Assembly: GCA_964252035.1 (NCBI GenBank) | Contig: OZ176211.1 | Length of the DNA: 64,000 nt | From: Podarcis erhardii | Lineage: Eukaryota | Direction: 5' to 3' (one strand) | Notes under the pieces: generated by a model | Databases searched by the model: none | What the model saw: only the letters and a program-made list of their open reading frames with translations | What the model was told of the DNA's origin: nothing | Program-made: the position numbers and the translations under genes | In this document: positions 1 to 64,000 of the stretch, piece after piece | Position numbering within the stretch: the first letter of the stretch is position 1 | Layout: the number at the start of each line of letters is the position of its first letter

Positions 1-185
1 CAGGACTTTTGAAGTCCCTGCTCCCGTGAAATCTGTATAGGTTTTCTAGCTCCCTCCTCCCTGTGCCAGATATGTTGAAAAAGAAATATAGGAATGGTTT
101 GTCCTGCAGGCCATTCATTTGCCTTTGAAGCATCATACCCACTGAAACTGACCTGTGTTTTGTGCGCCAGTAGTGATTTTGGCCC

Positions 186-258
186 AGAAAAGCGAGATGA
201 GCACTGTACCCCATAGTCACCTTTGACTGGACTTAACCATCCAGGGATCCTTTGCCTT
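186..258 (+). mobile_element. Degraded Sauria SINE 3' end
   Basis: aaagcgagatgagc...cccatagtc...gactggacttaac...ctttgcctt. Confidence 0.65.
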
Positions 259-314
259 AACTACATAAACAAAAGGAAAAGGTGTTTCCTTCCTCTAGAG
301 TTCTCAAATAGTAG

Positions 315-749
315 TGTCAGGGAACTGCCATCGGAGCCAAGAGTGGAGGTAAGGCTCCCTAGCGATGCAGGAGAAGGGCCCAGCCGGGAGAGAGGGAACA
401 CTTCCTCGGAGGAAGGAAATCAGCGTGACACCAGGAAGAAAAGGGAGCCGGGAAGGACTTCGGAGAGATGGCTCCAAGACTCTTCCACAGAGACCAGAGG
501 GGAGAGCCCAGGACCTCCGCTGGCCACACCCACTCTGCGCAGAAAACTTCTGCGCAGGGAGACTAGGCGGCGACTTGGTGTCAAAGAGCTTTTATGCTGG
601 AAGAAGTTCAGGAAACGCCCACTGACGGATTCTGCCAGTGACTGACACAGCCACAGAGAAAGTGTTGTTCAGCCAGGGAAAGGTTTAGCCAGACAACGTT
701 GCCTAGAGCAGCGGCCACTTACACACGAGCAACCCCAATTCCCCTTACA
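315..749. mobile_element. Solo LTR (435 bp)
   Basis: Termini TGTCAGGG...CCCTTACA (7/8 inverted match); perfect 5-bp TSD AGTAG at 310-314 and 750-754. Confidence 0.8.
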
Positions 750-1515
750 AGTAGGCATGTACATATTGCAATGTGTACATTTAGTGGTGCAGCAGTAAAA
801 CTGCTAGCACATTTGCAAAGTAAAGTATGTTTTCAAATTGGATGGGGGACCATGTCGTGTTGAAATTCCTGCATTGCACAGGGTTTGGACCAGATGACCC
901 TCAGTGTTCCTTCCAATTCTATGTAGTGGGTTAATCAGTTAAAGGGCAGTAGCAGTTAACTATTTTCAAATATCCAGTGGGTCATCAAATCATATTGCGC
1001 TCTATAAATACCTTCTTGACTTCTTCTGACTTCATAAGTTTTGAAATGTTCGAGGATTTGCCACTGTTTTTCCATTTATGGAAACTGAAGAAAAAATTGT
1101 ATACTTCTGGGCTCACATACCTCTGGATAATTCTAAACCCAGAAATGTACCCTATGAAAAAACAATTGGAATTCATAAGGTTACCTGTAGGCTTTTCATA
1201 ATTAACCAGGGTACATAATGAAGGATAACAAAACCCATTTCGGCCATAATGAATGACCTCAAACAAAGCATGCAGAACAAATACTGTCTATATAGCAAAT
1301 GGATGTTCCAAAACATCCAAAATGATGAAAAAGCAACTTAATCACTAGAGGTCACTCTATTCCTTCAAATCTCAGATTGTGGTTCAGTCAACCAAGAATA
1401 TTTCCACACTACTTCGCTCTAGAATTTCCCCACACACTCACTTTTATGGGGAACTTACATGACATCATCAAATCTTTGTTCTCTGTCCCCTCCTCCTCCC
1501 CCCCCCCCGTACTTA

Positions 1516-1684
1516 CCATATTTTTTGCACCATAACACTCACTTTTTTCCTCCTAGAAAGTAAGGGGAAATGTCTGTGCGTGTTATGGAGGGAATGCCTA
1601 CGGGTGGCATGCCTACGGATTTTCCTCCTCTAAAAACTACATGCGTGTTATGGTCGGGTGTGTGTTATAGAGCGAAAAATACGG
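1516..1684. mobile_element. Tc1/mariner-type MITE, short derivative of the 53792-54675 element
   Basis: CC(A/G)TATTTTT TIR, TA TSD, both ends nearly identical to the long copy. Confidence 0.85.
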
Positions 1685-3047
1685 TATATGTTCTCTTTTG
1701 AGTGCTCCCAAAAGCTTACAGGACAGGGTGGGCTGGATCTCTGCAGGTGTAGACCAATCTGCCTTGGAAGGGGCATCGTTTGGGCATGTGCACCTTAATC
1801 CAAACAAGTCAGAGAGGCTCCAGTTCAAATCTGAGGTGGAGCAGGCAATGACATCCCACTCTCCAACTCTAGGACAAGTCGTTCTTGGCACCTGAGGCAG
1901 AAAATCCCAGAAAAAGCGGAGGGTCATCATAGGACAGCAGGAGAGCAGCTATGATGTCCTCAGAATCTTAGAGAAAGGCTGTGAATGTCACTTCTCAGGA
2001 ACCCTGCGTAGCCGCTTCCAGTTAGCATAGACAATACCCAGCTTGAGGAACCAACAGCCTGACTCACTATGAACCAACTTTCTACGTAAGTGTGTTTCCT
2101 CTTTCCTGGTAGTAAAAAATACAGCAATACTAAATCAAATCGCTAATGGTTTGTTTCCCATTTGTGAAACTGCCTCCCTCTGCCTGATTAAAGGACCGAC
2201 TCTGTAGCCCTTAGACATCCACTGCCACGTAGAAACATTTAATATCTTTTTACTGCAATCTGACCTGCTGAGCTGAGGAATGTTGCTAAACTAACTCAGC
2301 TTTTTACCACAACATTTTCTGCTGTTATTTGTCCCTTGTGCTACAAGTTTTTGATATTTTAGGACTGGCAATTTGGTTATGGTTAGGAAGGCCCTTAATG
2401 ACATCCTTTTTGGATGGTACCTCAGGTTAGGAAATTAATTCGTTCTGGAGGTCCGTTCTTAACCTGAAACTGTTCTTAATCTGAGGTACCACTTTAGCTA
2501 ATGGGGCCTCCCACTGCCGCTGCTACACAATTTCTGTTCTCATTCTGAAGCAAAGTTCTTAACCCAAGGTACTATTTATGGGTTAGCAGCCTCTGTAACC
2601 TGAAGCGTCTGTAACCCAAGCTACCACTGTATTGCAATCTGTGGTGTGTGGTCAGTGGACTAGCGGGACTGGGCTGGCCCCTAAACGTTCCTGGTAAATT
2701 AGAGGATTAAAACCTGGCACCTCTTTCCCAAAGCCTAGGAAGCTTCTGCCCAATTTAGGGAGGGAGGCATGATGCTCACTGCGATGTCACAACGTTACAA
2801 CATCACTCTCTGAAGCTGGCATCTCTGGCTGTGTTTCCTGACGAAAAATATCACAGCTGATTGCAATGCAGTTATTTCCCGACACACACACATACCAAAA
2901 AAAAAAATCACCACTGATTGCAGTGCAAGGGTCTGCCTCTGAAAAGCCTCCAGAAACTTCTACGAGGTCCTCAATCACACCCCTTACAATGAACAAGCAG
3001 CACGCAGCCAATGAATACTAAACAACCTTTTTGCACCCAGTGACTCT

Positions 3048-3429
3048 CTTTAAAGCCCTAAACAGCCTCGGCCCAGTATACCCGAAGGAGCATCTCCACC
3101 CCCATCATTCTGCCCGGATGCTGAGGTCCAGCGCCGAGGGCCTTCTGGTGCTTCCCTCACTGCGAGAAGCAAAGCTACAGGGAACCAGGCAGAGGGCCTT
3201 CTCGGTAGTGGCACCCACCCTATGGAACGCCCTCCCATCAGATGTCAAAGAGATAAACAACTACCTGACATTTAGGAAACATCTGAAGGCAGCCCTCTTC
3301 AGGGAAGTTTTTAATGTGTGACATTTTGATGTATTTTTAATCTTTGTTAGAAGCCACCCAGAGTGGCTGAGGAAACCCAGCCAGATGGGTGGGGTCTAAA
3401 TAATAAATTATTATTATTGTATTATTATT
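3048..3429 (+). mobile_element. L2-clade LINE 3' fragment
   Basis: [11 protein letters not shown]...[16 protein letters not shown]; (ATT)n tail. Confidence 0.85.
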
Positions 3430-3931
3430 TCCCAAACACTACACAACTGAAATAGGTGTCCCTACCATATCGGCACCCCAGGCAGTTTCCTTGCTTGCTT
3501 TTATGGTTGGGTCAGCCCTGAGTACAGCCAGCCTGGTTTACTCGTGTCCAGCTGAAGACACCTTTATGCAAGTCTTCTGATCCCCAAGACAGACATTTGC
3601 CTCCTGCAGCTGCTGCTACTCAAGACAGGTTCCTGCTTAATTGTTCTAGAGGCTATCTGGAAAACCACCCTCTGTACCTACACAGTACCTCTTGAACAAT
3701 CAGTAAAAATAAAAATGCCAGAGAGTTAACTGGCCACAACTGCAGTAAGGTTTTAGTGGTGTGGTGGTACATGTTCTCTTCAAAATAAGTCAACAAAGAG
3801 TTAAAAGAGTCTGAGCAGCAACTTCCATAGGAGTTGCCAGTTGCCACTTGCAGCAAAAAAAAGAACCAAGGGTGGCATTCAAGTTTTACTCAGAAAAGGC
3901 TCATCAAAATGAGTGGCTCTAACCTAGTCAT

Positions 3932-4275
3932 AGGGGGCGCGGGGGGCGCTGTGGGTTAAACCACAGAGCCTAGGGCTTCCTGATCAGAAGGTTGGCAGTT
4001 CGAATCCCCGCGACGGGGTGAGCTCCCGTTGCTCGGTCCCTGCTCCTGCCAACCTAGCAATTCAAAAGCATGTCAAAGTGCAAGTAGATAAATAGGTACC
4101 ACTCTGGCGGGAAGGTAAACGGCGTTTCCGTGCGCTGCTCTGGTTCACCAGAAGCGGCTTAGTCATGCTGGCCACATGACTGTACGCCAGCTCCCTCGGC
4201 CAATAAAGCGAGTTGAGCGCTGCAACCCCAGAGTCGGCCACGACGGGACCTAATGATCCGGGGTCCCTTTACCTT
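3932..4275 (+). mobile_element. Sauria-type SINE, full length
   Basis: tRNA-like head, (ACCTTT)n tail, 12-bp TSD TAACCTAGTCAT at 3920-3931 and 4276-4287. Confidence 0.92.
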
Positions 4276-4468
4276 TAACCTAGTCATGTTCATTAATTGA
4301 GTGAGTGAGATTCAGTTGAATACCAAATAATATTGTTGCACTTAAAGACTTGCAAATTTATTGCGGCATAAGGGGCCATTCAGCAGATGCATCAAGAGTT
4401 ACCCAGAGTTGTATGTGTGTGAGTTTCTATATATCTATCTATACACACATATGGCTTTGGGGGAGAAC

Positions 4469-4908
4469 CACTGCTGGATTTATGTATATGTTAAACAAGC
4501 TATAGCTTAGGGGGCCCCTAAAATTTAAAGGGGAAAAATCTGGATGTACATTTCCAAAATATAAGAGAGAAAAACAAATAAAATAAAACCTACATATAAC
4601 AACAGTGTTTTGTGTTGTGTAGGCTCCTATGATGGGCCCTTAAGTAATGGGCCCCGCCTGCTAACCTGCTCCCTCAAATATCACTGGTTTGCTCATTTTT
4701 ATATATAGGGTGCCTACATTCTGCATGGAATGATTGCATGGCAACATGTGCAAATGGCTTTAGATACCTATTAGGTCCACAAATTACCATATAGCATATA
4801 TTCAACACAAAAAACAGCAGCAACTTCTTGTTGACAAAGGCCAGCTGGACATATAAAGGGCCCCATTACCTGCAGTAGCTTAGGCCCTCATCAAAACTAA
4901 AACCAGCC
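4469..4908. mobile_element. Degraded hAT-like element in the ZP3 upstream region
   Basis: Ends resemble CAGGGCCGGATTT-type TIRs; no clear TSD. Confidence 0.4.
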
Positions 4909-5094
4909 AAGGGGAGAGCCTAAGTGCACAAAGGACTAGATCCTTACTTATTCAGATATTGTGGCCCAGGTGTAGCTGATTTTCTTGGCGTTCCCTGTTA
5001 AAAATGTCTTAACAGCAGGGGGTGGGAAGTGGCAACAAGTGATGTTCTATAAACGAGGCTCATTGCTTGCAATAGATAGCAAATGGGGAGAAGG

Positions 5095-5101
5095 TATAAA
5101 A
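5095..5101 (+). promoter_or_regulatory. Candidate TATA box of the ZP3-like gene
   Basis: TATAAAA 60 nt upstream of the ATG. E-boxes CAGGTG (4967-4972) and CAGCTG (4842-4847) lie further upstream, but these short motifs are weak evidence. Confidence 0.5.
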
Positions 5102-5160
5102 CGACTGCTGCTGTGTAGTTTTCTCTAGGGTGGTGGAATTTCAGAAATAACGTAAGCAGG

Positions 5161-5541
5161 ATGTTTGGGTTTGGGTGCTTCTTGTTGTGTTGTGTGATTG
5201 AGAGAGTGGCTTGTGCTACTATTGGGGAGTCTTCAAGGCACAAGCCAGTGACTGGGCAGCTGCAAAATGGCGCTAGCGAAGAATCTTCAAGGCAAGCTGA
5301 TGTACCTTCTCCTACGCAGCCCTTGACTTTGTTACCCACCAGCTCTCCGCGGCCTGTTGCGGTGCAATGCCACAAAGACGAAATGGTGATAGCCGTTCAC
5401 AGAGACCTGTTTGGGACCGGGCAGCTGATCCAAGCTGTTGATCTCCACTTAGGCCTGCAAGGCTGCCGATATACTTCTGCTGGTGCTTCTGACTTGATTG
5501 TTTTTGAGGTGGGGCTTCAAGAGTGTGGCATCAATCTACAG
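5161..5541 (+). CDS. ZP3: ZP3-like exon 1 (signal peptide, start of ZP-N)
   Basis: [11 protein letters not shown]...[10 protein letters not shown]...ECGINLQ, then donor CAG|gtaatg. Confidence 0.9.
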
Positions 5542-8500
5542 GTAATGTGAGACTTGTGTACAAATAAGATCCTTCTTGTGTATATATATATATATATGTG
5601 TGTATATATATTATATATATATATATGTATATGTGTATGTGTGTGTGTGTGTGTGTGTATACAGTGGTACCTCGGGTTAAGTAGTTAATTCGTTCCAGAG
5701 GTCTTAACCTGAAGCACCACTTTAGCTAATGGGGCCTCCTGCTGCCGCCACACTGCCAGAGCACAATTTCTGTTCTTATCCTGAAGCAAAGTTCTTAACC
5801 TGAAGCACTATTTCTAGGTTAGCAGAGTGTGTAACCTGAAGCGTATGTAACCTGAAGCGTATGTAACCCGAGGTACCACTGTGTGTGTGTGTGTGTGTGT
5901 GTATTCCTATATGCACTTACCTTGGAGTAAGTCCTGTTGTATTCAGTGGGGCTTCCTACTTTAGAGTGTTATTCCTGTGGGAGTTTCTGCCTAAGGTGCC
6001 GAAATATCTCCCTCTTCCCAGCAGAATAAAATGTAGCAATAATAAGTTACATAATAATTTGCTGCCCTTTTTATGATGTCGCAAACCTGAAGCAGCTGCC
6101 TTATTCTGCCTAATGAATAGGCTGTCCTGTCCTGTAAACAGCACTTTGGGGAGCAATTTGCAACTGAAAACTTATGCTGAGTCCTGCAGGTGTATCTTCT
6201 CTGAAAATTAAAAGTAATCACATGAAATGTGCTTGTTTGAATCCATTATTAGGGATGGGGAAATATATCAACTTGAGTTTTTCAGTTTGTTTTTTTTTCC
6301 AGTCATAAGTTCAGTTTGCTACACACACATTTCCACATAAGTTTGTGGGTTGTTGTTTTTTTTTTTAAGCTCTCACATTTTAGTGTGAATTCTGCTTTGC
6401 GTTCGTGCAGCAGTTTCCCCATAATGCAGTTTTATGTCATTTTCACCAGTGTATCAATTTATGTGCATACTTCACGCTAGTGTTTGCATTCTTATACACA
6501 TTACTTGACTTTCGATTTGCATTGTGAAATTTGGAGAAGTGAAAGTTCCAAAGGACAACTCCATTTCAGTTCACATATTGCTTGGCAAGCGTGGACTGGT
6601 TCGTTTCATCCTGAAAAGCTGAGTCTAATTTCTCCTCCATCCCTGGCCAGGAATGTAGTTCCTTGAAAATGCAGCTCACCAAAGTTATGCAAAAATTAAA
6701 AACCGGCCCTTAATCATCCCTTGTGAAAATAGCCTGACCTTAGTTACGCTCACTCCACAACCACTTTGTATTAATAGGTAACGGGCAATAACTCTGAACA
6801 CTAAAAATACAGAATACAGTGGTACCTCAGGTTAAGTACTTAATTCGTTCCAGAGGTCCATTCTTAACCTGAAACTGTTCGTAACCTGAAGCACCACTTT
6901 AGCTAATGGGGCCTCCTGCTGCCGCCACGCCACCAAAGCACGAGTTCTGTTCTCACCCTGAAGCAAAGTTCTTAACCTGAAGCTCTATTTCTGGGTTAGC
7001 GGAGTCTGTAACCTGAAGCGTATGTAACCCGAGGTACCACTGTATTGAAACCTGCGGTGAAGTGAATTGTCTAAAGACTACCGGGGTGCTTTATTCTTCC
7101 AGACAACAGCAGACTCCCTGTTCTACCACACAAGACTGTACTATAACCCAAGCTCTGCAAGCGGCCCTGGAATTGTAAGAAACAGCTCAGTAGAGATCCC
7201 TATTGAGTGCCACTACCCGAGGTGAGCATCATAGGCCACAGTTCAATAACCCACTTGCATGTCAACAGCCATTGAGTTGTAATTTCTTTTTCTTCTTAGG
7301 GAAGATAAGGTGGGCAGCAATGGCACCAAGCCCACCGGGGTTCCCTTGACTTCGACAAAGTCTGCAGAAGGAGGGTTCCGCTTTTCCTTGCGTCTGATGA
7401 CTGGTAAGGGAGATTCCAAACCTTGAAGAGGACAAAACAAAACAAATTCCTTCCAGTAGCACCTTAAAGACCAACTAAGTCAGTTCTTGGTATGAGCTTG
7501 AAGAGGACAGTGTGTCAGATACTATTTTAAGTCTCCCTCCTCTTCTTCCTTTCCTTTGTTCATTGTGGATGACTATAGATGACTGGAGTGCCGAGAGGGA
7601 GTCTACTCGATATTGGCTGGGAGACTATCTCCATATCCAAGCAGACGTCGAGAGGGAAGGAGACCATTTACCTCTCAGGCTATTGGTCGATAGCTGTGTG
7701 GCCAAACAGACACCAGAGGAAGATGCCAGCTTACAATATGCAATTCTTGACTTCCATGGGTAAGATTGGGGAGGAGGGGAATTGAGAGAGAGACTGACTA
7801 CCTTTAGTGGAACCCCTGGAAAGGGATTGTTACATGTCATTCCAATTTCTGAGCAGTGTGAGACTCCAGGAGTTAGTGATGGCTCTCTCTGGTGAAAAAC
7901 AGCATAGGGATTTGAGGGGTAAATTCCTGTTAGTGACCCAATCCTCACAGAAAGCAGAGGTTCTCTGTCTGCTTGCCCAGAGATTCACACAGAATCACTC
8001 CTGCCTATACCGACCTAGAATCAATTAAGGCCGCAATCCTAATGCAACTTACCTGGGAGTAAGTCCCTTTCAATGCAGGAAGACATGCCTTTGAGTGGTC
8101 GTGGTAAGGATTGTGCTGTAAGGCTGCAGTTCTACACACACCTTCTTGAAAGTAAACACCCTGGGCTTGCTTCTGCGTAAACATACATAAGTTCAGGTTG
8201 CACGTTTACATTCCCAAATAATTGCCACACTGGATTAATGCTCAAGCGTTTTTTTCCTGACTGTACCATCTTTGGACCCAGATGCCTGGTCGACGGGAGA
8301 ATTCATGATGTGAAATCCGCCTTCAAAATCCCAAGACCGCGCCTGGAAACACTCCAGTTCACCATAGAAGCGTTCAGATTTTCTGGGGACGTAAGGAACT
8401 TGGTGAGAGGACTCCTTCTTCTCACTAGCTTCCAGGCCCAGCCCTACCATTGGGCAGAATAAAAGTGATGGCAAGGGTGTTGAAGGGCAAGGCTGGGTGA

Positions 8501-11500
8501 TCCACCCTGTACCTCCTTAAGAGTGCCTGCTGTCCTTAGTAAGATTCAGCTGGCTGTGCAGTCCACTTCTTTCCATGCAGGCCCTATTTTGCCTTGCCCC
8601 TGGACAGCTGGCCCTGCTTACTTTTTTCATTTACAGTGAGATGGTGGCATTCCCCACTCTGACCCTGTTTAATTTCCCTTCAAGATCTACATTGCTTGCC
8701 ATCTGAGAGTCGTTGCGGCCGACAAAGGACCAGATCCTCTAAATAAAGCTTGTTCATTTAACAGCCAAAGAAGCCTGTAAGTATCGTAGCTTGCATTATG
8801 GGAAAGACAGGACTTTGAGGAGTACTAACGTGACCTTTTTGTATGTATCAGTTGGCTACCAGTAGAAGGCTCCGAGGACATCTGCAACTGCTGTGAAACT
8901 GGGAACTGTGTATCATCTAAAGGATGGCCCAGCACAAACAACCCCAGCAATCGCCGTACATCAGAACAGAGGGAACAAGTGACTTCGGGGTCAGGTATGC
9001 TCTAAACCTGGGCGGTGGGGAAACCTGTGATCCACCAGGTGGTGTTAGATTCTACCTGCCACCAGCTCCTTCCAGTATAGCCAGGTATAATTGGGGGTTG
9101 GGTCACATCCTACACCATGTTTATAAAGCACATGACTTCCCCCAAAGCATCCCAAGAACTACAGTTTGCTAATGGGGCAGGGGGTAAACTCCAGTTCCCA
9201 GGATTCTGTGGGGGAAGCCTTGGGCTTAACACCAGTCCTGAAAGATGTACATTGGCTCCCAGTACGTTTAAAAGTGTTGGTGCTGACCTTTAAAGCCCTA
9301 AACAGCCTTGGCCGAGTATACCTGAAGGAGCGTCTCCATCCCCATCATTCCACCCCCACTAAGGTCCAGCTCCGAGGGCCTTCTGGTGGTTCCCTCACTG
9401 CAAGAAGTGAGGTTACAGGGAACCAGGCAGAGGGCCTTCTCGGTAGTGGCACCATCTCTGTGGAAGTTTTAATATTTGATGTTTTATCGTGTTTTTAATA
9501 TTCTGTTGGGAGCCGCCCAGAGTGGCTAAGGAAACCCAGCCAGGTGGGTGGGGTATAAAGAATAAATTATTATAAGTCCAGCGTATGGATGTAACTTTGT
9601 ACCCAAGCAATAACTGGCCTGCCACAGCCTCCCGACCCCTGCTCTCAACTTACTCTATGGCAGTAGCTCAGCTACTGAGAACTGCAAACTACACACTAGC
9701 TGGATATTCTGGAACCTTCTGCATCTCTAAACTGAGTGGGAATGCTTGCATGTTGTCATAAGTGATGCTAAGAGCAATGCTATACATTTCCCATATTTCA
9801 AAGGTAAAAGCCGTGCGCATGGAGTTTCAAAAAATGTACAGTATTGTTTTCCACATTGCACAGAAAGCTTGTGGGACCAGCTCTTGCCTTTAACACCGGG
9901 GATAAGCTTGTTTTAAGGCTCTAAAACAACTCGTTCTGTTGTTCGCTTCTAGCTATCATTGACATCTCAGAAGGGGAAGCTGAGGCAGACCTTCTGGTGG
10001 GACCTCTCTTAATCCTCGATGCTCCTTGGGACCTCCAGAGAGGGGAAGTGGAAACAACAGACATGGGGGCCCAAGGTAAAAAAGGAAATGGCTAAATCGA
10101 AGGCTTGTGCTATGATAAAGTAGGGGTGGGGATCTGTGGCCCTCCACCTAACTTCCTGCAAGTGGGGAAATCCTGGAAGGGGACAAGAAGGGAAAAATTG
10201 CAGGGGAGGTGGTCAAAACAGATGAAGCCATGACTCCCTCTGCAACTATTGAGTTCAGACTTCTGGTGATAATGATCAGTTCCTTCCCAGGCAACCTCCT
10301 GAGGTGGACTGAATGGAGAAGTGGAGGTGCAGAGAGAAATTGGGGGGGCTGGCCCCCCACACACAACAGGTGTGCAGCCCCCCCCCAACAGAGAAGAGAG
10401 GTTCTGCTTGACACTTGAGGTGTAGGTTTTCAGGACCCACCCTATTCTTGTGACTGTAACTTGTTTTAATTTTTTAAATACTGAATTTTGAATTCTTGCC
10501 ACACACACCCCGGGACTTGCTGGTGAAAGGCAGGCAACAAATTTCATCACCCTCCTTGTCTTCATGTCTATGTGGCATTCCTAGAGAGTTTCAAGCCACT
10601 GACCAATGGAAGCCTCTCATCTAAGTCTTGCGATGGGAAGAAATGATCAGTTTTCTTCAAGTTTTGTGAAACATATTTACTTTGGAATTGGTGGAATGAT
10701 ACTTCTTGCAGGAAGGGCTATTGATGACAAATGGCCTGGAGGCTGAGAACTTGCTATTTGCATAGAATGTACTTGTCTAGAGGCTACAACATACAAAACC
10801 CTTGCTAGTTCTATGTTCTGGAGGATGGATGGCGGCTAACAGATTGAGGTTGAATCCTGACAACACAGAAGTACTGTTTTTGGGGGACAGGAGGCGGGCT
10901 GGTGTGGAGGACTCCCTGGTCCTGAATGGGGTAACTGTGCCCCTGAAGGACCAGGTGCGCAGCCTGGGAGTCATTCTGGACTCACAGCTGTCCATGGAGG
11001 CGCAGGTCAATTCTGTGTGCAGGGCCCCTGTTTATCAGCTCTGTCTGGTACGCAGACTGAGACCCTACCTGCCTGCATACTGTGATGCATGCTCTAGTTA
11101 TCTCTCGCTTGGACTACTGCAATGCGCTCTACGTGGGGCTACCTTTGAAGGTGACCCGGAAACTACAACTAATCCAGAATGCGGCAGCCAGACTGGTGAC
11201 TGGGAGCGGCCACTGGGACCATATAACACTGGTCTTGAAAGACCTGCACTGGCTCCCAGTACGTTTCCGAGCACAATTCAAAGTGTTGTTGCTGATCTTT
11301 AAAGCCCTAAACGGCCTCAGTCCAGTATACGTGAAAGAGCATTTCCACCCCCATTGTTCTGCCCGGACACCGAGGTCCAGTGCCGAGGGCCTTCTGGCGG
11401 TTCATGAGTACTTAACTAAACTATACTGCTAGGCTAGGCCAGAAAGTTCAGTTTATATCTGTCTTGTTGTGATTCCTTTCTTAAAGGTGAATCTCATGTG

Positions 11501-13253
11501 ATAGAAGCCGAGGCTGACTCTACAGTTGGACGTCAGTTTATCCTCAAGGCAGACGAAGGACTTGGATGGCTCCTGGATTCTGATAAGACTGTGACAACAA
11601 CTGGTAAGGTCCTTTTAGAGAGCCAGTGTGGTGTAATGGTTAGAGAGATGGACTAAGACCTGGAAGAGCAGGGTTCGAATCCCCAACCAGCCTTTAAGCT
11701 CACTGGGTGACCTTGGGCCACAGTCACTCACCGTCTCTTAGTCTAGTTGTGAAGATGAAATGGGAAGGAGAAGCATGCACACTACCTTGATATCCTTGGA
11801 AGATAAAAGTGGAATATAAATGTAATAAAATAAATAGATGGCTCAATATAAGAGAATCCATAGATTCCCCCCCCCCCCAAGGCTCTTGCCTCTCAGTAAC
11901 TGTAGTCATGTCTTCTGCTCCACCTTTTGCAATTTTGCTCTAAGAAATCTGCTCCTATAATTACTACAGCTATGGTGATTTTCTTTCCTAAACCCATATA
12001 CTGGGATCATGGGAAGTGTTAGGGAGGGTGTCTACCCAAGTAAATTCTGAGGCCAGAATGGGATAGAAAAATGGGACCTGAAACAAAATGTTGCAGTGTA
12101 TATAATGCTGCTATTTAGGATTCAAAAACCACCAGTCAGTCAACTCCAGAGCAAAAACAATCCTCATTTGACTGTTTTTTTGGAGGGAATCCCTCTAAAG
12201 TTTGTGGGTGGGTGGTGCTGTTTAGGCTACATAAGGTCTGGCACTCACAGATTGGAAAGACAGTCGTACCTTGGATCCCGAACGCCTTGCGAGTCAAACG
12301 GTTTGGCTCCCGAGACCCGCAATCCCGGAAGTGGGCGTTCCAGTTTATGAATGTTCTTTAGAACCCGAACGTCCAACGTAGCTTCTGATTGGCTGCAGGA
12401 GCTTCCTGCAGCCAATCGGAAGCCGCACCTTGGTTTCCAAACATTTTGGAAATCGAACGGATTTGCAGAATGGATTCCATTCAAGTTCCAAGGTACCACG
12501 GTAGAGAGGTGAAGATCAGAATTATAATGAATGGCTAATTGTAGCTAACGCAGAACAAATCATGAATGGCTAATTGTAGCTAATGCAGAACAAATCAAGC
12601 AGTTAAAAGCAACAGGAATTGTAACTTCCTTCCTTCCTTCCTCCTCCTTTTTAAAGCCCTGTAAGACTTTTTAAAAAGCAAAATGGTGGCTTTGCCTCTG
12701 AGCCTCCAAGGTTGCTGTTCTTGACAAACTCTTTGACAAGCCAATGCCTTAACGCTCCTATTCCCTTGACTGTAGATGATGCACCACACACCAAATCTGA
12801 AAATGTTGTTGAGGCCAAGCTAACCTCTGCTACAGATGAAAGCTTGCGTGAACTGGCACCCCCTGTGGAGATAACAAAGTTGTCCCTGCAAGGTAATGGA
12901 CATAAATGAATGCATGGCACCAGTGGCGTAGCATGGGGGGTGCAGGGGGGGCCGGCCGCACCGGGCGCAACATCTGGGGGTTAGGGAAATCCACGAGTTA
13001 GGGGGCGCAAATCCACGGGTTAGGGGGCGCAAATTACTTGCCTTGCCCGGGTGCTGATAACCCACGCTACGCCACTGCATGGCACCGTTTTCTAAAGGGG
13101 TTCGGTAGCAAACCATGGGAGAGGGAGCTCTTGGTTTTAATACTTCTTAAACTCTTTTTAGGCACTGCATCACAGAAGGGGACTGTCCTGGAACGAATCC
13201 AAACCACAGCAGCTGCAGTCATGGTGCTTATCCTATTGAGCTGTATATTCTAG
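5161..13253 (+). CDS. ZP3: ZP3-type zona pellucida glycoprotein (ZP3/ZPC paralog), 11 coding exons, about 529 aa
   Basis: Exons 5161-5541, 7103-7221, 7300-7403, 7579-7759, 8282-8402, 8685-8776, 8852-8994, 9953-10075, 11487-11603, 12776-12892 and 13162-13253 are all GT-AG and join in frame (1590 nt including stop). Features: signal peptide, 4 ZP-N Cys, IHP FSLRLM, DFHGCLVDG and the ZP3-specific cluster [10 protein letters not shown]. Which paralog this is (ZP3 or ZP3-like) is not resolved. Confidence 0.9.
5581..5659. repeat. (TA)n/(TG)n microsatellite; (GT)n also at 5881-5902
   Basis: Read directly; the two arrays flank the MITE at 5662-5881. Confidence 0.95.
5662..5881. mobile_element. Tigger/pogo-like MITE family A; copies at about 2412-2629, 6817-7042, 15006-15231 (inverted) and 26847-29048 (split by L1)
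   Basis: TIR CAGTGGTACCTC...GAGGTACCACTG, TA TSD, about 225 bp, shared internal ctgaagcaaagttcttaacc. Confidence 0.9.
6817..7042. mobile_element. Tigger-like MITE family A
   Basis: TIRs and TA at 6815-6816 and 7043-7044. Confidence 0.9.
7103..7221 (+). CDS. ZP3: ZP3-like exon 2
   Basis: ttcttccag|[16 protein letters not shown]...[10 protein letters not shown]|gtgagc; 119 nt. Confidence 0.92.
7300..7403 (+). CDS. ZP3: ZP3-like exon 3 (linker and IHP)
   Basis: [34 protein letters not shown]|gtaagg; 104 nt. Confidence 0.9.
7579..7759 (+). CDS. ZP3: ZP3-like exon 4
   Basis: DWSAERES...[10 protein letters not shown]...ILDFHG|gtaaga. Confidence 0.92.
8282..8402 (+). CDS. ZP3: ZP3-like exon 5
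   Basis: [40 protein letters not shown]|gtgaga. Confidence 0.92.
8685..8776 (+). CDS. ZP3: ZP3-like exon 6
   Basis: [30 protein letters not shown]|gtaagt; 92 nt. Confidence 0.92.
8852..8994 (+). CDS. ZP3: ZP3-like exon 7 (Cys cluster, degenerate furin site)
   Basis: [47 protein letters not shown]|gtatgc. Confidence 0.9.
9136..9217. repeat. Short hairpin repeat
   Basis: 32-nt arms cttcccccaaagcatcccaagaactacagttt and aaactccagttcccaggattctgtgggggaag. Confidence 0.7.
9227..9573 (+). mobile_element. L2-clade 3' fragment with internal deletions (ZP3 intron 7)
   Basis: LKDVHWLPV...FKALNSLG; same tail as the 3048 copy. Confidence 0.85.
9953..10075 (+). CDS. ZP3: ZP3-like exon 8 (canonical EHP)
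   Basis: gttcgcttctag|[41 protein letters not shown]|gtaaaa; phase 1-1; not in the ORF track. Confidence 0.82.
10822..11403 (+). mobile_element. L2-clade ORF2 fragment, frameshifted and 3'-truncated (ZP3 intron 8)
   Basis: [12 protein letters not shown]...; [19 protein letters not shown]...[10 protein letters not shown]...HWLPV. Confidence 0.9.
11487..11603 (+). CDS. ZP3: ZP3-like exon 9 (second EHP-like exon)
   Basis: cctttcttaaag|[39 protein letters not shown]|gtaagg; phase 1-1; 117 nt. Confidence 0.7.
11618..11837 (+). mobile_element. MIR-like CORE SINE, starting 14 nt after the ZP3 exon 9 donor
   Basis: A-box gtgtggtgtaatggtt, B-box ggttcgaatcc, core gtgaccttgggc, aataaa tail. Confidence 0.75.
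12261..12501. mobile_element. Tigger-like MITE with internal palindrome
   Basis: CAGTCGTACCTTGG...CCAAGGTACCACGG; internal CTTCTGATTGGCTGCAGGA-GCT-TCCTGCAGCCAATCGGAAG. Confidence 0.8.
12527..12596. repeat. 35-bp tandem duplication
   Basis: ATGAATGGCTAATTGTAGCTAA(C/T)GCAGAACAAATC x2, one mismatch. Confidence 0.95.
12776..12892 (+). CDS. ZP3: ZP3-like exon 10 (stalk)
   Basis: cccttgactgtag|[39 protein letters not shown]|gtaatg; phase 1-1; 117 nt. Confidence 0.62.
12921..13077. mobile_element. hAT MITE in the last ZP3 intron
   Basis: Perfect 12-bp TIR CAGTGGCGTAGC; perfect 8-bp TSD CATGGCAC at 12913-12920 and 13078-13085. Confidence 0.92.
13162..13253 (+). CDS. ZP3: ZP3-like terminal exon (hydrophobic C-terminus)
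   Basis: ctctttttag|[30 protein letters not shown]; phase 1 matches upstream exons. Confidence 0.65.
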
Positions 13254-13429
13254 ATACGTAGATAAATCCATTTGCTTGTATATTGAAAATGGAGGGGTTT
13301 TTTTCTTGCAGCCTGAAACTGTAAAGCCGGCAAGAATTGTTTATGTAATGTCTGCTGCACAAGCAAAGCTTGAGGCCAGGTGGTTCATCCTCTGCAAGGG
13401 CTTACGCAAAATGGAAAACTGAAATGAAA

Positions 13430-13435
13430 AATAAA
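13430..13435 (+). terminator. Candidate polyadenylation signal of the ZP3-like gene
   Basis: AATAAA 177 nt after the stop, followed by GT-rich tgtggtattcactgttgttttc. Confidence 0.6.
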
Positions 13436-15005
13436 AGGCATGTGGTATTCACTGTTGTTTTCAATCGGCAAGTGATGCATAACAATATGCAATAGATGTT
13501 GTTGTTTTCCCTCCATTTACATTGAGGTCTCCTTTGAATTGGATAGTGCAGAATAATAGTCGTCTACATTAGTTGCTTTACTCACAAAAGCTAAATAGCT
13601 ATGATTTTATGTAAAATCTCATCACAGTGAGACTAATAACACAGCTTTTGTTGGAAGCCGAACTGCAGCAGAACAGCTGCGCAGCATGCAACTAATACAG
13701 GGGGAAATGGAAATCAACGCCTTCAGTCGTAACACTCCATTGGCAGAGAAATTCTGCCTTCCATTAGAAAACTGCCCTCTCAAATCTTCTTACAGAAGTT
13801 AAAAAGTCCTGTCGTAGAAGAACCTCAAATTATTGAGGTTCTTTTAAAAAATGGCTCAGTGGTGCTAACAGCTGAAATGCATAGCCTCAAGCCTATATAG
13901 TAAAACAAAACAGACAATCTGAGAAGGTAAAGTATAATTTTCTGCTGTAACTTGCAATTTAAAACTGGTATTACTCGGGTTTGAGTTACCTTAAGGGCTT
14001 GGTTAGCGATACAAATTCAACAAATGAAGATGTTTAAAGGCATATTTTCTCACATTTTCGCCAGGGAGGGTGGCTAGCAAGTGGCCATGTGTTCCCCTTT
14101 GCAGAGAACAGTTCTTGGTTTCCAACGTCTGCAGAGGGCAGTCCTCTATTTGAAATACTGGACACTGTGTACTTGATATGCTAAATATATTGTGCATTGG
14201 CCAAATGTGACATGCAATGATAGCAGGAACATCTGTAAACTAGATTGGAACATCTATCATCTGATCCTAGTTGTTGAGTCGGGGTGTATGTGTGTTTCTA
14301 ATCTCCATCTTGCTCCTAATTAGCAGGGATTCTTTGCAGTACTCATGTTTTTAAGTGGAAATATTGTGTTTTATGCCTCAAGACTAGGAGTACTACCCTA
14401 CCTTTGGCGAAAAAGCATACCAGCTTTTCAATTATCAGGGGAAGTCATGTGCTTGGCACAACCTTGTTTAACAGCTATTTAACAGGCTGCTGTGTGTCAA
14501 AGGAAGCAGAGCTAAAATCATTTCATTTGAACTTAGACCTTTGGCAAGCTCTGTTTAGTTTGTTTAGTGTCTAACCAGAAGAGCTGGTATTTTGCCATTT
14601 GTATGCCAGCAGCTGAAGTCAAGAGCTTTTGGTCTTTGTCTGCTGAGTCATCATTCGGAGTCCCTGTAACATCTTGCTTTCATAGCAGTTTGCTGCTGTT
14701 GGTTTAAAGCTAACAATGATTGCATGGGGGGGGGGGGGCTACAGTGACAGCTCAGAGCTCGACTTTAAAACCTCCCTCTTCAGCCTGACCAGAAAAAGAG
14801 AAATATTTTTAAAGACCCTGTTTATTATTCAAAAGAAAGCACCTGCTGAAATAGTCCCCAGAACAGTATAGCTGTAGAATACAAGCAAAGTTCCATTCAG
14901 TTTTCTTATCTCTTTTGTAGAGGTAAGATGTTAATGGCCTGTTTTAAAATTTCAGTTATTTGACCAAGCCCTTGTAGGCCTTTAACCATTTATGCTAGGT
15001 AAATA

Positions 15006-15231
15006 CAGTGGTACATCAGGTTACATATGCTTCAGGTTACAGACTCCGCTAACCCAGAAATATTACCTCGGGTTAAGAACTTTGCTTCAGGATGAGAACA
15101 GAAATCGTGCTCCGGCAGCCCAGCGGCAGCAGGAGGCCCCATTAGCTAAAGTGGTGCTTCAGGATAAGAACAGTTTCATGTTAAGAGCAGACCTCCGGAA
15201 CGAATTAAGTACTTAACCCAAGGTACCACTG
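15006..15231. mobile_element. Tigger-like MITE family A, opposite orientation
   Basis: TIRs and TA TSD. Confidence 0.9.
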
Positions 15232-15783
15232 TAATTCCCCCCCCCAAAAAAAACCCACACACACAAGTACTATAGGTCAACTTCTAAAAGTCTATTTAAT
15301 ATTTGAGAAGACTGATAGGTATTGTCAGTCTTCTTCCTGTTATCCTGAAAGCTTCAAACAGCTGAGGCCTATCCACTCCATATAAATATACTGATGACTC
15401 GCTAATATAGTGACAAATCTTATTGTTGCTTGAAGAAACAGTATACTGCTGCCAGCATTTTATCCCTGCTTCCTTCCTGTTTCTTGTTGTACCAGATACT
15501 ACTTCTACATTTATGCTTCATTTGGGGGCAAGGCTATGTTTACAGCAACCATGCTGAACTCAGGCACCGTAAACAATCATTTTGCAGTATCTAAGTCCAT
15601 GTAGATCAGCAATGTTTGCTTTCTTCATCCTTGAGACGTACACACGCCCTCACTCTGAACAGGCACCCAGTTGCCCTCCCTCTCACCTTCCCAGCGGCTA
15701 GTCTTATCTCCTGCTTCCCTTCCACTGCGTGCTTCCTTTTCTATCCCTTTGATCACTGCTTTTATCATACAATTTAAAAAGTC

Positions 15784-16079
15784 TGAAATATACTCGGAGT
15801 TGAGTGTGGATTTCATGCTCTTTATTCAGCTCAGAGTAGTGAGGAATGGAAGTTCCCCCGAAATGTCTGCTTTATATACATTATTTACACAATGGGCCCC
15901 ACGTGATTGGCTAATTCTGGGATTCTCCTGTAGGCCAATCAGGTTGCGGATTCACTTCCAACTGGAGTTGGATTGGGTGGCTCCTGCGGACCAATCAGAC
16001 TGCTGCATTCTGAATCCTATTGTTCTAGGACTAATCAGACTGCTGCATTCTGGATCCTATTCAACTCAGTCCATAACCC
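15784..16079 (-). mobile_element. Solo LTR-like element
   Basis: On the minus strand: several CCAAT boxes and a ~40-nt tandem duplication, then TATATAAA (15871-15878), AATAAA (15821-15826) and a CA end. Flanked by AGTC at 15780-15783 and 16080-16083. The other terminus is degenerate. Confidence 0.65.
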
Positions 16080-16398
16080 AGTCCTTTCTGTAGATGGCGG
16101 AAGGACAAACGCCATCCTGTGAAAATTTTATCCATATACTGACAATGGCATATCAACCCCTTCCAAAGGTTTACATTGGTTTTGTAGGACTTATTCTGAA
16201 GGGCAGAAATGGGGAGCCAGTGGTGTTAGACTCCAACTGCTATCATCCCTGTCCACTGGCCATGCTGGGGATGATGGGAATTGGAGCTCAATAACATCTG
16301 GAGGGTCATGGATTTCCCATTCTACCCTAGGGTGTCAGAGGATGTCTGACATTCACAAGAGCTTTCCCAGACAGCAACCTTTTTTCCAACAATGGCAT

Positions 16399-16530
16399 GG
16401 AGATTAGCTCAGTCGGTAAAGCATGAGACTCTCAATCTCAGAGTTGTGAGTTTGAGCCCCTCATCGGGCAAGAGGAATCCTGCATTGAAAGGGGCTGACC
16501 CTTGAGGTCCCTTGCAATTCTGTGATTCTA
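16399..16530 (+). mobile_element. tRNA-Lys-derived SINE with CR1-like 3' tail; minus copy at 44777-44913; tail-only copies near 879-925, 19327-19397, 59040-59095 and 60615-60680
   Basis: Head TAGCTCAGTCGGTAAAGCATGAGACTCTCAATCTCAG resembles tRNA-Lys(CTT); tail cctgcattg...gtccctt...tgtgattcta. Confidence 0.8.
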
Positions 16531-18138
16531 AGTAAAGTGAGGGGCAAGTATGCAAACAGTAACTATGGTGCCAGAAGAAGAGCAGTCCTAAACACCTGAT
16601 CCTAGTGAACAATTCTTACTTTTTTTTAATAGTGAATGAATTGTCTACAACATGATTCAAAGATGTGGGTAATTCTATTTTTCCTTGTTCAAAATTGCAA
16701 TAGCGGTTCTGGAAACTATAAATGACTCTACTCCCTTTTCATCACAACAAATCCAGTAAAAAAAACCCAAACATGATTCAAATGACTATCGGAAGAAAAT
16801 AAAACAGAGCTTTCCAAAGGTTTCATGTTGGTGACACGCTTTTTAGACATGCATCATTTCATGACACAGTAATTCAGTTTTACTGTACTAGCAAACCGCA
16901 GGTTAAACCCAACCCCTTTCCAGCCCTGGGAGAAGCACAGGGAGTGTTTGTATGACACACCTACACACTGCAGCTGACACACTAAAGTGTTTGGAAAGCT
17001 CTGAAATAAAAGGAAAAAACGGTTAAGCTAGTCGTTGCATTCTGCATTTCTGCTACCAACCAAGAGATCAGGTGTGAAATGTCATAACAATACACAAAGG
17101 TCAGCTATTAATCCCGTATCAAGGCTAGAGAGTGTGTAGTTGGTGGTTTTCAGTTTTTTCCTGCTTGCATCCAGAAAAGTAACATGCGTGTCCAGGGTGA
17201 CTGGATGTTACTGTGAGAGAGTCTCAACGTGCAACATGCTACACCACCTGTTTTCAAGGGCAATGGAGTTCATGCGGAAAACTGTGTTTGTATAGCAGTA
17301 AAAGTAATTGATACAGGATGCTGAACTGATCCTCAAGTTGGGCTGAGAAATGCAAGCTTCTTCTGACAGCACCAACGCTACCCGTCCTTCCTTCCCAACA
17401 GCATCAAAGGTAAATGGAACATTCTCTGGGTTCGAATTACAAGAGCTAGAAGATGAGACCAGTTTTTTAGATGAGGAAATGGGAAAGGCAAAAATGCAGG
17501 CAGGACTCTTCAACTGACACCGCTGGCATGGATGGCTAAAGCATAAAATGCTCAGGACGTTTTCCCCCGTTGGGGACAGCCTTCCACAGATGGGGAGAGA
17601 TGTATCTGGATTTTAAAATGGGATTAGACAAATTCATGGAGGATAATACTACTAGTGGTTACTAAATCATGATCAGTACTATTTTTCTAGAAAAATAGGC
17701 GCCGGGACTCACCATGAATGCCTCTCTTGTTCTCTTATGACGACAATGGCACCCACCTGAGAGGTGCTGGAACTCAGTTCCAGTGAGTTCCAGCTGGAAA
17801 AAAAAGACCTAGGTAGCTAAATGCTAGATCCAGGAGCAGAGACAACATTGCCCCTGCCATTCACATTTACCGGTCAGTTTATGGAGAATTACATGTCATA
17901 TCTTCCTAGAATGAGAGCTAATGAGTGCCTATGAGTAACAATTTCAAAGGAAGGAGCTACGTGGCAGTGAAGCATTACTGCCCTACGAGCATTCAAGTTT
18001 TTAGGAAGAACTCTCAAAAACAGGCAGTAAAAAAAGAGAGGCAAAGCTGTTCAGTTGTAGGTTTGGGACTGTGCTGGCCTCCCTATCCTTTCCTGAGCCA
18101 CCCTTTGGAGTGGTAGGGATGTCCTACTGGACAAACTA

Positions 18139-18630
18139 CCGTATTTTTTGCCCCATAGGACACACTGACCCATAGGACGCACCAAGTTTTTTTGGGGGGA
18201 AATAAAGAAAAAAAATTATTTCCCCCCCCAGGCGCTTGTGGGGCCGACAGCGGGGAGAAGCGCTCTTCTCCCCGCCGCCCGCCTGCAGACCAGGTCCGGG
18301 GACAGTGGGAAGACGCGCTGCGCCTCCCCGCTGTCCCCGGAGCTTGCGGGGCTGGCGGCCGGGAGAAGCACGCGTCTCCCCGCCATCAGCCTCCAAACCA
18401 CATCGGGAGACAGCGGGATGGCGCCGTTCCGCCTCCCCGCTGTCCCCCGACCTTGTGGGACTGGCGCTGCGGCTCTCCTGAAGCCTGGAGGGCGAGAGGG
18501 GTCGGTGCGCACCGACCCCTCTCGCTCTCCAGGCTTCAGCGAAAGCCTGCATTCGCCCCATAGGACACACATGCATTTCCCCTTCATTTTTGGAGGGGAA
18601 AAAGTGCATCCTATAGGGCAAAAAATACGG
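18139..18630. mobile_element. Tc1/mariner-type MITE with GC-rich internal repeats
   Basis: 22-bp TIR CCGTATTTTTTGCCC(C/T)ATAGGA (21/22 match); TA TSD. Confidence 0.9.
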
Positions 18631-18650
18631 TACTTGATTCCCGATCACCT

Positions 18651-19150
18651 GAGCCAACATGGTGTAGTCATTAAGAGTGCTGGACCTGGGTGACCAGGTT
18701 TCAAATCCCACCCCCCCCACCCCACTTCAGCTATGAAGCTCACTGGCTGACCCTGGGCTAGTGAATCCCTCAGTCTAACCTACCTCACAGGGTTGTTGTG
18801 TGAAGAAAATGGGGAGACAGCACTAATTAATGGGTAGATCAGGGGTCAGCAACCTTTTTCAGCAGGGGGCCGTCCACTGTCCCTCATACCTTGTGGGGGG
18901 CCGACTATTTTTTTTTGGGGGGGGGAGATCGAATTCCTATGCCCCACAAATAACCCAGAGATGCATTTTAAATAAAAGAACACATTCTATTCATGTAAAA
19001 ACACACTGATTCCTGGACCATCCATGGGCCAGATTTAGAAGGCGATTGGGCCGTATCCAGCCCCCGGGCCTTAGTTTGCCTACCCATGTGGTAGATGAAC
19101 ACTGCCTTGAGCTCCTGGGATAAAAGGCAGGATATAAATGTAAATAAATG
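18651..19150 (+). mobile_element. MIR-like SINE interrupted by a hAT MITE
   Basis: Head and core at 18651-18830; tail resumes near 19097. Confidence 0.7.
18840..19088. mobile_element. hAT (Charlie-like) MITE
   Basis: CAGGGGT...CCCATG; 8-bp TSD GGGTAGAT/TGGTAGAT. Confidence 0.85.
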
Positions 19151-19397
19151 AGTACATGAATGAGCTCAGTCAACAGTATTAATATTTGGAGCAGGGGGGC
19201 ATCATTTACAAAACTGAGCCCATGAATATTGGCACGGAGTTTAACGCACAATCCAACAAAGATAAATAAATTCTTCCCCACCCCATGGGGCATAATCCCC
19301 CCCCCCTTTTTTTAAAAAAGCACTGGGCAAAACATTCCTGCATTGCAGGGAGTTGGACTAGATGACCCTTGTGACCTTTTCCAATTTTATGATTCTG

Positions 19398-19520
19398 CAA
19401 CATGTCTCTCCGGTATTAGGTCTCTATAGCCACAGCTAGCGCTGTAACTGCAACGGCTTGACGTCCCACCCTGAAATGTGCACTCTCCCATTGTCTCCTG
19501 AGACAGGCGGATGCCGACAA
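19398..19520 (+). mobile_element. RTE 3' end, same family as the 41.2-41.8 kb copy
   Basis: Shares catgtctctcc...gtctcta(t/c)agcc and attgtctcc...gatgcc(g/a)acaa. Confidence 0.65.
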
Positions 19521-19649
19521 ATGCATTTTGTGCTCCCACTTTGTATTTTCAATGTTGTGAACAGCCCTGCGATCTTTGGGTGAAGGGCTGTATACATCCT
19601 GTTCCCCCCAGGGCCCGTACCTTATTCCCCCAAAAGTGACCGGAAACGA

Positions 19650-19860
19650 AGCCTATAGACCTGAGAGAGACCTGCAGTGTTTATAAGAGTTTATATTTAA
19701 AGTAGATAATTAAGTGAGCAAACTAAATGAATTTAGATAATTAAATTTAAAAAAATTAATTTAAGAAGCCGCAGAAAGAGGAGGAAGTCAAACTTTGAAA
19801 TGTTAAAATGATTGTAAAATTAATGAAAAGTATAAATTTGAAGAGTATAAATAAAAACCT
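19650..19860 (+). mobile_element. Probable L1 3' UTR fragment just upstream of the DNAJC13 promoter
   Basis: AT-rich tail with gaggaagtc and AATAAA, organised like the other L1 3' ends; not aligned in detail. Confidence 0.4.
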
Positions 19861-19939
19861 TTATAAATATTATCCTGGGAATGGAGAGAGAGGGAACCTC
19901 CATTCCCAGGAGAAGTCTACCTCACCTCCCCCTCCCCGG

Positions 19940-20370
19940 CCAGAGCGTGGGGCGTTCCCTCCCTTCGCTCCGCCCCTCCCTCCAGCTGCGCTCTCTGCGC
20001 ATGCCCACTTCCCTCCGGCAATGGGAAGCGAGGTGAGGGGAAGGCGGCCGATTAACTGAGCGGGTCAGCTGAGCTCGTCGCGTGACCAGGCCGGGCAGGC
20101 GGCGGCGGCGGCGGCGGCCTGGGCCTGGACTGCGCGTGCGCGCGGAGGGTGGCTCCCCTGCCCGAGCGAAGATGGCGGCCTCCAGAGCTAGGCTCTGAGG
20201 GGAGGCGGCAGCGCTTCGGAGGGGTAGCGGCTGCAGCCCAGGGGGAGGAGGACGAGGAGAAGCCCTCTCGGCGGCAACGGAAGCAGCTGCGGGGGCTGCT
20301 GGCTCGCGGCGTCCCTTGTCAGTGCGAGGCTTTGGGGGCGCGGGACTGGACGGCGCCGCTTCCCGGCCAG
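19940..20370 (+). promoter_or_regulatory. DNAJC13: CpG-island promoter and non-coding exon 1 of DNAJC13
   Basis: GC/CpG-rich stretch with a GC box, NRF1-like TGCGCATGC (19996-20004) and YY1 motif AAGATGGCGGC (20169-20179). It ends in donor CAG|gtaaat at 20370/20371. Confidence 0.8.
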
Positions 20371-22196
20371 GTAAATAAATGGGTCCCCCCCCCCCTTGAG
20401 GGCACAAAAAAGAGCCTGAAGGGAACCGCCGAGGGCTTTGCATGCAGTGGGGGGCGGGGAGGGGAGGGAAACACGGACCCCCCCCCTTATTCATCCGAGC
20501 CAGTGACTTCTCTTTTCTCCCCACCCCCAATTCAGTAAGCACCCCCTCCCTATTTATCCTCGGTAAATGGTGGCAAACAGGTTGGGGTGGGGGTTAAAAC
20601 AGGTGTCTAGCCCTCATTTCCGCACTTGCTCCAGGGAGGCTGGCACCCACCTTGCAAAACCCCCCTTTTTTTTCTTTCCCTGTGGCCAAAGCAACAGGGG
20701 AGAAGCGGGCTTCTCACTATTATAGCATGTTAACAGTTGTGTTTCCAAGCACAAAAGCCTTCATGCTTCCACAGTTGTACGTATCAATGTGTTCGGAACG
20801 GTTCCCTTGTTTTGGGGGCACCCCCTTTGCTTGGCTGCCCCAGTGCTGCAAAGGTGGTGGGTTCAAACCCCTGCCAGAAACTTTCATGCGCTGGCTACAG
20901 TTCATCTTTCCCACGGCTTGTCGCTTCCTTGCATGCTCCATCCAGTCTTTTGGGAAGAAAATTCATCGACGGACATAAAAATGGTATAGTCAGCTTATTG
21001 TGTTTAATTTCCACCCGCCTTGGAGTTTTCTTTAGAAATGTGGTAAGGTAGATGAATTATTGGGAGGTGGACAGAATTTGTGCACAATATCTCCTGAATT
21101 GCATGATGCTGTGATTGAGAACTGCATCTTCACTTCCATTCCAAATGGAAGTTCCACATCCAATATGTGTTTCGAATCCTGGGCTTGTATTGTAGGGTTA
21201 GCAAGGGTGTTTTATATAATTCACCACAAAGTAGGGAGTAATTTTTCTTCAAGGAAACGGCACTTACACTTCTGCACTGCAAGCCGTGGCTTTTAAGAGA
21301 CTCTACTTGAGAGCTGCTTTTCTCACGCTGAGCCAGAATGGAAAAAGAAACAATCAATATATATAATAGACTTTAAACAAGATGTTAATGTATGTGCTGT
21401 CTTTGGCATCCAGGAATTGATACAAATAATTTGAAAGCAATTCTGGAATGTCCCCCACCTTCTGAGTAATTTGAATGCATGTTCACATGCATGAGTATCT
21501 GAGTAAATGTTTTTCCACTTGCCATCATTTAATCATTAACACCCAGAGGTAAGCTGCTTTCTGCTTTTTTTGTCCTTGTAATTTTTTATCTGTTGCATTT
21601 TCCCAGAAAGCCCACAACCCAGCTAACTTTTGTGGTAGATTGGCGAATGAAATAACTGTGGCAATTGGGCCATCTGGCAAAGGAGTGGCAGTATCTTTTA
21701 ATTCCATACATAATTTGATGAATGCAGGAGCCCATGTGGTTATTCTCCTAGGAAAGTATGCAAGTTAATGTGTAAAATGCATAACCACAGTATATTCTGG
21801 AAACTGGATCTAGATAAGGCAAATAAGTTTTTCTTCTGAACCATATGTATGCTTTTTAAAAAAAGTTTATCAGCTTGTAGTCAGTTACAGTGGTTTATTA
21901 TTAAATTTGTATAGCACCCTTTATCTGAAGATCACAGGATGGTTCACAACAACAAAAATACAAGAGAACCCAACCCAAAATACATAATAAAAACAAGAAC
22001 AAAAACAAACCAGTAACATGCCACTCACAAACACATTTGAAATGACATAGAATATTAATCAGCCCAAGGCCTGGTTATCAGCCTTGTAGTGTCAATGTGG
22101 AATTCAAAGACAGGAAAAGATACAACTTGGTAAAAATCTTTAACTATTTGTCTTGATGCTACTAGTGGTAGACCTTGGGTTTCCCAAGTTTTAGCA

Positions 22197-22546
22197 CAGG
22201 AGTCAACAAACTTACTGCGCCTTGGGCCGGTGTCTCCAGCACTGATCGCGCGGTGGGCCGGGGGAGCGCGTGCCCATAAGCATGGGCACACGCTATTTCC
22301 GGTGCACTTCTGGGTCGGAGGAGCACTGGAAATAGCTTGTGCACATGTGCATGGGCCTCCTCCAACCCGGATGTGCACCAGCAATAACGCTTGCGCATGC
22401 ATACAAGCTATTTCTGGTGCTCCTCCAACCCAGAAGTGAGCAGCAGCGCTGCACCAGTAAGAGCAGGCGGTGGGGGGCGCTGCGGACCGGATAAACGAGT
22501 TCCTCAGGCCTTATCTGGCCCGCGGGCCTTAGTTTGGGGACCCCTG
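22197..22546. mobile_element. hAT MITE
   Basis: CAGGAGTC...GACCCCTG; perfect 8-bp TSD TTTTAGCA. Confidence 0.9.
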
Positions 22547-22789
22547 TTTTAGCATCTTATTGGAAGCTTTGGTGGGTTTGGGTTTGTAGTGTACAGGGCA
22601 ATCCTATATATGTCTACTCAGAAGTAAGCCCCATTGAGTTCAGTGGGTGGGCCTTAACTATTGGGTAAGAATATTTGGAACTACAATCTTAAACATTTAT
22701 TCCTTTATAATGGGTTCTGTGTGCTGGATGACCATTTCCATCATCCTTGGTCAGTATGGCCAGTAGTCAGGGGTGATAGGAATTGTGTT

Positions 22790-23085
22790 GTGATGGCTCC
22801 CCATTCGTGGAATGCTCTCCCCAGGGAGACTTATCTAGTGCCTTCATTACATGTGTTTAGGTCCCAGGTGAAAACATTTCTCTTCAACCAGGCCTTTGGC
22901 TGATTATCATTTTATGGCCCTGTAAATGTATTTTTGGGAAGAGGATTATTGGTTTGCCTTTGTTTTTGTATTATGTATTTTCTGTTCTCATTTTGTATTT
23001 TTATGTTGTGAACCACCCTGTGATCTTCAGAAGAAGTGTGGTATACAAATTTAATAAATAATAATACTAATAGTTCAGCAACATC
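22790..23085 (+). mobile_element. Older L2-type 3' end; related copies at about 21893-22078 (-), 37740-38130 (-), 37380-37500 (+) and 40230-40285 (+)
   Basis: Shared tail tgtgaaccaccc...gatctt...gaagggc/tggtatacaaattta. Confidence 0.6.
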
Positions 23086-25482
23086 CAGCGATCCAAAGGT
23101 TAGTTGTCTCTGACCTATAACTAGTACAACGCATTTGATATGAGATAACATTATAGACCTTTGTCCACGATTTCTTAGCTTCAGGGTTTTTTTTTGTTTT
23201 GAGACAAATGCTATACTACACGAATGGCAATAATTCATTATTTATTTTCAAACTGACTGAGTCAATGGAGAAGTCATTCATCAACGCTCCACCTTTCTGC
23301 TCTTCTTTTTTCCTTCCCTGAAACCTTTTCCCTTCAAACAACCTCTACAGCTGGTTTGTTTCATTTTGTTAGAATGGTTGATGCACTTAAGCAGCAAATA
23401 TTATGCTGTGTATGATACTTCCAACTTTACTGCACATCTTCAGATTACTTAAAATAGCTATCAAAAACATGTAGCCACTTATTAGAAACTTGCGTCTAAT
23501 GAAAGATTTGGCGTAATTCAGTTTTACTTTGAAGTCATAATAAGTTACATTACAAATGTATAACCTGAGAGGTTGAAGGATGTGTGTGGAATTAGTATAA
23601 TAGACAATGGGTGTTCTGCTTTACTTGAAAGAGAAATCAGCTGTCTCAGATATCTTGAAAGTCATGTTAGAGGGAGGGAGAGAATAGCATTACTTTCCTT
23701 CAAAGTGAGAATGCATTAATTGCATGCTGGCTGTGGCAGCTGCTAACAATGAAATTGAACTGGGTAATAATTTGGTAGACCAGGTCTGTTAGTGGAACAT
23801 TGCAACCAAGTTGCTTAGTGAGAAGAGCTGCGCAAACTAATAGAATTTTTGGATAGAAAGAAATTTGTGTATGTGTGTGCTTTCATTCCCAACTCAGGGC
23901 TCTCTAAACTTCCACTGGTGTTTATTGAGCAGGTTGTTTTTAACGGAGCATACCTGATTGGTTCAGCTGTCTTGCCTGATTCAGTTGTTCCTGAGTCATC
24001 TGACTCAACATGCTTTGGGCCTTAACATTTTATTAAGTGCACCATTTGAGACTCCTTAGCTGTGCTGGTGCCTTCCTTTTCTTCTCCCTGTGACTGTTAC
24101 TGTGCCAGACACTCACAGATGCCAGTTATTACAGTATACATAACGATACTGTCCTGGTATCTACCAAATTTGGGCCACCTCCCTTGTTTCCCCTTTGCTA
24201 GCTGGTGAAATCATTGTTTCATCAGGACTGTTGAGATCGTTTTTATTTGTGATTGCTGGCATCACAGCATTTAAATTGATTTCAATGTGTATTGTTTTCT
24301 TTTTTTGTATTTTTATGTATTTCATTGTGCTGTTATCAGTTGCCCTTCTGGACATTAAAAGGTGGGGTGGAAATGTTTATAATTCAACTTCAATCTATAT
24401 ACAAGCTAAAGCATAATGAAGAGTTAAAACAGCCTTCATTTCTTGATTTCACATGGCAGCTGATCTTTTAATGTCTTCTAAAGCTGGCCAATGGAAAATG
24501 AGTAGCAATTCACCATTATCCATATAAATAACATTTATTTAGGCTTAAAATATGGAGCTCTAAATTGCACACAGTAATAGGGAAGAGATCAAAACTAAGA
24601 TCATTGTTGGGTAGAGATGTGTGTTAGCGAGTGTATTCTAATTTTAAAACCCTAAAAAGGAATATTAATTGCACATATTGTTGAATATTATTTTTGAGTG
24701 ACCCTCTGGGTTAATAATGTTAGGATGGAAATGATGAAAATTATTATATTCTAAAAATCTGATAAAATGGTTATATGATACTACAAAGCCTGACTGGCTC
24801 TTTGCAAATGACATTCTTTGAACAATGAAAGCTTGTGATAATTTTGCCCAGTGGCATGGAAAAGCTGAAACTTGCCTGTAGCTATAGTGGCAAAAAGGAA
24901 TTGTAACCTAGTAACTTGTACCTGTATCAAGTATATTCCTTACAGCCTCTGTTTACCTTAGTAGTATGCTTGTTCCCTCTTTCCTCCCCTTCTTCTCTAA
25001 GTTATTGCATAATAAGTACATCATGTACAATGCTGCTGATTGTAACTGCCAAAGAATTGGATCCATTTCTCCAGATTTATGGGAGCAAAGTCTCTAAATA
25101 GATAAGCTTTGAGTATGAAAAGGCTGAATGAAACTGTTTTGTCTCTTTGCAGTATTTGAGACTTAACGCTTATATTTTGCGGTTAGTAAAAATTTGTGGT
25201 AGTACTTGACTTTTCATGCACTTACACACCCAGCAGAATGAGGCGATAGAAAGGAAAGAGCAACTTCAGGTTGCAGTAACACATGTCGGATTTCTGGGGC
25301 GGGGATTGAAATTTGCATTGCATTGCAAAAATCTACAGTTTGCATTAAAAACAATCTTTAGCTTGGGTGGCTAACCTGTCACTCAGTTATGGCAGAGCTA
25401 CAACTCCGATAATCTCTTTACCATTTTTCCTACTGACTAATGGTGATGGGAGTGGCAGCGCAGCATGTTTCCCTTGTATTTT

Positions 25483-25820
25483 GTAAAGGTAAAGGTACCC
25501 CTGACGGTTAGGTCCAGTCGCAGACAACTCTGGGGTTGCGCACTCATCTCACTCTGTAGGCCGAGGGAGCCGGCGTTTGTCCTCAGACAGCTTCTGGGTC
25601 ATGTGGCCAGCATGACTAAACTGCTTCTGGCAAACCAGAGCAGTGCATGGAAACACCGTTTACCTTCCTGCTGGAGCCGTACATATTTATCTACTTGCAC
25701 TTGACATGCTTTCGAACTGCTAGGTGGGCAGGAGCTGGGACCAAACAACAGGAGCTCACACCGTCGCGGGGATTTGAACCGCCAACCTTCAGATCGGCAA
25801 GTCCTAGGCTCTATGGTTTA
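25483..25820 (-). mobile_element. Sauria-type SINE, slightly 5'-truncated
   Basis: Reverse complement of the 3932 copy. Confidence 0.9.
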
Positions 25821-26395
25821 TTTAGTAAAGAAGCCTAAAAACTTTGAAACAGAGTCAAGCTTGCCTAATATTTGCAGTTGGCACCCATTCATTGTAACTA
25901 ACGAACTTAAAGAACTTGGAAAAAAGAGAGCTGGAAGATTTTCCACCCTGTATCCCTGAATGCAGATAGGTGATCAAATTTTGACTGCTCCTCTGTGCTA
26001 CTTTACCCTGCAGATAAAAAACAGTGCAGCAGACAAAAGGCTGCACTACAATGGTTGCCCTTGAAATGCTACATTTATCTTTGCAGGGAGTTCTTTTGTA
26101 CATGAGAAGGTATTCAAAAGTGGTTTGCTGCAGCTGTACAGTATCTTGAAGTGGTACAATCCCTTTTATCACCTACTTGTGTAGTCTATGTGAAGCTGCT
26201 TAGTAAAGAGTTTTGAGAGAAATCCTGAACTATTGTCAGTCGGGGGTCTCTTGCCTAATAGTTATGCAACGTTTTGAGTAACAAGCAACCCCTTCAGCAA
26301 ACTGTATTGTGTATTCAGTAGAAAATGTATTTCTGTTCTGTGGCAAATTGCTTTTATTAATCCCAAGCATATTTTGTTACAGGTTCTGGCACAAA

Positions 26396-26463
26396 ATGAA
26401 TATAATTAGGGAAAATAAAGATTTGGCCTGTTTCTACACAACTAAACATTCATGGAGGGGAAA
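26396..26463 (+). CDS. DNAJC13: DNAJC13 exon 2 (start codon; exon begins at 26383)
   Basis: [22 protein letters not shown]|gtaagt. Confidence 0.96.
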
Positions 26464-29400
26464 GTAAGTAGCCTAGTTTATTTTATTCTACAGTTTTGAG
26501 GTGGTAATGACATACAATAGCTTTTGTGCTATCCAGCTGTGAGTTGTCAAACTGGTCTGCTAAAATTTATTTGAATTGGAATATGCTAATAATCTAATAA
26601 TCTCTTTGTGATTAATCATAAATACCACTGATCTCCTAAATAGCTTATTTTTATGAAAGCTTATGTTTCAACAATTTATTAGTTTCAGGACATTTTCACA
26701 CAATCAGTTGTTGAGTGGTCAGTTTATTAACTGCTTCCTATACAATTTATGAACTAGAGATTGATCATTGCATTTCTATGCCGCTTTTCATTCAAATGAA
26801 TCTCAAATAACAACATAATAGAATAGAATATCACAAATGCAACATACAGTGGTACCTCGGGTTAAGAACTTAATTCGTTCTGGAGTCCCATTCTTTACCT
26901 GAAACTTCTTCTTTTTTTAAATAATAATTTTTATTAATTTTCCAATTTTTAATACAAAACAACAACAACACTCAAACATCAACAAATACAAACACATACA
27001 AAGATATCATTTCTTAACCTCATTTTCATAAACCTCCTTTCTCGGACTTCCCCATACCTCACCCTTTTTGCATCCTTGTTTTACAGTTTTTCAACAACCC
27101 TTTTTGCCAATTAAGTTTAAACTCATTGTCATTCTCAATTTTACCTTAAATCATCAAACAATTTTAGCTGCAATTCTGCATCTTCCTTCCCCTTGACATT
27201 TTATCACTCCTCTATTTTACAACAGTTCTTAATATATACTTTAAACTTCTTCCAATCTTCCTCCACTGTCTCTTTCTCTTGGTCGCGGATTCTGCCGGTC
27301 ATTTCTGCCAGTCCCATAAAGTCGATCACTTTCGTCTGCCATTCTTCCAGTGTGGGTAATTCTTGTGTCTTCCAATACTTTGCCAGAAGAATCCTTGCTG
27401 CTCTAGTGGCGTACATAAAAAAAGTCTTATCCCTCCTTAACACCAATTGGTCGACCATGCCCAGGAGAAATGCCTCCGGTTTCTTGTGAAAAGTACATTT
27501 AAGTACCTTCTTAATTTCATTATAAATCATTTCCCAGAAGGCCTTAATCCTTGGGCAGGTCCACCAAAGGTGAAAGAAGGTACCTTCGGCTTCATTACAT
27601 TTCCAACATTTATTATTGGGCAAGTGATAAATCTTCGCAAGCTTGACTGGGGTCATGTACCACCTATAAATCATTTTCATAATATTTTCTTTTAAGGCAT
27701 TACATGCCATGAATTTAGTACCGGTGGTCCATAACTGTTCCCAGTCAGCAAACATAATGTCATGACCTATGTCCTGTGCCCATTTAATCATAGCTGGCTT
27801 AACCGTTTCATCTATTGTATTCCACTTCAGCAACAGGTTATACATTCTTGATAAATTCTTAGTATTGGGTTCTAACAATTCTGTTTCTAGTTTCGATTTC
27901 TCCACCTGGAAACCAATTTTCCTGTCTTGTTTAAAAGTCTCCATTATTTGATAATAATGGAGCCAATCTCGTACTTTGGACTTTATTTTCTCGTAACTCT
28001 GTAGTTTAAGTTTACCACTTTCTTGTTCTAAAATTTCAAAATATTTTGGCCATTTAGATTCCATGTTAAGTTTCTTCACCTCCTTGGCTTCCATAGGTGA
28101 TAACCACCTAGGGGTTTTATTTTCCAGCAAGTCCTTATATCGAATCCAAACATTATATAATGCTTTCCTAACAATATGGTTTTTGAATCCCTTATGAGTT
28201 TTAACCTTGTCGTACCATATATATGCGTGCCAACCAAACATGTTATCAAATCCTTCCAGATCCAGAATGTCTGCATTCTCAAGAAGTAGCCAATCTTTCA
28301 ACCAGCAAAAAGCTGCTGATTCATAATACAATCTTAAGTCCGGCAGGGCAAACCCCCCTCTTTCTTTTGCATCAGTAAGTATCTTAAATTTTATTCTGGG
28401 CTTTTTGCCCTGCCAGACAAATTTAGATATATCTTTCTGCCACCTCTTGAAGCAATCTAGTTTATCCACAATTTGTAATGTCTGAAACAAAAATAACATT
28501 CTAGGCAATACATTCATTTTGATCACTGCAATTCGGCCTAACAAGGAAAGCTTCAAATTCGACCATATCTCTAAATCTTTCTTAACCTCTGTCCAACATT
28601 TATCATAATTATCTTTAAATAAGTTCACATTTTTAGATGTCATGTTAATCCCCAAATATTTTACTTTCTTTGCCACCATTAGCCCAGTTTCATTTTGAAA
28701 TTTCTCTCTTTCAACATTTGTTAAATTTTTTTCCAAAACTGTAGTTTTTTGTTTATTCAGCTTAAATCCTGCCACCTGACCAAAGATTTGGATCAACTCT
28801 AAAACTCTTTTTGTACTAGTGTCCGGCTCAATACTAAGTCATCTGCGAATGCCTTCAGTTTGTACTGTCTCTTTACCTGAAACTTCTTAACCTGAGGTAC
28901 CACTTTAGCTAATGGGGCCTCCCGCTGCTGCCAAGCCGCCGCTGCGCGATTTCTGTTCTCATCCTGAAGCAAAGTTCTTAACCCGAGGTACTATTTCTGG
29001 GTTAGCAGAGTCTGTAACCTGAAGCATCTGTAACCGGAGGTACCACTGTAAATCGTAAAATTAACAAATCATCAATGAAGCAATTACAATTTATAAAACT
29101 GCTAACAAAACAGCAATTAAAAATAAGCTAAACATCACAATTACCGCAAAAGTCATATGATAAACTAATCAGTACAGCGTTTAGTATCTTAAGAACAACA
29201 TTATAGAGAAGTAACTATCCAATATACTAATATTAGACTCCCTTTGAGTATTAATACATATTGTAGCCTATATGGCACAATCCATGCACAAGAGGGAGGT
29301 ATCAGCAGTTTTGGGGAAACTCCAACGTTTGCAGAACAACAAAACCTATTTAGTGGCTGGGAGGGTACACTTAAGAGAACGGGGGGAAACCCCAAACAGT

Positions 29401-32400
29401 TCAGTGAGGACTGAGCATGCTCAGTAGGCACAGAAGGCTGGGTGGGGTAGGGTGGGAAGGGGAAATGGGAGGGGGGAAATACATTGAAAGAAAGCATGAG
29501 TTGGTGACTGGAACTCTGGAGAGAAGTGCTTCAAACTGCAACATATTGTTTCAGGTCTCACACAACTATAACCCCATGTATTTGCTTTGACGCTGCTTCT
29601 TGCAATGCCTGCGTAATCTGCGTTGCGATACAGCAGTGGCGAAGCAGCTTTAATGCATCCCATTTCAAATTCCTGCTTGCCATCAGAGTATATTCTAGGG
29701 TGGGACCTCAAGTTCCATAATGAATGCCTAACTTCTATCGCTTAGAAACGTGCCTAAGTGGGCAGGGGATAATTTTCCTTGCCCCAGATATTGGTGAGTC
29801 ATGTTGATGATTCACCTGAAAGAAGCTTCATGAATGTTTATGGCTTATTTATAAAACAAAAGCGATTTTTGCTGCAATATCTCTCTCCTAATTCTTGTTT
29901 CTTGTTGGTATGTTTTTTAGGTATAAGCGAGTCTTTTCAGTCGGAAGTCATGCCATCACAACATACAATCCTAACACATTAGAAGTTACAAATCAGGTAT
30001 TGCCAAATACATAGTAACTTCATGAAAATGTATTATCTCCAAAACTGGATTGAGTTGGTTTATATGCCAATCCTTTTGAGAGAGGAAGGATGTTTGGGGA
30101 CTAGAGGGAGTTGCATGAGTTAATGCCAGCATTAATGATTTGGCTAACTTATGTCATTTGGTATATGCTCAGATTAATTACAGTGGTGCCTCGCAAGACG
30201 AAATTAATCCGTTCTGCGAGTCTCTTTGTCTAGCGGTTTTTTCGTCTTGCGAAGCAAGCCCATTGACGGCTTAGCGGATTAGCGCTTTTAGCGGCTTAGC
30301 GGATCAGCTGATAAGCGGATAAGCGGATTAGCGGCTTAGAAAGGGGGGGGAGGGAAAAAAAACCCACAGGAACTCGCAAGACATTTTCATCTTGCGAAGC
30401 AAGCCCATAGGAAATTCGTTTTGCGAAGCACCTTCAAAACGGAAAACCCTTTTGTCTAGCGGGTTTTCCGTCTTGCGAGGCATTCGTCTTGCGGGGCACC
30501 ACTGTACCTCATGGTATCCTTCAAACTCGCAGTAAGACAACTGGTTGAGATAATAAAGGTATATTTTCCCCATCCTTTCATTGCCCATTTCTCAACGATA
30601 TATGGATTTCCATCCATATTAGTGAGTGTTAATATTAATGTGGAATGAAGTAGTGCCATTATTTGGAACCCAGGAGTATATTTTTGGTGTCTGGTATCAG
30701 ATAATAAAGAATAGCTGTTGACCTTGATTAAATGAAATGTTATATTTAGTTGCCTTAAGTTTGTACACTCTTCAAATGCTTTGTGGGGTTGATCAGCAAT
30801 TTGATATGAGGGAGTAATAGAATTTTTAAATTACCAAGCGTAATTCTTTACTTTTCTTGTCTTATATCAGATTGCTTGATATCCCTGCTTGGCAATGATT
30901 GTTGTTGAGGAGACAGAAACCTGAAGGACTATAGACTTAATCACAATGTGAAATGTGTGTCATTTCACCTGAATCTTTTAATGCCTTCTCATTATGGATA
31001 TTTTTTTTCCTTGGTACCATGACTGAGTACAGAAACGCTGAATATGCAATACCTAGGACAGTTGGTATCAAAAAGTTTTATTATGAATAAAAATAAAAAT
31101 AGAATACGTTTTAAATCTAGAGTTGGCAGTCTGCCTTGGGTAGCCTGGGGCTTAACTATCACATTCTCATTAAACATGCAGATTGCTGCGATTTCTGACA
31201 CTAGGGGACACACTGGAGATGTCAGTTTTTTTATCTTTGTGCATCTTGCAATTGTAGAGTTGGCTAATTAAGGGCGATGAACTTTAGAAGAGGTTTCTGT
31301 GCCTGATCCTAGGAGTATGGGACAGTGGTGGTTCTTTATCACATTGCCATTGACTAACGGTCTCCCTACCTGGGCTGTTGGATGTTCTGCGCTTGAAGTT
31401 CTGCTACTGGTGTTTTCAGAGGCATAAATGATCTCCTGTTTACACTCTTCCAATATAAGAACTTCTAAACTTGGAGCACCTTAACATCTCTTGTGGGTCA
31501 CTTGTAGGTTAATAGGATGGGATTCAAGCTATGGTTTATGGGTAACCAAACAATTAATGTACCTAGTGGCTAAGAGCCTTATAGTGCCTAAGGTTGGAAG
31601 ACAAACAGCTCTCACCCAGTGGTTTAAAAATCTCACTTCCCTTTCTGCATTTGAATGCATTAAATGTTGTATGGATACCTAAATATGACTCCCTATACTA
31701 ATTTAAATCAGGAAGGATGGAATACTTCCTGTTTGAAGTCAAGTTGGCAATGGTTTTTTTGTTTTGTTTTTAAATATTATTGTTCTTGTTTTTCTCTTTT
31801 TATTTTCAATGTACCATGTGACAAAAATCTCTGTATACGTTTGAGTCATTTATGTTGATATATGAATTTATGATACTATGGTGATAAAATAGAGCATTCT
31901 CCAACTCTGATCTTTTGGTTTAGTGGCCTTATGGAGATATCTGTAGCATCAGCCCTGTTGGCAAAGGACAAGGAACAGAATTCAGCCTCACATTTCGTAA
32001 GGGAAGTGGAAAAAAGTCTGAAACACTTAAGTTTTCTACAGAACACAGAACAGAACTCCTCACAGAAGCCCTGGTAGGAAGCTTCTAGTTCTAAAAATCT
32101 GAATTCCTGGCTACCTTGCACTCTTTATTGCTAACTGTAACGTAATGAGGAACCTTCAGTTTCTGCTGGATGCATGATTTTAGTGCAATATGCAACACAT
32201 GCTTGCCATTTTTAAATTACTGATAACTCTCGGGACAGCAATTACACCTCCACCAGCTATACTTTGGAGCCAAGCTACAGGGTTGGGCTAAAGCAACAAT
32301 GATCCAAAGGAAAATAGCCACCTAGTGCTCTTACAAGTTTGCAATGCTATATAATAGATGGGCTGAATAGCAGTATTTATGCTTCTGCTTATGCAAGTCC

Positions 32401-35400
32401 TTTCCCATACAAAACATTTGGTTGCATCTAATGAAACCCTGCCATTTGTGCAGTGGAACATCTCTGCACCCCAGGGGTCAGCAAGCTTACCGAACAATGG
32501 GCCAGTCCACGTTCCGTCAGTCGGAGGATGGGCCGTAGCGTGTGTGCACACACTCTCTTCCAGGTCGGAGGAGTGCCCGTGTGTGCATACGCTATTTCCG
32601 GCACTCCTCTGACCTGGATGTGTGCCGGAAATAGCATATGCGCATGGGCGCTTCTCCGTCCCGCACACGTGCGCACACACGATTTCCGGCGCACATCAGG
32701 GTCAGAGGAGCGCCCGTGCGCATGCGCATAGGCGCCATCAACCTGGAAGTCTGTCCCCCATGCCACGCTGCACTGTACCTCACTGGTAAGAGTGGGGGGG
32801 CAGGGGTCGCCATGGGCTGGATAGACAAGCCCCGTGAACCGCTACTGGCCCATGGGCCTTAGGTTGCCAACCTCTGCTTCACGCCACGACCCCCAATCTG
32901 TTATGGAGTGAATGGAGAACCCCCAGAGAGGATTTTGGGGGCACACACGGATGAAGAGGGATAGGAACATCTGGTGTAAAGGTTTAAGTTCTTGCACAAA
33001 ATGGATGAATTCGTTGGATAAAACCCATTATCTTTTGGATTTAGTATGCTCTAGTATGAAGTATGAAATAGCCCTCCCATTAACTGGAAGCTCCTTCTGT
33101 GAGTTGAGGGGTCCAGTTTGATGTGCCTGAACTTGAATTATCTGCAAAATAGTTTACGGCAACTTGTTTGGTGTGCTTACCGCTCATTCTATTTTTTTCC
33201 CCCTCCCTCTTTTCTGCCCCAGAGATTTAGAACTGATTTTGCTGAAGGAAAAATCACAGGAAGGGCAAGTATCTTTTGTCACATTTTTTGGTTTAAAAAA
33301 CAAACCTTGTTTTTATTAAAATTTTGCTTCCCTTCAAGGCTGAGGCATTTAAAGGTAAAGGTAAAGGGACCCCTGACCGTTAGGTTCAGTCACAGACGTC
33401 TCTGGGGTTGCGGTGCTCATCTCACTTTACTGGCCGAGGGAGCCGGCGTTTGTCCGCAGACAGCTTCTCGGTCATGTGGCCAGCATGACTAAGCCGCTTC
33501 TAGTGAACCAGAGCAGTGCACGGAAACGCTGTTTACCTTCCCGCTGGAGCGGTACCTATTTATCTACTTGCACTTTGACGTGCTTTCAAACTGCTAGGTG
33601 GGCAGGAGCAGGGACCGAGCAACGGGAGCTCACCCCGTCGCGGGGATTCGAACCGCCAACCTTTTGATTGTAAATGCGCTTTGTGTGTGTTTCTATACAC
33701 TGTGCATAACTCGGTGCCCTGGGACTGTGGAAGGGAGGGTGATGGGACTGTGGCCTTTGCTGCCAGCCAGAAAAACAAGGGCCATTTGGATGTTCAAGGG
33801 CCAGGAAGTGCACCATGGGAAGGCGGAGACTAGACTGGCTCCAGCCTTTGGCAAAGGAAGGAGCAATTGCAGAACTGCCTGCCTGCCTGCCTGCTAGAAA
33901 GAACTCTTCTCTCAACTTCCAGCTGATTTGGGATTGCAATAGTGGGGGAGAAAGTACCATATTTTTTCGTCTATAAGACGCCCCCATGTATAAGACCCCC
34001 CCCTATTTTGGGGGGCTCAAAATTAAGAAAATGGGGGAGATTGTCCCTGTGTATAAGACTACACCCCTTTTTTAACATTATTTTTCAGTAAAAAAAACCC
34101 CTAATCTTATCCATGGAAAAGTACGGTAATTTTGTCCATTGCCACCCATTGGGAGACTTGAGGGTACTGGGTAACTTTTAAATTGCGTTAACGGCATTCA
34201 GGATCATTTGATCAGAAGTTGGAATAGAAATATTAAAATGACTTTTAAAATGACTCTTTACCTTTATGGGCATTGTGTCTTCTTTTCATGATCTACTCAT
34301 TTCTTGAATTAATTGTAATAGGAATAATCTGCTAGAAATGTTTTGAGTTAGAGTCGTTCAAGTTTCAACATATGAAATTACCTCAGACTGACATCCTTCC
34401 TGCCTTGTGACTTGACAGATTTTGGTACTCTTGTAAGATCTATGCACTGAATGAAATTTAAATAAAAAATACCATCCAAAGATTTGTGAACATTAGTGGC
34501 CTTCTTAAAGTGCATACTTGAATAGTCTGTAGTTTTCACAGTGTTGCCTTGCTAAGTGTAGCGTAAGGCTGAAGTCAGAAATATCTAACTTTCTTTGTAA
34601 CTATTTTCTACAGATGTCAATTGATTTTACAGTAGCGTACACCATGTGTTTCTTTCAAAATTATGAACAGCATAAGAGTTTCTTTTACTTCCTGCCATTT
34701 TTACTTAGCTTATGTGTGAGAAAAGGAACTTTCTATTCTTCTGTTTAATTTATGAAGCAATTTAAGGTTGCATTTCCTTCTTGGTCAATGCAACTCATTG
34801 CCATGTTTCACAGTATTGAAATCAGCCTTAAATTGCTCATCTTTTTTGGAATAGAACATCATTAATTCATGTTAGTAAGAGCAGTCTTTCATATGTTAAT
34901 TTTTCCTCGGTCACAAAACATTTTAAAAGTAAGTTAGGTGTGTTGGCCCATGGGGGTGGTAGAGGGAACGATCCAAAATGCATATTTAGGCAATACCTTT
35001 ATATGGCCAACTAAAACATGTAGCTTGTTGTATGTGACAATGGCGCGTATACATACTATTTCACAGCTTGTACATGTTCACGGGACGCAGGTGGCGCTGT
35101 GGTCTAAACCACAGAGCCTAGGGCTTGCCGATCAGAAGGTTGGCAGTTCGAATCCCTGCGATGGGGTGAGCCCCCGTTGCTCGGTCCCTGCTCCTGCCAA
35201 CCTAGCAGTTCGAAAGCACGTCAAAGTGCAAGTAGATAAATAGGTACCACTACAGTGGGAAGGTAAACACCGTTTCCGTGTGCTGCTCTGGTTCGCCAGA
35301 AGCAGCTTAGTCATGCTGGCCACATGACCCGGAAGCTGTATCCCGGCTCCCTTGGCCAGTAAAGCGAGATGAGCACCGCAACCCCAGAGTCGTCTGCGAC

Positions 35401-38400
35401 TGGACCTAACGGTCAGGGGTCCCTTTACCTTTACCTTTACCTTTGCATGTTCACAGAAACCACTGTTAATGCCGGTTTTTCAATATATTATGCATGCTGC
35501 ATAGAATCAAATGGTGAGCTGTGTGGCTCCATCATGCAGCAATCTATATATGTATTGAATGTTGCTTCTTACACACCTGTAATCTCTGGCAGGAATGCAG
35601 TATATGAAGAGAGTTCGATGTGCTTGTTGGATTTGCAGCACTGAAAATATAGTTAACTGCATGGCTAGCTGTACTCAGAAAATATTTTTAGACTTCTGTT
35701 CTTCTGCTTTCATATTAAGCAACTGCTCCCCTAAGTTGTGATACTGTTTGTGTGTGTGTGTGTGTATCCCCTCCGTGTCCTTACCTACCATTTCCTTTTC
35801 ACAGAGATACAACTGTTATAAGCATCACTGGAGTGACACAAGAAAACCTGTAATTCTAGAAGTCACTCCTGGAGGCATTGACCAGATTGATCCTGCAACA
35901 AACAAAGTCCTATGTTCTTATGACTACAGAAATATTGAAGGATTTGTTGATCTGTCTGATTATTCTGGAGGCTTTTGTATACTTTATGGTGGATTTAGTA
36001 GACTAGTAAGTATCCTAACATTACAACTTCACCTATGCCTAAATCAAGTCTCCAATAACCTTAAATTCAGTAGACTTGGTTCATTTGACAAGGCCAGCAA
36101 GTTTAACTTTGTGCTGTGCAGAGAATCACCTCCATTTTCTTATCCTGTATCTTTCAACATTCAGCTTTATTGAATGACCATGTGTCCTGGTATCTTGATA
36201 AAGAAAAACCTCTTCTCCACCCTGTGAATAACCGTATGCACCTCCTTCATGTCCCTCCTTATTCCTCCCCACCCCCCAACTAAAAGGCTCCAAATTTTGT
36301 AGCCTTTTCTCATAGGAGAATTGTCATATCCTCTCAGTTATTTTGGTTGCTCTTTTCTGCATATTTTCCAGCTGTAGAGGTGTTTTGGAGGTGTATTCCA
36401 AGTGTGGTTGCATTGTGCATAATTGCCCAGGTGTTTGAGCTTGAAAATACAACTGATCCTTAGCAAAACACAGTTATGCACTGATGGCTCTTGGATATTT
36501 TGATTCTTTTGTTCAGCTGGCCACCGGACAGTTGAGAGAAGATGATAAGCTATGAATTATTTCATACTGATCTATTCACTGTGTTCAGTTCTACAAATTC
36601 TGTTGTATTCACTTTTATAGCTCTTAGGAACTTACTGAAGTCTCTTGAATTTTTCAGCATTTGTTTGCTTCTGAGCAAAGGGAAGAAATTATTAAAAGTG
36701 CAATAGAACATGCTGGCAACTATGTTGGCATTTCTTTGAGGATAAGGAAGGAACCTTTGGAATTTGAGCAGTATTTGACGCTTCGCTTTGGAAAATACAG
36801 CAATGATGAATCTATTACTTCTTTAGCCGAGTTTGTGGTCCAAAAGATATCTCCTAGGCATTCGGTAAGGCTTAAAAACGTGAATACGTTATTTGAGTCC
36901 TGAACTTGCGGGGGGGGGGATCTCTTTTGTGTGCATCTGGAACTTGAATAGTGTGTTTCTTTGTGTGAATATATATGACTTTTATAAAGAATGTGCACAA
37001 CTATTAGTATGCAACCTTGTGTTACCCTTAAAATCATTTTTTAAAAAAAATAAATTTTTGACACATCAAATGGCTAGGATGCAAAGAAGAGAAAACTAGT
37101 TAAGTAAGTCCATGGGGCTTTACGTGCTCTTTTGTGGATGGCAGCCGTCCATCCATGTCCCACTCCATTTGAGAATTGTTTCCACAGAAGATGGTGGTGT
37201 GCCGTGGTCTTTCAAGTTTCAAGAGGAAAAGTGCAAGTTGCATTAGACTAGGCCATGCCCCTTGCATTAGCTAAGGAGCTGTTGCTTTTTAACATCAAAT
37301 AGTAAAATATGGGGGCAGCAGACATAGTATGATGATGCAGTTGTTCTATGCATTGCCTGTACCTACTGTTTATCATGTATCTACTTAGATTTAATATTAT
37401 TGGTTCAGTTTGTTCTTGTTCTTAGCTTGTATTTTTGTGCTGTGAACCACCCAGAGATCTACGGATGAAGGGTAGTATACAAATTAAATGAAGGAGTGAA
37501 TAAAAATTTAGAAATTCTATCAAAATTGTTAATTAAAAGATCAGTTACACTTAGACTTTGATTGTTTTTTTCCCCAAATGGAAAGAACCAAGATTCCTTC
37601 TTTTTTATATATTGTAAGGTAGATTGGCAATTGCCATTCATTCTAGGAATTTTTTTTTTCTGAGTCACATAATGAAAGTTGTTGGTACTGTCGAGATTAA
37701 AATATTACCCTTTCTGGGGATTTGTACCCACTTTTTAAAATTATATATTTAATTTGTATTCTACCCTTCCTTCAGAGGGCAGTTCACAGCATAAAAATGC
37801 AAAACGAAAGCACAAAATGCATATTAAGAACAAGAACCAAACAGACCAATAACCCCCGCCCTCCCACAAACACATTTATGAAAAGGGCATAGAATCAGCC
37901 ACAGGCCTGGTTGAAGAGGAACTTTTTCGCTTGGCACCTAAAGATGTATAATGAAGGTGTCAGGCAAGCCTCCCTGGGCCAAGCATTCCACAAATGGGAA
38001 GCCACTGTAGAAAAGTCCCATGCTCATGTTGCCACCCTCTGGACCCCTCCCATGGAGGACATGTAAGAATAGAGCCTCGGAGAATGATCTCAGGGTCTGG
38101 GTAGCTTCATATGGGGAGAGGGGGTAAGCAATAGGATCATGGCCATTGGGTTGAATCAAGGCTTAGTCATACTTAGAACAAACCCATAGAAATTGGCAGG
38201 CTTTCTCCGTCCTGATGCCCTGTAGATATATTGGATTACAACGCTCATCAGCCGTATTGGCCAGTTCTAATGGGATTGATAGTCCAAAACACTTGAAAGC
38301 CTGCAGTTAGTTATGGCCGAGTCTGGATCCAAATCATAGCAATCGACATTACTTGCTACCAGAAGAAAATTGCCCCCAAATGTGAAATCTCTTACTTTAG

Positions 38401-41400
38401 CGTTGCCATACGTCCAGTTTTCCCCAGACATATCTGGGATTTGGTGGGCGGCAGTAACTTCCGGGCGGAATTTCCATAAATCGATCAAATGTCTGGGAAA
38501 AACCAGACGTATGGCAACCCTGGTTGGCAACTCACCAGGTGGCCCTTGGCGGTTCCTCTGGCGAGGCACTGGTCCTGCTTCATCTCAGCTCTCCCCGGCT
38601 TCCAAGCAGAGTAGGGACGTGCTGAGAAGAAGCAGGCCCAGTGCCTCACTGGAGGAGCAGCAGCAGCAGGAGCTGCCACCAAAGGCCGTCTGGCAAGCCC
38701 ACTGCTCGCAGCAGATCATGGAGGGCCTCTGCGATCTGGTTCAGGCCGTAGATTCTCCAGGTGGCCTTTGGTGGCAGTGGCAGCAGCGGCTTCTCCAGTG
38801 AGGCACTGGGCCTGCTTCTTCAGACTAGGGACAAACCCAGCGCCCTCACACCTTGCATTGTTTGTGAGCAGGAAGCCAAAGAGAGCAAAAGTAAGGCGGG
38901 CAACAGAGATGTGGGATGGTGTTTGTGTGTGTGTGTCCCAAATGTGTGTGATGCGGGGGGGGGGGGTTGTCTGGGTTTTTGAACTTTGGAACATGGCGAC
39001 CCAATCTTATTTGGTGTCTGTGACTATAGCAATTTGAATTTAAGCCTCTTCCCTTTATTTTTGTTTTTTGTTTAAAAGGAACCAGTGAAAAGGATATTGG
39101 CTCTTACAGAAACGTGCTTAGTGGAACGGGACCCAGCAACCTACAATATTGCAACACTGAAACCCTTAGGAGAGGTAGGGCGGAAACTTGTTTAGAGCTT
39201 TGGGTGGGGTGGGAGGGAATAGTAACCTTTAAGCTATCTAAATCTACTGTTGTACATCTATTAAAATCTGAAGTTTACACAACAAGATTTGTAACCAGCT
39301 CAAATACAACCATAGTGGGACGTAGAAAAAACAAAAGAGTATGTCGTTTACAATACTGAAACTTTGAGTGTGTCATTTAAATACAGTGTGCAGAATAATG
39401 ACAACCTGTTTGATACACTCTTTCTTTAAAGGTATTTGCGCTTGTGTGCGATTCTGAAAACCCACAGCTTTTTACCATAGAGTTTATCAAGGGACAAATC
39501 CGAAAATATTCTTCAACAGAGAGGTATTTTTAAACAGTTCTTGAGCTGTTGTTCTTTGCTGGCATGTCTTGGGTAAACCACACAGTGCTTACATAGTTAG
39601 TTTCACTCCTACAACCAGGTCACAATGCTGCATTTACATTTGATTCATTCTAAGCTTATGCCACCTCTGGGGGGGAATACAGTAGCTTCTTGATATCAAG
39701 CCCTGCAAAAACTACAGAGGATTCAAATAGGATTCTGAAACAAGCTACCCAACAGATAGGTATAGGTAGGTAGGAATAGCCATTAGTGTTTGTTTGTATT
39801 TTTAAAGAATCCAGTTCTATCCCAGAAGGAAAAATCGAAAAATCAGATACTTAAGACAATGAATGGCAGGGGTGAATTACTAGTAAAAATGTGATATGCA
39901 GGTAGGCTTTTTGTCCTTTCTGAGTTTTAAAAATACTTAAAAGGACTCCCTGGAAAATGTCTCACCTAAACTTAGCAGTTTTGTTCCCTATCTCTGCAAA
40001 TGAGTGCAGATGATAATGATATGGGAAATGAATTGTTGTCTCTCCTATTACATTGCAGAAAGCTATTCATTAAACCACAGTTTCCCTCTCATTTAATCAC
40101 AAGCTAGTTATCAGGCCTCCATATGTTGCCTTAGTCACTTTCCTTTCCCTCAAGTCACCCCCTGCAGTGCCATGATACAGGTTAGGGTGTATTGAAAGGA
40201 ATATCCAGTTAAAACTTCCTATTACGAGGCATTCTTATGTTGTGAACTGCCGTGTGATCTTTGGATGAAGGGCAGTCAACAAATTAAAGTAAATTCTGTG
40301 TTTGCAGCACTTGCCCTATATAATCTTTAACAGAATGAAATGTGTGTGTTCTTGTATGCTTATAAGCATGCTTAGCGTCATTGGCTGGAAAAGCTAATTG
40401 TTGGGACAATTTTCCTAGGGACTCATTGCTAGCCAGTTTGCTGGATGGAGTAAGAGCCTCTGGAAATAGAGATGTCTGTGTGAAAATGACACCAACGGAC
40501 AAGGGGCAGCGGTGGGGCTTGTTGAGTATGCCCGTGGAAGAGGAAGTCGAAAGCCTTCATCTCAGGTTCTTGGCAGCACCTCCAAGTAAGCCTTCTGCTT
40601 TCGGTTTCTAATATTTGAAATGAGTGCGTTGCAAGCTTTTTGCAAAGCAAGCTGCGCTGACATGCTGCAATATCAGTCTGCCTGACACTTATATCCATGC
40701 CTGTCCTGTTGCAGATGGCAACTTTGCAGATGCTGTTTTTAGGTTCAACTCCAACATTTCCTATAGTGGAGTTCTGCATGCAGTGACACAGGATGTAAGT
40801 TAAAAAGTCATTCTTCTATACATTTTCTCTTCTGCTCCTGTCCAAAGGGTTAACACCTTTCCGCCTTCCTTCAGGGCTTGTTTTCAGAAAACAAAGAGAA
40901 GCTAATCAACAATGCCATAACGGCGTTGCTCTCGCAAGAGGGTGACATGACAGCATCAACTGCAGAGCTTGAAAGCCAGTTCCAAGCTGTTAGAAGATTA
41001 GTTGCATCCAAAGCTGGATTCCTTGCTTTCACTCAACTTCCAAGGTAGGTACTTAGCTCTCAGCAGCAATCCTGAAATAGTCTGTGAGTTATTTATGTTC
41101 TGAGCCCAATTCTGAAGTTTGAGTCTTCCACAATGGTTTCTGCAAAGCAACATCAATACTGCTGTAACTGTTCCATCTCCCTTGCTTTGCTCTTCACTAT
41201 TGTTAGCTGATGTATTATCAGTGATGTATGTATAGACAGTTTTGCCCAAGCCTGCAGAGAGCTCAGCCTTACCATCAACATCCTGTGTCAGGACATCACC
41301 AGCACCCCATGCATCAGCATTGGTGACCACACTCTTGAGGGGATAGGCAGTTTTGTCTACCTGGTTTCCACCATAACCGGCAAGATCTCCATCAACACTG

Positions 41401-44400
41401 AGCTGGACAGGTGTATTGGCAAGGCAGCTATGACAATCGCTCACCTCTCCGAAGCGGTCTGGGAGAACGTGATGCTAATGACCAGTACTAAGATGAAGAT
41501 TGCACGTTGAGCGCGCTGCTTTATGGAAGCAAATTGTGGACAACTAAACAACCACACAGAGTGACATCTCAATGACTTGTCTTGTCTCAGCGACGTCTAT
41601 GCTGGCTTGGTTATGTCCACGGAATGAAAGCAGCACAACCAAATGCCGTTATCTGCCCCAGTTGCAACAAAACATGTCTCTCCCATATCAGTCTCTACAG
41701 CCCCAGCAGGCACTGTTACTTGCCAACAGTTTGATTTCATCCCCAACAGCACATTCCTCCATTGTCTCCCAAGGCTGGCAGATGCCAACAATGTATGGAT
41801 AGTGCTGGGTTATTTAACGACAGTTAAAGGAGGATGGCATCTTGGAAATAGCCCTCAAGTTTTTCACTCATTTTAAACTACAAGTTTAAACTACAAGCTC
41901 TGTACGGCAGTAATTACAAATATCTTAAGAGTGAAGTTTATGTACCTAGTGCTGCAAGCATGCACACAGTTATGTGTATCTATTAAAAGGTGCAGAAGCA
42001 GGTGGAAAAACAGTTACCCTTTCTAATAATCACTGGATCAAATCTAAAAATGTATTGGAGATTTAGTGCTGGAAATGATTTCTTTCTCTTTTGGCTTCTG
42101 CACATCTATTTGCTTCTATTATGCTTGGGGGTTTTGGGACACCTGATGACATTAGTTATGTTAGTTAAATAAAAAGTACCACCCGATCTTTTATGGGCCT
42201 CTCAGTGGCCTCCCATCCAGATTGCTGACCAAATGCATTAGGCTCAGTAATGCTACAGCTTTTGTGTTCCCAGGTCCAGCCATTGATCCCCAGCTTTTAC
42301 TATTCTTAAACTTTTCTCTTCAAACACAGTTTGGCAGCTCAGTTGCACTTAGCCATGTAATTCATTTCCCGTGACAGACAAGGTCTCGATGCGCTTGTTT
42401 TTCCCCTGCTATTCTTGGCAGCAATTATTTAGCTGTAGCTTATTAGAAGCTTTTCTTTTTACTGGCAGTTATACTGTCCACAACTACTAGGCCATATCAT
42501 TGAGCTTTCATGAATATTTCTGAAAAATCTAGAAGGAAAAGTAATTGACTGAACTTTTAGTAATGTTCAAGTTTACTCTTCCCCAAATATGCTGCTGTCA
42601 GTTATGCTTGAGTGTTTATTTACACACATTTTAAGTTAGGGCTTTTGATATTTGTCAAAATACTGCCACTGTTTCAGTATTCAGTCTGATACTTCGCTAT
42701 GTTTTGAAAGGTTTCGAGAGCGCCTGGGAGTGAAGGTTGTGAAAGCTCTTAAAAGGAACAATGATGGAGTAACTCACGCTTCCATTGATATGCTGTGTGC
42801 CCTCATGTGTGTGAGTACTCTTAATGCGAGTAAGCTAAAATAGGATATTTATTTTCTTGGTTTGATGGTTTATAATTCCTATAACATCATAGCCTCTGTA
42901 GGAAGAAGCAGCACTATGTGATCAGAGGAGTTGTATAGCTTTATCTGAACCCCATCAATACAGGTTTTGAGTGATAAACGGGTAACTGCCTATTCAGCTC
43001 TCCCCAAGGCTAAATACTATATACCTAATCAATCAATGGTGGGGACAATGTTAGAGGAGCAAGAAGCTTTTTCTCTCTTCCTTTATGAGTGTGGGGATTA
43101 TGTGATCCTTGATGGTGAAGCAGGGGAGGAGTAAAGGGCGGAGAGCCTTAGTTACACAAGGAAGCTTGAGCGACTTGATTTAGCTTATGTAGATTTTCTG
43201 ACATTATAAGAACCATCGTTTTAGCAAGAAGGATATTGCAATGTATCTCGTTTAAAGAATGGATGTTGTCTTGATATATGACTTCCCACATGCACAGCAT
43301 ATCTATGGTAAAGGTAAAGGGACCCCTGACCATTAGGTCCAGTCGTGACCAACTCTGGGGTTGCGGCGCTCATCTCACTTTATTGGCCGAGGGAGCCGGC
43401 GTACAGCTTCCGGGTCATGTGGCCAGCATGACTAAGCCGCTTCTGGCGAACCAGAGCAGCACACGGAAACGCCATTTACCTTCCCGCCGGAGTGGTACCT
43501 ATTTATCTACTTGCACTTTGACGTGCTTTTGAACTGCTAGGTTGGCAGGAGCAGGGACCGAGCAACGGGAGCTCACCCCGTTGCGGGGATTCAAACCGCC
43601 GACCTTCTGATCGGCAAGTCCTAGGCTCTGTGGTTTAACCCACAGCACCACTCACATCCCCTATCTATGTTATTTTGGGACAAATAAGGCAAACTATGAA
43701 CTCTTTAATTTTTATCATGCATTTCCTGCTAGCACGTGTTTCCATTTAGCTGGAGCCTTAAGAGTGTTTGAGACCTACATTCTGATGAAATGCTGTCTTT
43801 TATCCATAGCCTATGCATGATGATTATGACCTGAGGCAAGAACAACTAAATAAAGCATCTCTTCTTTCTTCAAAGAAGTTCTTGGAAAACTTGTTGGAGA
43901 AATTTAATTCCCATGTGGTAAATATTTCACATCAGTCAAATAATAAAGGGTTCTATGTTTTTTGGGGGGGGGGTATGTGGGACAGAGGTCCTACAGTTTA
44001 GATAATTTAGAGATTTGTAAGAATGTTCAGTTTTGCGTCTTGGTTTTGGTCTGATCATGCCTCTCCATTGAATACACAGTTGTATTTGAAAACTTAAGTG
44101 GAGGCAGTGAGACATAGCAAGGGCGTGCCACTTTGTAGCTCATAAGCCAAAGACAATTTTAGCGAGAGTTTTTCAAAAAGCATATTCATCTATTTTTGCA
44201 TGCTGCTTTATCTGACATATCTGATCTTCCTTTTTCAATTTCAGGAACATGGAACAGGTGCCCTAGTTATCAGTTCACTTTTGGACTTCCTTACTTTTGC
44301 CCTCTGTGCTCCGTATAGTGAGACGACGGAAGGGCAGCAGTTTGATATGTTACTAGAGATGGTTGCATCTAATGGGAGAACCCTCTTCAAGCTCTTTCAG

Positions 44401-47400
44401 GTGAGTTTAACGTTAAGAAAGGAGACCGTAAAGATTCCACCTTGTTTCTGCTGCTAGTTGAACTGAGCTAATACTCTTGAGGGAAATTAACACCATATGA
44501 TGGTAATTTGCCATAACATATAATGCAAGCTGTCCCACGTTATTTTACTAACTCCCATTTTAGTAGGCTAAGAACTTTGTTGTATGGAAACAGAGAATAG
44601 AACAGCTGCGAAGCAGAGAGGCTTTTAACTGGAAAGCCCATTAAAACCCTCAACAAGTAGCAGGAGCCAGAATGACAGCTGTGGTTCTAGATCTGTGTAT
44701 TAAATCTGTCCCAGTACTGTAAATTCTTTATTGTAACAGGTCACTTAATGCTGTAGTTGGAAATAATGATGATAGCTCATAGAGTTGGAAGGGACCCTGA
44801 GGATCATCTAGTCCAACCCCCCGCAATCCAGGAATATTCAGCTGTCCCTCATGGGAATCAAGCCTTTCAACCTTGGCATTATCAGCGCCATGCTCTAACC
44901 AACTTTGCTATCCTTACACTCCTTTTAATTACTTGTTTTGCAGCATCCTTCCATGGCCATTGTGAAAGGAGCTGGATTGGTTATGAAGGCAATAATAGAG
45001 GTAATGCATCAACGCAGTTTTGTAATATTTTACTTCCTTATAAATAGGAATGAGAATGGCTTAGTTAATCAAACATGCATCCAAAGCCTTTTTTTCCCCC
45101 CAGGAAGAAAGTTTTCTGTTATAACTTATTGCACAGTTGCATTCAGCTGTTTGGAAGGAGCAGTTGGCTCACATCTTGAGGGTGTTTTCTCAGGGGTGTT
45201 GAGTGCACAACATGGTGGGTGATGCTGCTCTCTTGTGGCTGCAGACAGGAATCGTAGACTGTTCTTTGTCCATTAGACACACACCCATCACTTCAGTCTC
45301 TTGACTGACAAGCTACGAGAACAGGCAGGCTATATAACTCAGCTCAAATAAGGAAAATAGTACAGTGGTACCTTGGTTTACAACCATAATCCGTTCTGGA
45401 GGTCCGTTTGTAAACCAAAACAGATTGTAACCCAAGGCGCGCTTTTGCCAATGGGGCCTCCAAAAAAACATTTGTTTGTAATCCAAAAAAAGTTTGCAAA
45501 CCAGGACACACATTTCCGGATTTGACATGTTTGTAATCCAAAACGTATGTAAACCAGACTGTTTGCAAACCAAGATACCACTGTAATTGGAAAAACAGCA
45601 AGAAACTTAGAGAAAGAACACTGTACTAAACATATAGTAGAAAAAAAGGTAACTGTGGCCAACTGGGTGGTTTGATTCATCACCTTCAGGAAACACCCTT
45701 CTGAAATTTGAAATGAAATTAAATGTGTTCATAAGCCCCAAAAGGATGGCAGACCCAATGTACAGAGAATTTTTAACCCACCCACCCACACCCACACCCA
45801 CACCCACACATCACTTCGTAAATTCTAGGTAGCACACAGAATGAAATACAATGAATTCAGTAAAATTCAATTTTGAATCTTAAACAACTCTAAATACCTA
45901 ACATCCTTAGAAATAGCAACCACAGGTAAATCATTTAACTCCAAAAGGGAGATATTATCATAAAACTAAAATCCACCCAGCCACCAACAAATGCACATTA
46001 GTTTGTGCCGAAATAGCCTGGGAGCTAGGAGTAATAATAACAATAATTTTTTATTTATACCCTGCCCATCTGGCTGGGTTTCCCCAGCCACTCTGGGCGG
46101 CTCCCAACAGAATATTAAAACAGAATAAAACATCATGGCCACGTTCTCTGTTTGAAAAATATGAAAGCCAGCTACTCTTCAGTTCTCCCTGTAGCCAAGG
46201 GACGTAGCAGAGGTAAAAAAAAAAGCACATAGTTTTATAAAGTACTTTCATTTTAAATACCGTCTACACTGTGAAAGCAGTATATTATGTCTGATTCCAA
46301 ACACTCCATTGTTCGACATTGCAAGCTAAAGGCAGAACAACTCAACTAAGATTCTTTCATGGTTATCCTCTTGCTCTGTTTCCAAAGGAGGGAGACAAAG
46401 AAATAGCAACCAAAATGCAAGATCTTGCCCTCAGCGAAGGTGCCTTACCTCGTCATTTGCACACTGCTATGTTTACAATAAGCACAGATCAAAGGATGCT
46501 TACGAATAGGTAAGTCTATGTCGCTTGCTTGCTATCATTCCTCTTGCATGATAACCTCCTAATTGAATAACCTGCCCCTTCCGAACTGGTCACTGCACAG
46601 TGCAGACTCACTAACGGTTTGTCCCATCCCACCCTACCACTGAGTAGACCACCTGAATTGAAGGTGGCAGGCATAGAGGTAGCAGGTTAGAAATCAATAG
46701 GCAAAATTATTGGAGAGAACATGCTGAAAACCACTGTTCTGTGGTAATGGCAATTTGAAAAATAACCACAGATAACCAGTGGTCACAATTGGCATTAAGA
46801 AGTCTGCAATCTAAGTACAATTATTTGTAGTCTATCCTAAGACTTCAGGAAGTGTAGGCTGCATAGCAGAAATACAGTTAATTTGGGAGTTAGACTCCAT
46901 ATATTTAACAGCAGCTGCAAAACAATGAAACGTATTACATGGTCTGAAGTTTAATCATTTTCTAGCAAATAAGTAGCACATTTCTCAATCTCTGTTTCTC
47001 AGGCAGCTGAGCAGGCATCTAGTGGGCCTCTGGACAGCTGAAAATGCAACGGCGTTAAACTTGTTGAAGCGTATTTTGGTAAGAGTCTACATTAAAGGTC
47101 ATTCTTAATTTTGCTTGTGCTGTTCTGTAGTTGACTCAGCTCTGTCTAATCAGCAAATGCTTTAAGTAGGCTGTGTAGAAAACAGTGTTGAATAAATGTT
47201 ATACTTAGATGTACACATATTGACGGAAGATTTCATGGTGGCGCTCCTTCAGGTATACTGGGCCAAGGCCGTTTAGGGCTTTAAAGGTCAGCACCAACAC
47301 TTTGAATTGTGCTTGGAAACGTACTGGGAGCCAATGTCGGTCTTTCAAGACTGGTGTTATGTGGTCTCGGCGGCCACTCCCAGTCACCAGTATAGCTGCC

Positions 47401-50400
47401 ATGTTCTGGATTAATTGTAGTTTCCGGGTCACCTTGAAAGGTAGCCCCACATAGAGTGCTTTGCAGTAGTCCAAGCAGGAGATAACTAGAGCATGCACCA
47501 CTCTGGTTTTGGTTAATAAATATACGTTCTTCGACTCAAGAAACTTGAAGCTTTTTTGTGGTTTTAGCCCTCAGGTCTGCTCTTATACCTGGACAGTAGT
47601 GACCCTGTTCCTGAAAAAGATGCTGATCGGATGCATATTAGGGATAACTTAAAAATTGCAAATGTAAGTATGACATGATCCACCTTTAAGAGGCTTGAAT
47701 TCCCTTCCTTTGCATTGTTGTTGCTTAGTGCCCTACATGGTGCATGATCTGAGGACGAGGCACCCTTGGATATAATCATTGTAACATATTTCAGTGTTTC
47801 ATCTCACATTTCCCGTGAAATTAATTTGGATTAACGATGAGCTTTGTTCTGCAGGATCAATACGGAAAATTTAATAAAGTTCCAGAGTGGCAAAGGCTTG
47901 CAGGAAAAGCTGCTAAAGAAGTTGAAAAATTTGCCAAAGAGAAGGTGGATTTGGTATTGATGCACTGGAGAGACAAAATGGGGATAGCTCAGAAAGAGGT
48001 AATACGTTTAATCCTCTGCCTTTGTACTTTGAGCATCAATGCTATTTTTTTTATAGTACCACCCGAAAAGTTAACAAAGAAGACTTAGCTTTGATTTTAT
48101 TGGTATCTTTGTGCATTTAATTAAGTTCCAAATACATTTTTATCCAAAGAGAAATATGCAGGGGTGGGGGAGAGGATTTCTCCATTAAATGTGATGACTG
48201 GACTTGCATAGTGAACATCAGTGTTCTTTGTGGTCTCAAAAAAAGAAGGTCAAAATAGTGTGAGTTCTGCGGTGCTCCTGCCATACTTTCACCTTTTGAG
48301 CTTGGGCAACTGGTACGCTCCTTGTAGAATGCATGACCTGGTGCTTCCTTTCCTAATACTTTCAGTAACATTGGACCAAAGCTGTCCATTCATTTTACCT
48401 CCTTCCTACCTTCCTTCTTGTAGTAATTGTGAAGTTTGACAGGCTTCTGTGCCTGCTGTGCGGTGGTAAAATTTGCTACTTTTCCTTGATGCCAAATGTA
48501 CTGTTAGTGGTGCTTGATGAATGGTGGTTAGATAAGTGTGGAGGGGCAATGGTGTGATTTAGATCCCTGCTCTCTCTTGGATTCCTCTTTCCAGGCTTAT
48601 GATCTGGATCCTGCTTTCCCATGCTCTTAATTTAGTATTCTTTTGTGAATTTTGTTTACTTGTGGTTCTTCTGGCATTCTGCACTTTGGCATCTCGGACA
48701 AACGGAAGTCCAAATCACAATGGCCTGTTTGTCAAATGTGCTTTCATTTTGTTGTGTGAGGGCTTGTCATTTGACTTGCTGTTGACTTGGCAAGGAATAA
48801 GGGATGATGCATCTTATGCAGGGCATTGTATGCAAGTAATTTGTCCAGAGTACTTGACCTGAAATAAATGAAGACCAGAAAAAACCACTTAGCTTCACAT
48901 CAAATCAAAACAAATCAAATCATATAGCCGTTAAATCAAAACTTTATGTGACAGAGCAATGGGGCATGGCTTCCATTTTGGTTTAAAGGTGGTCTTTCTG
49001 TTGAGTTGCTTAGTAGATAACACATGATATGGGGACTGTTGCTAGATTTTCCAGAGCTACATTACATTGCCTTACCGTTAACTGCCAAATAGTCCTGAGT
49101 TTATCTACTTATGGGCTGTAGAATATGGGGGTGAATTTGAGGATTCTATTCTGTGATGAAGTTACCTTGGAAGGTTTCTTGTAGATGATTATTCTACGTA
49201 TTCAAACATGTGAGAGGAGCTTTTGTTAAAAATTCAACTTTTGTTTTTCTTTCTACTTCCCAAATACTACCAGGACAGAAATAATATGGTGAGTCTTGAG
49301 TCTTTACTCCCTACTGTTAGAGTGTAGATGGCCTTGAATTATACCTGGCATGTAGTGAGTGACCTGTCTGTATACGTTAGTTTGAACTATTTCTTGTTCA
49401 AGTTTGGCTTGCATTCTTCTGAGCTGCTCCTTTATGTTTCCATTCTGCAAGGAAGTAATCCTCTACTCGCTAATTTAAACCCCATCCGTCCAGTTCTAGT
49501 TACACCATTCCAGATTTAACAGGCATGATTGTCTTGTCATTCCCATTCATTTTGGTAACACTCTAAAGATGTGGCTTTCCTGCAGGCACATTTATTCTGT
49601 AACACAGTTGTGGTCTTATTGCATTGTTCCCGCAGTACCTGATCCAATGAGGTTGGACTCATTGGCAGTAAAGTGTAATCAAAGAGATAGCCAGGTCACA
49701 GTCAAGTGGCCCTTGCTCTCTTAATTTTTATATGATTGGTACATGCTGGTGAAGATAGGAAAAATGTGTCTCTCTTTAGCATCGAGACAGACCTGTCTTG
49801 GAGTAGAACATAACACATTTAACTTTTTGTTCAGTTTATTGGAATCTATGCGATCTCATCTCACAGCGTGTTGACAGTTTTGGATTCACAAATCTTCCTT
49901 TGCAGAACGTTAATCAAAAGCCGGTCATACTGAGGAAACGAAGGCAAAGGATAAAAATACAAGCCAACTGGGATCTCTTCTATTACAGGTACAATTCTTT
50001 TGCTTTAGCCCAGGGATGGGCAACCTCTCTTTGGCCCTTTGAACCCTCCCTCGGTCACAAATCTTCACTGGCCTTGCTTCTCCATTGCCTGGCTGGAATG
50101 TGGCCTGGAACTCAGATAGTGACTTGTGCTTGCCGGAATGGAGGATAGAGAGGGGTGTTTGAATGTGTGTCAAAACGAGGTACAAAGGTAAAATCTGCAT
50201 TCATTGTGCTGCCCACTTCTGTCTCCAGCACTGCCTTCACTCCACGCCCCCAAAGCATGTATGGCTCCTGGAAGGTTGTTGAGAGGGGAATGATCAGGCC
50301 CTTGCCCCTGTTTTGGTATAGAGTAGAACTGCGTGTCAGATCGAAATTGGAGCAGTGCCACGTTTGTGTGAAATGCGTGTTGCAGAACTGAAGTGTACTT

Positions 50401-53317
50401 TAGGAAGATTTAGAGAAACCTTGGTAGGAATACTCATGCGCCAATGGGATGCGCACTCTGCTTTTTTAAATAGCAGCGGCCGAGGTTTGTTGCAAGTAAC
50501 CTTTTGAGGTTTCCCCAAGTTTCAAAAAGATGCTCACTTTTATAGAAGGAGGATGTAAAGCCATTTTAAAAACACAGCAGGGGGAATATCATTAAGTGGT
50601 TCTGGGGATTGTTGCCCTTAATTCTTATTAAATGTGCATCACCTAAACATGCGTTACTTCAAGCACATAGTTCGTAACTTTAAGAAGAGTTTGGATTTGA
50701 TATCCCGCTTTATCACTACCCGAAGGAGCCTCAAAGCGGCTCACATTCTCCTTTCCCTTCCTCCCCCACAACAAACACTCTGTGAGGTGAGTGGGGCTGA
50801 GACTCTTCAGAGAAGTGTGACTGGCCCAAGGTCACCCAGCAGCTGCATGTGGAGGAGCGGGGAAGCGAACCCCGTTCCCCAGATTACGAATCTACCGCTC
50901 TTAACCACTACACCAAAGCTACACATACAATAAAAAGGACTGAAACTGCCTGAACTGATTGTCAGCATTATTTACTTGCTATCCTGAGCTAATTAGCGTG
51001 TGGATTACAAGTTTGAAAACATACTTTGTTTCTTTATTAATATATATCTTGCCTTACAACACCAAAAGCGGGCAATACAACATTTTACAAAAAGTTTTAA
51101 ATTATTTTACATTTGTTCAAACATTCAAGTTATTGATTTAAGTTGGCTTTAAAACTATACAGTGGTACCTTGTTTTGAGTCCAGGATCCATTCTAGAACC
51201 CCAGACGCTCAACGAAAAGTGCGCTCAACAAAGCGCCGCTCTGCGCGCACATGTGGAGTGGTTTGTGTTTATGCGCATGTGCAAAGAGCAGTTTAGCGCT
51301 TCTCCGCATGCGTGAGCGGCGGACCCGGAAGTAAGCCCTTCCTTGTTTGCCGCAGACGTCCACCGAAATGGATGCTGGACGGGCCAGACGTATACGGAGG
51401 TACCACTGTAGCTGGTATAGAGTGGCATCTGGCTAGCTTGAATGCTAATTTGCTGAGCAGTTTTCAGATCTGTAAATACATGTAGCAGAATATACTACAT
51501 AGTACATATTAGTTTAGTCCTTGGTGGGTCACGGTTGCCAGTTTGATACTTTCCATTACTGTTACCAGTGGGTGGGTGCTTTAAATTTTATTCAGAAACT
51601 TAATTTCCCCCCATAACATGTAGTTAAATGCTACACACAATCTGCTTCCCATGTGTTTCTGTATTAAGATTTCTCCAAGATCATGCTAGATCCAATTTGA
51701 TTTGGAATTTCAAAACGCGGGAAGAACTAAGAGATACCCTGGAGTCTGAGATGCGGGCATTTCAGATCGACAGAGAACTTGGCAGTGCTAATGTCATCTC
51801 CTGGAATCACCATGAATTTGAGGTACGCCTTTACACAGCGCTTGTGTTTCATGTAAAGTCATCATTGATTTCGAACACCCCTGTATTGATACCTGGATAT
51901 GTGTACTGTTACTAACAGATGCTAGTATAAAAAGCAAGCTTCAGTTTGAAATAGCTTTATACAGTGGTGCCTCGCAAGACGAAAAGAATCCGTTCCGCGA
52001 GTCTCTTCGTCTAGCAGTTTTCTCGTCTTGCGAAGCAACCCTATTAGCGGCTTAGTACTATTAGCAGCTTAGCGGCTAAGCGGCTATTAGCGGCTTAGAA
52101 AAAGGGGGGGAAGGGGGGGAAATTGCAAGACTTGCAAGACGTTTTCATCTTGCGAAGCAAGCCCATAGGGAAATTCGTCTTGTGAAGCGCCTCGAAAACG
52201 GAAAACCCTTTCATCTAGCGGGTTTTTCGTCTTGCGAGGCATTCGTCTTGCGGGGCACCATTGTATAGTCTGCATATTCTGTCAACTTAAGTTGCCATTC
52301 TTCTTTGGTTGGTACCTTGCTCAACTTGCAGACTAACATGTAGACTAGGAGAACAAGAAGAACATACGTTTAAAGAAGATTAAAAAACATTGATTGAATA
52401 TATGGGAAATAATTGTGTACAGCTGAAAACGCTGGCAGCATTAAGATAAATTCAGCAGTGTAAAGAAGTTTGGATGGATGCAATAATGGAATCCTGAATG
52501 GTACAGTTTTTGTGAAATATCCAGGGATTTATGATATGTAAAATGAACCATGGAAAGAGAAGAAGAGAAGTCACTGATACCTTAAGGATGTAAAATGAGT
52601 ATTTTAAATTGTAAAACAGAAAATTTTATAAAAATTATATGAAAGAAAAAAAGAAATAGCTTTATACAGTTCAGTGAAAATTTTATATCTGCGCAGTTCC
52701 TGCTTACAATAATTACTGGGACTTTCATTATAGCAAAGAAATTTAATCAGTTCATCTTACTGATTTTATTTTGTCATTGCTCTCATTTTACTTGAGCATT
52801 TCTAATCTGAAATAAGTTCAATGGAGCTTACTCCTAGATAAGGATGCAGGTGGCGCTGCGGTCTAAACCACCAAGCCTCTTGGGCTTGCCAATTGTAAGG
52901 TTGGCAGTTTGAATCCACGCAACGGGGTGAGCTCCCCTTGCTTTGTCCCAGCTGCAGTTCGAAAGCTTGCCACCACAAGTAGATAAATTGGTACCACAGC
53001 CTCAGCCCAGTATACCTGAAGGAGTGTCTCCACCCCCATTGTTCTGCCCAGACACTGAGGTCCAGCTCCGAGGGCCTTCTGGTGGTTCACTCACTGCAAG
53101 AAGTGAGGTTACAGGGAACCAGGCCGCGGGAACCAGTCCCTGTGGAACGCCCTCCCATCAGATGTCAAGGAAATAAAACAACTATCTTACTTTTAGAAAA
53201 CATCTGAAGGCAGCCCTGTTTAGGGAAGTTTTTAATTTTTGGTGTTTTATTTTGCTTTTAATATTCTGTTGGGAGTGGCTGGGGAAACCCAGCCAGATGG
53301 GCGGGGTATAAATAATA

Positions 53318-53353
<36 letters not shown>

Positions 53354-56300
53354 TACTACTACTACTACTGCAGCCGGAAGGTAAGCAGTGTTTCCATGCG
53401 CTCTGGCTTCCGTCACGGTGTCCCATTGCACCAGGAGCAATTTAATCGTGCTGGCCACATGACATGAAAATCTGTCTGCCGACAAACGCCGGCTCCCCCA
53501 GCCTGAAAGCGAGATGAGCGCCAGACCCCATAGTCGAATTCAACTGGACTTAACTGTCCAGGCGTTCTTTACCTTTACAGGATTTCAACCCTAGTCTTTT
53601 AATGATTTCATTCAAACTGACAAAAAGAGCAACAGTTCTAAAGGAAGAAAACATACACTTTTCTCTTAGATGTTGTGGCTGTGTCATAGCAATCACCCTG
53701 ATATAACAACTCTTCCCCTTCCCTTTTTGCGTACGAGGGATGCACTGCTTCTAAGATTGTGTTTGTCATCTATACTCTTTATTTACAAATACCGTATTTT
53801 TTCCACCATAACACTCACTTTTTTCCTCCTAGAAAGTAAGGGGAAATGTCTGTGCGTGTTATGGAGGGAATGGAGGGTGGCGGGGGGATCTGCTGCAGTC
53901 GTGAGCAGAGGATCCATGGTTCCCCTTCCTTCCCTCCTCCGTGGCTCGCTCTGAAACAGCAAAGCGGGAGAAGAGCCGCTGAGTGGGGAGGAGAGAGGGA
54001 CAGAGAGCCTGCTTCTTTAAAGGAGCAAAGCGGGAGAGGTTGATTCCTTTAAAGCAAGCAGGCTCTCTGTCCCTCTCTCCTCCCCACTCAGCTCGCTACA
54101 TAGCAAAGTTTTTCAGCTCACTAAGCCGGGGATGAGCGGGGAGGAGGGAGAAAAGCAGAGCCTGCTTGCTTTAAAGGAGCAAAGCGGGAGAGGAGAGGAG
54201 CCTTCTCCCCTTAAACCCCTCTCCTGCATCATTAGCAGCATCCTTCTCCACCCACCCCACGCGTGCTCCTTGTCCCTTGAGTTCTTTTCCTCCCCTCCCA
54301 CTTAAACCGTGGTTACAAAGCACGGATCCACATGGATCCTCAGAATTTTTGCACTGGGTCACCCCAAATTCACCATCAGATCACATAGCATGTCCACGGC
54401 TACATCTTGCACCAAAAAAATCATGCACCCACTGTTGCCTGGGACCGCAGTGGTGCAAAAACGTGGTTACAAAGCATGGATCCACATGGATCCTCAGGAT
54501 TTTTGCATTGGGCTACTCCAAACTCACTGTCAGATCACATGTCTGTGGCCACAGCATGAACCACAAAAATAATACATCCACTGTTTCGTTTAGAATTTTT
54601 TTTTTTCTTGTTTTCCTCCTCTAAAAACTACATGCGTGTTATGGTCGGGTGCATGTTATAGAGCGAAAAATACGGTAATATTTTTTTATGCAGTTAATTG
54701 GGGTCCTCTTTGAAAGCAATGTTTTAAATCTATCAGACTATTTTAGTCAAAAAACACTTCATATTTATTACCAGGTGTAGAAAAAGTGCCTGAAACGTAG
54801 GTGTTTTAGAAAAGCTTATCTTGAATATCTTAAACTGAGTATTTTAAGCTAATCTTCTGGCACATACAAACACAATTCATTCTCTCTCTGTTGATGAGGT
54901 TCATTTATGTATGGTGCTACTTACACACTGGGTTTTTCTTCATTGTACGTTTTAGCTTATTATAACTGACTGGTTTGTTGATTCTGGAACTTCATTCAAA
55001 AGTTATGCTCCCACCACACACCTTGATTCCTTAGCAAGTGTCAGAAACTTTTGCTCACTTCCTGTATCTTATTCTTCAAAAGGTGAAGTATGAATGCCTG
55101 TCGGATGAAATAAAAATCGGGGATTATTACTTGAGATTGCTGTTGGAAGAAGATGAAAGTGAAGACAGTGGAGCGATAAAGAAATCGTGAGTTACTGTTA
55201 TCTTAATAATCCCTCTGAAACCTTAATTTTCTGCATAATAAACCTTTTGTTCTACCTTTTTCTTCCTACAGGTATGAATTTTTCAATGAGTTGTATCACC
55301 GTTTCTTGCTCACTCCTAAAATAAGTATGAAATGCCTCTGTTTGCAAGCCTTGGCCATTGTTTATGGAAGATGCCACGAGGAGATTGGCCCGTTTAGCGA
55401 CACTAAATATATTATAGGGATGTTGGAGAGGGTAAGCATTTTTTAAATTACTGCATACAGTTTGGGAGAGCAGAGCAGGCATATTGAAGTTTGTTTTTTG
55501 GAATTTCAGTTAACAATGCCATGTGGCCATTGGACTAAGAGGACTAGACTAGTCCCCTAATTGTTCCCATGGTGCCTCGTTCCCAAATCCCAGGAAGCTT
55601 CTGCCTGACTTAGGGAGGGAGGTGCGATGCTCACAGGCATGACATCAGCTCCACGCCCCTGAAAAATCGCCGTTACAAACTAGTGTTTCTTCCCCTAACT
55701 GTTCCCCTACGAAAACATTCACTGCACACCACTGATTGCTCTGGTGAGATGTCATGGTTTAATTCTAGCCTCCTCTGAGTTTGGCCTGTTTCTCCCCACT
55801 CCTACATGACTTGGGGGAGTTTCAGAAACTCCTGCTGAACTCTGACTCTCTTTTTTTGGTCTGAATTGGGGTTTGTGCTATAATGCTATGCTTTAAAACC
55901 ATAGTTAGTGTTGAAGCCAAACTTCAGCAAAAGATTCTTGTGGGAGAGTCTGGGAGAAAGGTAGGTTTGTTCACAATAATGCTACTTCTGAACATGGTCA
56001 GTGACCTATGGTTTGTCCTTCAGACTTGTATTTGAACAAAGTTTTTTTTAAAAAAAAATACTTATTTTGAGAATTTTATAATTTACTGAACCTTTCTGAG
56101 TTACTTTAGAGTGGATGTGATCAACTGTAGCATTTGCACCTTCAACTTTTAAGGAAGCTAAACAAACAGTGTAAACTTTTAAGTATAAAAAAAATGACAA
56201 GCTTTTCGTGTTCTGCCTGGTCAAGCGACACATCTGTGTTGATCCTTTTTTGACTGTTACACTTTAGACTTGTGAGCAGTAAAATAAAGGAGCTAAAATG

Positions 56301-59300
56301 GTACATTTTTGAGCAATCCCTATGGTTGCTTCAGTTCTGGTTTGAGCTGTAGATCTGCTCTGCTTTTGTACATCCACATTTTAGTAGATCACTTTCTAGC
56401 ACTGATAGTATAACAATAGATGAGTGTTTAGTTTTGCTTACAGATCTTGGAGATAAGAGGATAATTGCACCTTCAATATAGCAGCATATTTCATCATAAA
56501 TAAATAAATAAATAAACAAACAAACAAACAAATGATAACATTGAAGCACATTTCTCAGACTTTTTCCTATTTAAAAATGTTTTTTATTTTTCTCTAGTGC
56601 ACTGATAGACTTGAGCGGGACCGATTGATAGTGTTCCTTAACAAGCTGATTCTCAACAAGGTGAGCAACCTCGCATTTCTGCATAAATTGTGCCATTTTT
56701 AATAAATTTAAATACACGCACAGCAGTATTTATTGTAGCTTGGGGTGCTCATAAATGCCTCCTTCTCAAATCCATTGTTGTATATTGTTTTAAATGTTTG
56801 TTTTGCTATTGGGATTATAGTTCCATTTGTGTTTCACAAGCTGGTCTCTGACTGTAATAAATTTCATGTTCATGCCTCCTTCTCCAAACATCTTGCCACT
56901 CTCTTTCATTTGTGTTATGGAATTGGAGGAGATATTACAATTTTGATTAATAACCATGTCATTAGATATATTGAATTGCTGAGATGATATTATATGTCTT
57001 ACAAGGAGATAATAATAAGAATAATTTTATTATTTATACCCTGCCCATCTGGCTGGGTTTATGCAGCCGCTCTGGGCGGCATCCAGCAAAATTTTAAAAT
57101 TTATAAAATGTCAAGCATTAAAAACTTCCCAATACAGGCTTCCTTCAGATATCTTCTAAAAGTTGTGTAGTTCTTTATCTCCTTGACATCTGATGGGAGG
57201 GTGCCACTGTCAAGAAGGCCCTCTGCCTGGTTCCCTGTAACTTCACTTCCACCCAACATTTTTCTTATCTCACAAAGGATATGATACTTTTGGTTGGAAA
57301 ATCATAAGCCACTCTAGTTTGTTATCCTTTGAATCACTAATATTGAACAGCTGTGATTTTTATAAGTGTGTGCTAATTTTAAAGGTTCTGACGTATTTGT
57401 TTGTACATCAATTGATGTATTTGTGTGAATTAGTGTTATTAAGTAGCCTGTCCAGGCAATTGTGTAGCATGAAGTTAATGGATTGTGCTTAACTAAATCA
57501 CTTAATCTTGTTATCTTATGTTATAATTGAACACATGTGACCGTTGTTTTCCCTTTCTTGCAGAAAAATGTCAAGGAGCTTATGGATTCAAATGGCATTC
57601 GGATCCTCGTGGACCTCCTTACCCTCGCCCATCTGCACACAAGTAGGGCAACCGTGCCGTTGCAAGTAGGACATCTTTAGTTTCTTTTCTTTCCATGTAT
57701 ATAATTTAGGAGTGGGTTATTAAAAAGCTGCTTAGCCACATTGTTGTTTCTATGAAATGAGCTTTAAATTGAAGCATTCAGTGCTGTGAAAATAGTTCAC
57801 GTGTGTGTTGTTTCTAACTCTAATTGGGGTTGTTCTTGTTTTCCGTTTTTAAGAGCAATGTAATTGAAGCATCACCGGATATGAAGAGAGAGAGTGAAAA
57901 AGAGTGGTACTTTGGCAATGCAGACAAAGAGAGGAGTGGTCCTTACAGCTTTAACGAGGTAACTTTTCAAGTGGCGGTTGTGCCTTTTGAGTCAAAGGTA
58001 ACGAACACAAAAAGCAGAACGTTGTTCGAGCAAGCTTCCTCACTCTGGTGCTCCTCAAATATTTGGGGCTCTCGCTCCATCAGCCCCAGCCAACATGGCC
58101 AATGATCAGGGAGTTTCAGAGCAGCATTTCAGGAGCGCACCAGGTTGAGAAAGGCTGTGTTACGGCATGCCCCTGTAACACTTGAGGAAAGGATGTGCTT
58201 ATAGATCTATCTCATTTGGTCATTGTTGTTCTTGGGAATTTCAGCTTCCACAAATAACAGGTATAATTTCAGAGCCAGCACATGCTGTGTGGTTTGTATG
58301 GTTTGCTTTGGAGTGGAAATGTCCCACTTCTTGGTTGACAATTCCCTGAAGGTGGAGCAGCTCCCATTAATCCCTTCATTTGGGCCTGCAGAACTGGGAG
58401 AATTGGACAAAGAATGGCTGGCAGAGTGCACCAAATGGATGTTACAATTTCTTCCTGACTGGCTCTTGGTTTTTTTTTTTTGTACTGCGCATTTGCTAGC
58501 AACTGCTTTTTAAAAACTTAGTACTCTTAGTCATTTGGCACTATTGCATTGCAAATGTCTTCCATTTGTGGCCTCAAACATAACCTCTTTGATTGCCCAT
58601 TTTGGTTGGGTCAAAAGTTCTTAGGTTTGCTAAAATTCTGTGGTGCCTTGATATGCTATCTAGGGATGGGTTGTTTAAAGGGTATGGTAGTGTCAGAATG
58701 AAAGTGCCTTCAGCACAACTTCTAAAGACATAGTTTAAAAGAGACAACTGCATTATGGCTTTCTGTTTTCTCTGTGGCAATCCATTTCTATAATAGATGC
58801 AGGAACTGTGGACCAAAGGGGTATTGACTTCCAAAACCAGGTGCTGGGCCCAGGGCATGGATGGATGGCGTCCGCTGCAAGTTATCCCTCAGCTGAAATG
58901 GTGTCTACTTGCCACTGGGCAAGCTGTGTTGAATGAGACGGACCTTGCTACACTTATCCTCAACATGCTTGTCACAATGTGTAGCTATTTCCCCAGTAGG
59001 TAAGGTGTAAACAATGAAGTTGGGTAGGTGGGGAGTTGGGAAGGTAGGGGGTTGGACTAGATGATCCTTGGGGTCCTTACCAACTCTACAGTTCTGTGGT
59101 TTTCTTTTCACACAAACACCCATAGCCTTTATTCACCCCCTACACAGTTCCATCGACCCAAGCAGGTCTGTATCAACCACTTTGAGGGTAACCCTGTTTT
59201 ACAACACAAGCTGGCCATTGTGCACGTCAAACACTGATTAGGGAAACCTCTTCCCTTTCAGAGATCAGGATAATGCCATCATAAGGCCTTTGCCCAGAGT

Positions 59301-62061
59301 GAAGAGGCTCCTTTCAGACAGCACTTGCCTCCCTCACATCATTCAGGTAAGCTGATCTGCAGTCTGATGGTCAAGATTTAGGTTGCTTGCTTTTCAGCAT
59401 ATTTTGCTTTTTTGGAACTTTGATTGGGAGCAGTAGCCCTAATCCGAAATGCACAGTTTAAAACCATGTTGTTGTTGTTTATTGCATTGCAGCTGCTGCT
59501 GACCTTTGATCCCATTCTTGTTGAGAAAGTGGCCATATTGCTTTTCTACATCATGCAAGACAACCCACAACTACCTCGCCTTTACCTCAGTGGAGTATTC
59601 TTCTTCATCATGATGTATACCGGTTCCAACGTGCTCCCCGTTGCAAGGTGAAAGCAATAATGTTTAGCATCTGTTGTATGTTTAAGTAAACATAGAGTGA
59701 ACATAACATAGAGTTTCACACCAGCTAAGTGTAAATGCAAAGGATATTGCATTCGTTTCCGAAAGATGTTAAGTGATAAAATCGTTTTACACTTTCCCTC
59801 TCTGGACGACCTTGAAGAAACCAGGCTACATTGTATAATGGTGATAGTGAGGGGTCGTTTGATGAAGAGAGAGTCCCAGGCGCTGTATTTAGTGCTAGAT
59901 GGCTGGTGAGAGCCCAAGGATCAGAGGGGTTAGAGGGCAGGTGCAAGTTTTATAGTCCCATTAACCTGCATGCTGAGCTCATGCCATTGAGCTAAAAGTA
60001 TATATGTAACAAAGATGAATTATTTTCTAGGTTTTTGAAGTATACACATTCGAAGCAGGCCTTCAAGTCTGAAGAGGTAAGCGGCAATTAATATTACAAA
60101 ACAAACTGGCAGTGCTCCAACAAAACAAGTCAGTTCCAAGTATGTGCTAAGTATAAGCATTTAAACAGCGAAAATGTCTGTTGGGGGGGGGTCTTGTTGC
60201 TCTCTGAAACAACTCTCTCTGTCTTCAGAATGTGCTGGATCCTTTTAAAAGGCAAATTGACAAAAGTTTGTTGTGCTGTTAGCTAAATAATGTTTAACCA
60301 AACAGTTGGAAATATGTAGCTGAATTTAGTGTTAGGAAGTTTTGGTAGGGATGAATGTGGAGACAACTCTTAAGCGTTAAATGCATTGGAAGTTGTGCTG
60401 CCGCATTCTGGATTAGTTGTAGTTTCCGGGTCACCTTCAAAGGTAGCCCCATGTAGAGTTTGATTGTGTTTTAATTCATTTGATATTTGATGTTAGCCGC
60501 CTTGAGCCCGGTCTTGGCCGGGGAGGGCGGAGTATAAATAAAAATTTACCTACTTACTTACTTACTATGGAGAGGGTGGAATAAAGAGGCATGAAGCCTG
60601 AGGCTTCTAACTCTTCATGTATTGCAAGGGGGTTGGACTAGATGGCCCTCAGGGTCCCCCTGCCAACTCTGTGATTCTACAAGTTGTGATGCACATAGTG
60701 GCTTGTGAAAATTAATATCTCCATTATCAAAAAAGCAACCGGTAAAGATGTGCAAAAGCGTGTTCATTTCATTTTCACACTTACATCCATTTTCTTCTTT
60801 TTAGATGAAAGGACAAGATATAGTTCAGAGAAGCATTCTTGGGCACATCCTGCCGGAAGCTATGGTGTGTTACTTGGAAAACTATGAGCCAGAAAAATTT
60901 TCTGAAATTTTTTTGGGCGAATTCGACACTCCAGAAGCTATTTGGAGCAGTGAAATGAGGTAATTTGATTTATACGCTTCCAGCAAAAGAAGTTGTTTCC
61001 CCCCCCCCCATTAGTATTCCCCCCCCCTTTTTTTTCCAGTTTTCTGACTGTAATTAAATTCATCTGATATCTTTGTGACTTGCCACAGATAACAAGGTTT
61101 AATGGTTTAGTGATCTGGAAGAACGTTAGGGATTGTTTGCTTCAAAATGCCTTTTTGCAATTCACAGACGCCTTATGATAGAGAAGATAGCTGCTCATCT
61201 TGCGGACTTCACCCCTCGTCTTCAAAGTAACACAAGAGCGCTTTACCAGTACTGCCCAATACCACTAATCAACTATCCTCAGCTGGAGAACGAGCTGTTT
61301 TGTAACATCTATTACCTCAGGCATCTTTGTGATAAACTTCGGTTTCCTGACTGGCCAATTAAAGACCCTGTAAGTCAAATGTCTTGCACTCTTCCTCAAT
61401 CTGCAGCAAAGCAGAATTGAAAAATAAAAAGGGGAAATAGGTCAAAGAACCTCGAGAGCCATGACTGCTTCACTGGCATCTTGAGTGTGCCGTGATCTTA
61501 ACAGTTCTGTTTTAAAGTATACAGTTTCAAAGCCAGTTAAGTTTAAACAAAGGAGCGTGTCCAATGTGGTGGGGATGTAAGAAAGCTAAGGGATATTGGG
61601 AGATGATATACACAGAAATAAAAAAGATGCTGAGGTTGACATCCCCCCCCACCCAACCCCCCCCCCGAGATGTTCTTTTTGGGTGTGATAGAGGGTGAGA
61701 TGCCTAAGAATGCATTAAATCTTGCTCTTTATGCAACTGCTGCGGCCAGAATAGCCTATGCACAACTGTGGAAGGATAAAAACAGTCCAACAAAAGAGGA
61801 TTGGCAGAATAGGTTAATAGAATATGTGGAGTTGGTGATGCTGACTCCAAAGATAAGAAACCAGGATGAACATACCATAAGAGAGGAGTGGGAAAACTTT
61901 GGAGATTGTTTAAAGAATTATAACAGTTTCATAAATCTCCCAAGTAGGACTAGATCGACGAACAGCAGCTAAATTAATTAGAAGGTAGAGAAAGATGCGT
62001 ATCACAGCTAAGAGTAAAAGGGAACCCATGGGAGGGCTGGGGTGGGAAAGTCGAATAATGT

Positions 62062-62102
<41 letters not shown>

Positions 62103-63243
62103 TTTATTGAGTATATATACCGCCCTATACCTGGAAGTCCCAGGGCGGTTCACAGAAAAGATCACAGCATATATAATCAGAATAAAAACGAGGATAATGA
62201 AGATTATTGTGAAATGGATGTACCAATTTACTGTTAAAGCATCAATGAAATTAAAATAAGTAAAGGAGTGTGTTCAAATTTTCAAATATAAGAGATAAAA
62301 CTCCTATATTGCAGGTTTTCTAATAGAGAGGAGGGCCTAGGTGACTGAGTAATAGCAGCTATCTCCCCCTCCCCCCCCCCCCGGGAAGATCTGGAAGTTA
62401 CATTAGAGGAACTCATTTGGAATTTTCTGTCTCCCCACCACCCTGCCCAGGTTAAACTCTTAAAAGATACCCTAGATGCTTGGAAGAAGGAGGTGGATAA
62501 GAAGGCACCCACAATGTCAATAGATGACGCTTATGAAGTTCTCCATCTTCCAAAGGGACAAGGACAGTAAGTTATATGCTCTTCGGTTCCACTGACATTT
62601 TAATATAAATGACCCTTAGCTATTGTATCTTGCATCATTTAAACTTAGTTGCCCTCTGATTAAGTTCTAGAACTGGAAGAACAGCTGGCATGGCTGAAGT
62701 TTTGTACAGGAACAATAGTATAATGGTTCAGCATTGGAGCCCCTCTATTTCAAACCAGCCTGACCTTTTGATTTGGAGGCATATCGGTTAACTAAAGCGC
62801 AGGAGCCCACATAGCAGTGTGCAGAGAGGATGCGGGGGAATCCAGTTTCGAAGACCAGATTGGCATAATAGTTTACACAGGCCTTGCTATTGTCACACTG
62901 GCAGTGCTGAAAAGTCACTGAAAATGCACCATTAGCGCTGCCACCCCTACTCAGCATTAAATAAGAGACAGACTGGCCTAGATCTTATGGATAACATATG
63001 TAGCTAACTCATAAAACGTGCTTTGGAAAGTGACCTAAAATCTGCCGTTCAAAATAACCTCTGCCAGAGTTTAGTTTGAAATCTATGTTATATTCCACCA
63101 CCACCCCTGACTGAATGACAGCATATTGAATCCTAGGTAAGCAAATTCTTTATGTATCTGACAGGCACGATGAGAGCAAAATCAGGAAGGCTTATTTCAG
63201 ACTGGCCCAGAAATACCACCCTGACAAGAATCCAGAAGGTCGA
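26396..63243 (+). CDS. DNAJC13: DnaJ homolog subfamily C member 13 (RME-8), 5' part (exons 2-35, 1340 codons without the microexon); continues beyond the window
   Basis: 34 exons join in frame from [23 protein letters not shown] to the J-domain [20 protein letters not shown] and closely match the human DNAJC13 sequence as recalled. Confidence 0.98.
26847..29048. mobile_element. Tigger-like MITE family A interrupted by L1
   Basis: Left part 26847-26910, right part 28870-29048; TA at both ends. Confidence 0.9.
26911..28869 (-). mobile_element. 5'-truncated L1-clade LINE (ORF2 C-terminal part, 530 aa open)
   Basis: ORF 27204-28796 covers the RT thumb region and the CCHC knuckle CWKC...HLWWTC. 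The FADD motif at 28838-28849 is in another frame. A-rich tail at 26911; 19-bp TSD TCTTTACCTGAAACTTCTT at 26892-26910 and 28870-28888. Confidence 0.95.
29921..29996 (+). CDS. DNAJC13: DNAJC13 exon 3
   Basis: [25 protein letters not shown]. Confidence 0.96.
30181..30504. mobile_element. Tigger-like MITE family B
   Basis: TIR CAGTGGTGCC(T/C)CGCAAGACG, TA TSD, internal (TTAGCGG)n array. Confidence 0.9.
31924..32073 (+). CDS. DNAJC13: DNAJC13 exon 4
   Basis: [17 protein letters not shown]...ELLTEAL. Confidence 0.96.
32472..32876. mobile_element. hAT MITE
   Basis: CAGGGGTCAGCAA...TTGCCAACCTCTG; TSD CTGCACCC/CTTCACGC (6/8). Confidence 0.75.
33223..33264 (+). CDS. DNAJC13: DNAJC13 exon 5 (GC donor)
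   Basis: [14 protein letters not shown]|gcaagt. Confidence 0.92.
33350..33668 (-). mobile_element. Sauria-type SINE, 5'-truncated
   Basis: Reverse complement of the 3932 copy; (AAAGGT)n start. Confidence 0.9.
33957..34126. mobile_element. Tc1/mariner-type MITE
   Basis: CCATATTTTT...AAAAGTACGG; TA TSD. Confidence 0.75.
35082..35444 (+). mobile_element. Sauria-type SINE, full length
   Basis: TSD CATGTTCAC at 35073-35081 and 35446-35454. Confidence 0.92.
35805..36005 (+). CDS. DNAJC13: DNAJC13 exon 6
   Basis: [15 protein letters not shown]...GGFSRL. Confidence 0.96.
36658..36864 (+). CDS. DNAJC13: DNAJC13 exon 7
   Basis: [12 protein letters not shown]...KISPRHS. Confidence 0.96.
38402..38517. 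repeat. Hairpin MITE-like inverted repeat
   Basis: GTTGCCATACGTCCAGTTTTCCCCAGACAT versus ATGTCTGGGAAAAACCAGACGTATGGCAAC (about 27/30). Confidence 0.8.
39079..39174 (+). CDS. DNAJC13: DNAJC13 exon 8
   Basis: [32 protein letters not shown]. Confidence 0.96.
39432..39523 (+). CDS. DNAJC13: DNAJC13 exon 9
   Basis: [30 protein letters not shown]. Confidence 0.96.
40419..40585 (+). CDS. DNAJC13: DNAJC13 exon 10
   Basis: [19 protein letters not shown]...FLAAPP. Confidence 0.96.
40715..40794 (+). CDS. DNAJC13: DNAJC13 exon 11
   Basis: [26 protein letters not shown]. Confidence 0.96.
40875..41044 (+). CDS. DNAJC13: DNAJC13 exon 12
   Basis: [19 protein letters not shown]...AFTQLP. Confidence 0.96.
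41225..41791 (+). mobile_element. RTE-clade LINE 3' fragment, internally deleted
   Basis: Translates as [13 protein letters not shown]...SFVYLVSTI...[10 protein letters not shown]...VWENVML; ends attgtctccc...gatgccaacaa. Confidence 0.8.
42711..42810 (+). CDS. DNAJC13: DNAJC13 exon 13
   Basis: [33 protein letters not shown]. Confidence 0.96.
43308..43660 (-). mobile_element. Sauria-type SINE, full length
   Basis: TSD TATCTATG at 43300-43307 and 43662-43669. Confidence 0.92.
43810..43917 (+). CDS. DNAJC13: DNAJC13 exon 14
   Basis: [15 protein letters not shown]...KFNSHV. Confidence 0.96.
44245..44400 (+). CDS. DNAJC13: DNAJC13 exon 15
   Basis: [15 protein letters not shown]...LFKLFQ. Confidence 0.96.
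44944..45000 (+). CDS. DNAJC13: DNAJC13 exon 16
   Basis: [19 protein letters not shown]. Confidence 0.96.
45363..45583. mobile_element. Tigger-like MITE
   Basis: CAGTGGTACCTTGGTTT...AAACCAAGATACCACTG; TA TSD. Confidence 0.85.
46036..46136 (-). mobile_element. L2-clade 3' tail
   Basis: Reverse complement of the 3048/9227 tail. Confidence 0.8.
46388..46509 (+). CDS. DNAJC13: DNAJC13 exon 17
   Basis: [18 protein letters not shown]...QRMLTN. Confidence 0.96.
47003..47078 (+). CDS. DNAJC13: DNAJC13 exon 18
   Basis: [25 protein letters not shown]. Confidence 0.96.
47241..47507 (-). mobile_element. L2-clade ORF2 fragment
   Basis: [20 protein letters not shown]...HWLPV. Confidence 0.88.
47568..47663 (+). 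CDS. DNAJC13: DNAJC13 exon 19
   Basis: [32 protein letters not shown]. Confidence 0.95.
47855..47998 (+). CDS. DNAJC13: DNAJC13 exon 20
   Basis: [17 protein letters not shown]...GIAQKE. Confidence 0.96.
49274..49288 (+). CDS. DNAJC13: DNAJC13 candidate 15-nt microexon (DRNNM)
   Basis: Long pyrimidine tract, then ccag|GACAGAAATAATATG|gtgagt; phase 0-0 between exons 20 and 21. Confidence 0.65.
49906..49988 (+). CDS. DNAJC13: DNAJC13 exon 21
   Basis: [27 protein letters not shown]. Confidence 0.96.
50690..50915 (-). mobile_element. MIR-like tRNA-derived SINE
   Basis: Minus strand tggtgtagtggttaagag head and gtgaccttgggccagtca core. Confidence 0.8.
51160..51408. mobile_element. Tigger-like MITE
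   Basis: CAGTGGTACCT...AGGTACCACTG; TA TSD. Confidence 0.85.
51669..51822 (+). CDS. DNAJC13: DNAJC13 exon 22
   Basis: [19 protein letters not shown]...WNHHEFE. Confidence 0.96.
51962..52263. mobile_element. Tigger-like MITE family B
   Basis: Same family as the 30181 copy with a shorter TTAGCGG array; TA TSD. Confidence 0.9.
52270..52652 (+). mobile_element. L1 3' fragment with inverted 5' segment (twin priming)
   Basis: 52270-52316 on minus encodes [15 protein letters not shown]; the sense part from about 52318 continues [21 protein letters not shown]; A-rich tail; TSD GAAATAGCTTTATACAGT. Confidence 0.8.
52841..53578 (+). mobile_element. Older Sauria-type SINE split by an L2 insertion
   Basis: 5' half 52841-53000, 3' half 53370-53578 ending tttacctttac. 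Confidence 0.85.
53001..53369 (+). mobile_element. L2-clade 3' fragment inserted in a Sauria SINE
   Basis: Same family as the 3048 copy; (ATT)n(ACT)n tail; SINE sequence on both sides. Confidence 0.85.
53792..54675. mobile_element. Tc1/mariner-type non-autonomous element (884 bp)
   Basis: CCGTATTTTT...AAAAATACGG, TA TSD, internal inverted and direct repeats. Confidence 0.88.
55083..55186 (+). CDS. DNAJC13: DNAJC13 exon 23
   Basis: [34 protein letters not shown]. Confidence 0.96.
55272..55431 (+). CDS. DNAJC13: DNAJC13 exon 24
   Basis: [15 protein letters not shown]...IIGMLER. Confidence 0.96.
56598..56660 (+). CDS. DNAJC13: DNAJC13 exon 25
   Basis: [21 protein letters not shown]. Confidence 0.96.
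57010..57250 (-). mobile_element. L2-clade 3' fragment
   Basis: Reverse complement of the same tail, more diverged. Confidence 0.8.
57564..57665 (+). CDS. DNAJC13: DNAJC13 exon 26
   Basis: [34 protein letters not shown]. Confidence 0.96.
57854..57958 (+). CDS. DNAJC13: DNAJC13 exon 27
   Basis: [35 protein letters not shown]. Confidence 0.96.
58797..58999 (+). CDS. DNAJC13: DNAJC13 exon 28 (GYF_2-like region)
   Basis: [27 protein letters not shown]...CSYFPS. Confidence 0.96.
59262..59346 (+). CDS. DNAJC13: DNAJC13 exon 29
   Basis: [28 protein letters not shown]. Confidence 0.96.
59493..59647 (+). CDS. DNAJC13: DNAJC13 exon 30
   Basis: [17 protein letters not shown]...SNVLPVA. Confidence 0.96.
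60031..60076 (+). CDS. DNAJC13: DNAJC13 exon 31
   Basis: [15 protein letters not shown]. Confidence 0.95.
60805..60959 (+). CDS. DNAJC13: DNAJC13 exon 32
   Basis: [23 protein letters not shown]...IWSSEM. Confidence 0.96.
61168..61369 (+). CDS. DNAJC13: DNAJC13 exon 33
   Basis: [19 protein letters not shown]...DWPIKDP. Confidence 0.96.
61670..62270 (+). mobile_element. Degraded L1 3' end (ORF2 C-terminus and 3' UTR), with a minus-strand L2-type tail inserted near 62060-62190
   Basis: [29 protein letters not shown] aligns with [29 protein letters not shown] of the 27-kb L1. Confidence 0.8.
62451..62566 (+). CDS. DNAJC13: DNAJC13 exon 34
   Basis: [38 protein letters not shown]. Confidence 0.96.
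63165..63243 (+). CDS. DNAJC13: DNAJC13 exon 35 (J domain, HPD motif)
   Basis: [26 protein letters not shown]|gtaagt. Confidence 0.96.
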
Positions 63244-63581
63244 GTAAGTGCTATGTATTAAATATATATTATGCCTATAGGATGTATTGGGTCTGATCTG
63301 GTGTCTGAGCACAGGCTCTCTACTGTATACATGGATCTACCCCAAGTACTGCAGTGTGGGGAGCAGGTTCAAGTGTTCATTTGTTCAAATGTGCAGAGTC
63401 ACTCCTTTTATGTAATCAGGACAGCCCATTTGTGCACAAATTCCTGCATAATAGAAGTGCAACTGTTTGTTTGCTAAAGCTCTTAAATATATATATTTTT
63501 ACATCAGAAAGGGGAAACAGTTTTGAGTTATGGACCCCATAACATTCCAGTAGTGGAAGTTGCCAGGCCCACACACAATCA

Positions 63582-63584
<3 letters not shown>

Positions 63585-63640
<56 letters not shown>

Positions 63641-63641
63641 A
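63585..63641. repeat. (CT)n(CA)n compound microsatellite
   Basis: Read directly. Confidence 0.95.
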
Positions 63642-63781
63642 CCTGTTTCCCATGGTAACAGAGGCATAAATTTCATTTTTAGTAACTCCATTCAAGTTTC
63701 ACCTTCCATTTTCTTGTGGGGGGAAATAGCTCTCCCAATGCCCCTTTTATCTGTCCTTTCTGTGCAAATGTGGCAAATCTC

Positions 63782-64000
63782 TGTAATCCCGGCAGAGGAA
63801 TGTAAATGAAGTCAGCACATCGCTGAACTGGAAGCCCTTAACCGCAACTGTTTTAAGCCCCTGTTGGGTTGAAATAAACGACAGACGAATGACAAGTGTC
63901 ATATGGGAGGCATCTCCCGAGCATGTCTCGGGAAGTCCCTTTTATTGAATATTACAGCATTGTCACATATGTGCTTGTTGCTGATTGGTTAACACAAATA
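63782..64000 (-). mobile_element. Possible LTR, cut by the window end
   Basis: Starts with TGT; AATAAA and CCAAT on the minus strand in LTR-like order. Confidence 0.35.

What the first reader, a model, noticed from the sequence alone, without database searches (positions are those of the whole stretch)
9953..11603. ZP3 paralog with a tandemly duplicated external hydrophobic patch (EHP) exon
Seen: two separate phase 1-1 exons each encode an EHP-like motif, [16 protein letters not shown] (9976-10023) and [16 protein letters not shown] (11504-11551). They share 33/48 nt by hand count and both have intact AG/GT sites. Established: ZP proteins normally have one EHP after the furin site; it pairs with the ZP-C/IHP and blocks premature polymerisation. 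Inference: the exon was duplicated, and the second copy lost hydrophobic residues (PLL to RQF). Both exons are symmetric, so they can be included, skipped or used mutually exclusively without frameshift, which could switch polymerisation competence by splicing. Exon 8 has a weak donor (gtaaaa); read-through gives AQGKKGNG-stop, a possible secreted isoform. Neither exon appears in the ORF track.
Basis: partly seen in the sequence, partly recalled or inferred. Interest (0 to 1): 0.8.

Follow-up and report, generated by a model that had tools for sequence, protein, structure and literature searches.

The report
Duplicated EHP exon in squamate ZP3
A wall-lizard egg-coat gene (a ZP3 paralog) has two neighbouring exons that both descend from the exon for the 'external hydrophobic patch'; related lizards splice both into the same mRNA, and geckos, skinks, lacertids and snakes all keep both, so this is an old conserved protein feature, not a splicing switch or a dead copy.

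Summary
Exons 9953-10075 and 11487-11603 are both phase 1-1 with intact AG/GT sites. They encode [16 protein letters not shown] and [16 protein letters not shown] (33/48 nt, 10/16 aa identical). This is far beyond chance: 0/2000 codon shuffles reach it, profile-profile P about 1e-4, 0/300 column shuffles.

The gene is an intact 11-exon, 529-aa ZP3 paralog, 95-96% identical to Podarcis ZP3-like proteins.

The splicing-switch reading is not supported. Spliced transcript contigs from two related organisms join exon 7-A-B-C-last in one molecule. Every full-length annotated ortholog carries both motifs in tandem: Podarcis, Zootoca, Rhineura, Hemicordylus, Tiliqua, a gecko, a python and a rattlesnake.

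These proteins form one clade (SH-aLRT 99), so the duplication predates crown squamates. Exon B keeps its frame and splice sites, with pN/pS 0.57 against 0.49 for exon A.

AlphaFold2 places only motif 1 as the confident beta-strand (pLDDT 88-90). Motif 2 is low-confidence.

The clade also lacks a conserved furin site and ends in a hydrophobic tail with no cytoplasmic tail.

Verdict: a real, ancient, constitutively included second EHP-like module in the C-terminal propeptide, function untested. The scan had noted this gene's GPI-like tail before (s1-232478).

The parts
5161..5541 (+). Exon 1: start codon, signal peptide, N-terminal linker and first part of ZP-N
   Evidence: Open frame. Pfam ZP-N E 9.7e-9. 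phmmer finds ZP3 relatives. Spliced model.
7103..8776 (+). Exons 2-6 (7103-7221, 7300-7403, 7579-7759, 8282-8402, 8685-8776): rest of ZP-N, the linker and ZP-C
   Evidence: Junctions chosen by best match to the P. lilfordi protein; all are AG/GT. Together with the other exons they give a 1590-nt open CDS. Pfam ZP-C hits exon 4. The 8776/8852 joint is seen in RNA contigs.
8852..8994 (+). Exon 7: end of ZP-C (CNCCETGNC) and the degenerate cleavage region ([12 protein letters not shown], no R-x-x-R)
   Evidence: The joint 8994/9953 (GT..AG) is present in contigs of X1 and X7.
9953..10075 (+). Exon 8 ('A'), phase 1-1, 123 nt: canonical EHP exon
   Evidence: Spliced in X1 and X7 contigs. Orthologs aligned.
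9976..10023 (+). Motif 1, [16 protein letters not shown]: the canonical external hydrophobic patch
   Evidence: In the AlphaFold2 models the ortholog stretch is a beta-strand with pLDDT 88-90 (P0119 residues 392-405; gecko P0131 residues 337-349). L, G and P are invariant in 12 orthologs.
11487..11603 (+). Exon 9 ('B'), phase 1-1, 117 nt: ancient duplicate of the EHP exon, included in the mRNA
   Evidence: The joint 10075/11487 (GT..AG) and contiguous record coordinates A-B-C occur in the 1706-nt (X1) and 2667-nt (X7) contigs. It is intact in 9 squamate genomes (the window's and loci L001-L008). pN/pS 0.57, P 0.013.
11504..11551 (+). Motif 2, [16 protein letters not shown]: EHP-like and less hydrophobic, followed by the conserved AD..L.WLLDS
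   Evidence: 33/48 nt identical to motif 1. hhalign P 8.8e-5. V, I, E and G are invariant and F nearly invariant. pLDDT is below 50-57 in both models.
12776..12892 (+). Exon 10 ('C'), phase 1-1, 117 nt: spacer exon with no detectable similarity to exon B
   Evidence: (hhalign P 0.25). Spliced in X1, X7 and X10. It is the exon by which the annotated Liasis isoforms differ.
13162..13253 (+). Exon 11: [30 protein letters not shown] and stop. The hydrophobic C-terminus has no cytoplasmic tail.
Evidence: The joint 12892/13162 is present in X1, X7 and X10. The ortholog stretch is a helix at 511-531 in the model.

Best explanation
The window carries the intact Podarcis ortholog of a squamate ZP3 paralog. 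Its C-terminal propeptide was lengthened by an ancient tandem duplication of the EHP-coding exon. The duplication happened before geckos split from other squamates.

Both exons are ordinary, constitutively included exons of one mRNA. The precursor protein therefore reads: ZP module, degenerate basic site, EHP (exon 8), EHP-like module (exon 9), spacer (exon 10), hydrophobic C-terminal anchor (exon 11).

Shown here: the homology of the two exons, their joint inclusion in mRNA and in protein models, their conservation, and the clade.

Inferred: copy 1 keeps the canonical job, acting as strand G of ZP-C and locking the precursor until the propeptide is cut off. Copy 2 is a diverged, less hydrophobic but selectively maintained propeptide module. 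It is not needed to fill the EHP groove of its own ZP-C. Most likely it leaves with the propeptide, and while attached it serves as a second, weaker strand/cap or as a spacing or processing element. It is not a device for switching polymerisation by alternative splicing.
For: The gene model is 11 exons, all AG/GT, with a 1590-nt open CDS. It is 95.9% identical to P. lilfordi and 94.7% to P. muralis ZP3-like. ZP-N and ZP-C Pfam hits fall on window exons. The model's best fold match is chicken ZP3 3NK4 (E 1e-34).

Exon homology: 33/48 nt with 0/2000 shuffles; hhalign P 8.8e-5 and 0/300 column shuffles.

Joint inclusion: single contigs in X1 and X7 carry exon 7-A-B-C-last with GT..AG joints. Both motifs appear in the proteins of P. 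muralis, P. lilfordi, P. raffonei, Zootoca, Rhineura, Hemicordylus, Tiliqua, Sphaerodactylus, Liasis (all three isoforms) and Crotalus adamanteus.

Clade: 13 proteins form one group on a tree built without the tail (SH-aLRT 99), and its branching follows squamate phylogeny.

Conservation: exon B is open with splice sites in 9 squamate genomes (the window's and loci L001-L008). pN/pS is 0.57 (P 0.013), against 0.49 for exon A.

AlphaFold2, two orthologs: only motif 1 is a confident strand.

The role of the EHP as a lock is established knowledge (review PMC8391237).
Against: The RNA contigs come from related organisms (3-5% mismatches), not demonstrably from the window's species. The tissue is unknown, and contigs drop rare isoforms, so minor exon-skipping forms cannot be excluded.

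Two non-RefSeq snake models (Naja P0010, Crotalus horridus P0228) omit exon B, although it is intact in the Naja genome.

The window's exon A donor has A instead of G at +5.

The low pLDDT of motif 2 rests on a shallow alignment (about 12 tails) and on a monomer model. It is no evidence that motif 2 cannot dock in trans or after cleavage.

No functional data exist.
Confidence: 0.8

Rival explanations
1. One reading: the two symmetric exons are used alternatively (mutually exclusive or as cassettes), so splicing decides whether the precursor carries a strong EHP, a weak one, both or none, and thereby whether it can polymerise.
For: All three exons A, B and C are phase 1-1, so skipping keeps the frame. 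Cassette use of exon C is annotated in Liasis. Two snake gene models lack exon B. The window's exon A donor is gtaaaa.
Against: Contigs that span the region in two organisms hold both exons, and no skipping joint was listed. No annotated isoform in any of 10 species lacks A or B while reaching the C-terminus, apart from the two non-RefSeq snake models.
Confidence: 0.08
2. Motif 2 is a working second EHP. It docks as a beta-strand into a ZP-C groove, either its own after the first cut or a partner subunit's in trans. This would give a two-step or trans-acting lock on polymerisation.
For: It descends from the EHP exon. It keeps the E-x-E-A-D..[VI]G..F-I-L pattern in every lineage, and the gecko still has IGPQFIL. 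It is under purifying selection. The clade lacks the usual furin site, so processing must differ.
Against: AlphaFold2 gives it pLDDT below 50-57, with no strand, in two orthologs. Its hydropathy is much lower than that of motif 1. Its best-conserved part includes the extension AD..L.WLLDS, which the EHP lacks.
Confidence: 0.2
3. Exon B is a dead or decaying duplicate (a pseudo-exon) that is not part of the functional mRNA.
For: It is less hydrophobic than a normal EHP. It is absent from two snake models.
Against: It is spliced into transcripts. Its frame and splice sites are intact in 9 genomes spanning geckos to snakes. pN/pS is 0.57. It has several invariant residues.
Confidence: 0.01
4. The likeness of the two exons is chance or convergence. 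Exon B is an unrelated propeptide exon that happens to resemble the EHP.
For: Only 16-20 residues align, and hhalign probability is 60%.
Against: None of 2000 nucleotide shuffles and none of 300 profile shuffles reaches the observed scores. The two exons share phase, have nearly the same size and are adjacent. A gapped alignment extends over 32 residues. The gecko copy retains the GP of the EHP.
Confidence: 0.04

Closest known systems
Chicken ZP3 (PDB 3NK3/3NK4) and the canonical ZP precursor layout: ZP module, furin site, EHP, transmembrane domain, cytoplasmic tail (review PMC8391237)
   Same: ZP-N plus ZP-C with the C-x-CC motif. The ZP module of the P. muralis ortholog (P0119, 95% identical to the window's protein) is about 56% identical to chicken ZP3. 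An EHP of the type E-A-D-x-x-V-G-P-L-L-I-L follows ZP-C and is predicted as a confident strand.
   Different: A second EHP-derived exon follows the first. No R-x-x-R site is conserved before the EHP. The protein ends in a hydrophobic stretch with no cytoplasmic tail.
RefSeq 'zona pellucida sperm-binding protein 3-like' of Podarcis muralis (XP_077772479.1), P. lilfordi, P. raffonei, Zootoca, Rhineura, Hemicordylus, Tiliqua and Sphaerodactylus
   Same: These are orthologs: 95-96% identity for Podarcis, the same 11-exon tail structure, and both motifs present.
   Different: They are only automatic names. I found no paper describing the doubled EHP. Older models of P. muralis and L. agilis stop after exon 7.
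Canonical squamate ZP3 paralogs (for example P. muralis P0185, Rhineura P0156, Anolis P0215) and the ZP3.1/3.2/3.3 subfamilies of Feng et al. 2018 (PMC6262864)
   Same: The same family and ZP module, co-resident in the same genomes.
   Different: They fall in separate clades (SH-aLRT 97 and 99). They have a single EHP, an RFQR-type furin site, and a transmembrane domain plus cytoplasmic tail. I did not test which of ZP3.1-3.3 the double-motif clade belongs to.
IHP/EHP pair, reported as a 'duplicated motif' controlling ZP assembly (Jovine et al. 2004 PNAS, recalled from memory, not read here)
   Same: Short related hydrophobic strands that regulate polymerisation.
   Different: There the second copy lies inside the ZP module. 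Here the extra copy is a separate exon in the propeptide, downstream of the EHP.
GPI-anchored ZP-module proteins such as uromodulin and alpha-tectorin (bioRxiv 10.1101/2024.01.04.574255 for TECTA)
   Same: A C-terminal hydrophobic signal without a cytoplasmic tail, and release by a non-furin protease, are plausible here too.
   Different: GPI anchoring was not tested here. Those proteins have one EHP.

Membership tests
ZP3 (ZP-C) subfamily of ZP-module egg-coat proteins | ZP-N and ZP-C domains | tested here: met
   Pfam PF23344 hits window exon 1 (E 9.7e-9) and PF00100 hits exon 4 (E 3.9e-7). Both hit the ortholog P0119.
ZP3 (ZP-C) subfamily of ZP-module egg-coat proteins | Closest solved relatives are ZP3 structures, and the fold matches | tested here: met
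   phmmer against 3NK3 gives E 5.7e-113. Foldseek against 3NK4 gives E 1.4e-34 at 56% identity. Both tests were run on the ortholog P0119, which is 94.7% identical to the window's protein.
ZP3 (ZP-C) subfamily of ZP-module egg-coat proteins | Consensus furin cleavage site (R-x-x-R or R-x-K/R-R) between ZP-C and the EHP | tested here: not met
   The window has [12 protein letters not shown] with no R-x-x-R. Of 11 clade members only Hemicordylus has one (RSPR). Canonical paralogs have RFQR. This is a feature of the precursor layout, not of the fold, so family membership stands and the processing is atypical.
ZP3 (ZP-C) subfamily of ZP-module egg-coat proteins | One EHP after the cleavage site that pairs with ZP-C | tested here: met
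   Motif 1 is a 13-14-residue strand with pLDDT 88-90 in two AlphaFold2 models. An extra EHP-like motif is present, which is atypical.
ZP3 (ZP-C) subfamily of ZP-module egg-coat proteins | Transmembrane domain followed by a short cytoplasmic tail | tested here: not met
   The protein ends ...[16 protein letters not shown]-stop. The hydrophobic helix reaches the C-terminus. GPI anchoring itself cannot be tested here.
Alternatively spliced (mutually exclusive or cassette) exon pair | Transcripts that contain one exon without the other | tested here: not met
   The contigs of X1 and X7 contain both. No A- or B-skipping joint was listed. All RefSeq models contain both. Rare isoforms are not excluded.
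Tandem exon duplication | Adjacent exons of the same phase and similar length with significant sequence similarity | tested here: met
   123 and 117 nt, both phase 1-1, adjacent. 33/48 nt with 0/2000 shuffles. hhalign P 8.8e-5 and 0/300 shuffles.
Pseudo-exon / decaying duplicate | Stops, frameshifts or lost splice sites in relatives; not in mRNA; neutral evolution | tested here: not met

The most novel reading that the evidence does not exclude
The second EHP-like strand is a functional extra lock. In a ZP3 paralog that has lost its furin site and is probably lipid-anchored, motif 2 caps a polymerisation interface, either a partner subunit's ZP-C or its own after a first cut. Assembly of the squamate egg envelope would then need two release steps. 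This would be a natural two-EHP variant of the ZP polymerisation switch.
Probability: 0.2. Interest if true: 0.65.

Novelty: new variant of a known kind. Interest (0 to 1): 0.4.

Why it matters
The EHP is the key lock of ZP-module polymerisation in egg coats, uromodulin and tectorins. Here is a whole clade of ZP3 proteins that has kept a second, diverged EHP copy since before crown squamates split. In my recollection that split is roughly 200 million years old. The same clade has also lost the conserved furin site and the cytoplasmic tail. It is therefore a natural experiment on how the lock can be rebuilt.

The finding also corrects the more exciting but unsupported idea of a splicing-controlled polymerisation switch. 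In addition, it flags truncated gene models in Lacerta agilis, in an older Podarcis muralis annotation, and in Naja and Crotalus horridus.

The gene itself is already annotated in relatives, so the finding is a modest refinement for specialists rather than a surprise.

Tried and rejected
- PDB sequence searches with the exon A and exon B peptides alone gave nothing useful, so I could not align the motifs to a crystallographic EHP chain.
- Exon C as a third copy of the duplicated exon: hhalign P 0.25, rejected.
- An Rfam scan of 9500-10600, meant to explain the unspliced high-depth contig in X10, gave only a chance hit.
- One literature search for 'second EHP' and similar terms was swamped by journal identifiers and told me nothing.
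- The first attempt to refine exon junctions greedily failed. A pairwise-junction method replaced it.
- The look-up of encoding contigs had no record for the Liasis protein, so python DNA was not examined.
- A dead duplicate and chance similarity were both considered and rejected (see the rival explanations).
- Whether the clade exists in Iguania could not be tested. Only canonical ZP3 paralogs of Anolis, Sceloporus and Pogona were among the 120 listed hits, and no lizard genome collection was searchable.
Full report
WHAT IS THERE. The + strand of the window between 5161 and 13253 carries one intact ZP3-type gene. I located the exons from open frames, from tblastn with the P. lilfordi protein, and by choosing for each junction the GT/AG pair that best reproduces that protein. 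The model has 11 exons, all AG/GT, and a 1590-nt CDS with a single terminal stop. The 529-aa product is 95.9% identical to the P. lilfordi and 94.7% to the P. muralis 'zona pellucida sperm-binding protein 3-like'. The window is therefore from a Podarcis-like lacertid. Window exons hit Pfam ZP-N and ZP-C. The P. muralis ortholog is about 56% identical to chicken ZP3 (3NK3, E 5.7e-113), and its AlphaFold2 model matches 3NK4 best (E 1.4e-34).

THE OBSERVATION. Exons 9953-10075 and 11487-11603 are as described: phase 1-1, 123 and 117 nt, with intact AG and GT. They encode [16 protein letters not shown] and [16 protein letters not shown]. These share 33/48 nt and 10/16 aa.

The similarity is real:
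- It is the only match of >=31/48 to the first core on either strand of the 64 kb.
- None of 2000 codon shuffles reaches 33 (mean 23.1, sd 1.6).
- With ortholog alignments of each exon, hhalign gives P 8.8e-5 over 20 columns.
- None of 300 column-shuffled profiles approaches the observed score.
- A gapped alignment extends over 32 residues.

Exon 10 (12776-12892) is also 117 nt and phase 1-1, but it shows no similarity to exon B (P 0.25).

ARE THE EXONS USED, AND HOW? I laid Logan contigs of four RNA-like runs on 8600-13400. In X1 (organism A) one 1706-nt contig, and in X7 (organism B) one 2667-nt contig, cover the following:
- exon 7 (8852-8992)
- exon A (9951-10072)
- exon B (11484-11602 in X1; 11484-11598 in X7)
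- exon C (12775-12890)
- the last exon

In X1 the record coordinates of these pieces are exactly contiguous. In X7 they are too, apart from a single record letter between exons B and C, where the exon B piece stops at 11598. The joints 8994/9953, 10075/11487 and 12892/13162 are reported as GT..AG. So both EHP-type exons sit in the same mRNA. No contig skipping A or B was listed.

Caveats:
- The runs are from related organisms (3-5% exon mismatches).
- The runs are labelled RNA only by guess, although five removed GT-AG introns show the contigs derive from spliced RNA.
- Contigs hide rare isoforms.

In X10 (organism C) a 312-nt contig joins exon B (plus 35 nt of upstream intron) to exon C and the last exon. 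A separate 472-nt contig lies unspliced over 9888-10237 at depth 62, while exon 7 is uncovered. I cannot explain that contig. Rfam finds nothing there.

RELATIVES. A phmmer search with exon 1 found a 527-aa Rhineura protein. A word search with its C-terminal 198 residues, followed by one with the whole P. muralis protein, found the family. Both motifs occur in tandem in the proteins of:
- P. muralis, P. lilfordi and P. raffonei
- Zootoca
- Rhineura
- Hemicordylus
- Tiliqua
- the gecko Sphaerodactylus, where copy 2 still reads IGPQFIL
- Liasis (all three annotated isoforms, which differ only by exon C)
- Crotalus adamanteus

These are shown.

In genomic loci of P. muralis, L. agilis, Rhineura, Tiliqua, Naja, Sphaerodactylus, Hemicordylus and Elgaria, the exon-B ortholog is open. 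It is flanked by AG and GT, with a GC donor in Naja. This includes species whose gene models are truncated (L. agilis) or omit the exon (Naja).

I built a tree from the ZP module only, with the tails removed. It puts the 13 double-motif proteins in one clade (SH-aLRT 99), and the internal order follows squamate phylogeny with the gecko outermost. A long-branched Elgaria protein is sister to the clade. Its exon after the EHP exon begins EFMPVIES..., aligned with VIE...G of exon B. Two other clades hold the canonical squamate ZP3s. Tuatara, turtle, crocodilian and bird ZP3s seen here have a single EHP. The duplication is therefore at least as old as crown squamates, minus any lineages not sampled. 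No iguanian member was seen among the listed hits.

SELECTION. Pairwise NG86 values are noisy for 38 codons. I summed over three phylogenetically independent pairs: window-Rhineura, Tiliqua-Hemicordylus and Naja-Sphaerodactylus. Exon B has pN/pS 0.57 (binomial P 0.013 against neutrality) and exon A 0.49 (P 0.004). Exon B has invariant V, I, E and G, a nearly invariant F, and a conserved AD..L.WLLDS extension that exon A lacks. Its core is less hydrophobic than motif 1 in every lineage. The 'loss of hydrophobic residues' is thus an old, maintained state.

STRUCTURE. I ran AlphaFold2 on P. muralis P0119 (53-sequence alignment) and on the gecko P0131 (48 sequences). Both place motif 1 as a 13-14-residue beta-strand with pLDDT 88-90. 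Motif 2 has pLDDT below 50 with no secondary structure in Podarcis, and is a low-confidence helix over PQFILQTDKELSELL in the gecko. This supports motif 1 as the canonical EHP. It gives no support for motif 2 docking in the same groove of the monomer, but few sequences cover the tail, so the negative is weak.

OTHER ODD FEATURES OF THE CLADE. No R-x-x-R site is conserved between ZP-C and the EHP: SNRR in lacertids, SNHH in Rhineura, QRKQ in snakes, and only Hemicordylus has RSPR. The canonical paralogs have RFQR. The protein ends in a hydrophobic stretch without a cytoplasmic tail. In the established model, the EHP locks the precursor until the propeptide is removed at the furin site (PMC8391237). 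This clade must be processed somewhat differently.

INTERPRETATION.

Shown:
- An ancient tandem duplication of the EHP exon.
- Both copies constitutively present in the mRNA and protein models.
- Both copies under moderate purifying selection.

Inferred:
- Motif 1 does the canonical job.
- Motif 2 is a maintained propeptide module of unknown role.

I give about 0.2 to the idea that motif 2 is a genuine second lock acting in trans or after a first cut.

NOVELTY. I found no description of a doubled EHP in the literature I could search. The gene itself is already annotated in relatives. I therefore rate it a new variant of a known kind, of moderate interest.

Noticed in passing
window 9888-10237: In run X10 (organism C) a 472-nt contig lies unspliced across exon A and both flanking introns at depth 62. 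Exon 7 is uncovered in that run and the exon B-C-last contig has depth 2.9. Its first 120 letters do not lie on the window. It could be retained-intron RNA, another transcript or DNA. Rfam finds nothing.
   Followed up: partly
window 10076-10081: The exon A donor is gtaaaa in the window but gtaaga in P. muralis, L. agilis, Rhineura and the X10 organism. This is a species-specific G-to-A change at intron position +5. The effect on splicing in the window's own species is unknown, because no RNA of that species was identified.
   Followed up: partly
window 5164 (just after the ATG at 5161): There is a 9-bp in-frame deletion relative to P. muralis and L. agilis, changing MWYSKGFGC to MFGFGC and shortening the signal peptide's N-region by 3 residues.
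   Followed up: yes
window 8995-9002; P0122 and P0243: The L. agilis RefSeq model and an older P. muralis model end ...SGSGML. This is read-through of the exon 7 donor, so they lack the whole propeptide. Yet exons A, B, C and the last exon are intact downstream in L. agilis. These are probably truncated annotations rather than real isoforms.
   Followed up: partly
window 8852-8994 and orthologs: The double-motif clade has no conserved furin consensus before the EHP, whereas canonical squamate ZP3 paralogs have RFQR.
   Followed up: yes
window 13162-13253: The C-terminus is a hydrophobic stretch ending the protein (no cytoplasmic tail).
   Followed up: partly
P0228 (Crotalus horridus), P0245/P0246/P0121 (Liasis): The C. 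horridus model has seven tandem exon-C-like repeats (...SDDESDEIYSGGGDLNIETSPLEV...) and omits exon B. The Liasis isoforms differ by inclusion of exon C. So the spacer exon, not the EHP-type exons, is the variable part of the tail in snakes.
   Followed up: no
P0008 (Ambystoma), P0123 (Pleurodeles), P0060 (Elgaria; L006:15004-15084): Among 164 ZP3-family tails scanned, only these three carry two or more strict x-G-P-hydrophobic(3) motifs, within long C-terminal extensions. Repeated EHP-like motifs may therefore have arisen more than once.
   Followed up: no
window 9220-9470, 10830-11400, 12260-12480, 12930-13100: These are interspersed-repeat fragments in the introns. The first two belong to one family (shared ...LKGERLHPH...[14 protein letters not shown]... 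frames) and draw depths in the tens of thousands in the RNA-like runs. The A-B intron length varies about tenfold, from roughly 570 to 5850 nt among the species compared.
   Followed up: no

Follow-up and report, generated by a model that had tools for sequence, protein, structure and literature searches.

Precursors of ZP-module proteins need membrane anchoring for cleavage and polymerisation, and the type of anchor affects how and where they are released. The cytoplasmic tail of mouse ZP3 reportedly blocks premature pairing with ZP2. Many teleost ZP3-type proteins (ZPC / choriogenin L) end soon behind the cleavage site and have no hydrophobic anchor. Canonical ZP3 has a transmembrane domain of ~20 aa followed by a short cytoplasmic tail (PMC8391237). 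In uromodulin, GP2 and the tectorins, which have no ZP3-type module and are not products of egg-coat genes, the anchor is a GPI anchor that has been shown experimentally, and its role is to make the precursor available to a protease at the cell surface (PMC7737619; 10.1101/2024.01.04.574255). The GPI-anchored uromodulin precursor is cut at its cleavage site, a non-furin site recognised by hepsin, and then polymerises (PMC7737619). Alpha-tectorin is GPI-anchored and likewise shed, and matrix building is altered in mice in which its GPI anchor is swapped for the ZP3 helix (10.1101/2024.01.04.574255). Here we describe a ZP3-family gene of the lizard Podarcis erhardii in which the hydrophobic end runs up to the stop codon. 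The gene lies in a 64,000-nucleotide stretch of contig OZ176211.1; this whole stretch is the window to which all positions refer.

Gene model and transcripts

The gene occupies 5161-13253 on the + strand. Our model has 11 exons, with AG/GT at all junctions, and encodes 529 aa, the length at which a first-pass annotation of the same DNA had arrived. Database, family and structure searches used single exons or the 95%-identical Podarcis muralis orthologue, P0121, and the joined 529-aa translation served for a check of frame and length, was compared with its orthologues and was included in the tree. The features are as follows.

5161..5541, +, exon 1: start codon, signal peptide and first half of ZP-N (chicken ZP3 3nk3 in PDB, E 2.7e-15; Pfam ZP-N, E 5e-9; donor CAG/gt)
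7103..7221, +, exon 2: second half of ZP-N (Pfam ZP-N; tblastn with P0121 and P0001; AG/GT)
7300..7403, +, exon 3: linker between ZP-N and ZP-C (tblastn; AG/GT)
7579..7759, +, exon 4: start of ZP-C (Pfam Zona_pellucida (ZP-C), E 1.3e-7; AG/GT)
8282..8402, +, exon 5: ZP-C (tblastn, 93% identity to P0121; AG/GT)
8685..8776, +, exon 6: ZP-C (tblastn; AG/GT)
8852..8994, +, exon 7: end of ZP-C (CNCCETGNC) and the loop that holds the furin site in canonical ZP3 (tblastn; AG/GT)
8949..8978, +, degenerate cleavage site, 10 aa, without R-x-x-R (alignment with canonical ZP3)
9953..10075, +, exon 8: copy 1 of the external hydrophobic patch (EHP), 12 aa at 9982-10017 (tblastn; AG/GT; P0121 model)
11487..11603, +, exon 9: EHP copy 2, 12 aa at 11510-11545 (tblastn; joined to exon 10 in contigs of runs X1, X2 and X18)
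12776..12892, +, exon 10: poorly conserved acidic linker, 39 aa plus the G of a split codon (acceptor ctgtag/AT, donor CAAG/gt; joints in three runs)
12892 with 13162-63 (split Gly) and 13164-13169 (Thr-Ala), +, candidate omega region G-T-A (assigned by the omega and omega+2 rules)
13162..13253, +, exon 11: Gly, 29 aa and stop; last coding exon, encoding the end by which the propeptide is anchored to the membrane
13203..13250, +, uncharged hydrophobic run, 16 aa, ending at the stop
13251..13253, +, stop codon TAG (no difference listed in X1, X2 or X18)
13430..13435, +, AATAAA poly(A) signal

Several results identify the protein as a member of the ZP3 family, as the first-pass annotation had proposed. 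Pfam detects ZP-N in exons 1 and 2 and ZP-C in exon 4, close relatives all carry PF23344 and PF00100, all 623 database matches are ZP3 or ZP3-like, and the closest solved structure is that of chicken ZP3. An N-terminal stretch of 19 aa ahead of the mature part was judged by eye to be a signal peptide, and is a helix (residues 4-22) in the AlphaFold model of P0121. The gene is located upstream of DNAJC13, a locus other than that of canonical ZP3. Phylogenetically, it falls in a squamate-only clade with 100% support and a long stem, within which the branching order matches the species phylogeny; the remaining sauropsid ZP3s form its sister group, and a single mammal-like ZP3 serves as the outgroup. 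Three ZP3 subfamilies, ZP3.1, 3.2 and 3.3, have been published, with neither neighbour genes nor Anolis accessions named in the supplementary text (PMC6262864), and the squamate genes may belong to any of the three.

The last intron has a donor (CAAG/gtaatg) after 12892 and an acceptor (ttttag/GC) at 13160-61, and joining 12892 to 13162 makes a split Gly codon, G/GC, from which the reading frame continues to the TAG at 13251-53. Transcript contigs, one from each of three public runs and representing three related lizards, contain exons 9, 10 and 11 with 3'UTR sequence. Their joints (11602>12775 and 12890>13160) are both GT..AG, and the stop is unchanged in X1, X2 and X18. None of the public runs is recorded as RNA; small-share runs nevertheless contained spliced contigs. 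A further run, X17, yielded intron repeats only. Starts of exon 10 at 12679 and 12712 were considered and clash with the reading phase; orthologues fix the start at 12776. Given the spliced contigs in three organisms, together with orthologous proteins of seven other squamates that end alike, the last exon is not a chance open reading frame: 13162-13253 is real and conserved, and it closes the coding region of a ZP3 paralogue specific to squamates. The annotated ending, a 14-residue hydrophobic run at the stop without a basic tail, agrees with both the sequence and the splice sites. The annotation had named, as evidence that would count against it, transcripts that splice from 12892 or earlier to a different exon encoding a transmembrane segment; the contigs of all three lizards use the junction of 12892 with 13162, and we found no candidate for such an exon, and no other hydrophobic run of at least 15 aa, in any + frame between 8995 and 22900. 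The AATAAA annotated at 13430 is present and is the sole AATAAA or ATTAAA within 13254-14600. The X1 contig stops at 13440, whereas those of X2 and X18 extend beyond the AATAAA, which is therefore a candidate signal.

An ending conserved in squamates and distinct from canonical ZP3

In P. erhardii, a spacer of 11 aa (plus TT) leads into a hydrophobic end of 14 residues, or 16 uncharged residues if the two preceding Thr are included, and zero residues follow. The same ending is found in Podarcis muralis, Zootoca, Rhineura, Hemicordylus, Sphaerodactylus, Liasis and two Crotalus species, and intact in the DNA of Tiliqua; lacertids, an amphisbaenian, a cordylid, a skink (from DNA), a gecko and snakes share it. 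The shared layout is Gly-x-Ala/Thr-Ser/Pro, then a polar stretch, then an uncharged run of 16-21 residues at or near the stop. The candidate omega Gly is present in 10 of 10 species, followed at +2 by Ala in nine and by Thr in one; seven of the 10 have 29 residues behind this Gly, with the stop at the same place, and the uncharged end run measures 16-21 residues in eight. None of these orthologues has a basic tail, and no Lys or Arg stands behind the run. In the putative spacer, Lys5 never varies, Ala2, Ser3, Thr7 and Leu9 hardly do, and lacertid and python agree at about 10 of the first 16 positions. The ending varies in length and composition: snakes (TILGQILTTTTGILFLLLFCSIV) and scincoids have a stretch of 23-24 residues with at most one polar residue, Hemicordylus has six additional uncharged residues, and the gecko run contains a His and an Arg. 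The Liasis model lacks the exon 10 linker, Crotalus horridus has an expanded one, and the Naja gene models are truncated. No iguanian or anguimorph orthologue was present among the best 120 of the 623 matches, or was found with a python C-terminal query; either loss of the gene or missed annotation would give this pattern.

The squamate protein resembles canonical tetrapod ZP3 (mouse and chicken, and other squamate, turtle, crocodilian and bird proteins) in having a signal peptide, ZP-N, ZP-C, the conserved cysteines including CxCC, an EHP behind the cleavage loop, and a gene plan in which the last exon encodes the membrane-anchoring end. R-x-x-R, a single EHP, a run of ~25 residues and a basic tail of at least five residues characterise canonical ZP3 (PMC8391237 and our own sample); the squamate clade, by contrast, has no R-x-x-R, two EHP copies, an extra acidic linker exon, a run of 16-21 residues and no tail. 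All 113 other ZP3 proteins that could be scored, including a second Podarcis ZP3 paralogue with a canonical ending, have a ~25-residue run (median 25, quartiles 21-26) and a tail of at least five residues (median 11, minimum 5), with Lys or Arg within its first six positions in 94%. Thus, the transmembrane domain and tail against which the first-pass annotation contrasted this protein are present in every one of the 113, while the P. erhardii ending has 16 uncharged residues and none following. Common origin of the two kinds of last exon was considered but gains no support from sequence: local alignments to eight canonical ends gave z <2 against shuffles in 38 of 40 pairs, with a maximum of 2.8. 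'KGTVL' and '..SC', candidate marks of common origin with the canonical transmembrane exon, were dropped, the alignments being mostly shuffle-like.

The R-x-x-R furin consensus is absent from the entire squamate clade. At the aligned site, clade members have EQREQ, EQWKQ, RQ-KQ, HKKQ, EKKL or QRKQ, versus RFQR, RFRR, RVGR or RNRR elsewhere, and every species of the clade retains one or two basic residues there. The EHP is a patch that blocks polymerisation, and both of its copies lie between the ZP module and the anchoring end. In the P. muralis AlphaFold model (P0121), copy 1 is docked on ZP-C as a confident beta strand (residues 392-405), the cleavage loop, the acidic linker and residues 457-509 are disordered, and the C terminus is a 21-residue helix (residues 511-531). 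An EHP placed between module and anchor is the layout of a removable propeptide; loss of the furin consensus makes the processing uncertain.

A possible GPI signal, and the alternatives

GPI signals have a published layout of five regions, in which a polar, flexible stretch precedes an omega residue that is S, N, G, D, C or A, omega+2 is G, A or S, and a spacer extends from omega+3 to omega+9 or more (10.1101/838680). The squamate protein fits this layout: it has a signal peptide, a conserved Gly as candidate omega, whose +2 residue is Ala or Thr, a charged or polar spacer, a hydrophobic end, and nothing behind it. The region before the conserved Gly is disordered in the P0121 model, and Gly is a residue type seen at verified omega sites. 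With Gly as omega, the spacer comprises 13-15 residues, at the long end relative to the typical omega+3 to omega+9. On these features the ending looks more like a GPI signal than like the usual membrane-spanning helix, and we regard GPI anchoring as plausible, with the balance tipping somewhat in its favour. There are also features that argue against it. The spacer is unusually well conserved, which would not be expected of a signal that is removed in the ER; the gecko run contains His and Arg; and the snake and scincoid stretches could span a membrane.

We propose that the ending acts as a GPI signal and that the precursor is held at the cell surface until a non-furin cleavage frees its ZP module, an explanation to which, taken whole, we assign a probability of roughly 0.45. 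The precursor would consist, in order, of the ZP module, a disordered loop with the degenerate basic site, EHP copy 1 on ZP-C, EHP copy 2, the acidic disordered linker, the conserved Gly-x-Ala-Ser, the polar stretch and a short terminal hydrophobic helix, with the last exon supplying the part that tethers a long C-terminal propeptide to the membrane. In the ER, the conserved Gly, whose codon is created by the splice from 12892 to 13162, or a residue beside it would be the transamidase cleavage point, and the precursor would be transferred to a lipid anchor of the outer leaflet. As in uromodulin, this anchor would keep it on the cell surface only until a protease, probably not furin, cuts upstream of EHP copy 1; the ZP module would be freed for the egg coat, and the GPI-linked propeptide would stay behind. 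Here GPI attachment, the omega site, cleavage and shedding are all inferred; with R-x-x-R gone, a cut ahead of the EHP is an assumption.

The long snake and scincoid stretches, together with the six extra residues of Hemicordylus and the 21-residue helix predicted for P0121, would also suit a tail-less type I transmembrane helix, that is, an end that is not removed and that tethers the propeptide as the canonical ZP3 helix does, with no cytoplasmic residues. Good conservation of the stretch before the run is likewise expected if that stretch is retained in the protein. We nevertheless consider such a helix doubtful: nine of the 10 species have no cytoplasmic residue and no positive-inside signal, Glu, Arg and Gln shorten the lacertid run to 16 residues versus 21-26 in canonical ZP3, and a retained helix gives no reason for the 29 residues fixed behind the Gly in gecko, lacertids, amphisbaenian and snakes. 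Of the GPI-anchored ZP3 put forward as possible in the first-pass annotation, the fit to the published signal layout stands; a stretch of ~23 residues in snakes and scincoids is long enough for the tail-less helix. A different kind of doubt concerns the exon itself, which could be mis-modelled or rarely used, the main product ending elsewhere. The NCBI model for Tiliqua (P0122) does use another last exon, ~300 bases downstream and without a hydrophobic run, and contigs cannot reveal rare isoforms. However, the contigs of three organisms use exactly the exon at 13162-13253, seven independent gene models concur, the Tiliqua DNA has the conserved exon intact with its own poly(A) signal (an AATAAA that overlaps the stop), and the + frames of 8995-22900 offer no other candidate transmembrane exon. 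We therefore give this explanation hardly any weight.

The same annotation had suggested that the protein may be surface-retained rather than shed; it would then be an anchored (GPI or other), non-polymerising ZP3-like molecule. Loss of R-x-x-R in all clade members points in this direction; the two EHP copies could lock ZP-C more firmly, and a long, acidic, disordered tether is of the kind that surface-displayed proteins have. Yet retention does not follow from a GPI anchor, since GPI-anchored uromodulin (PMC7737619) and alpha-tectorin (10.1101/2024.01.04.574255) are shed, and we consider it improbable. The aligned site keeps its one or two basic residues, and hepsin cuts uromodulin at a non-furin site (PMC7737619); in mice that lack the furin site of ZP3, the zona is only partly impaired (PMC12701285). 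Moreover, an EHP that has been kept, here in two copies, makes most sense if it is released, and conservation of the ZP-N and ZP-C cores resembles that of a polymerising ZP3. A more elaborate version is that the squamate ZP3 follows the uromodulin/tectorin plan, lipid-anchored, without a furin site and with a double-EHP lock, and is tethered on the surface of the oocyte or follicle cell as a displayed module (e.g. a sperm-binding or matrix-nucleating layer), leaving the cell only when a regulated protease or a GPI lipase frees it and not built constitutively into the coat. This too strikes us as unlikely.

Implications for ZP3 and squamate egg coats

With a GPI signal and non-furin release, the paralogue would match uromodulin, GP2 and alpha- and beta-tectorin in the order of its parts: ZP module, non-furin site, EHP, juxtamembrane stretch, hydrophobic C-terminal signal, and no cytoplasmic part (PMC7737619; 10.1101/2024.01.04.574255). 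The likeness is one of layout, the squamate anchor being predicted by sequence rules. Within the ZP3 family, there is a parallel with teleosts: there too, members depart from the helix-plus-tail plan, which makes the anchor a variable part of the family, but the squamate paralogue, unlike many of those proteins, strictly keeps a hydrophobic end.

The protein sequences were already in public gene models, named 'ZP3-like', and we found no description of this ending in the literature searched. If our explanation is correct, squamates have a natural ZP3 member in which the tail is absent, the helix is shortened to a GPI-like signal, the furin site is lost and the EHP is doubled, a state that would have been kept since the deepest squamate split sampled (gecko versus the rest). 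The paralogue offers a natural comparison for the role of each part of the ZP3 propeptide, and is a candidate gene for egg-coat biology particular to lizards and snakes.

The terminal exon and its gene

Exon 1 of the ZP3-like gene matches the chicken ZP3 structure 3nk3 (E 2.7e-15), and ZP-N and ZP-C domains are recognised by Pfam within single exons. Our search for relatives used exon 1 as a query, which yielded a 527-aa Rhineura protein (P0001), and then a word search with P0001, which yielded the 532-aa 'ZP3-like' protein of Podarcis muralis (P0121) and others. Aligning orthologous proteins on the window and reading the splice junctions gave a gene of 11 exons (5161-13253), with AG/GT at all junctions and a 529-aa product 95% identical to P0121, which marks the window as DNA of a species closely related to P. 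muralis. Database, family and fold steps were run on single exons or on P0121, and the joined translation was used only in-house.

Exons and signals in the 3' half of the gene (EHP, external hydrophobic patch of the C-terminal propeptide)
9953-10075, + strand: EHP exon, copy 1, confirmed
11487-11603, + strand: EHP exon, copy 2, confirmed
after 12892, + strand: donor of exon 10, CAAG/gtaatg
13162-13253, + strand: last coding exon (exon 11), acceptor ctctttttag/GC, judged good
13430-13435, + strand: poly(A) signal AATAAA, the sole AATAAA/ATTAAA in the following 1.3 kb

The splice from 12892 to 13162 builds a split Gly codon (G/GC), followed by 29 residues and a TAG at 13251-13253; on re-reading the splice sites, reading frame, stop and AATAAA, we found the terminal exon to be as the first-pass annotation had described it. 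Four small public runs were mapped on 11450-13600. Three of these runs, each from a different organism, have a contig that spans exons 9, 10 and 11, with joints at 11602>12775 and 12890>13160 (both GT..AG), and extends beyond the stop codon into 3'UTR sequence; at 2667 letters, the longest could hold the entire mRNA. These contigs have no listed difference at the stop codon, and within the hydrophobic run they carry conservative changes (Val to Ile, Met to Val, and Ile to Val, Ala or Leu). The terminal exon is real, present in mRNA, and old. Since no run contig has another joint at 12892 (rare isoforms being beyond the reach of contigs), and no other hydrophobic run of at least 15 residues occurs in any + frame from exon 7 to 22.9 kb, the proposed GPI-like ending is not refuted by a different, transmembrane-encoding exon. 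At the 3' end, the contigs of runs X2 and X18 extend beyond the AATAAA (13441-13600) and that of X1 stops at 13440; X18 has a 15-nt deletion immediately 3' of the AATAAA. There may be a 3' end that differs between species, or a long 3'UTR form.

Several repeats lie in or near the gene. The last intron holds a MITE-like element (12921-13077) with 17-nt terminal inverted repeats (CAGTGGCGTAGCATGGG / CCCACGCTACGCCACTG, 94% complementary) and two copies of an internal unit, gttagggggcgcaaatccacg; its high depth in contigs of all four runs indicates a widespread interspersed repeat. Intron 9 contains a repeat (12242-12529) in which a near-perfect 20-nt palindrome (12381-12423) is flanked by outer inverted arms (12260-12282 and 12480-12502). 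This repeat reaches the greatest depth by a wide margin in each of the four runs (up to ~39,000) and has many loose ends; it is very abundant, and is probably transcribed or inside transcripts. One SINE- or LINE-tail-like repeat occurs at 3031-3321, 9136-9495 and 11061-11429, with two of the three copies within introns of the gene. Further downstream, a lysine-rich, transposon-like 530-aa ORF without a Pfam match (27204-28796, - strand) probably represents the C-terminal portion of a LINE ORF2.

DNAJC13/RME-8 lies downstream on the same strand (Pfam RME-8_N at 35748-36170, +, E 1.3e-20), and the upstream neighbour of the Tiliqua orthologue is a histidine acid phosphatase. Given these neighbours, the locus appears to be other than that of canonical ZP3, whose position we presume from the human map. 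A GC-rich stretch at ~18000-20600, upstream of the DNAJC13/RME-8 exon, looks like a CpG island or promoter of that gene.

The ending in squamates and in canonical ZP3

We compared orthologues with the conserved ending in 10 species.

Endings of squamate orthologues
Podarcis: 31 residues
Zootoca: ..AILSCVF
Rhineura: 31 residues
Hemicordylus: QGIASEKGTLLGRLLTIAAGILMFVLLSYISWNTYLIC
Sphaerodactylus: QGRTSEKQSFQENFMAIAAGTLMHVLLRYIF
Liasis: KGNASMKGTILGQILTTTTGILFLLLFCSIV
Crotalus: QGNASVKATILGQILTTATGILLFFLFSSIA
Tiliqua, DNA: (G)IASDKGTVLGKLLTIAVGLLIHVLLAFLGTHF, then a stop overlapping AATAAA
Tiliqua scincoides, 18061-18161 of its locus (L001): conserved hydrophobic last exon, intact, with its own AATAAA, skipped by the NCBI model
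Tiliqua scincoides, 18469-18654 of L001: last exon of the NCBI model, downstream, without a hydrophobic run

Exactly 29 residues follow the conserved Gly in seven of the 10 species, and none has Lys or Arg after the hydrophobic run, the gecko Arg sitting four residues before the end. For the skink Tiliqua, the NCBI model ends differently, and the DNA directly after exon 10 keeps the same exon intact; the NCBI ending is a modelling error or else a genuine soluble isoform. In a tree of 54 ZP3 proteins, the genes with this ending form a single clade, long-stemmed and supported at 100%, that contains squamate genes only; branching within it matches the species tree, with the gecko first, so the ending had already arisen in the ancestor shared by the sampled squamates, geckos included. 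No iguanian or anguimorph member appeared among the best 120 of 623 matches or with a python C-terminal query, which may reflect loss or missed annotation. The acidic linker of exon-10 type is absent from the python model (Liasis, P0123, 508 aa) and present in several tandem copies (..DESDEIYSGGGDLNIETSP..) in the rattlesnake (Crotalus horridus, P0224, 697 aa); tether length varies freely among orthologues, and the last exon does not.

Of 235 ZP3-family proteins fetched, 113 were scored as carrying more than three residues behind a hydrophobic run. In these, the median length is 25 residues for the run (quartiles 21-26) and 11 for the tail (minimum 5), with Lys or Arg within the first six tail residues in 94%. 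This canonical group contains a second P. muralis paralogue (P0181, ...GYLIACKKKATPILL...), other squamate paralogues, turtles, alligator, chicken ZPC and mammal-like ZP3, consistent with the first-pass view, and with published work (PMC8391237), that tetrapod ZP3 has a transmembrane helix and short tail. In our sample, the run reaches the protein end only in the squamate clade and in one truncated turtle model. ZP3 subfamilies have been classed as ZP3.1, 3.2 and 3.3 (PMC6262864); we found no published description of the squamate ending in the literature searched, and the clade's proteins can be found in public databases as models labelled only 'ZP3-like'.

GPI signal or tail-less helix

A GPI signal has five regions: a flexible polar stretch before omega; omega itself (verified sites have S, N, G, D, C or A); omega+2, mainly G, A or S; a spacer that extends from omega+3 to omega+9 or beyond; and a hydrophobic stretch to the C-terminal end (10.1101/838680). 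The tail-less, short hydrophobic end of the squamate protein fits such a signal. The conserved Gly, two residues before an Ala or Thr, is a candidate omega; the acidic exon 10 is predicted to be disordered in the AlphaFold model of P0121; the spacer contains charged and polar residues (K, E, R, Q); nothing lies behind the hydrophobic end; and a signal peptide is present. The lacertid run, at 16 uncharged residues, is short relative to the 21-26 of canonical ZP3. From these sequence features we predict GPI attachment of some kind, with a probability of about 0.6. A transmembrane helix without a tail is a possible but less probable reading. Other features count against a GPI signal or do not decide the matter: the spacer, at 13-15 residues, is long and is conserved beyond expectation for a discarded signal (Lys5 invariant; Ala2, Ser3, Thr7 and Leu9 nearly so), snakes and scincoids have a stretch of 23-24 residues that includes no more than one polar residue, and AlphaFold ends P0121 in a 21-residue helix.

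Propeptide and release

The first-pass annotation had argued from GPI anchoring to surface retention rather than shedding. That step does not hold, since GPI-anchored uromodulin and alpha-tectorin are shed; the lost R-x-x-R does favour retention. The uromodulin precursor is GPI-anchored; once hepsin has cut it at the cleavage site, the propeptide with its EHP departs and the module assembles into polymers. Cleavage and polymerisation require a membrane-anchored precursor, in egg-coat proteins too (PMC7737619). Alpha-tectorin is likewise GPI-anchored and shed, and replacing its anchor with the ZP3 helix altered the mode of release (10.1101/2024.01.04.574255). The squamate gene keeps the full propeptide layout.

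AlphaFold model of P0121 (mean pLDDT 64.6)
ZP module: confident
358-389: disordered loop
392-405: EHP copy 1, confident strand
EHP copy 2 region: helix, moderate confidence
457-509: disordered
after the disordered stretch: terminal helix

In the alignment, the canonical R-x-x-R position holds only EQREQ, RQ-KQ, HKKQ or QRKQ in the squamate clade, making furin an unlikely protease. The aligned site (8949-8978) has lost R-x-x-R clade-wide and always keeps one or two basic residues. Loss of the furin site from mouse ZP3 harmed the zona only partly (PMC12701285). Whereas canonical ZP3 has R-x-x-R, a run of ~25 residues and a tail, the squamate clade has no furin consensus, a shorter run and no tail. 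The squamate gene is a ZP3-family member with a rebuilt propeptide: its hydrophobic end is short and tail-less, the furin consensus is gone, the EHP is present twice and a linker has been added. Its product may be shed, which we consider more likely than retention.
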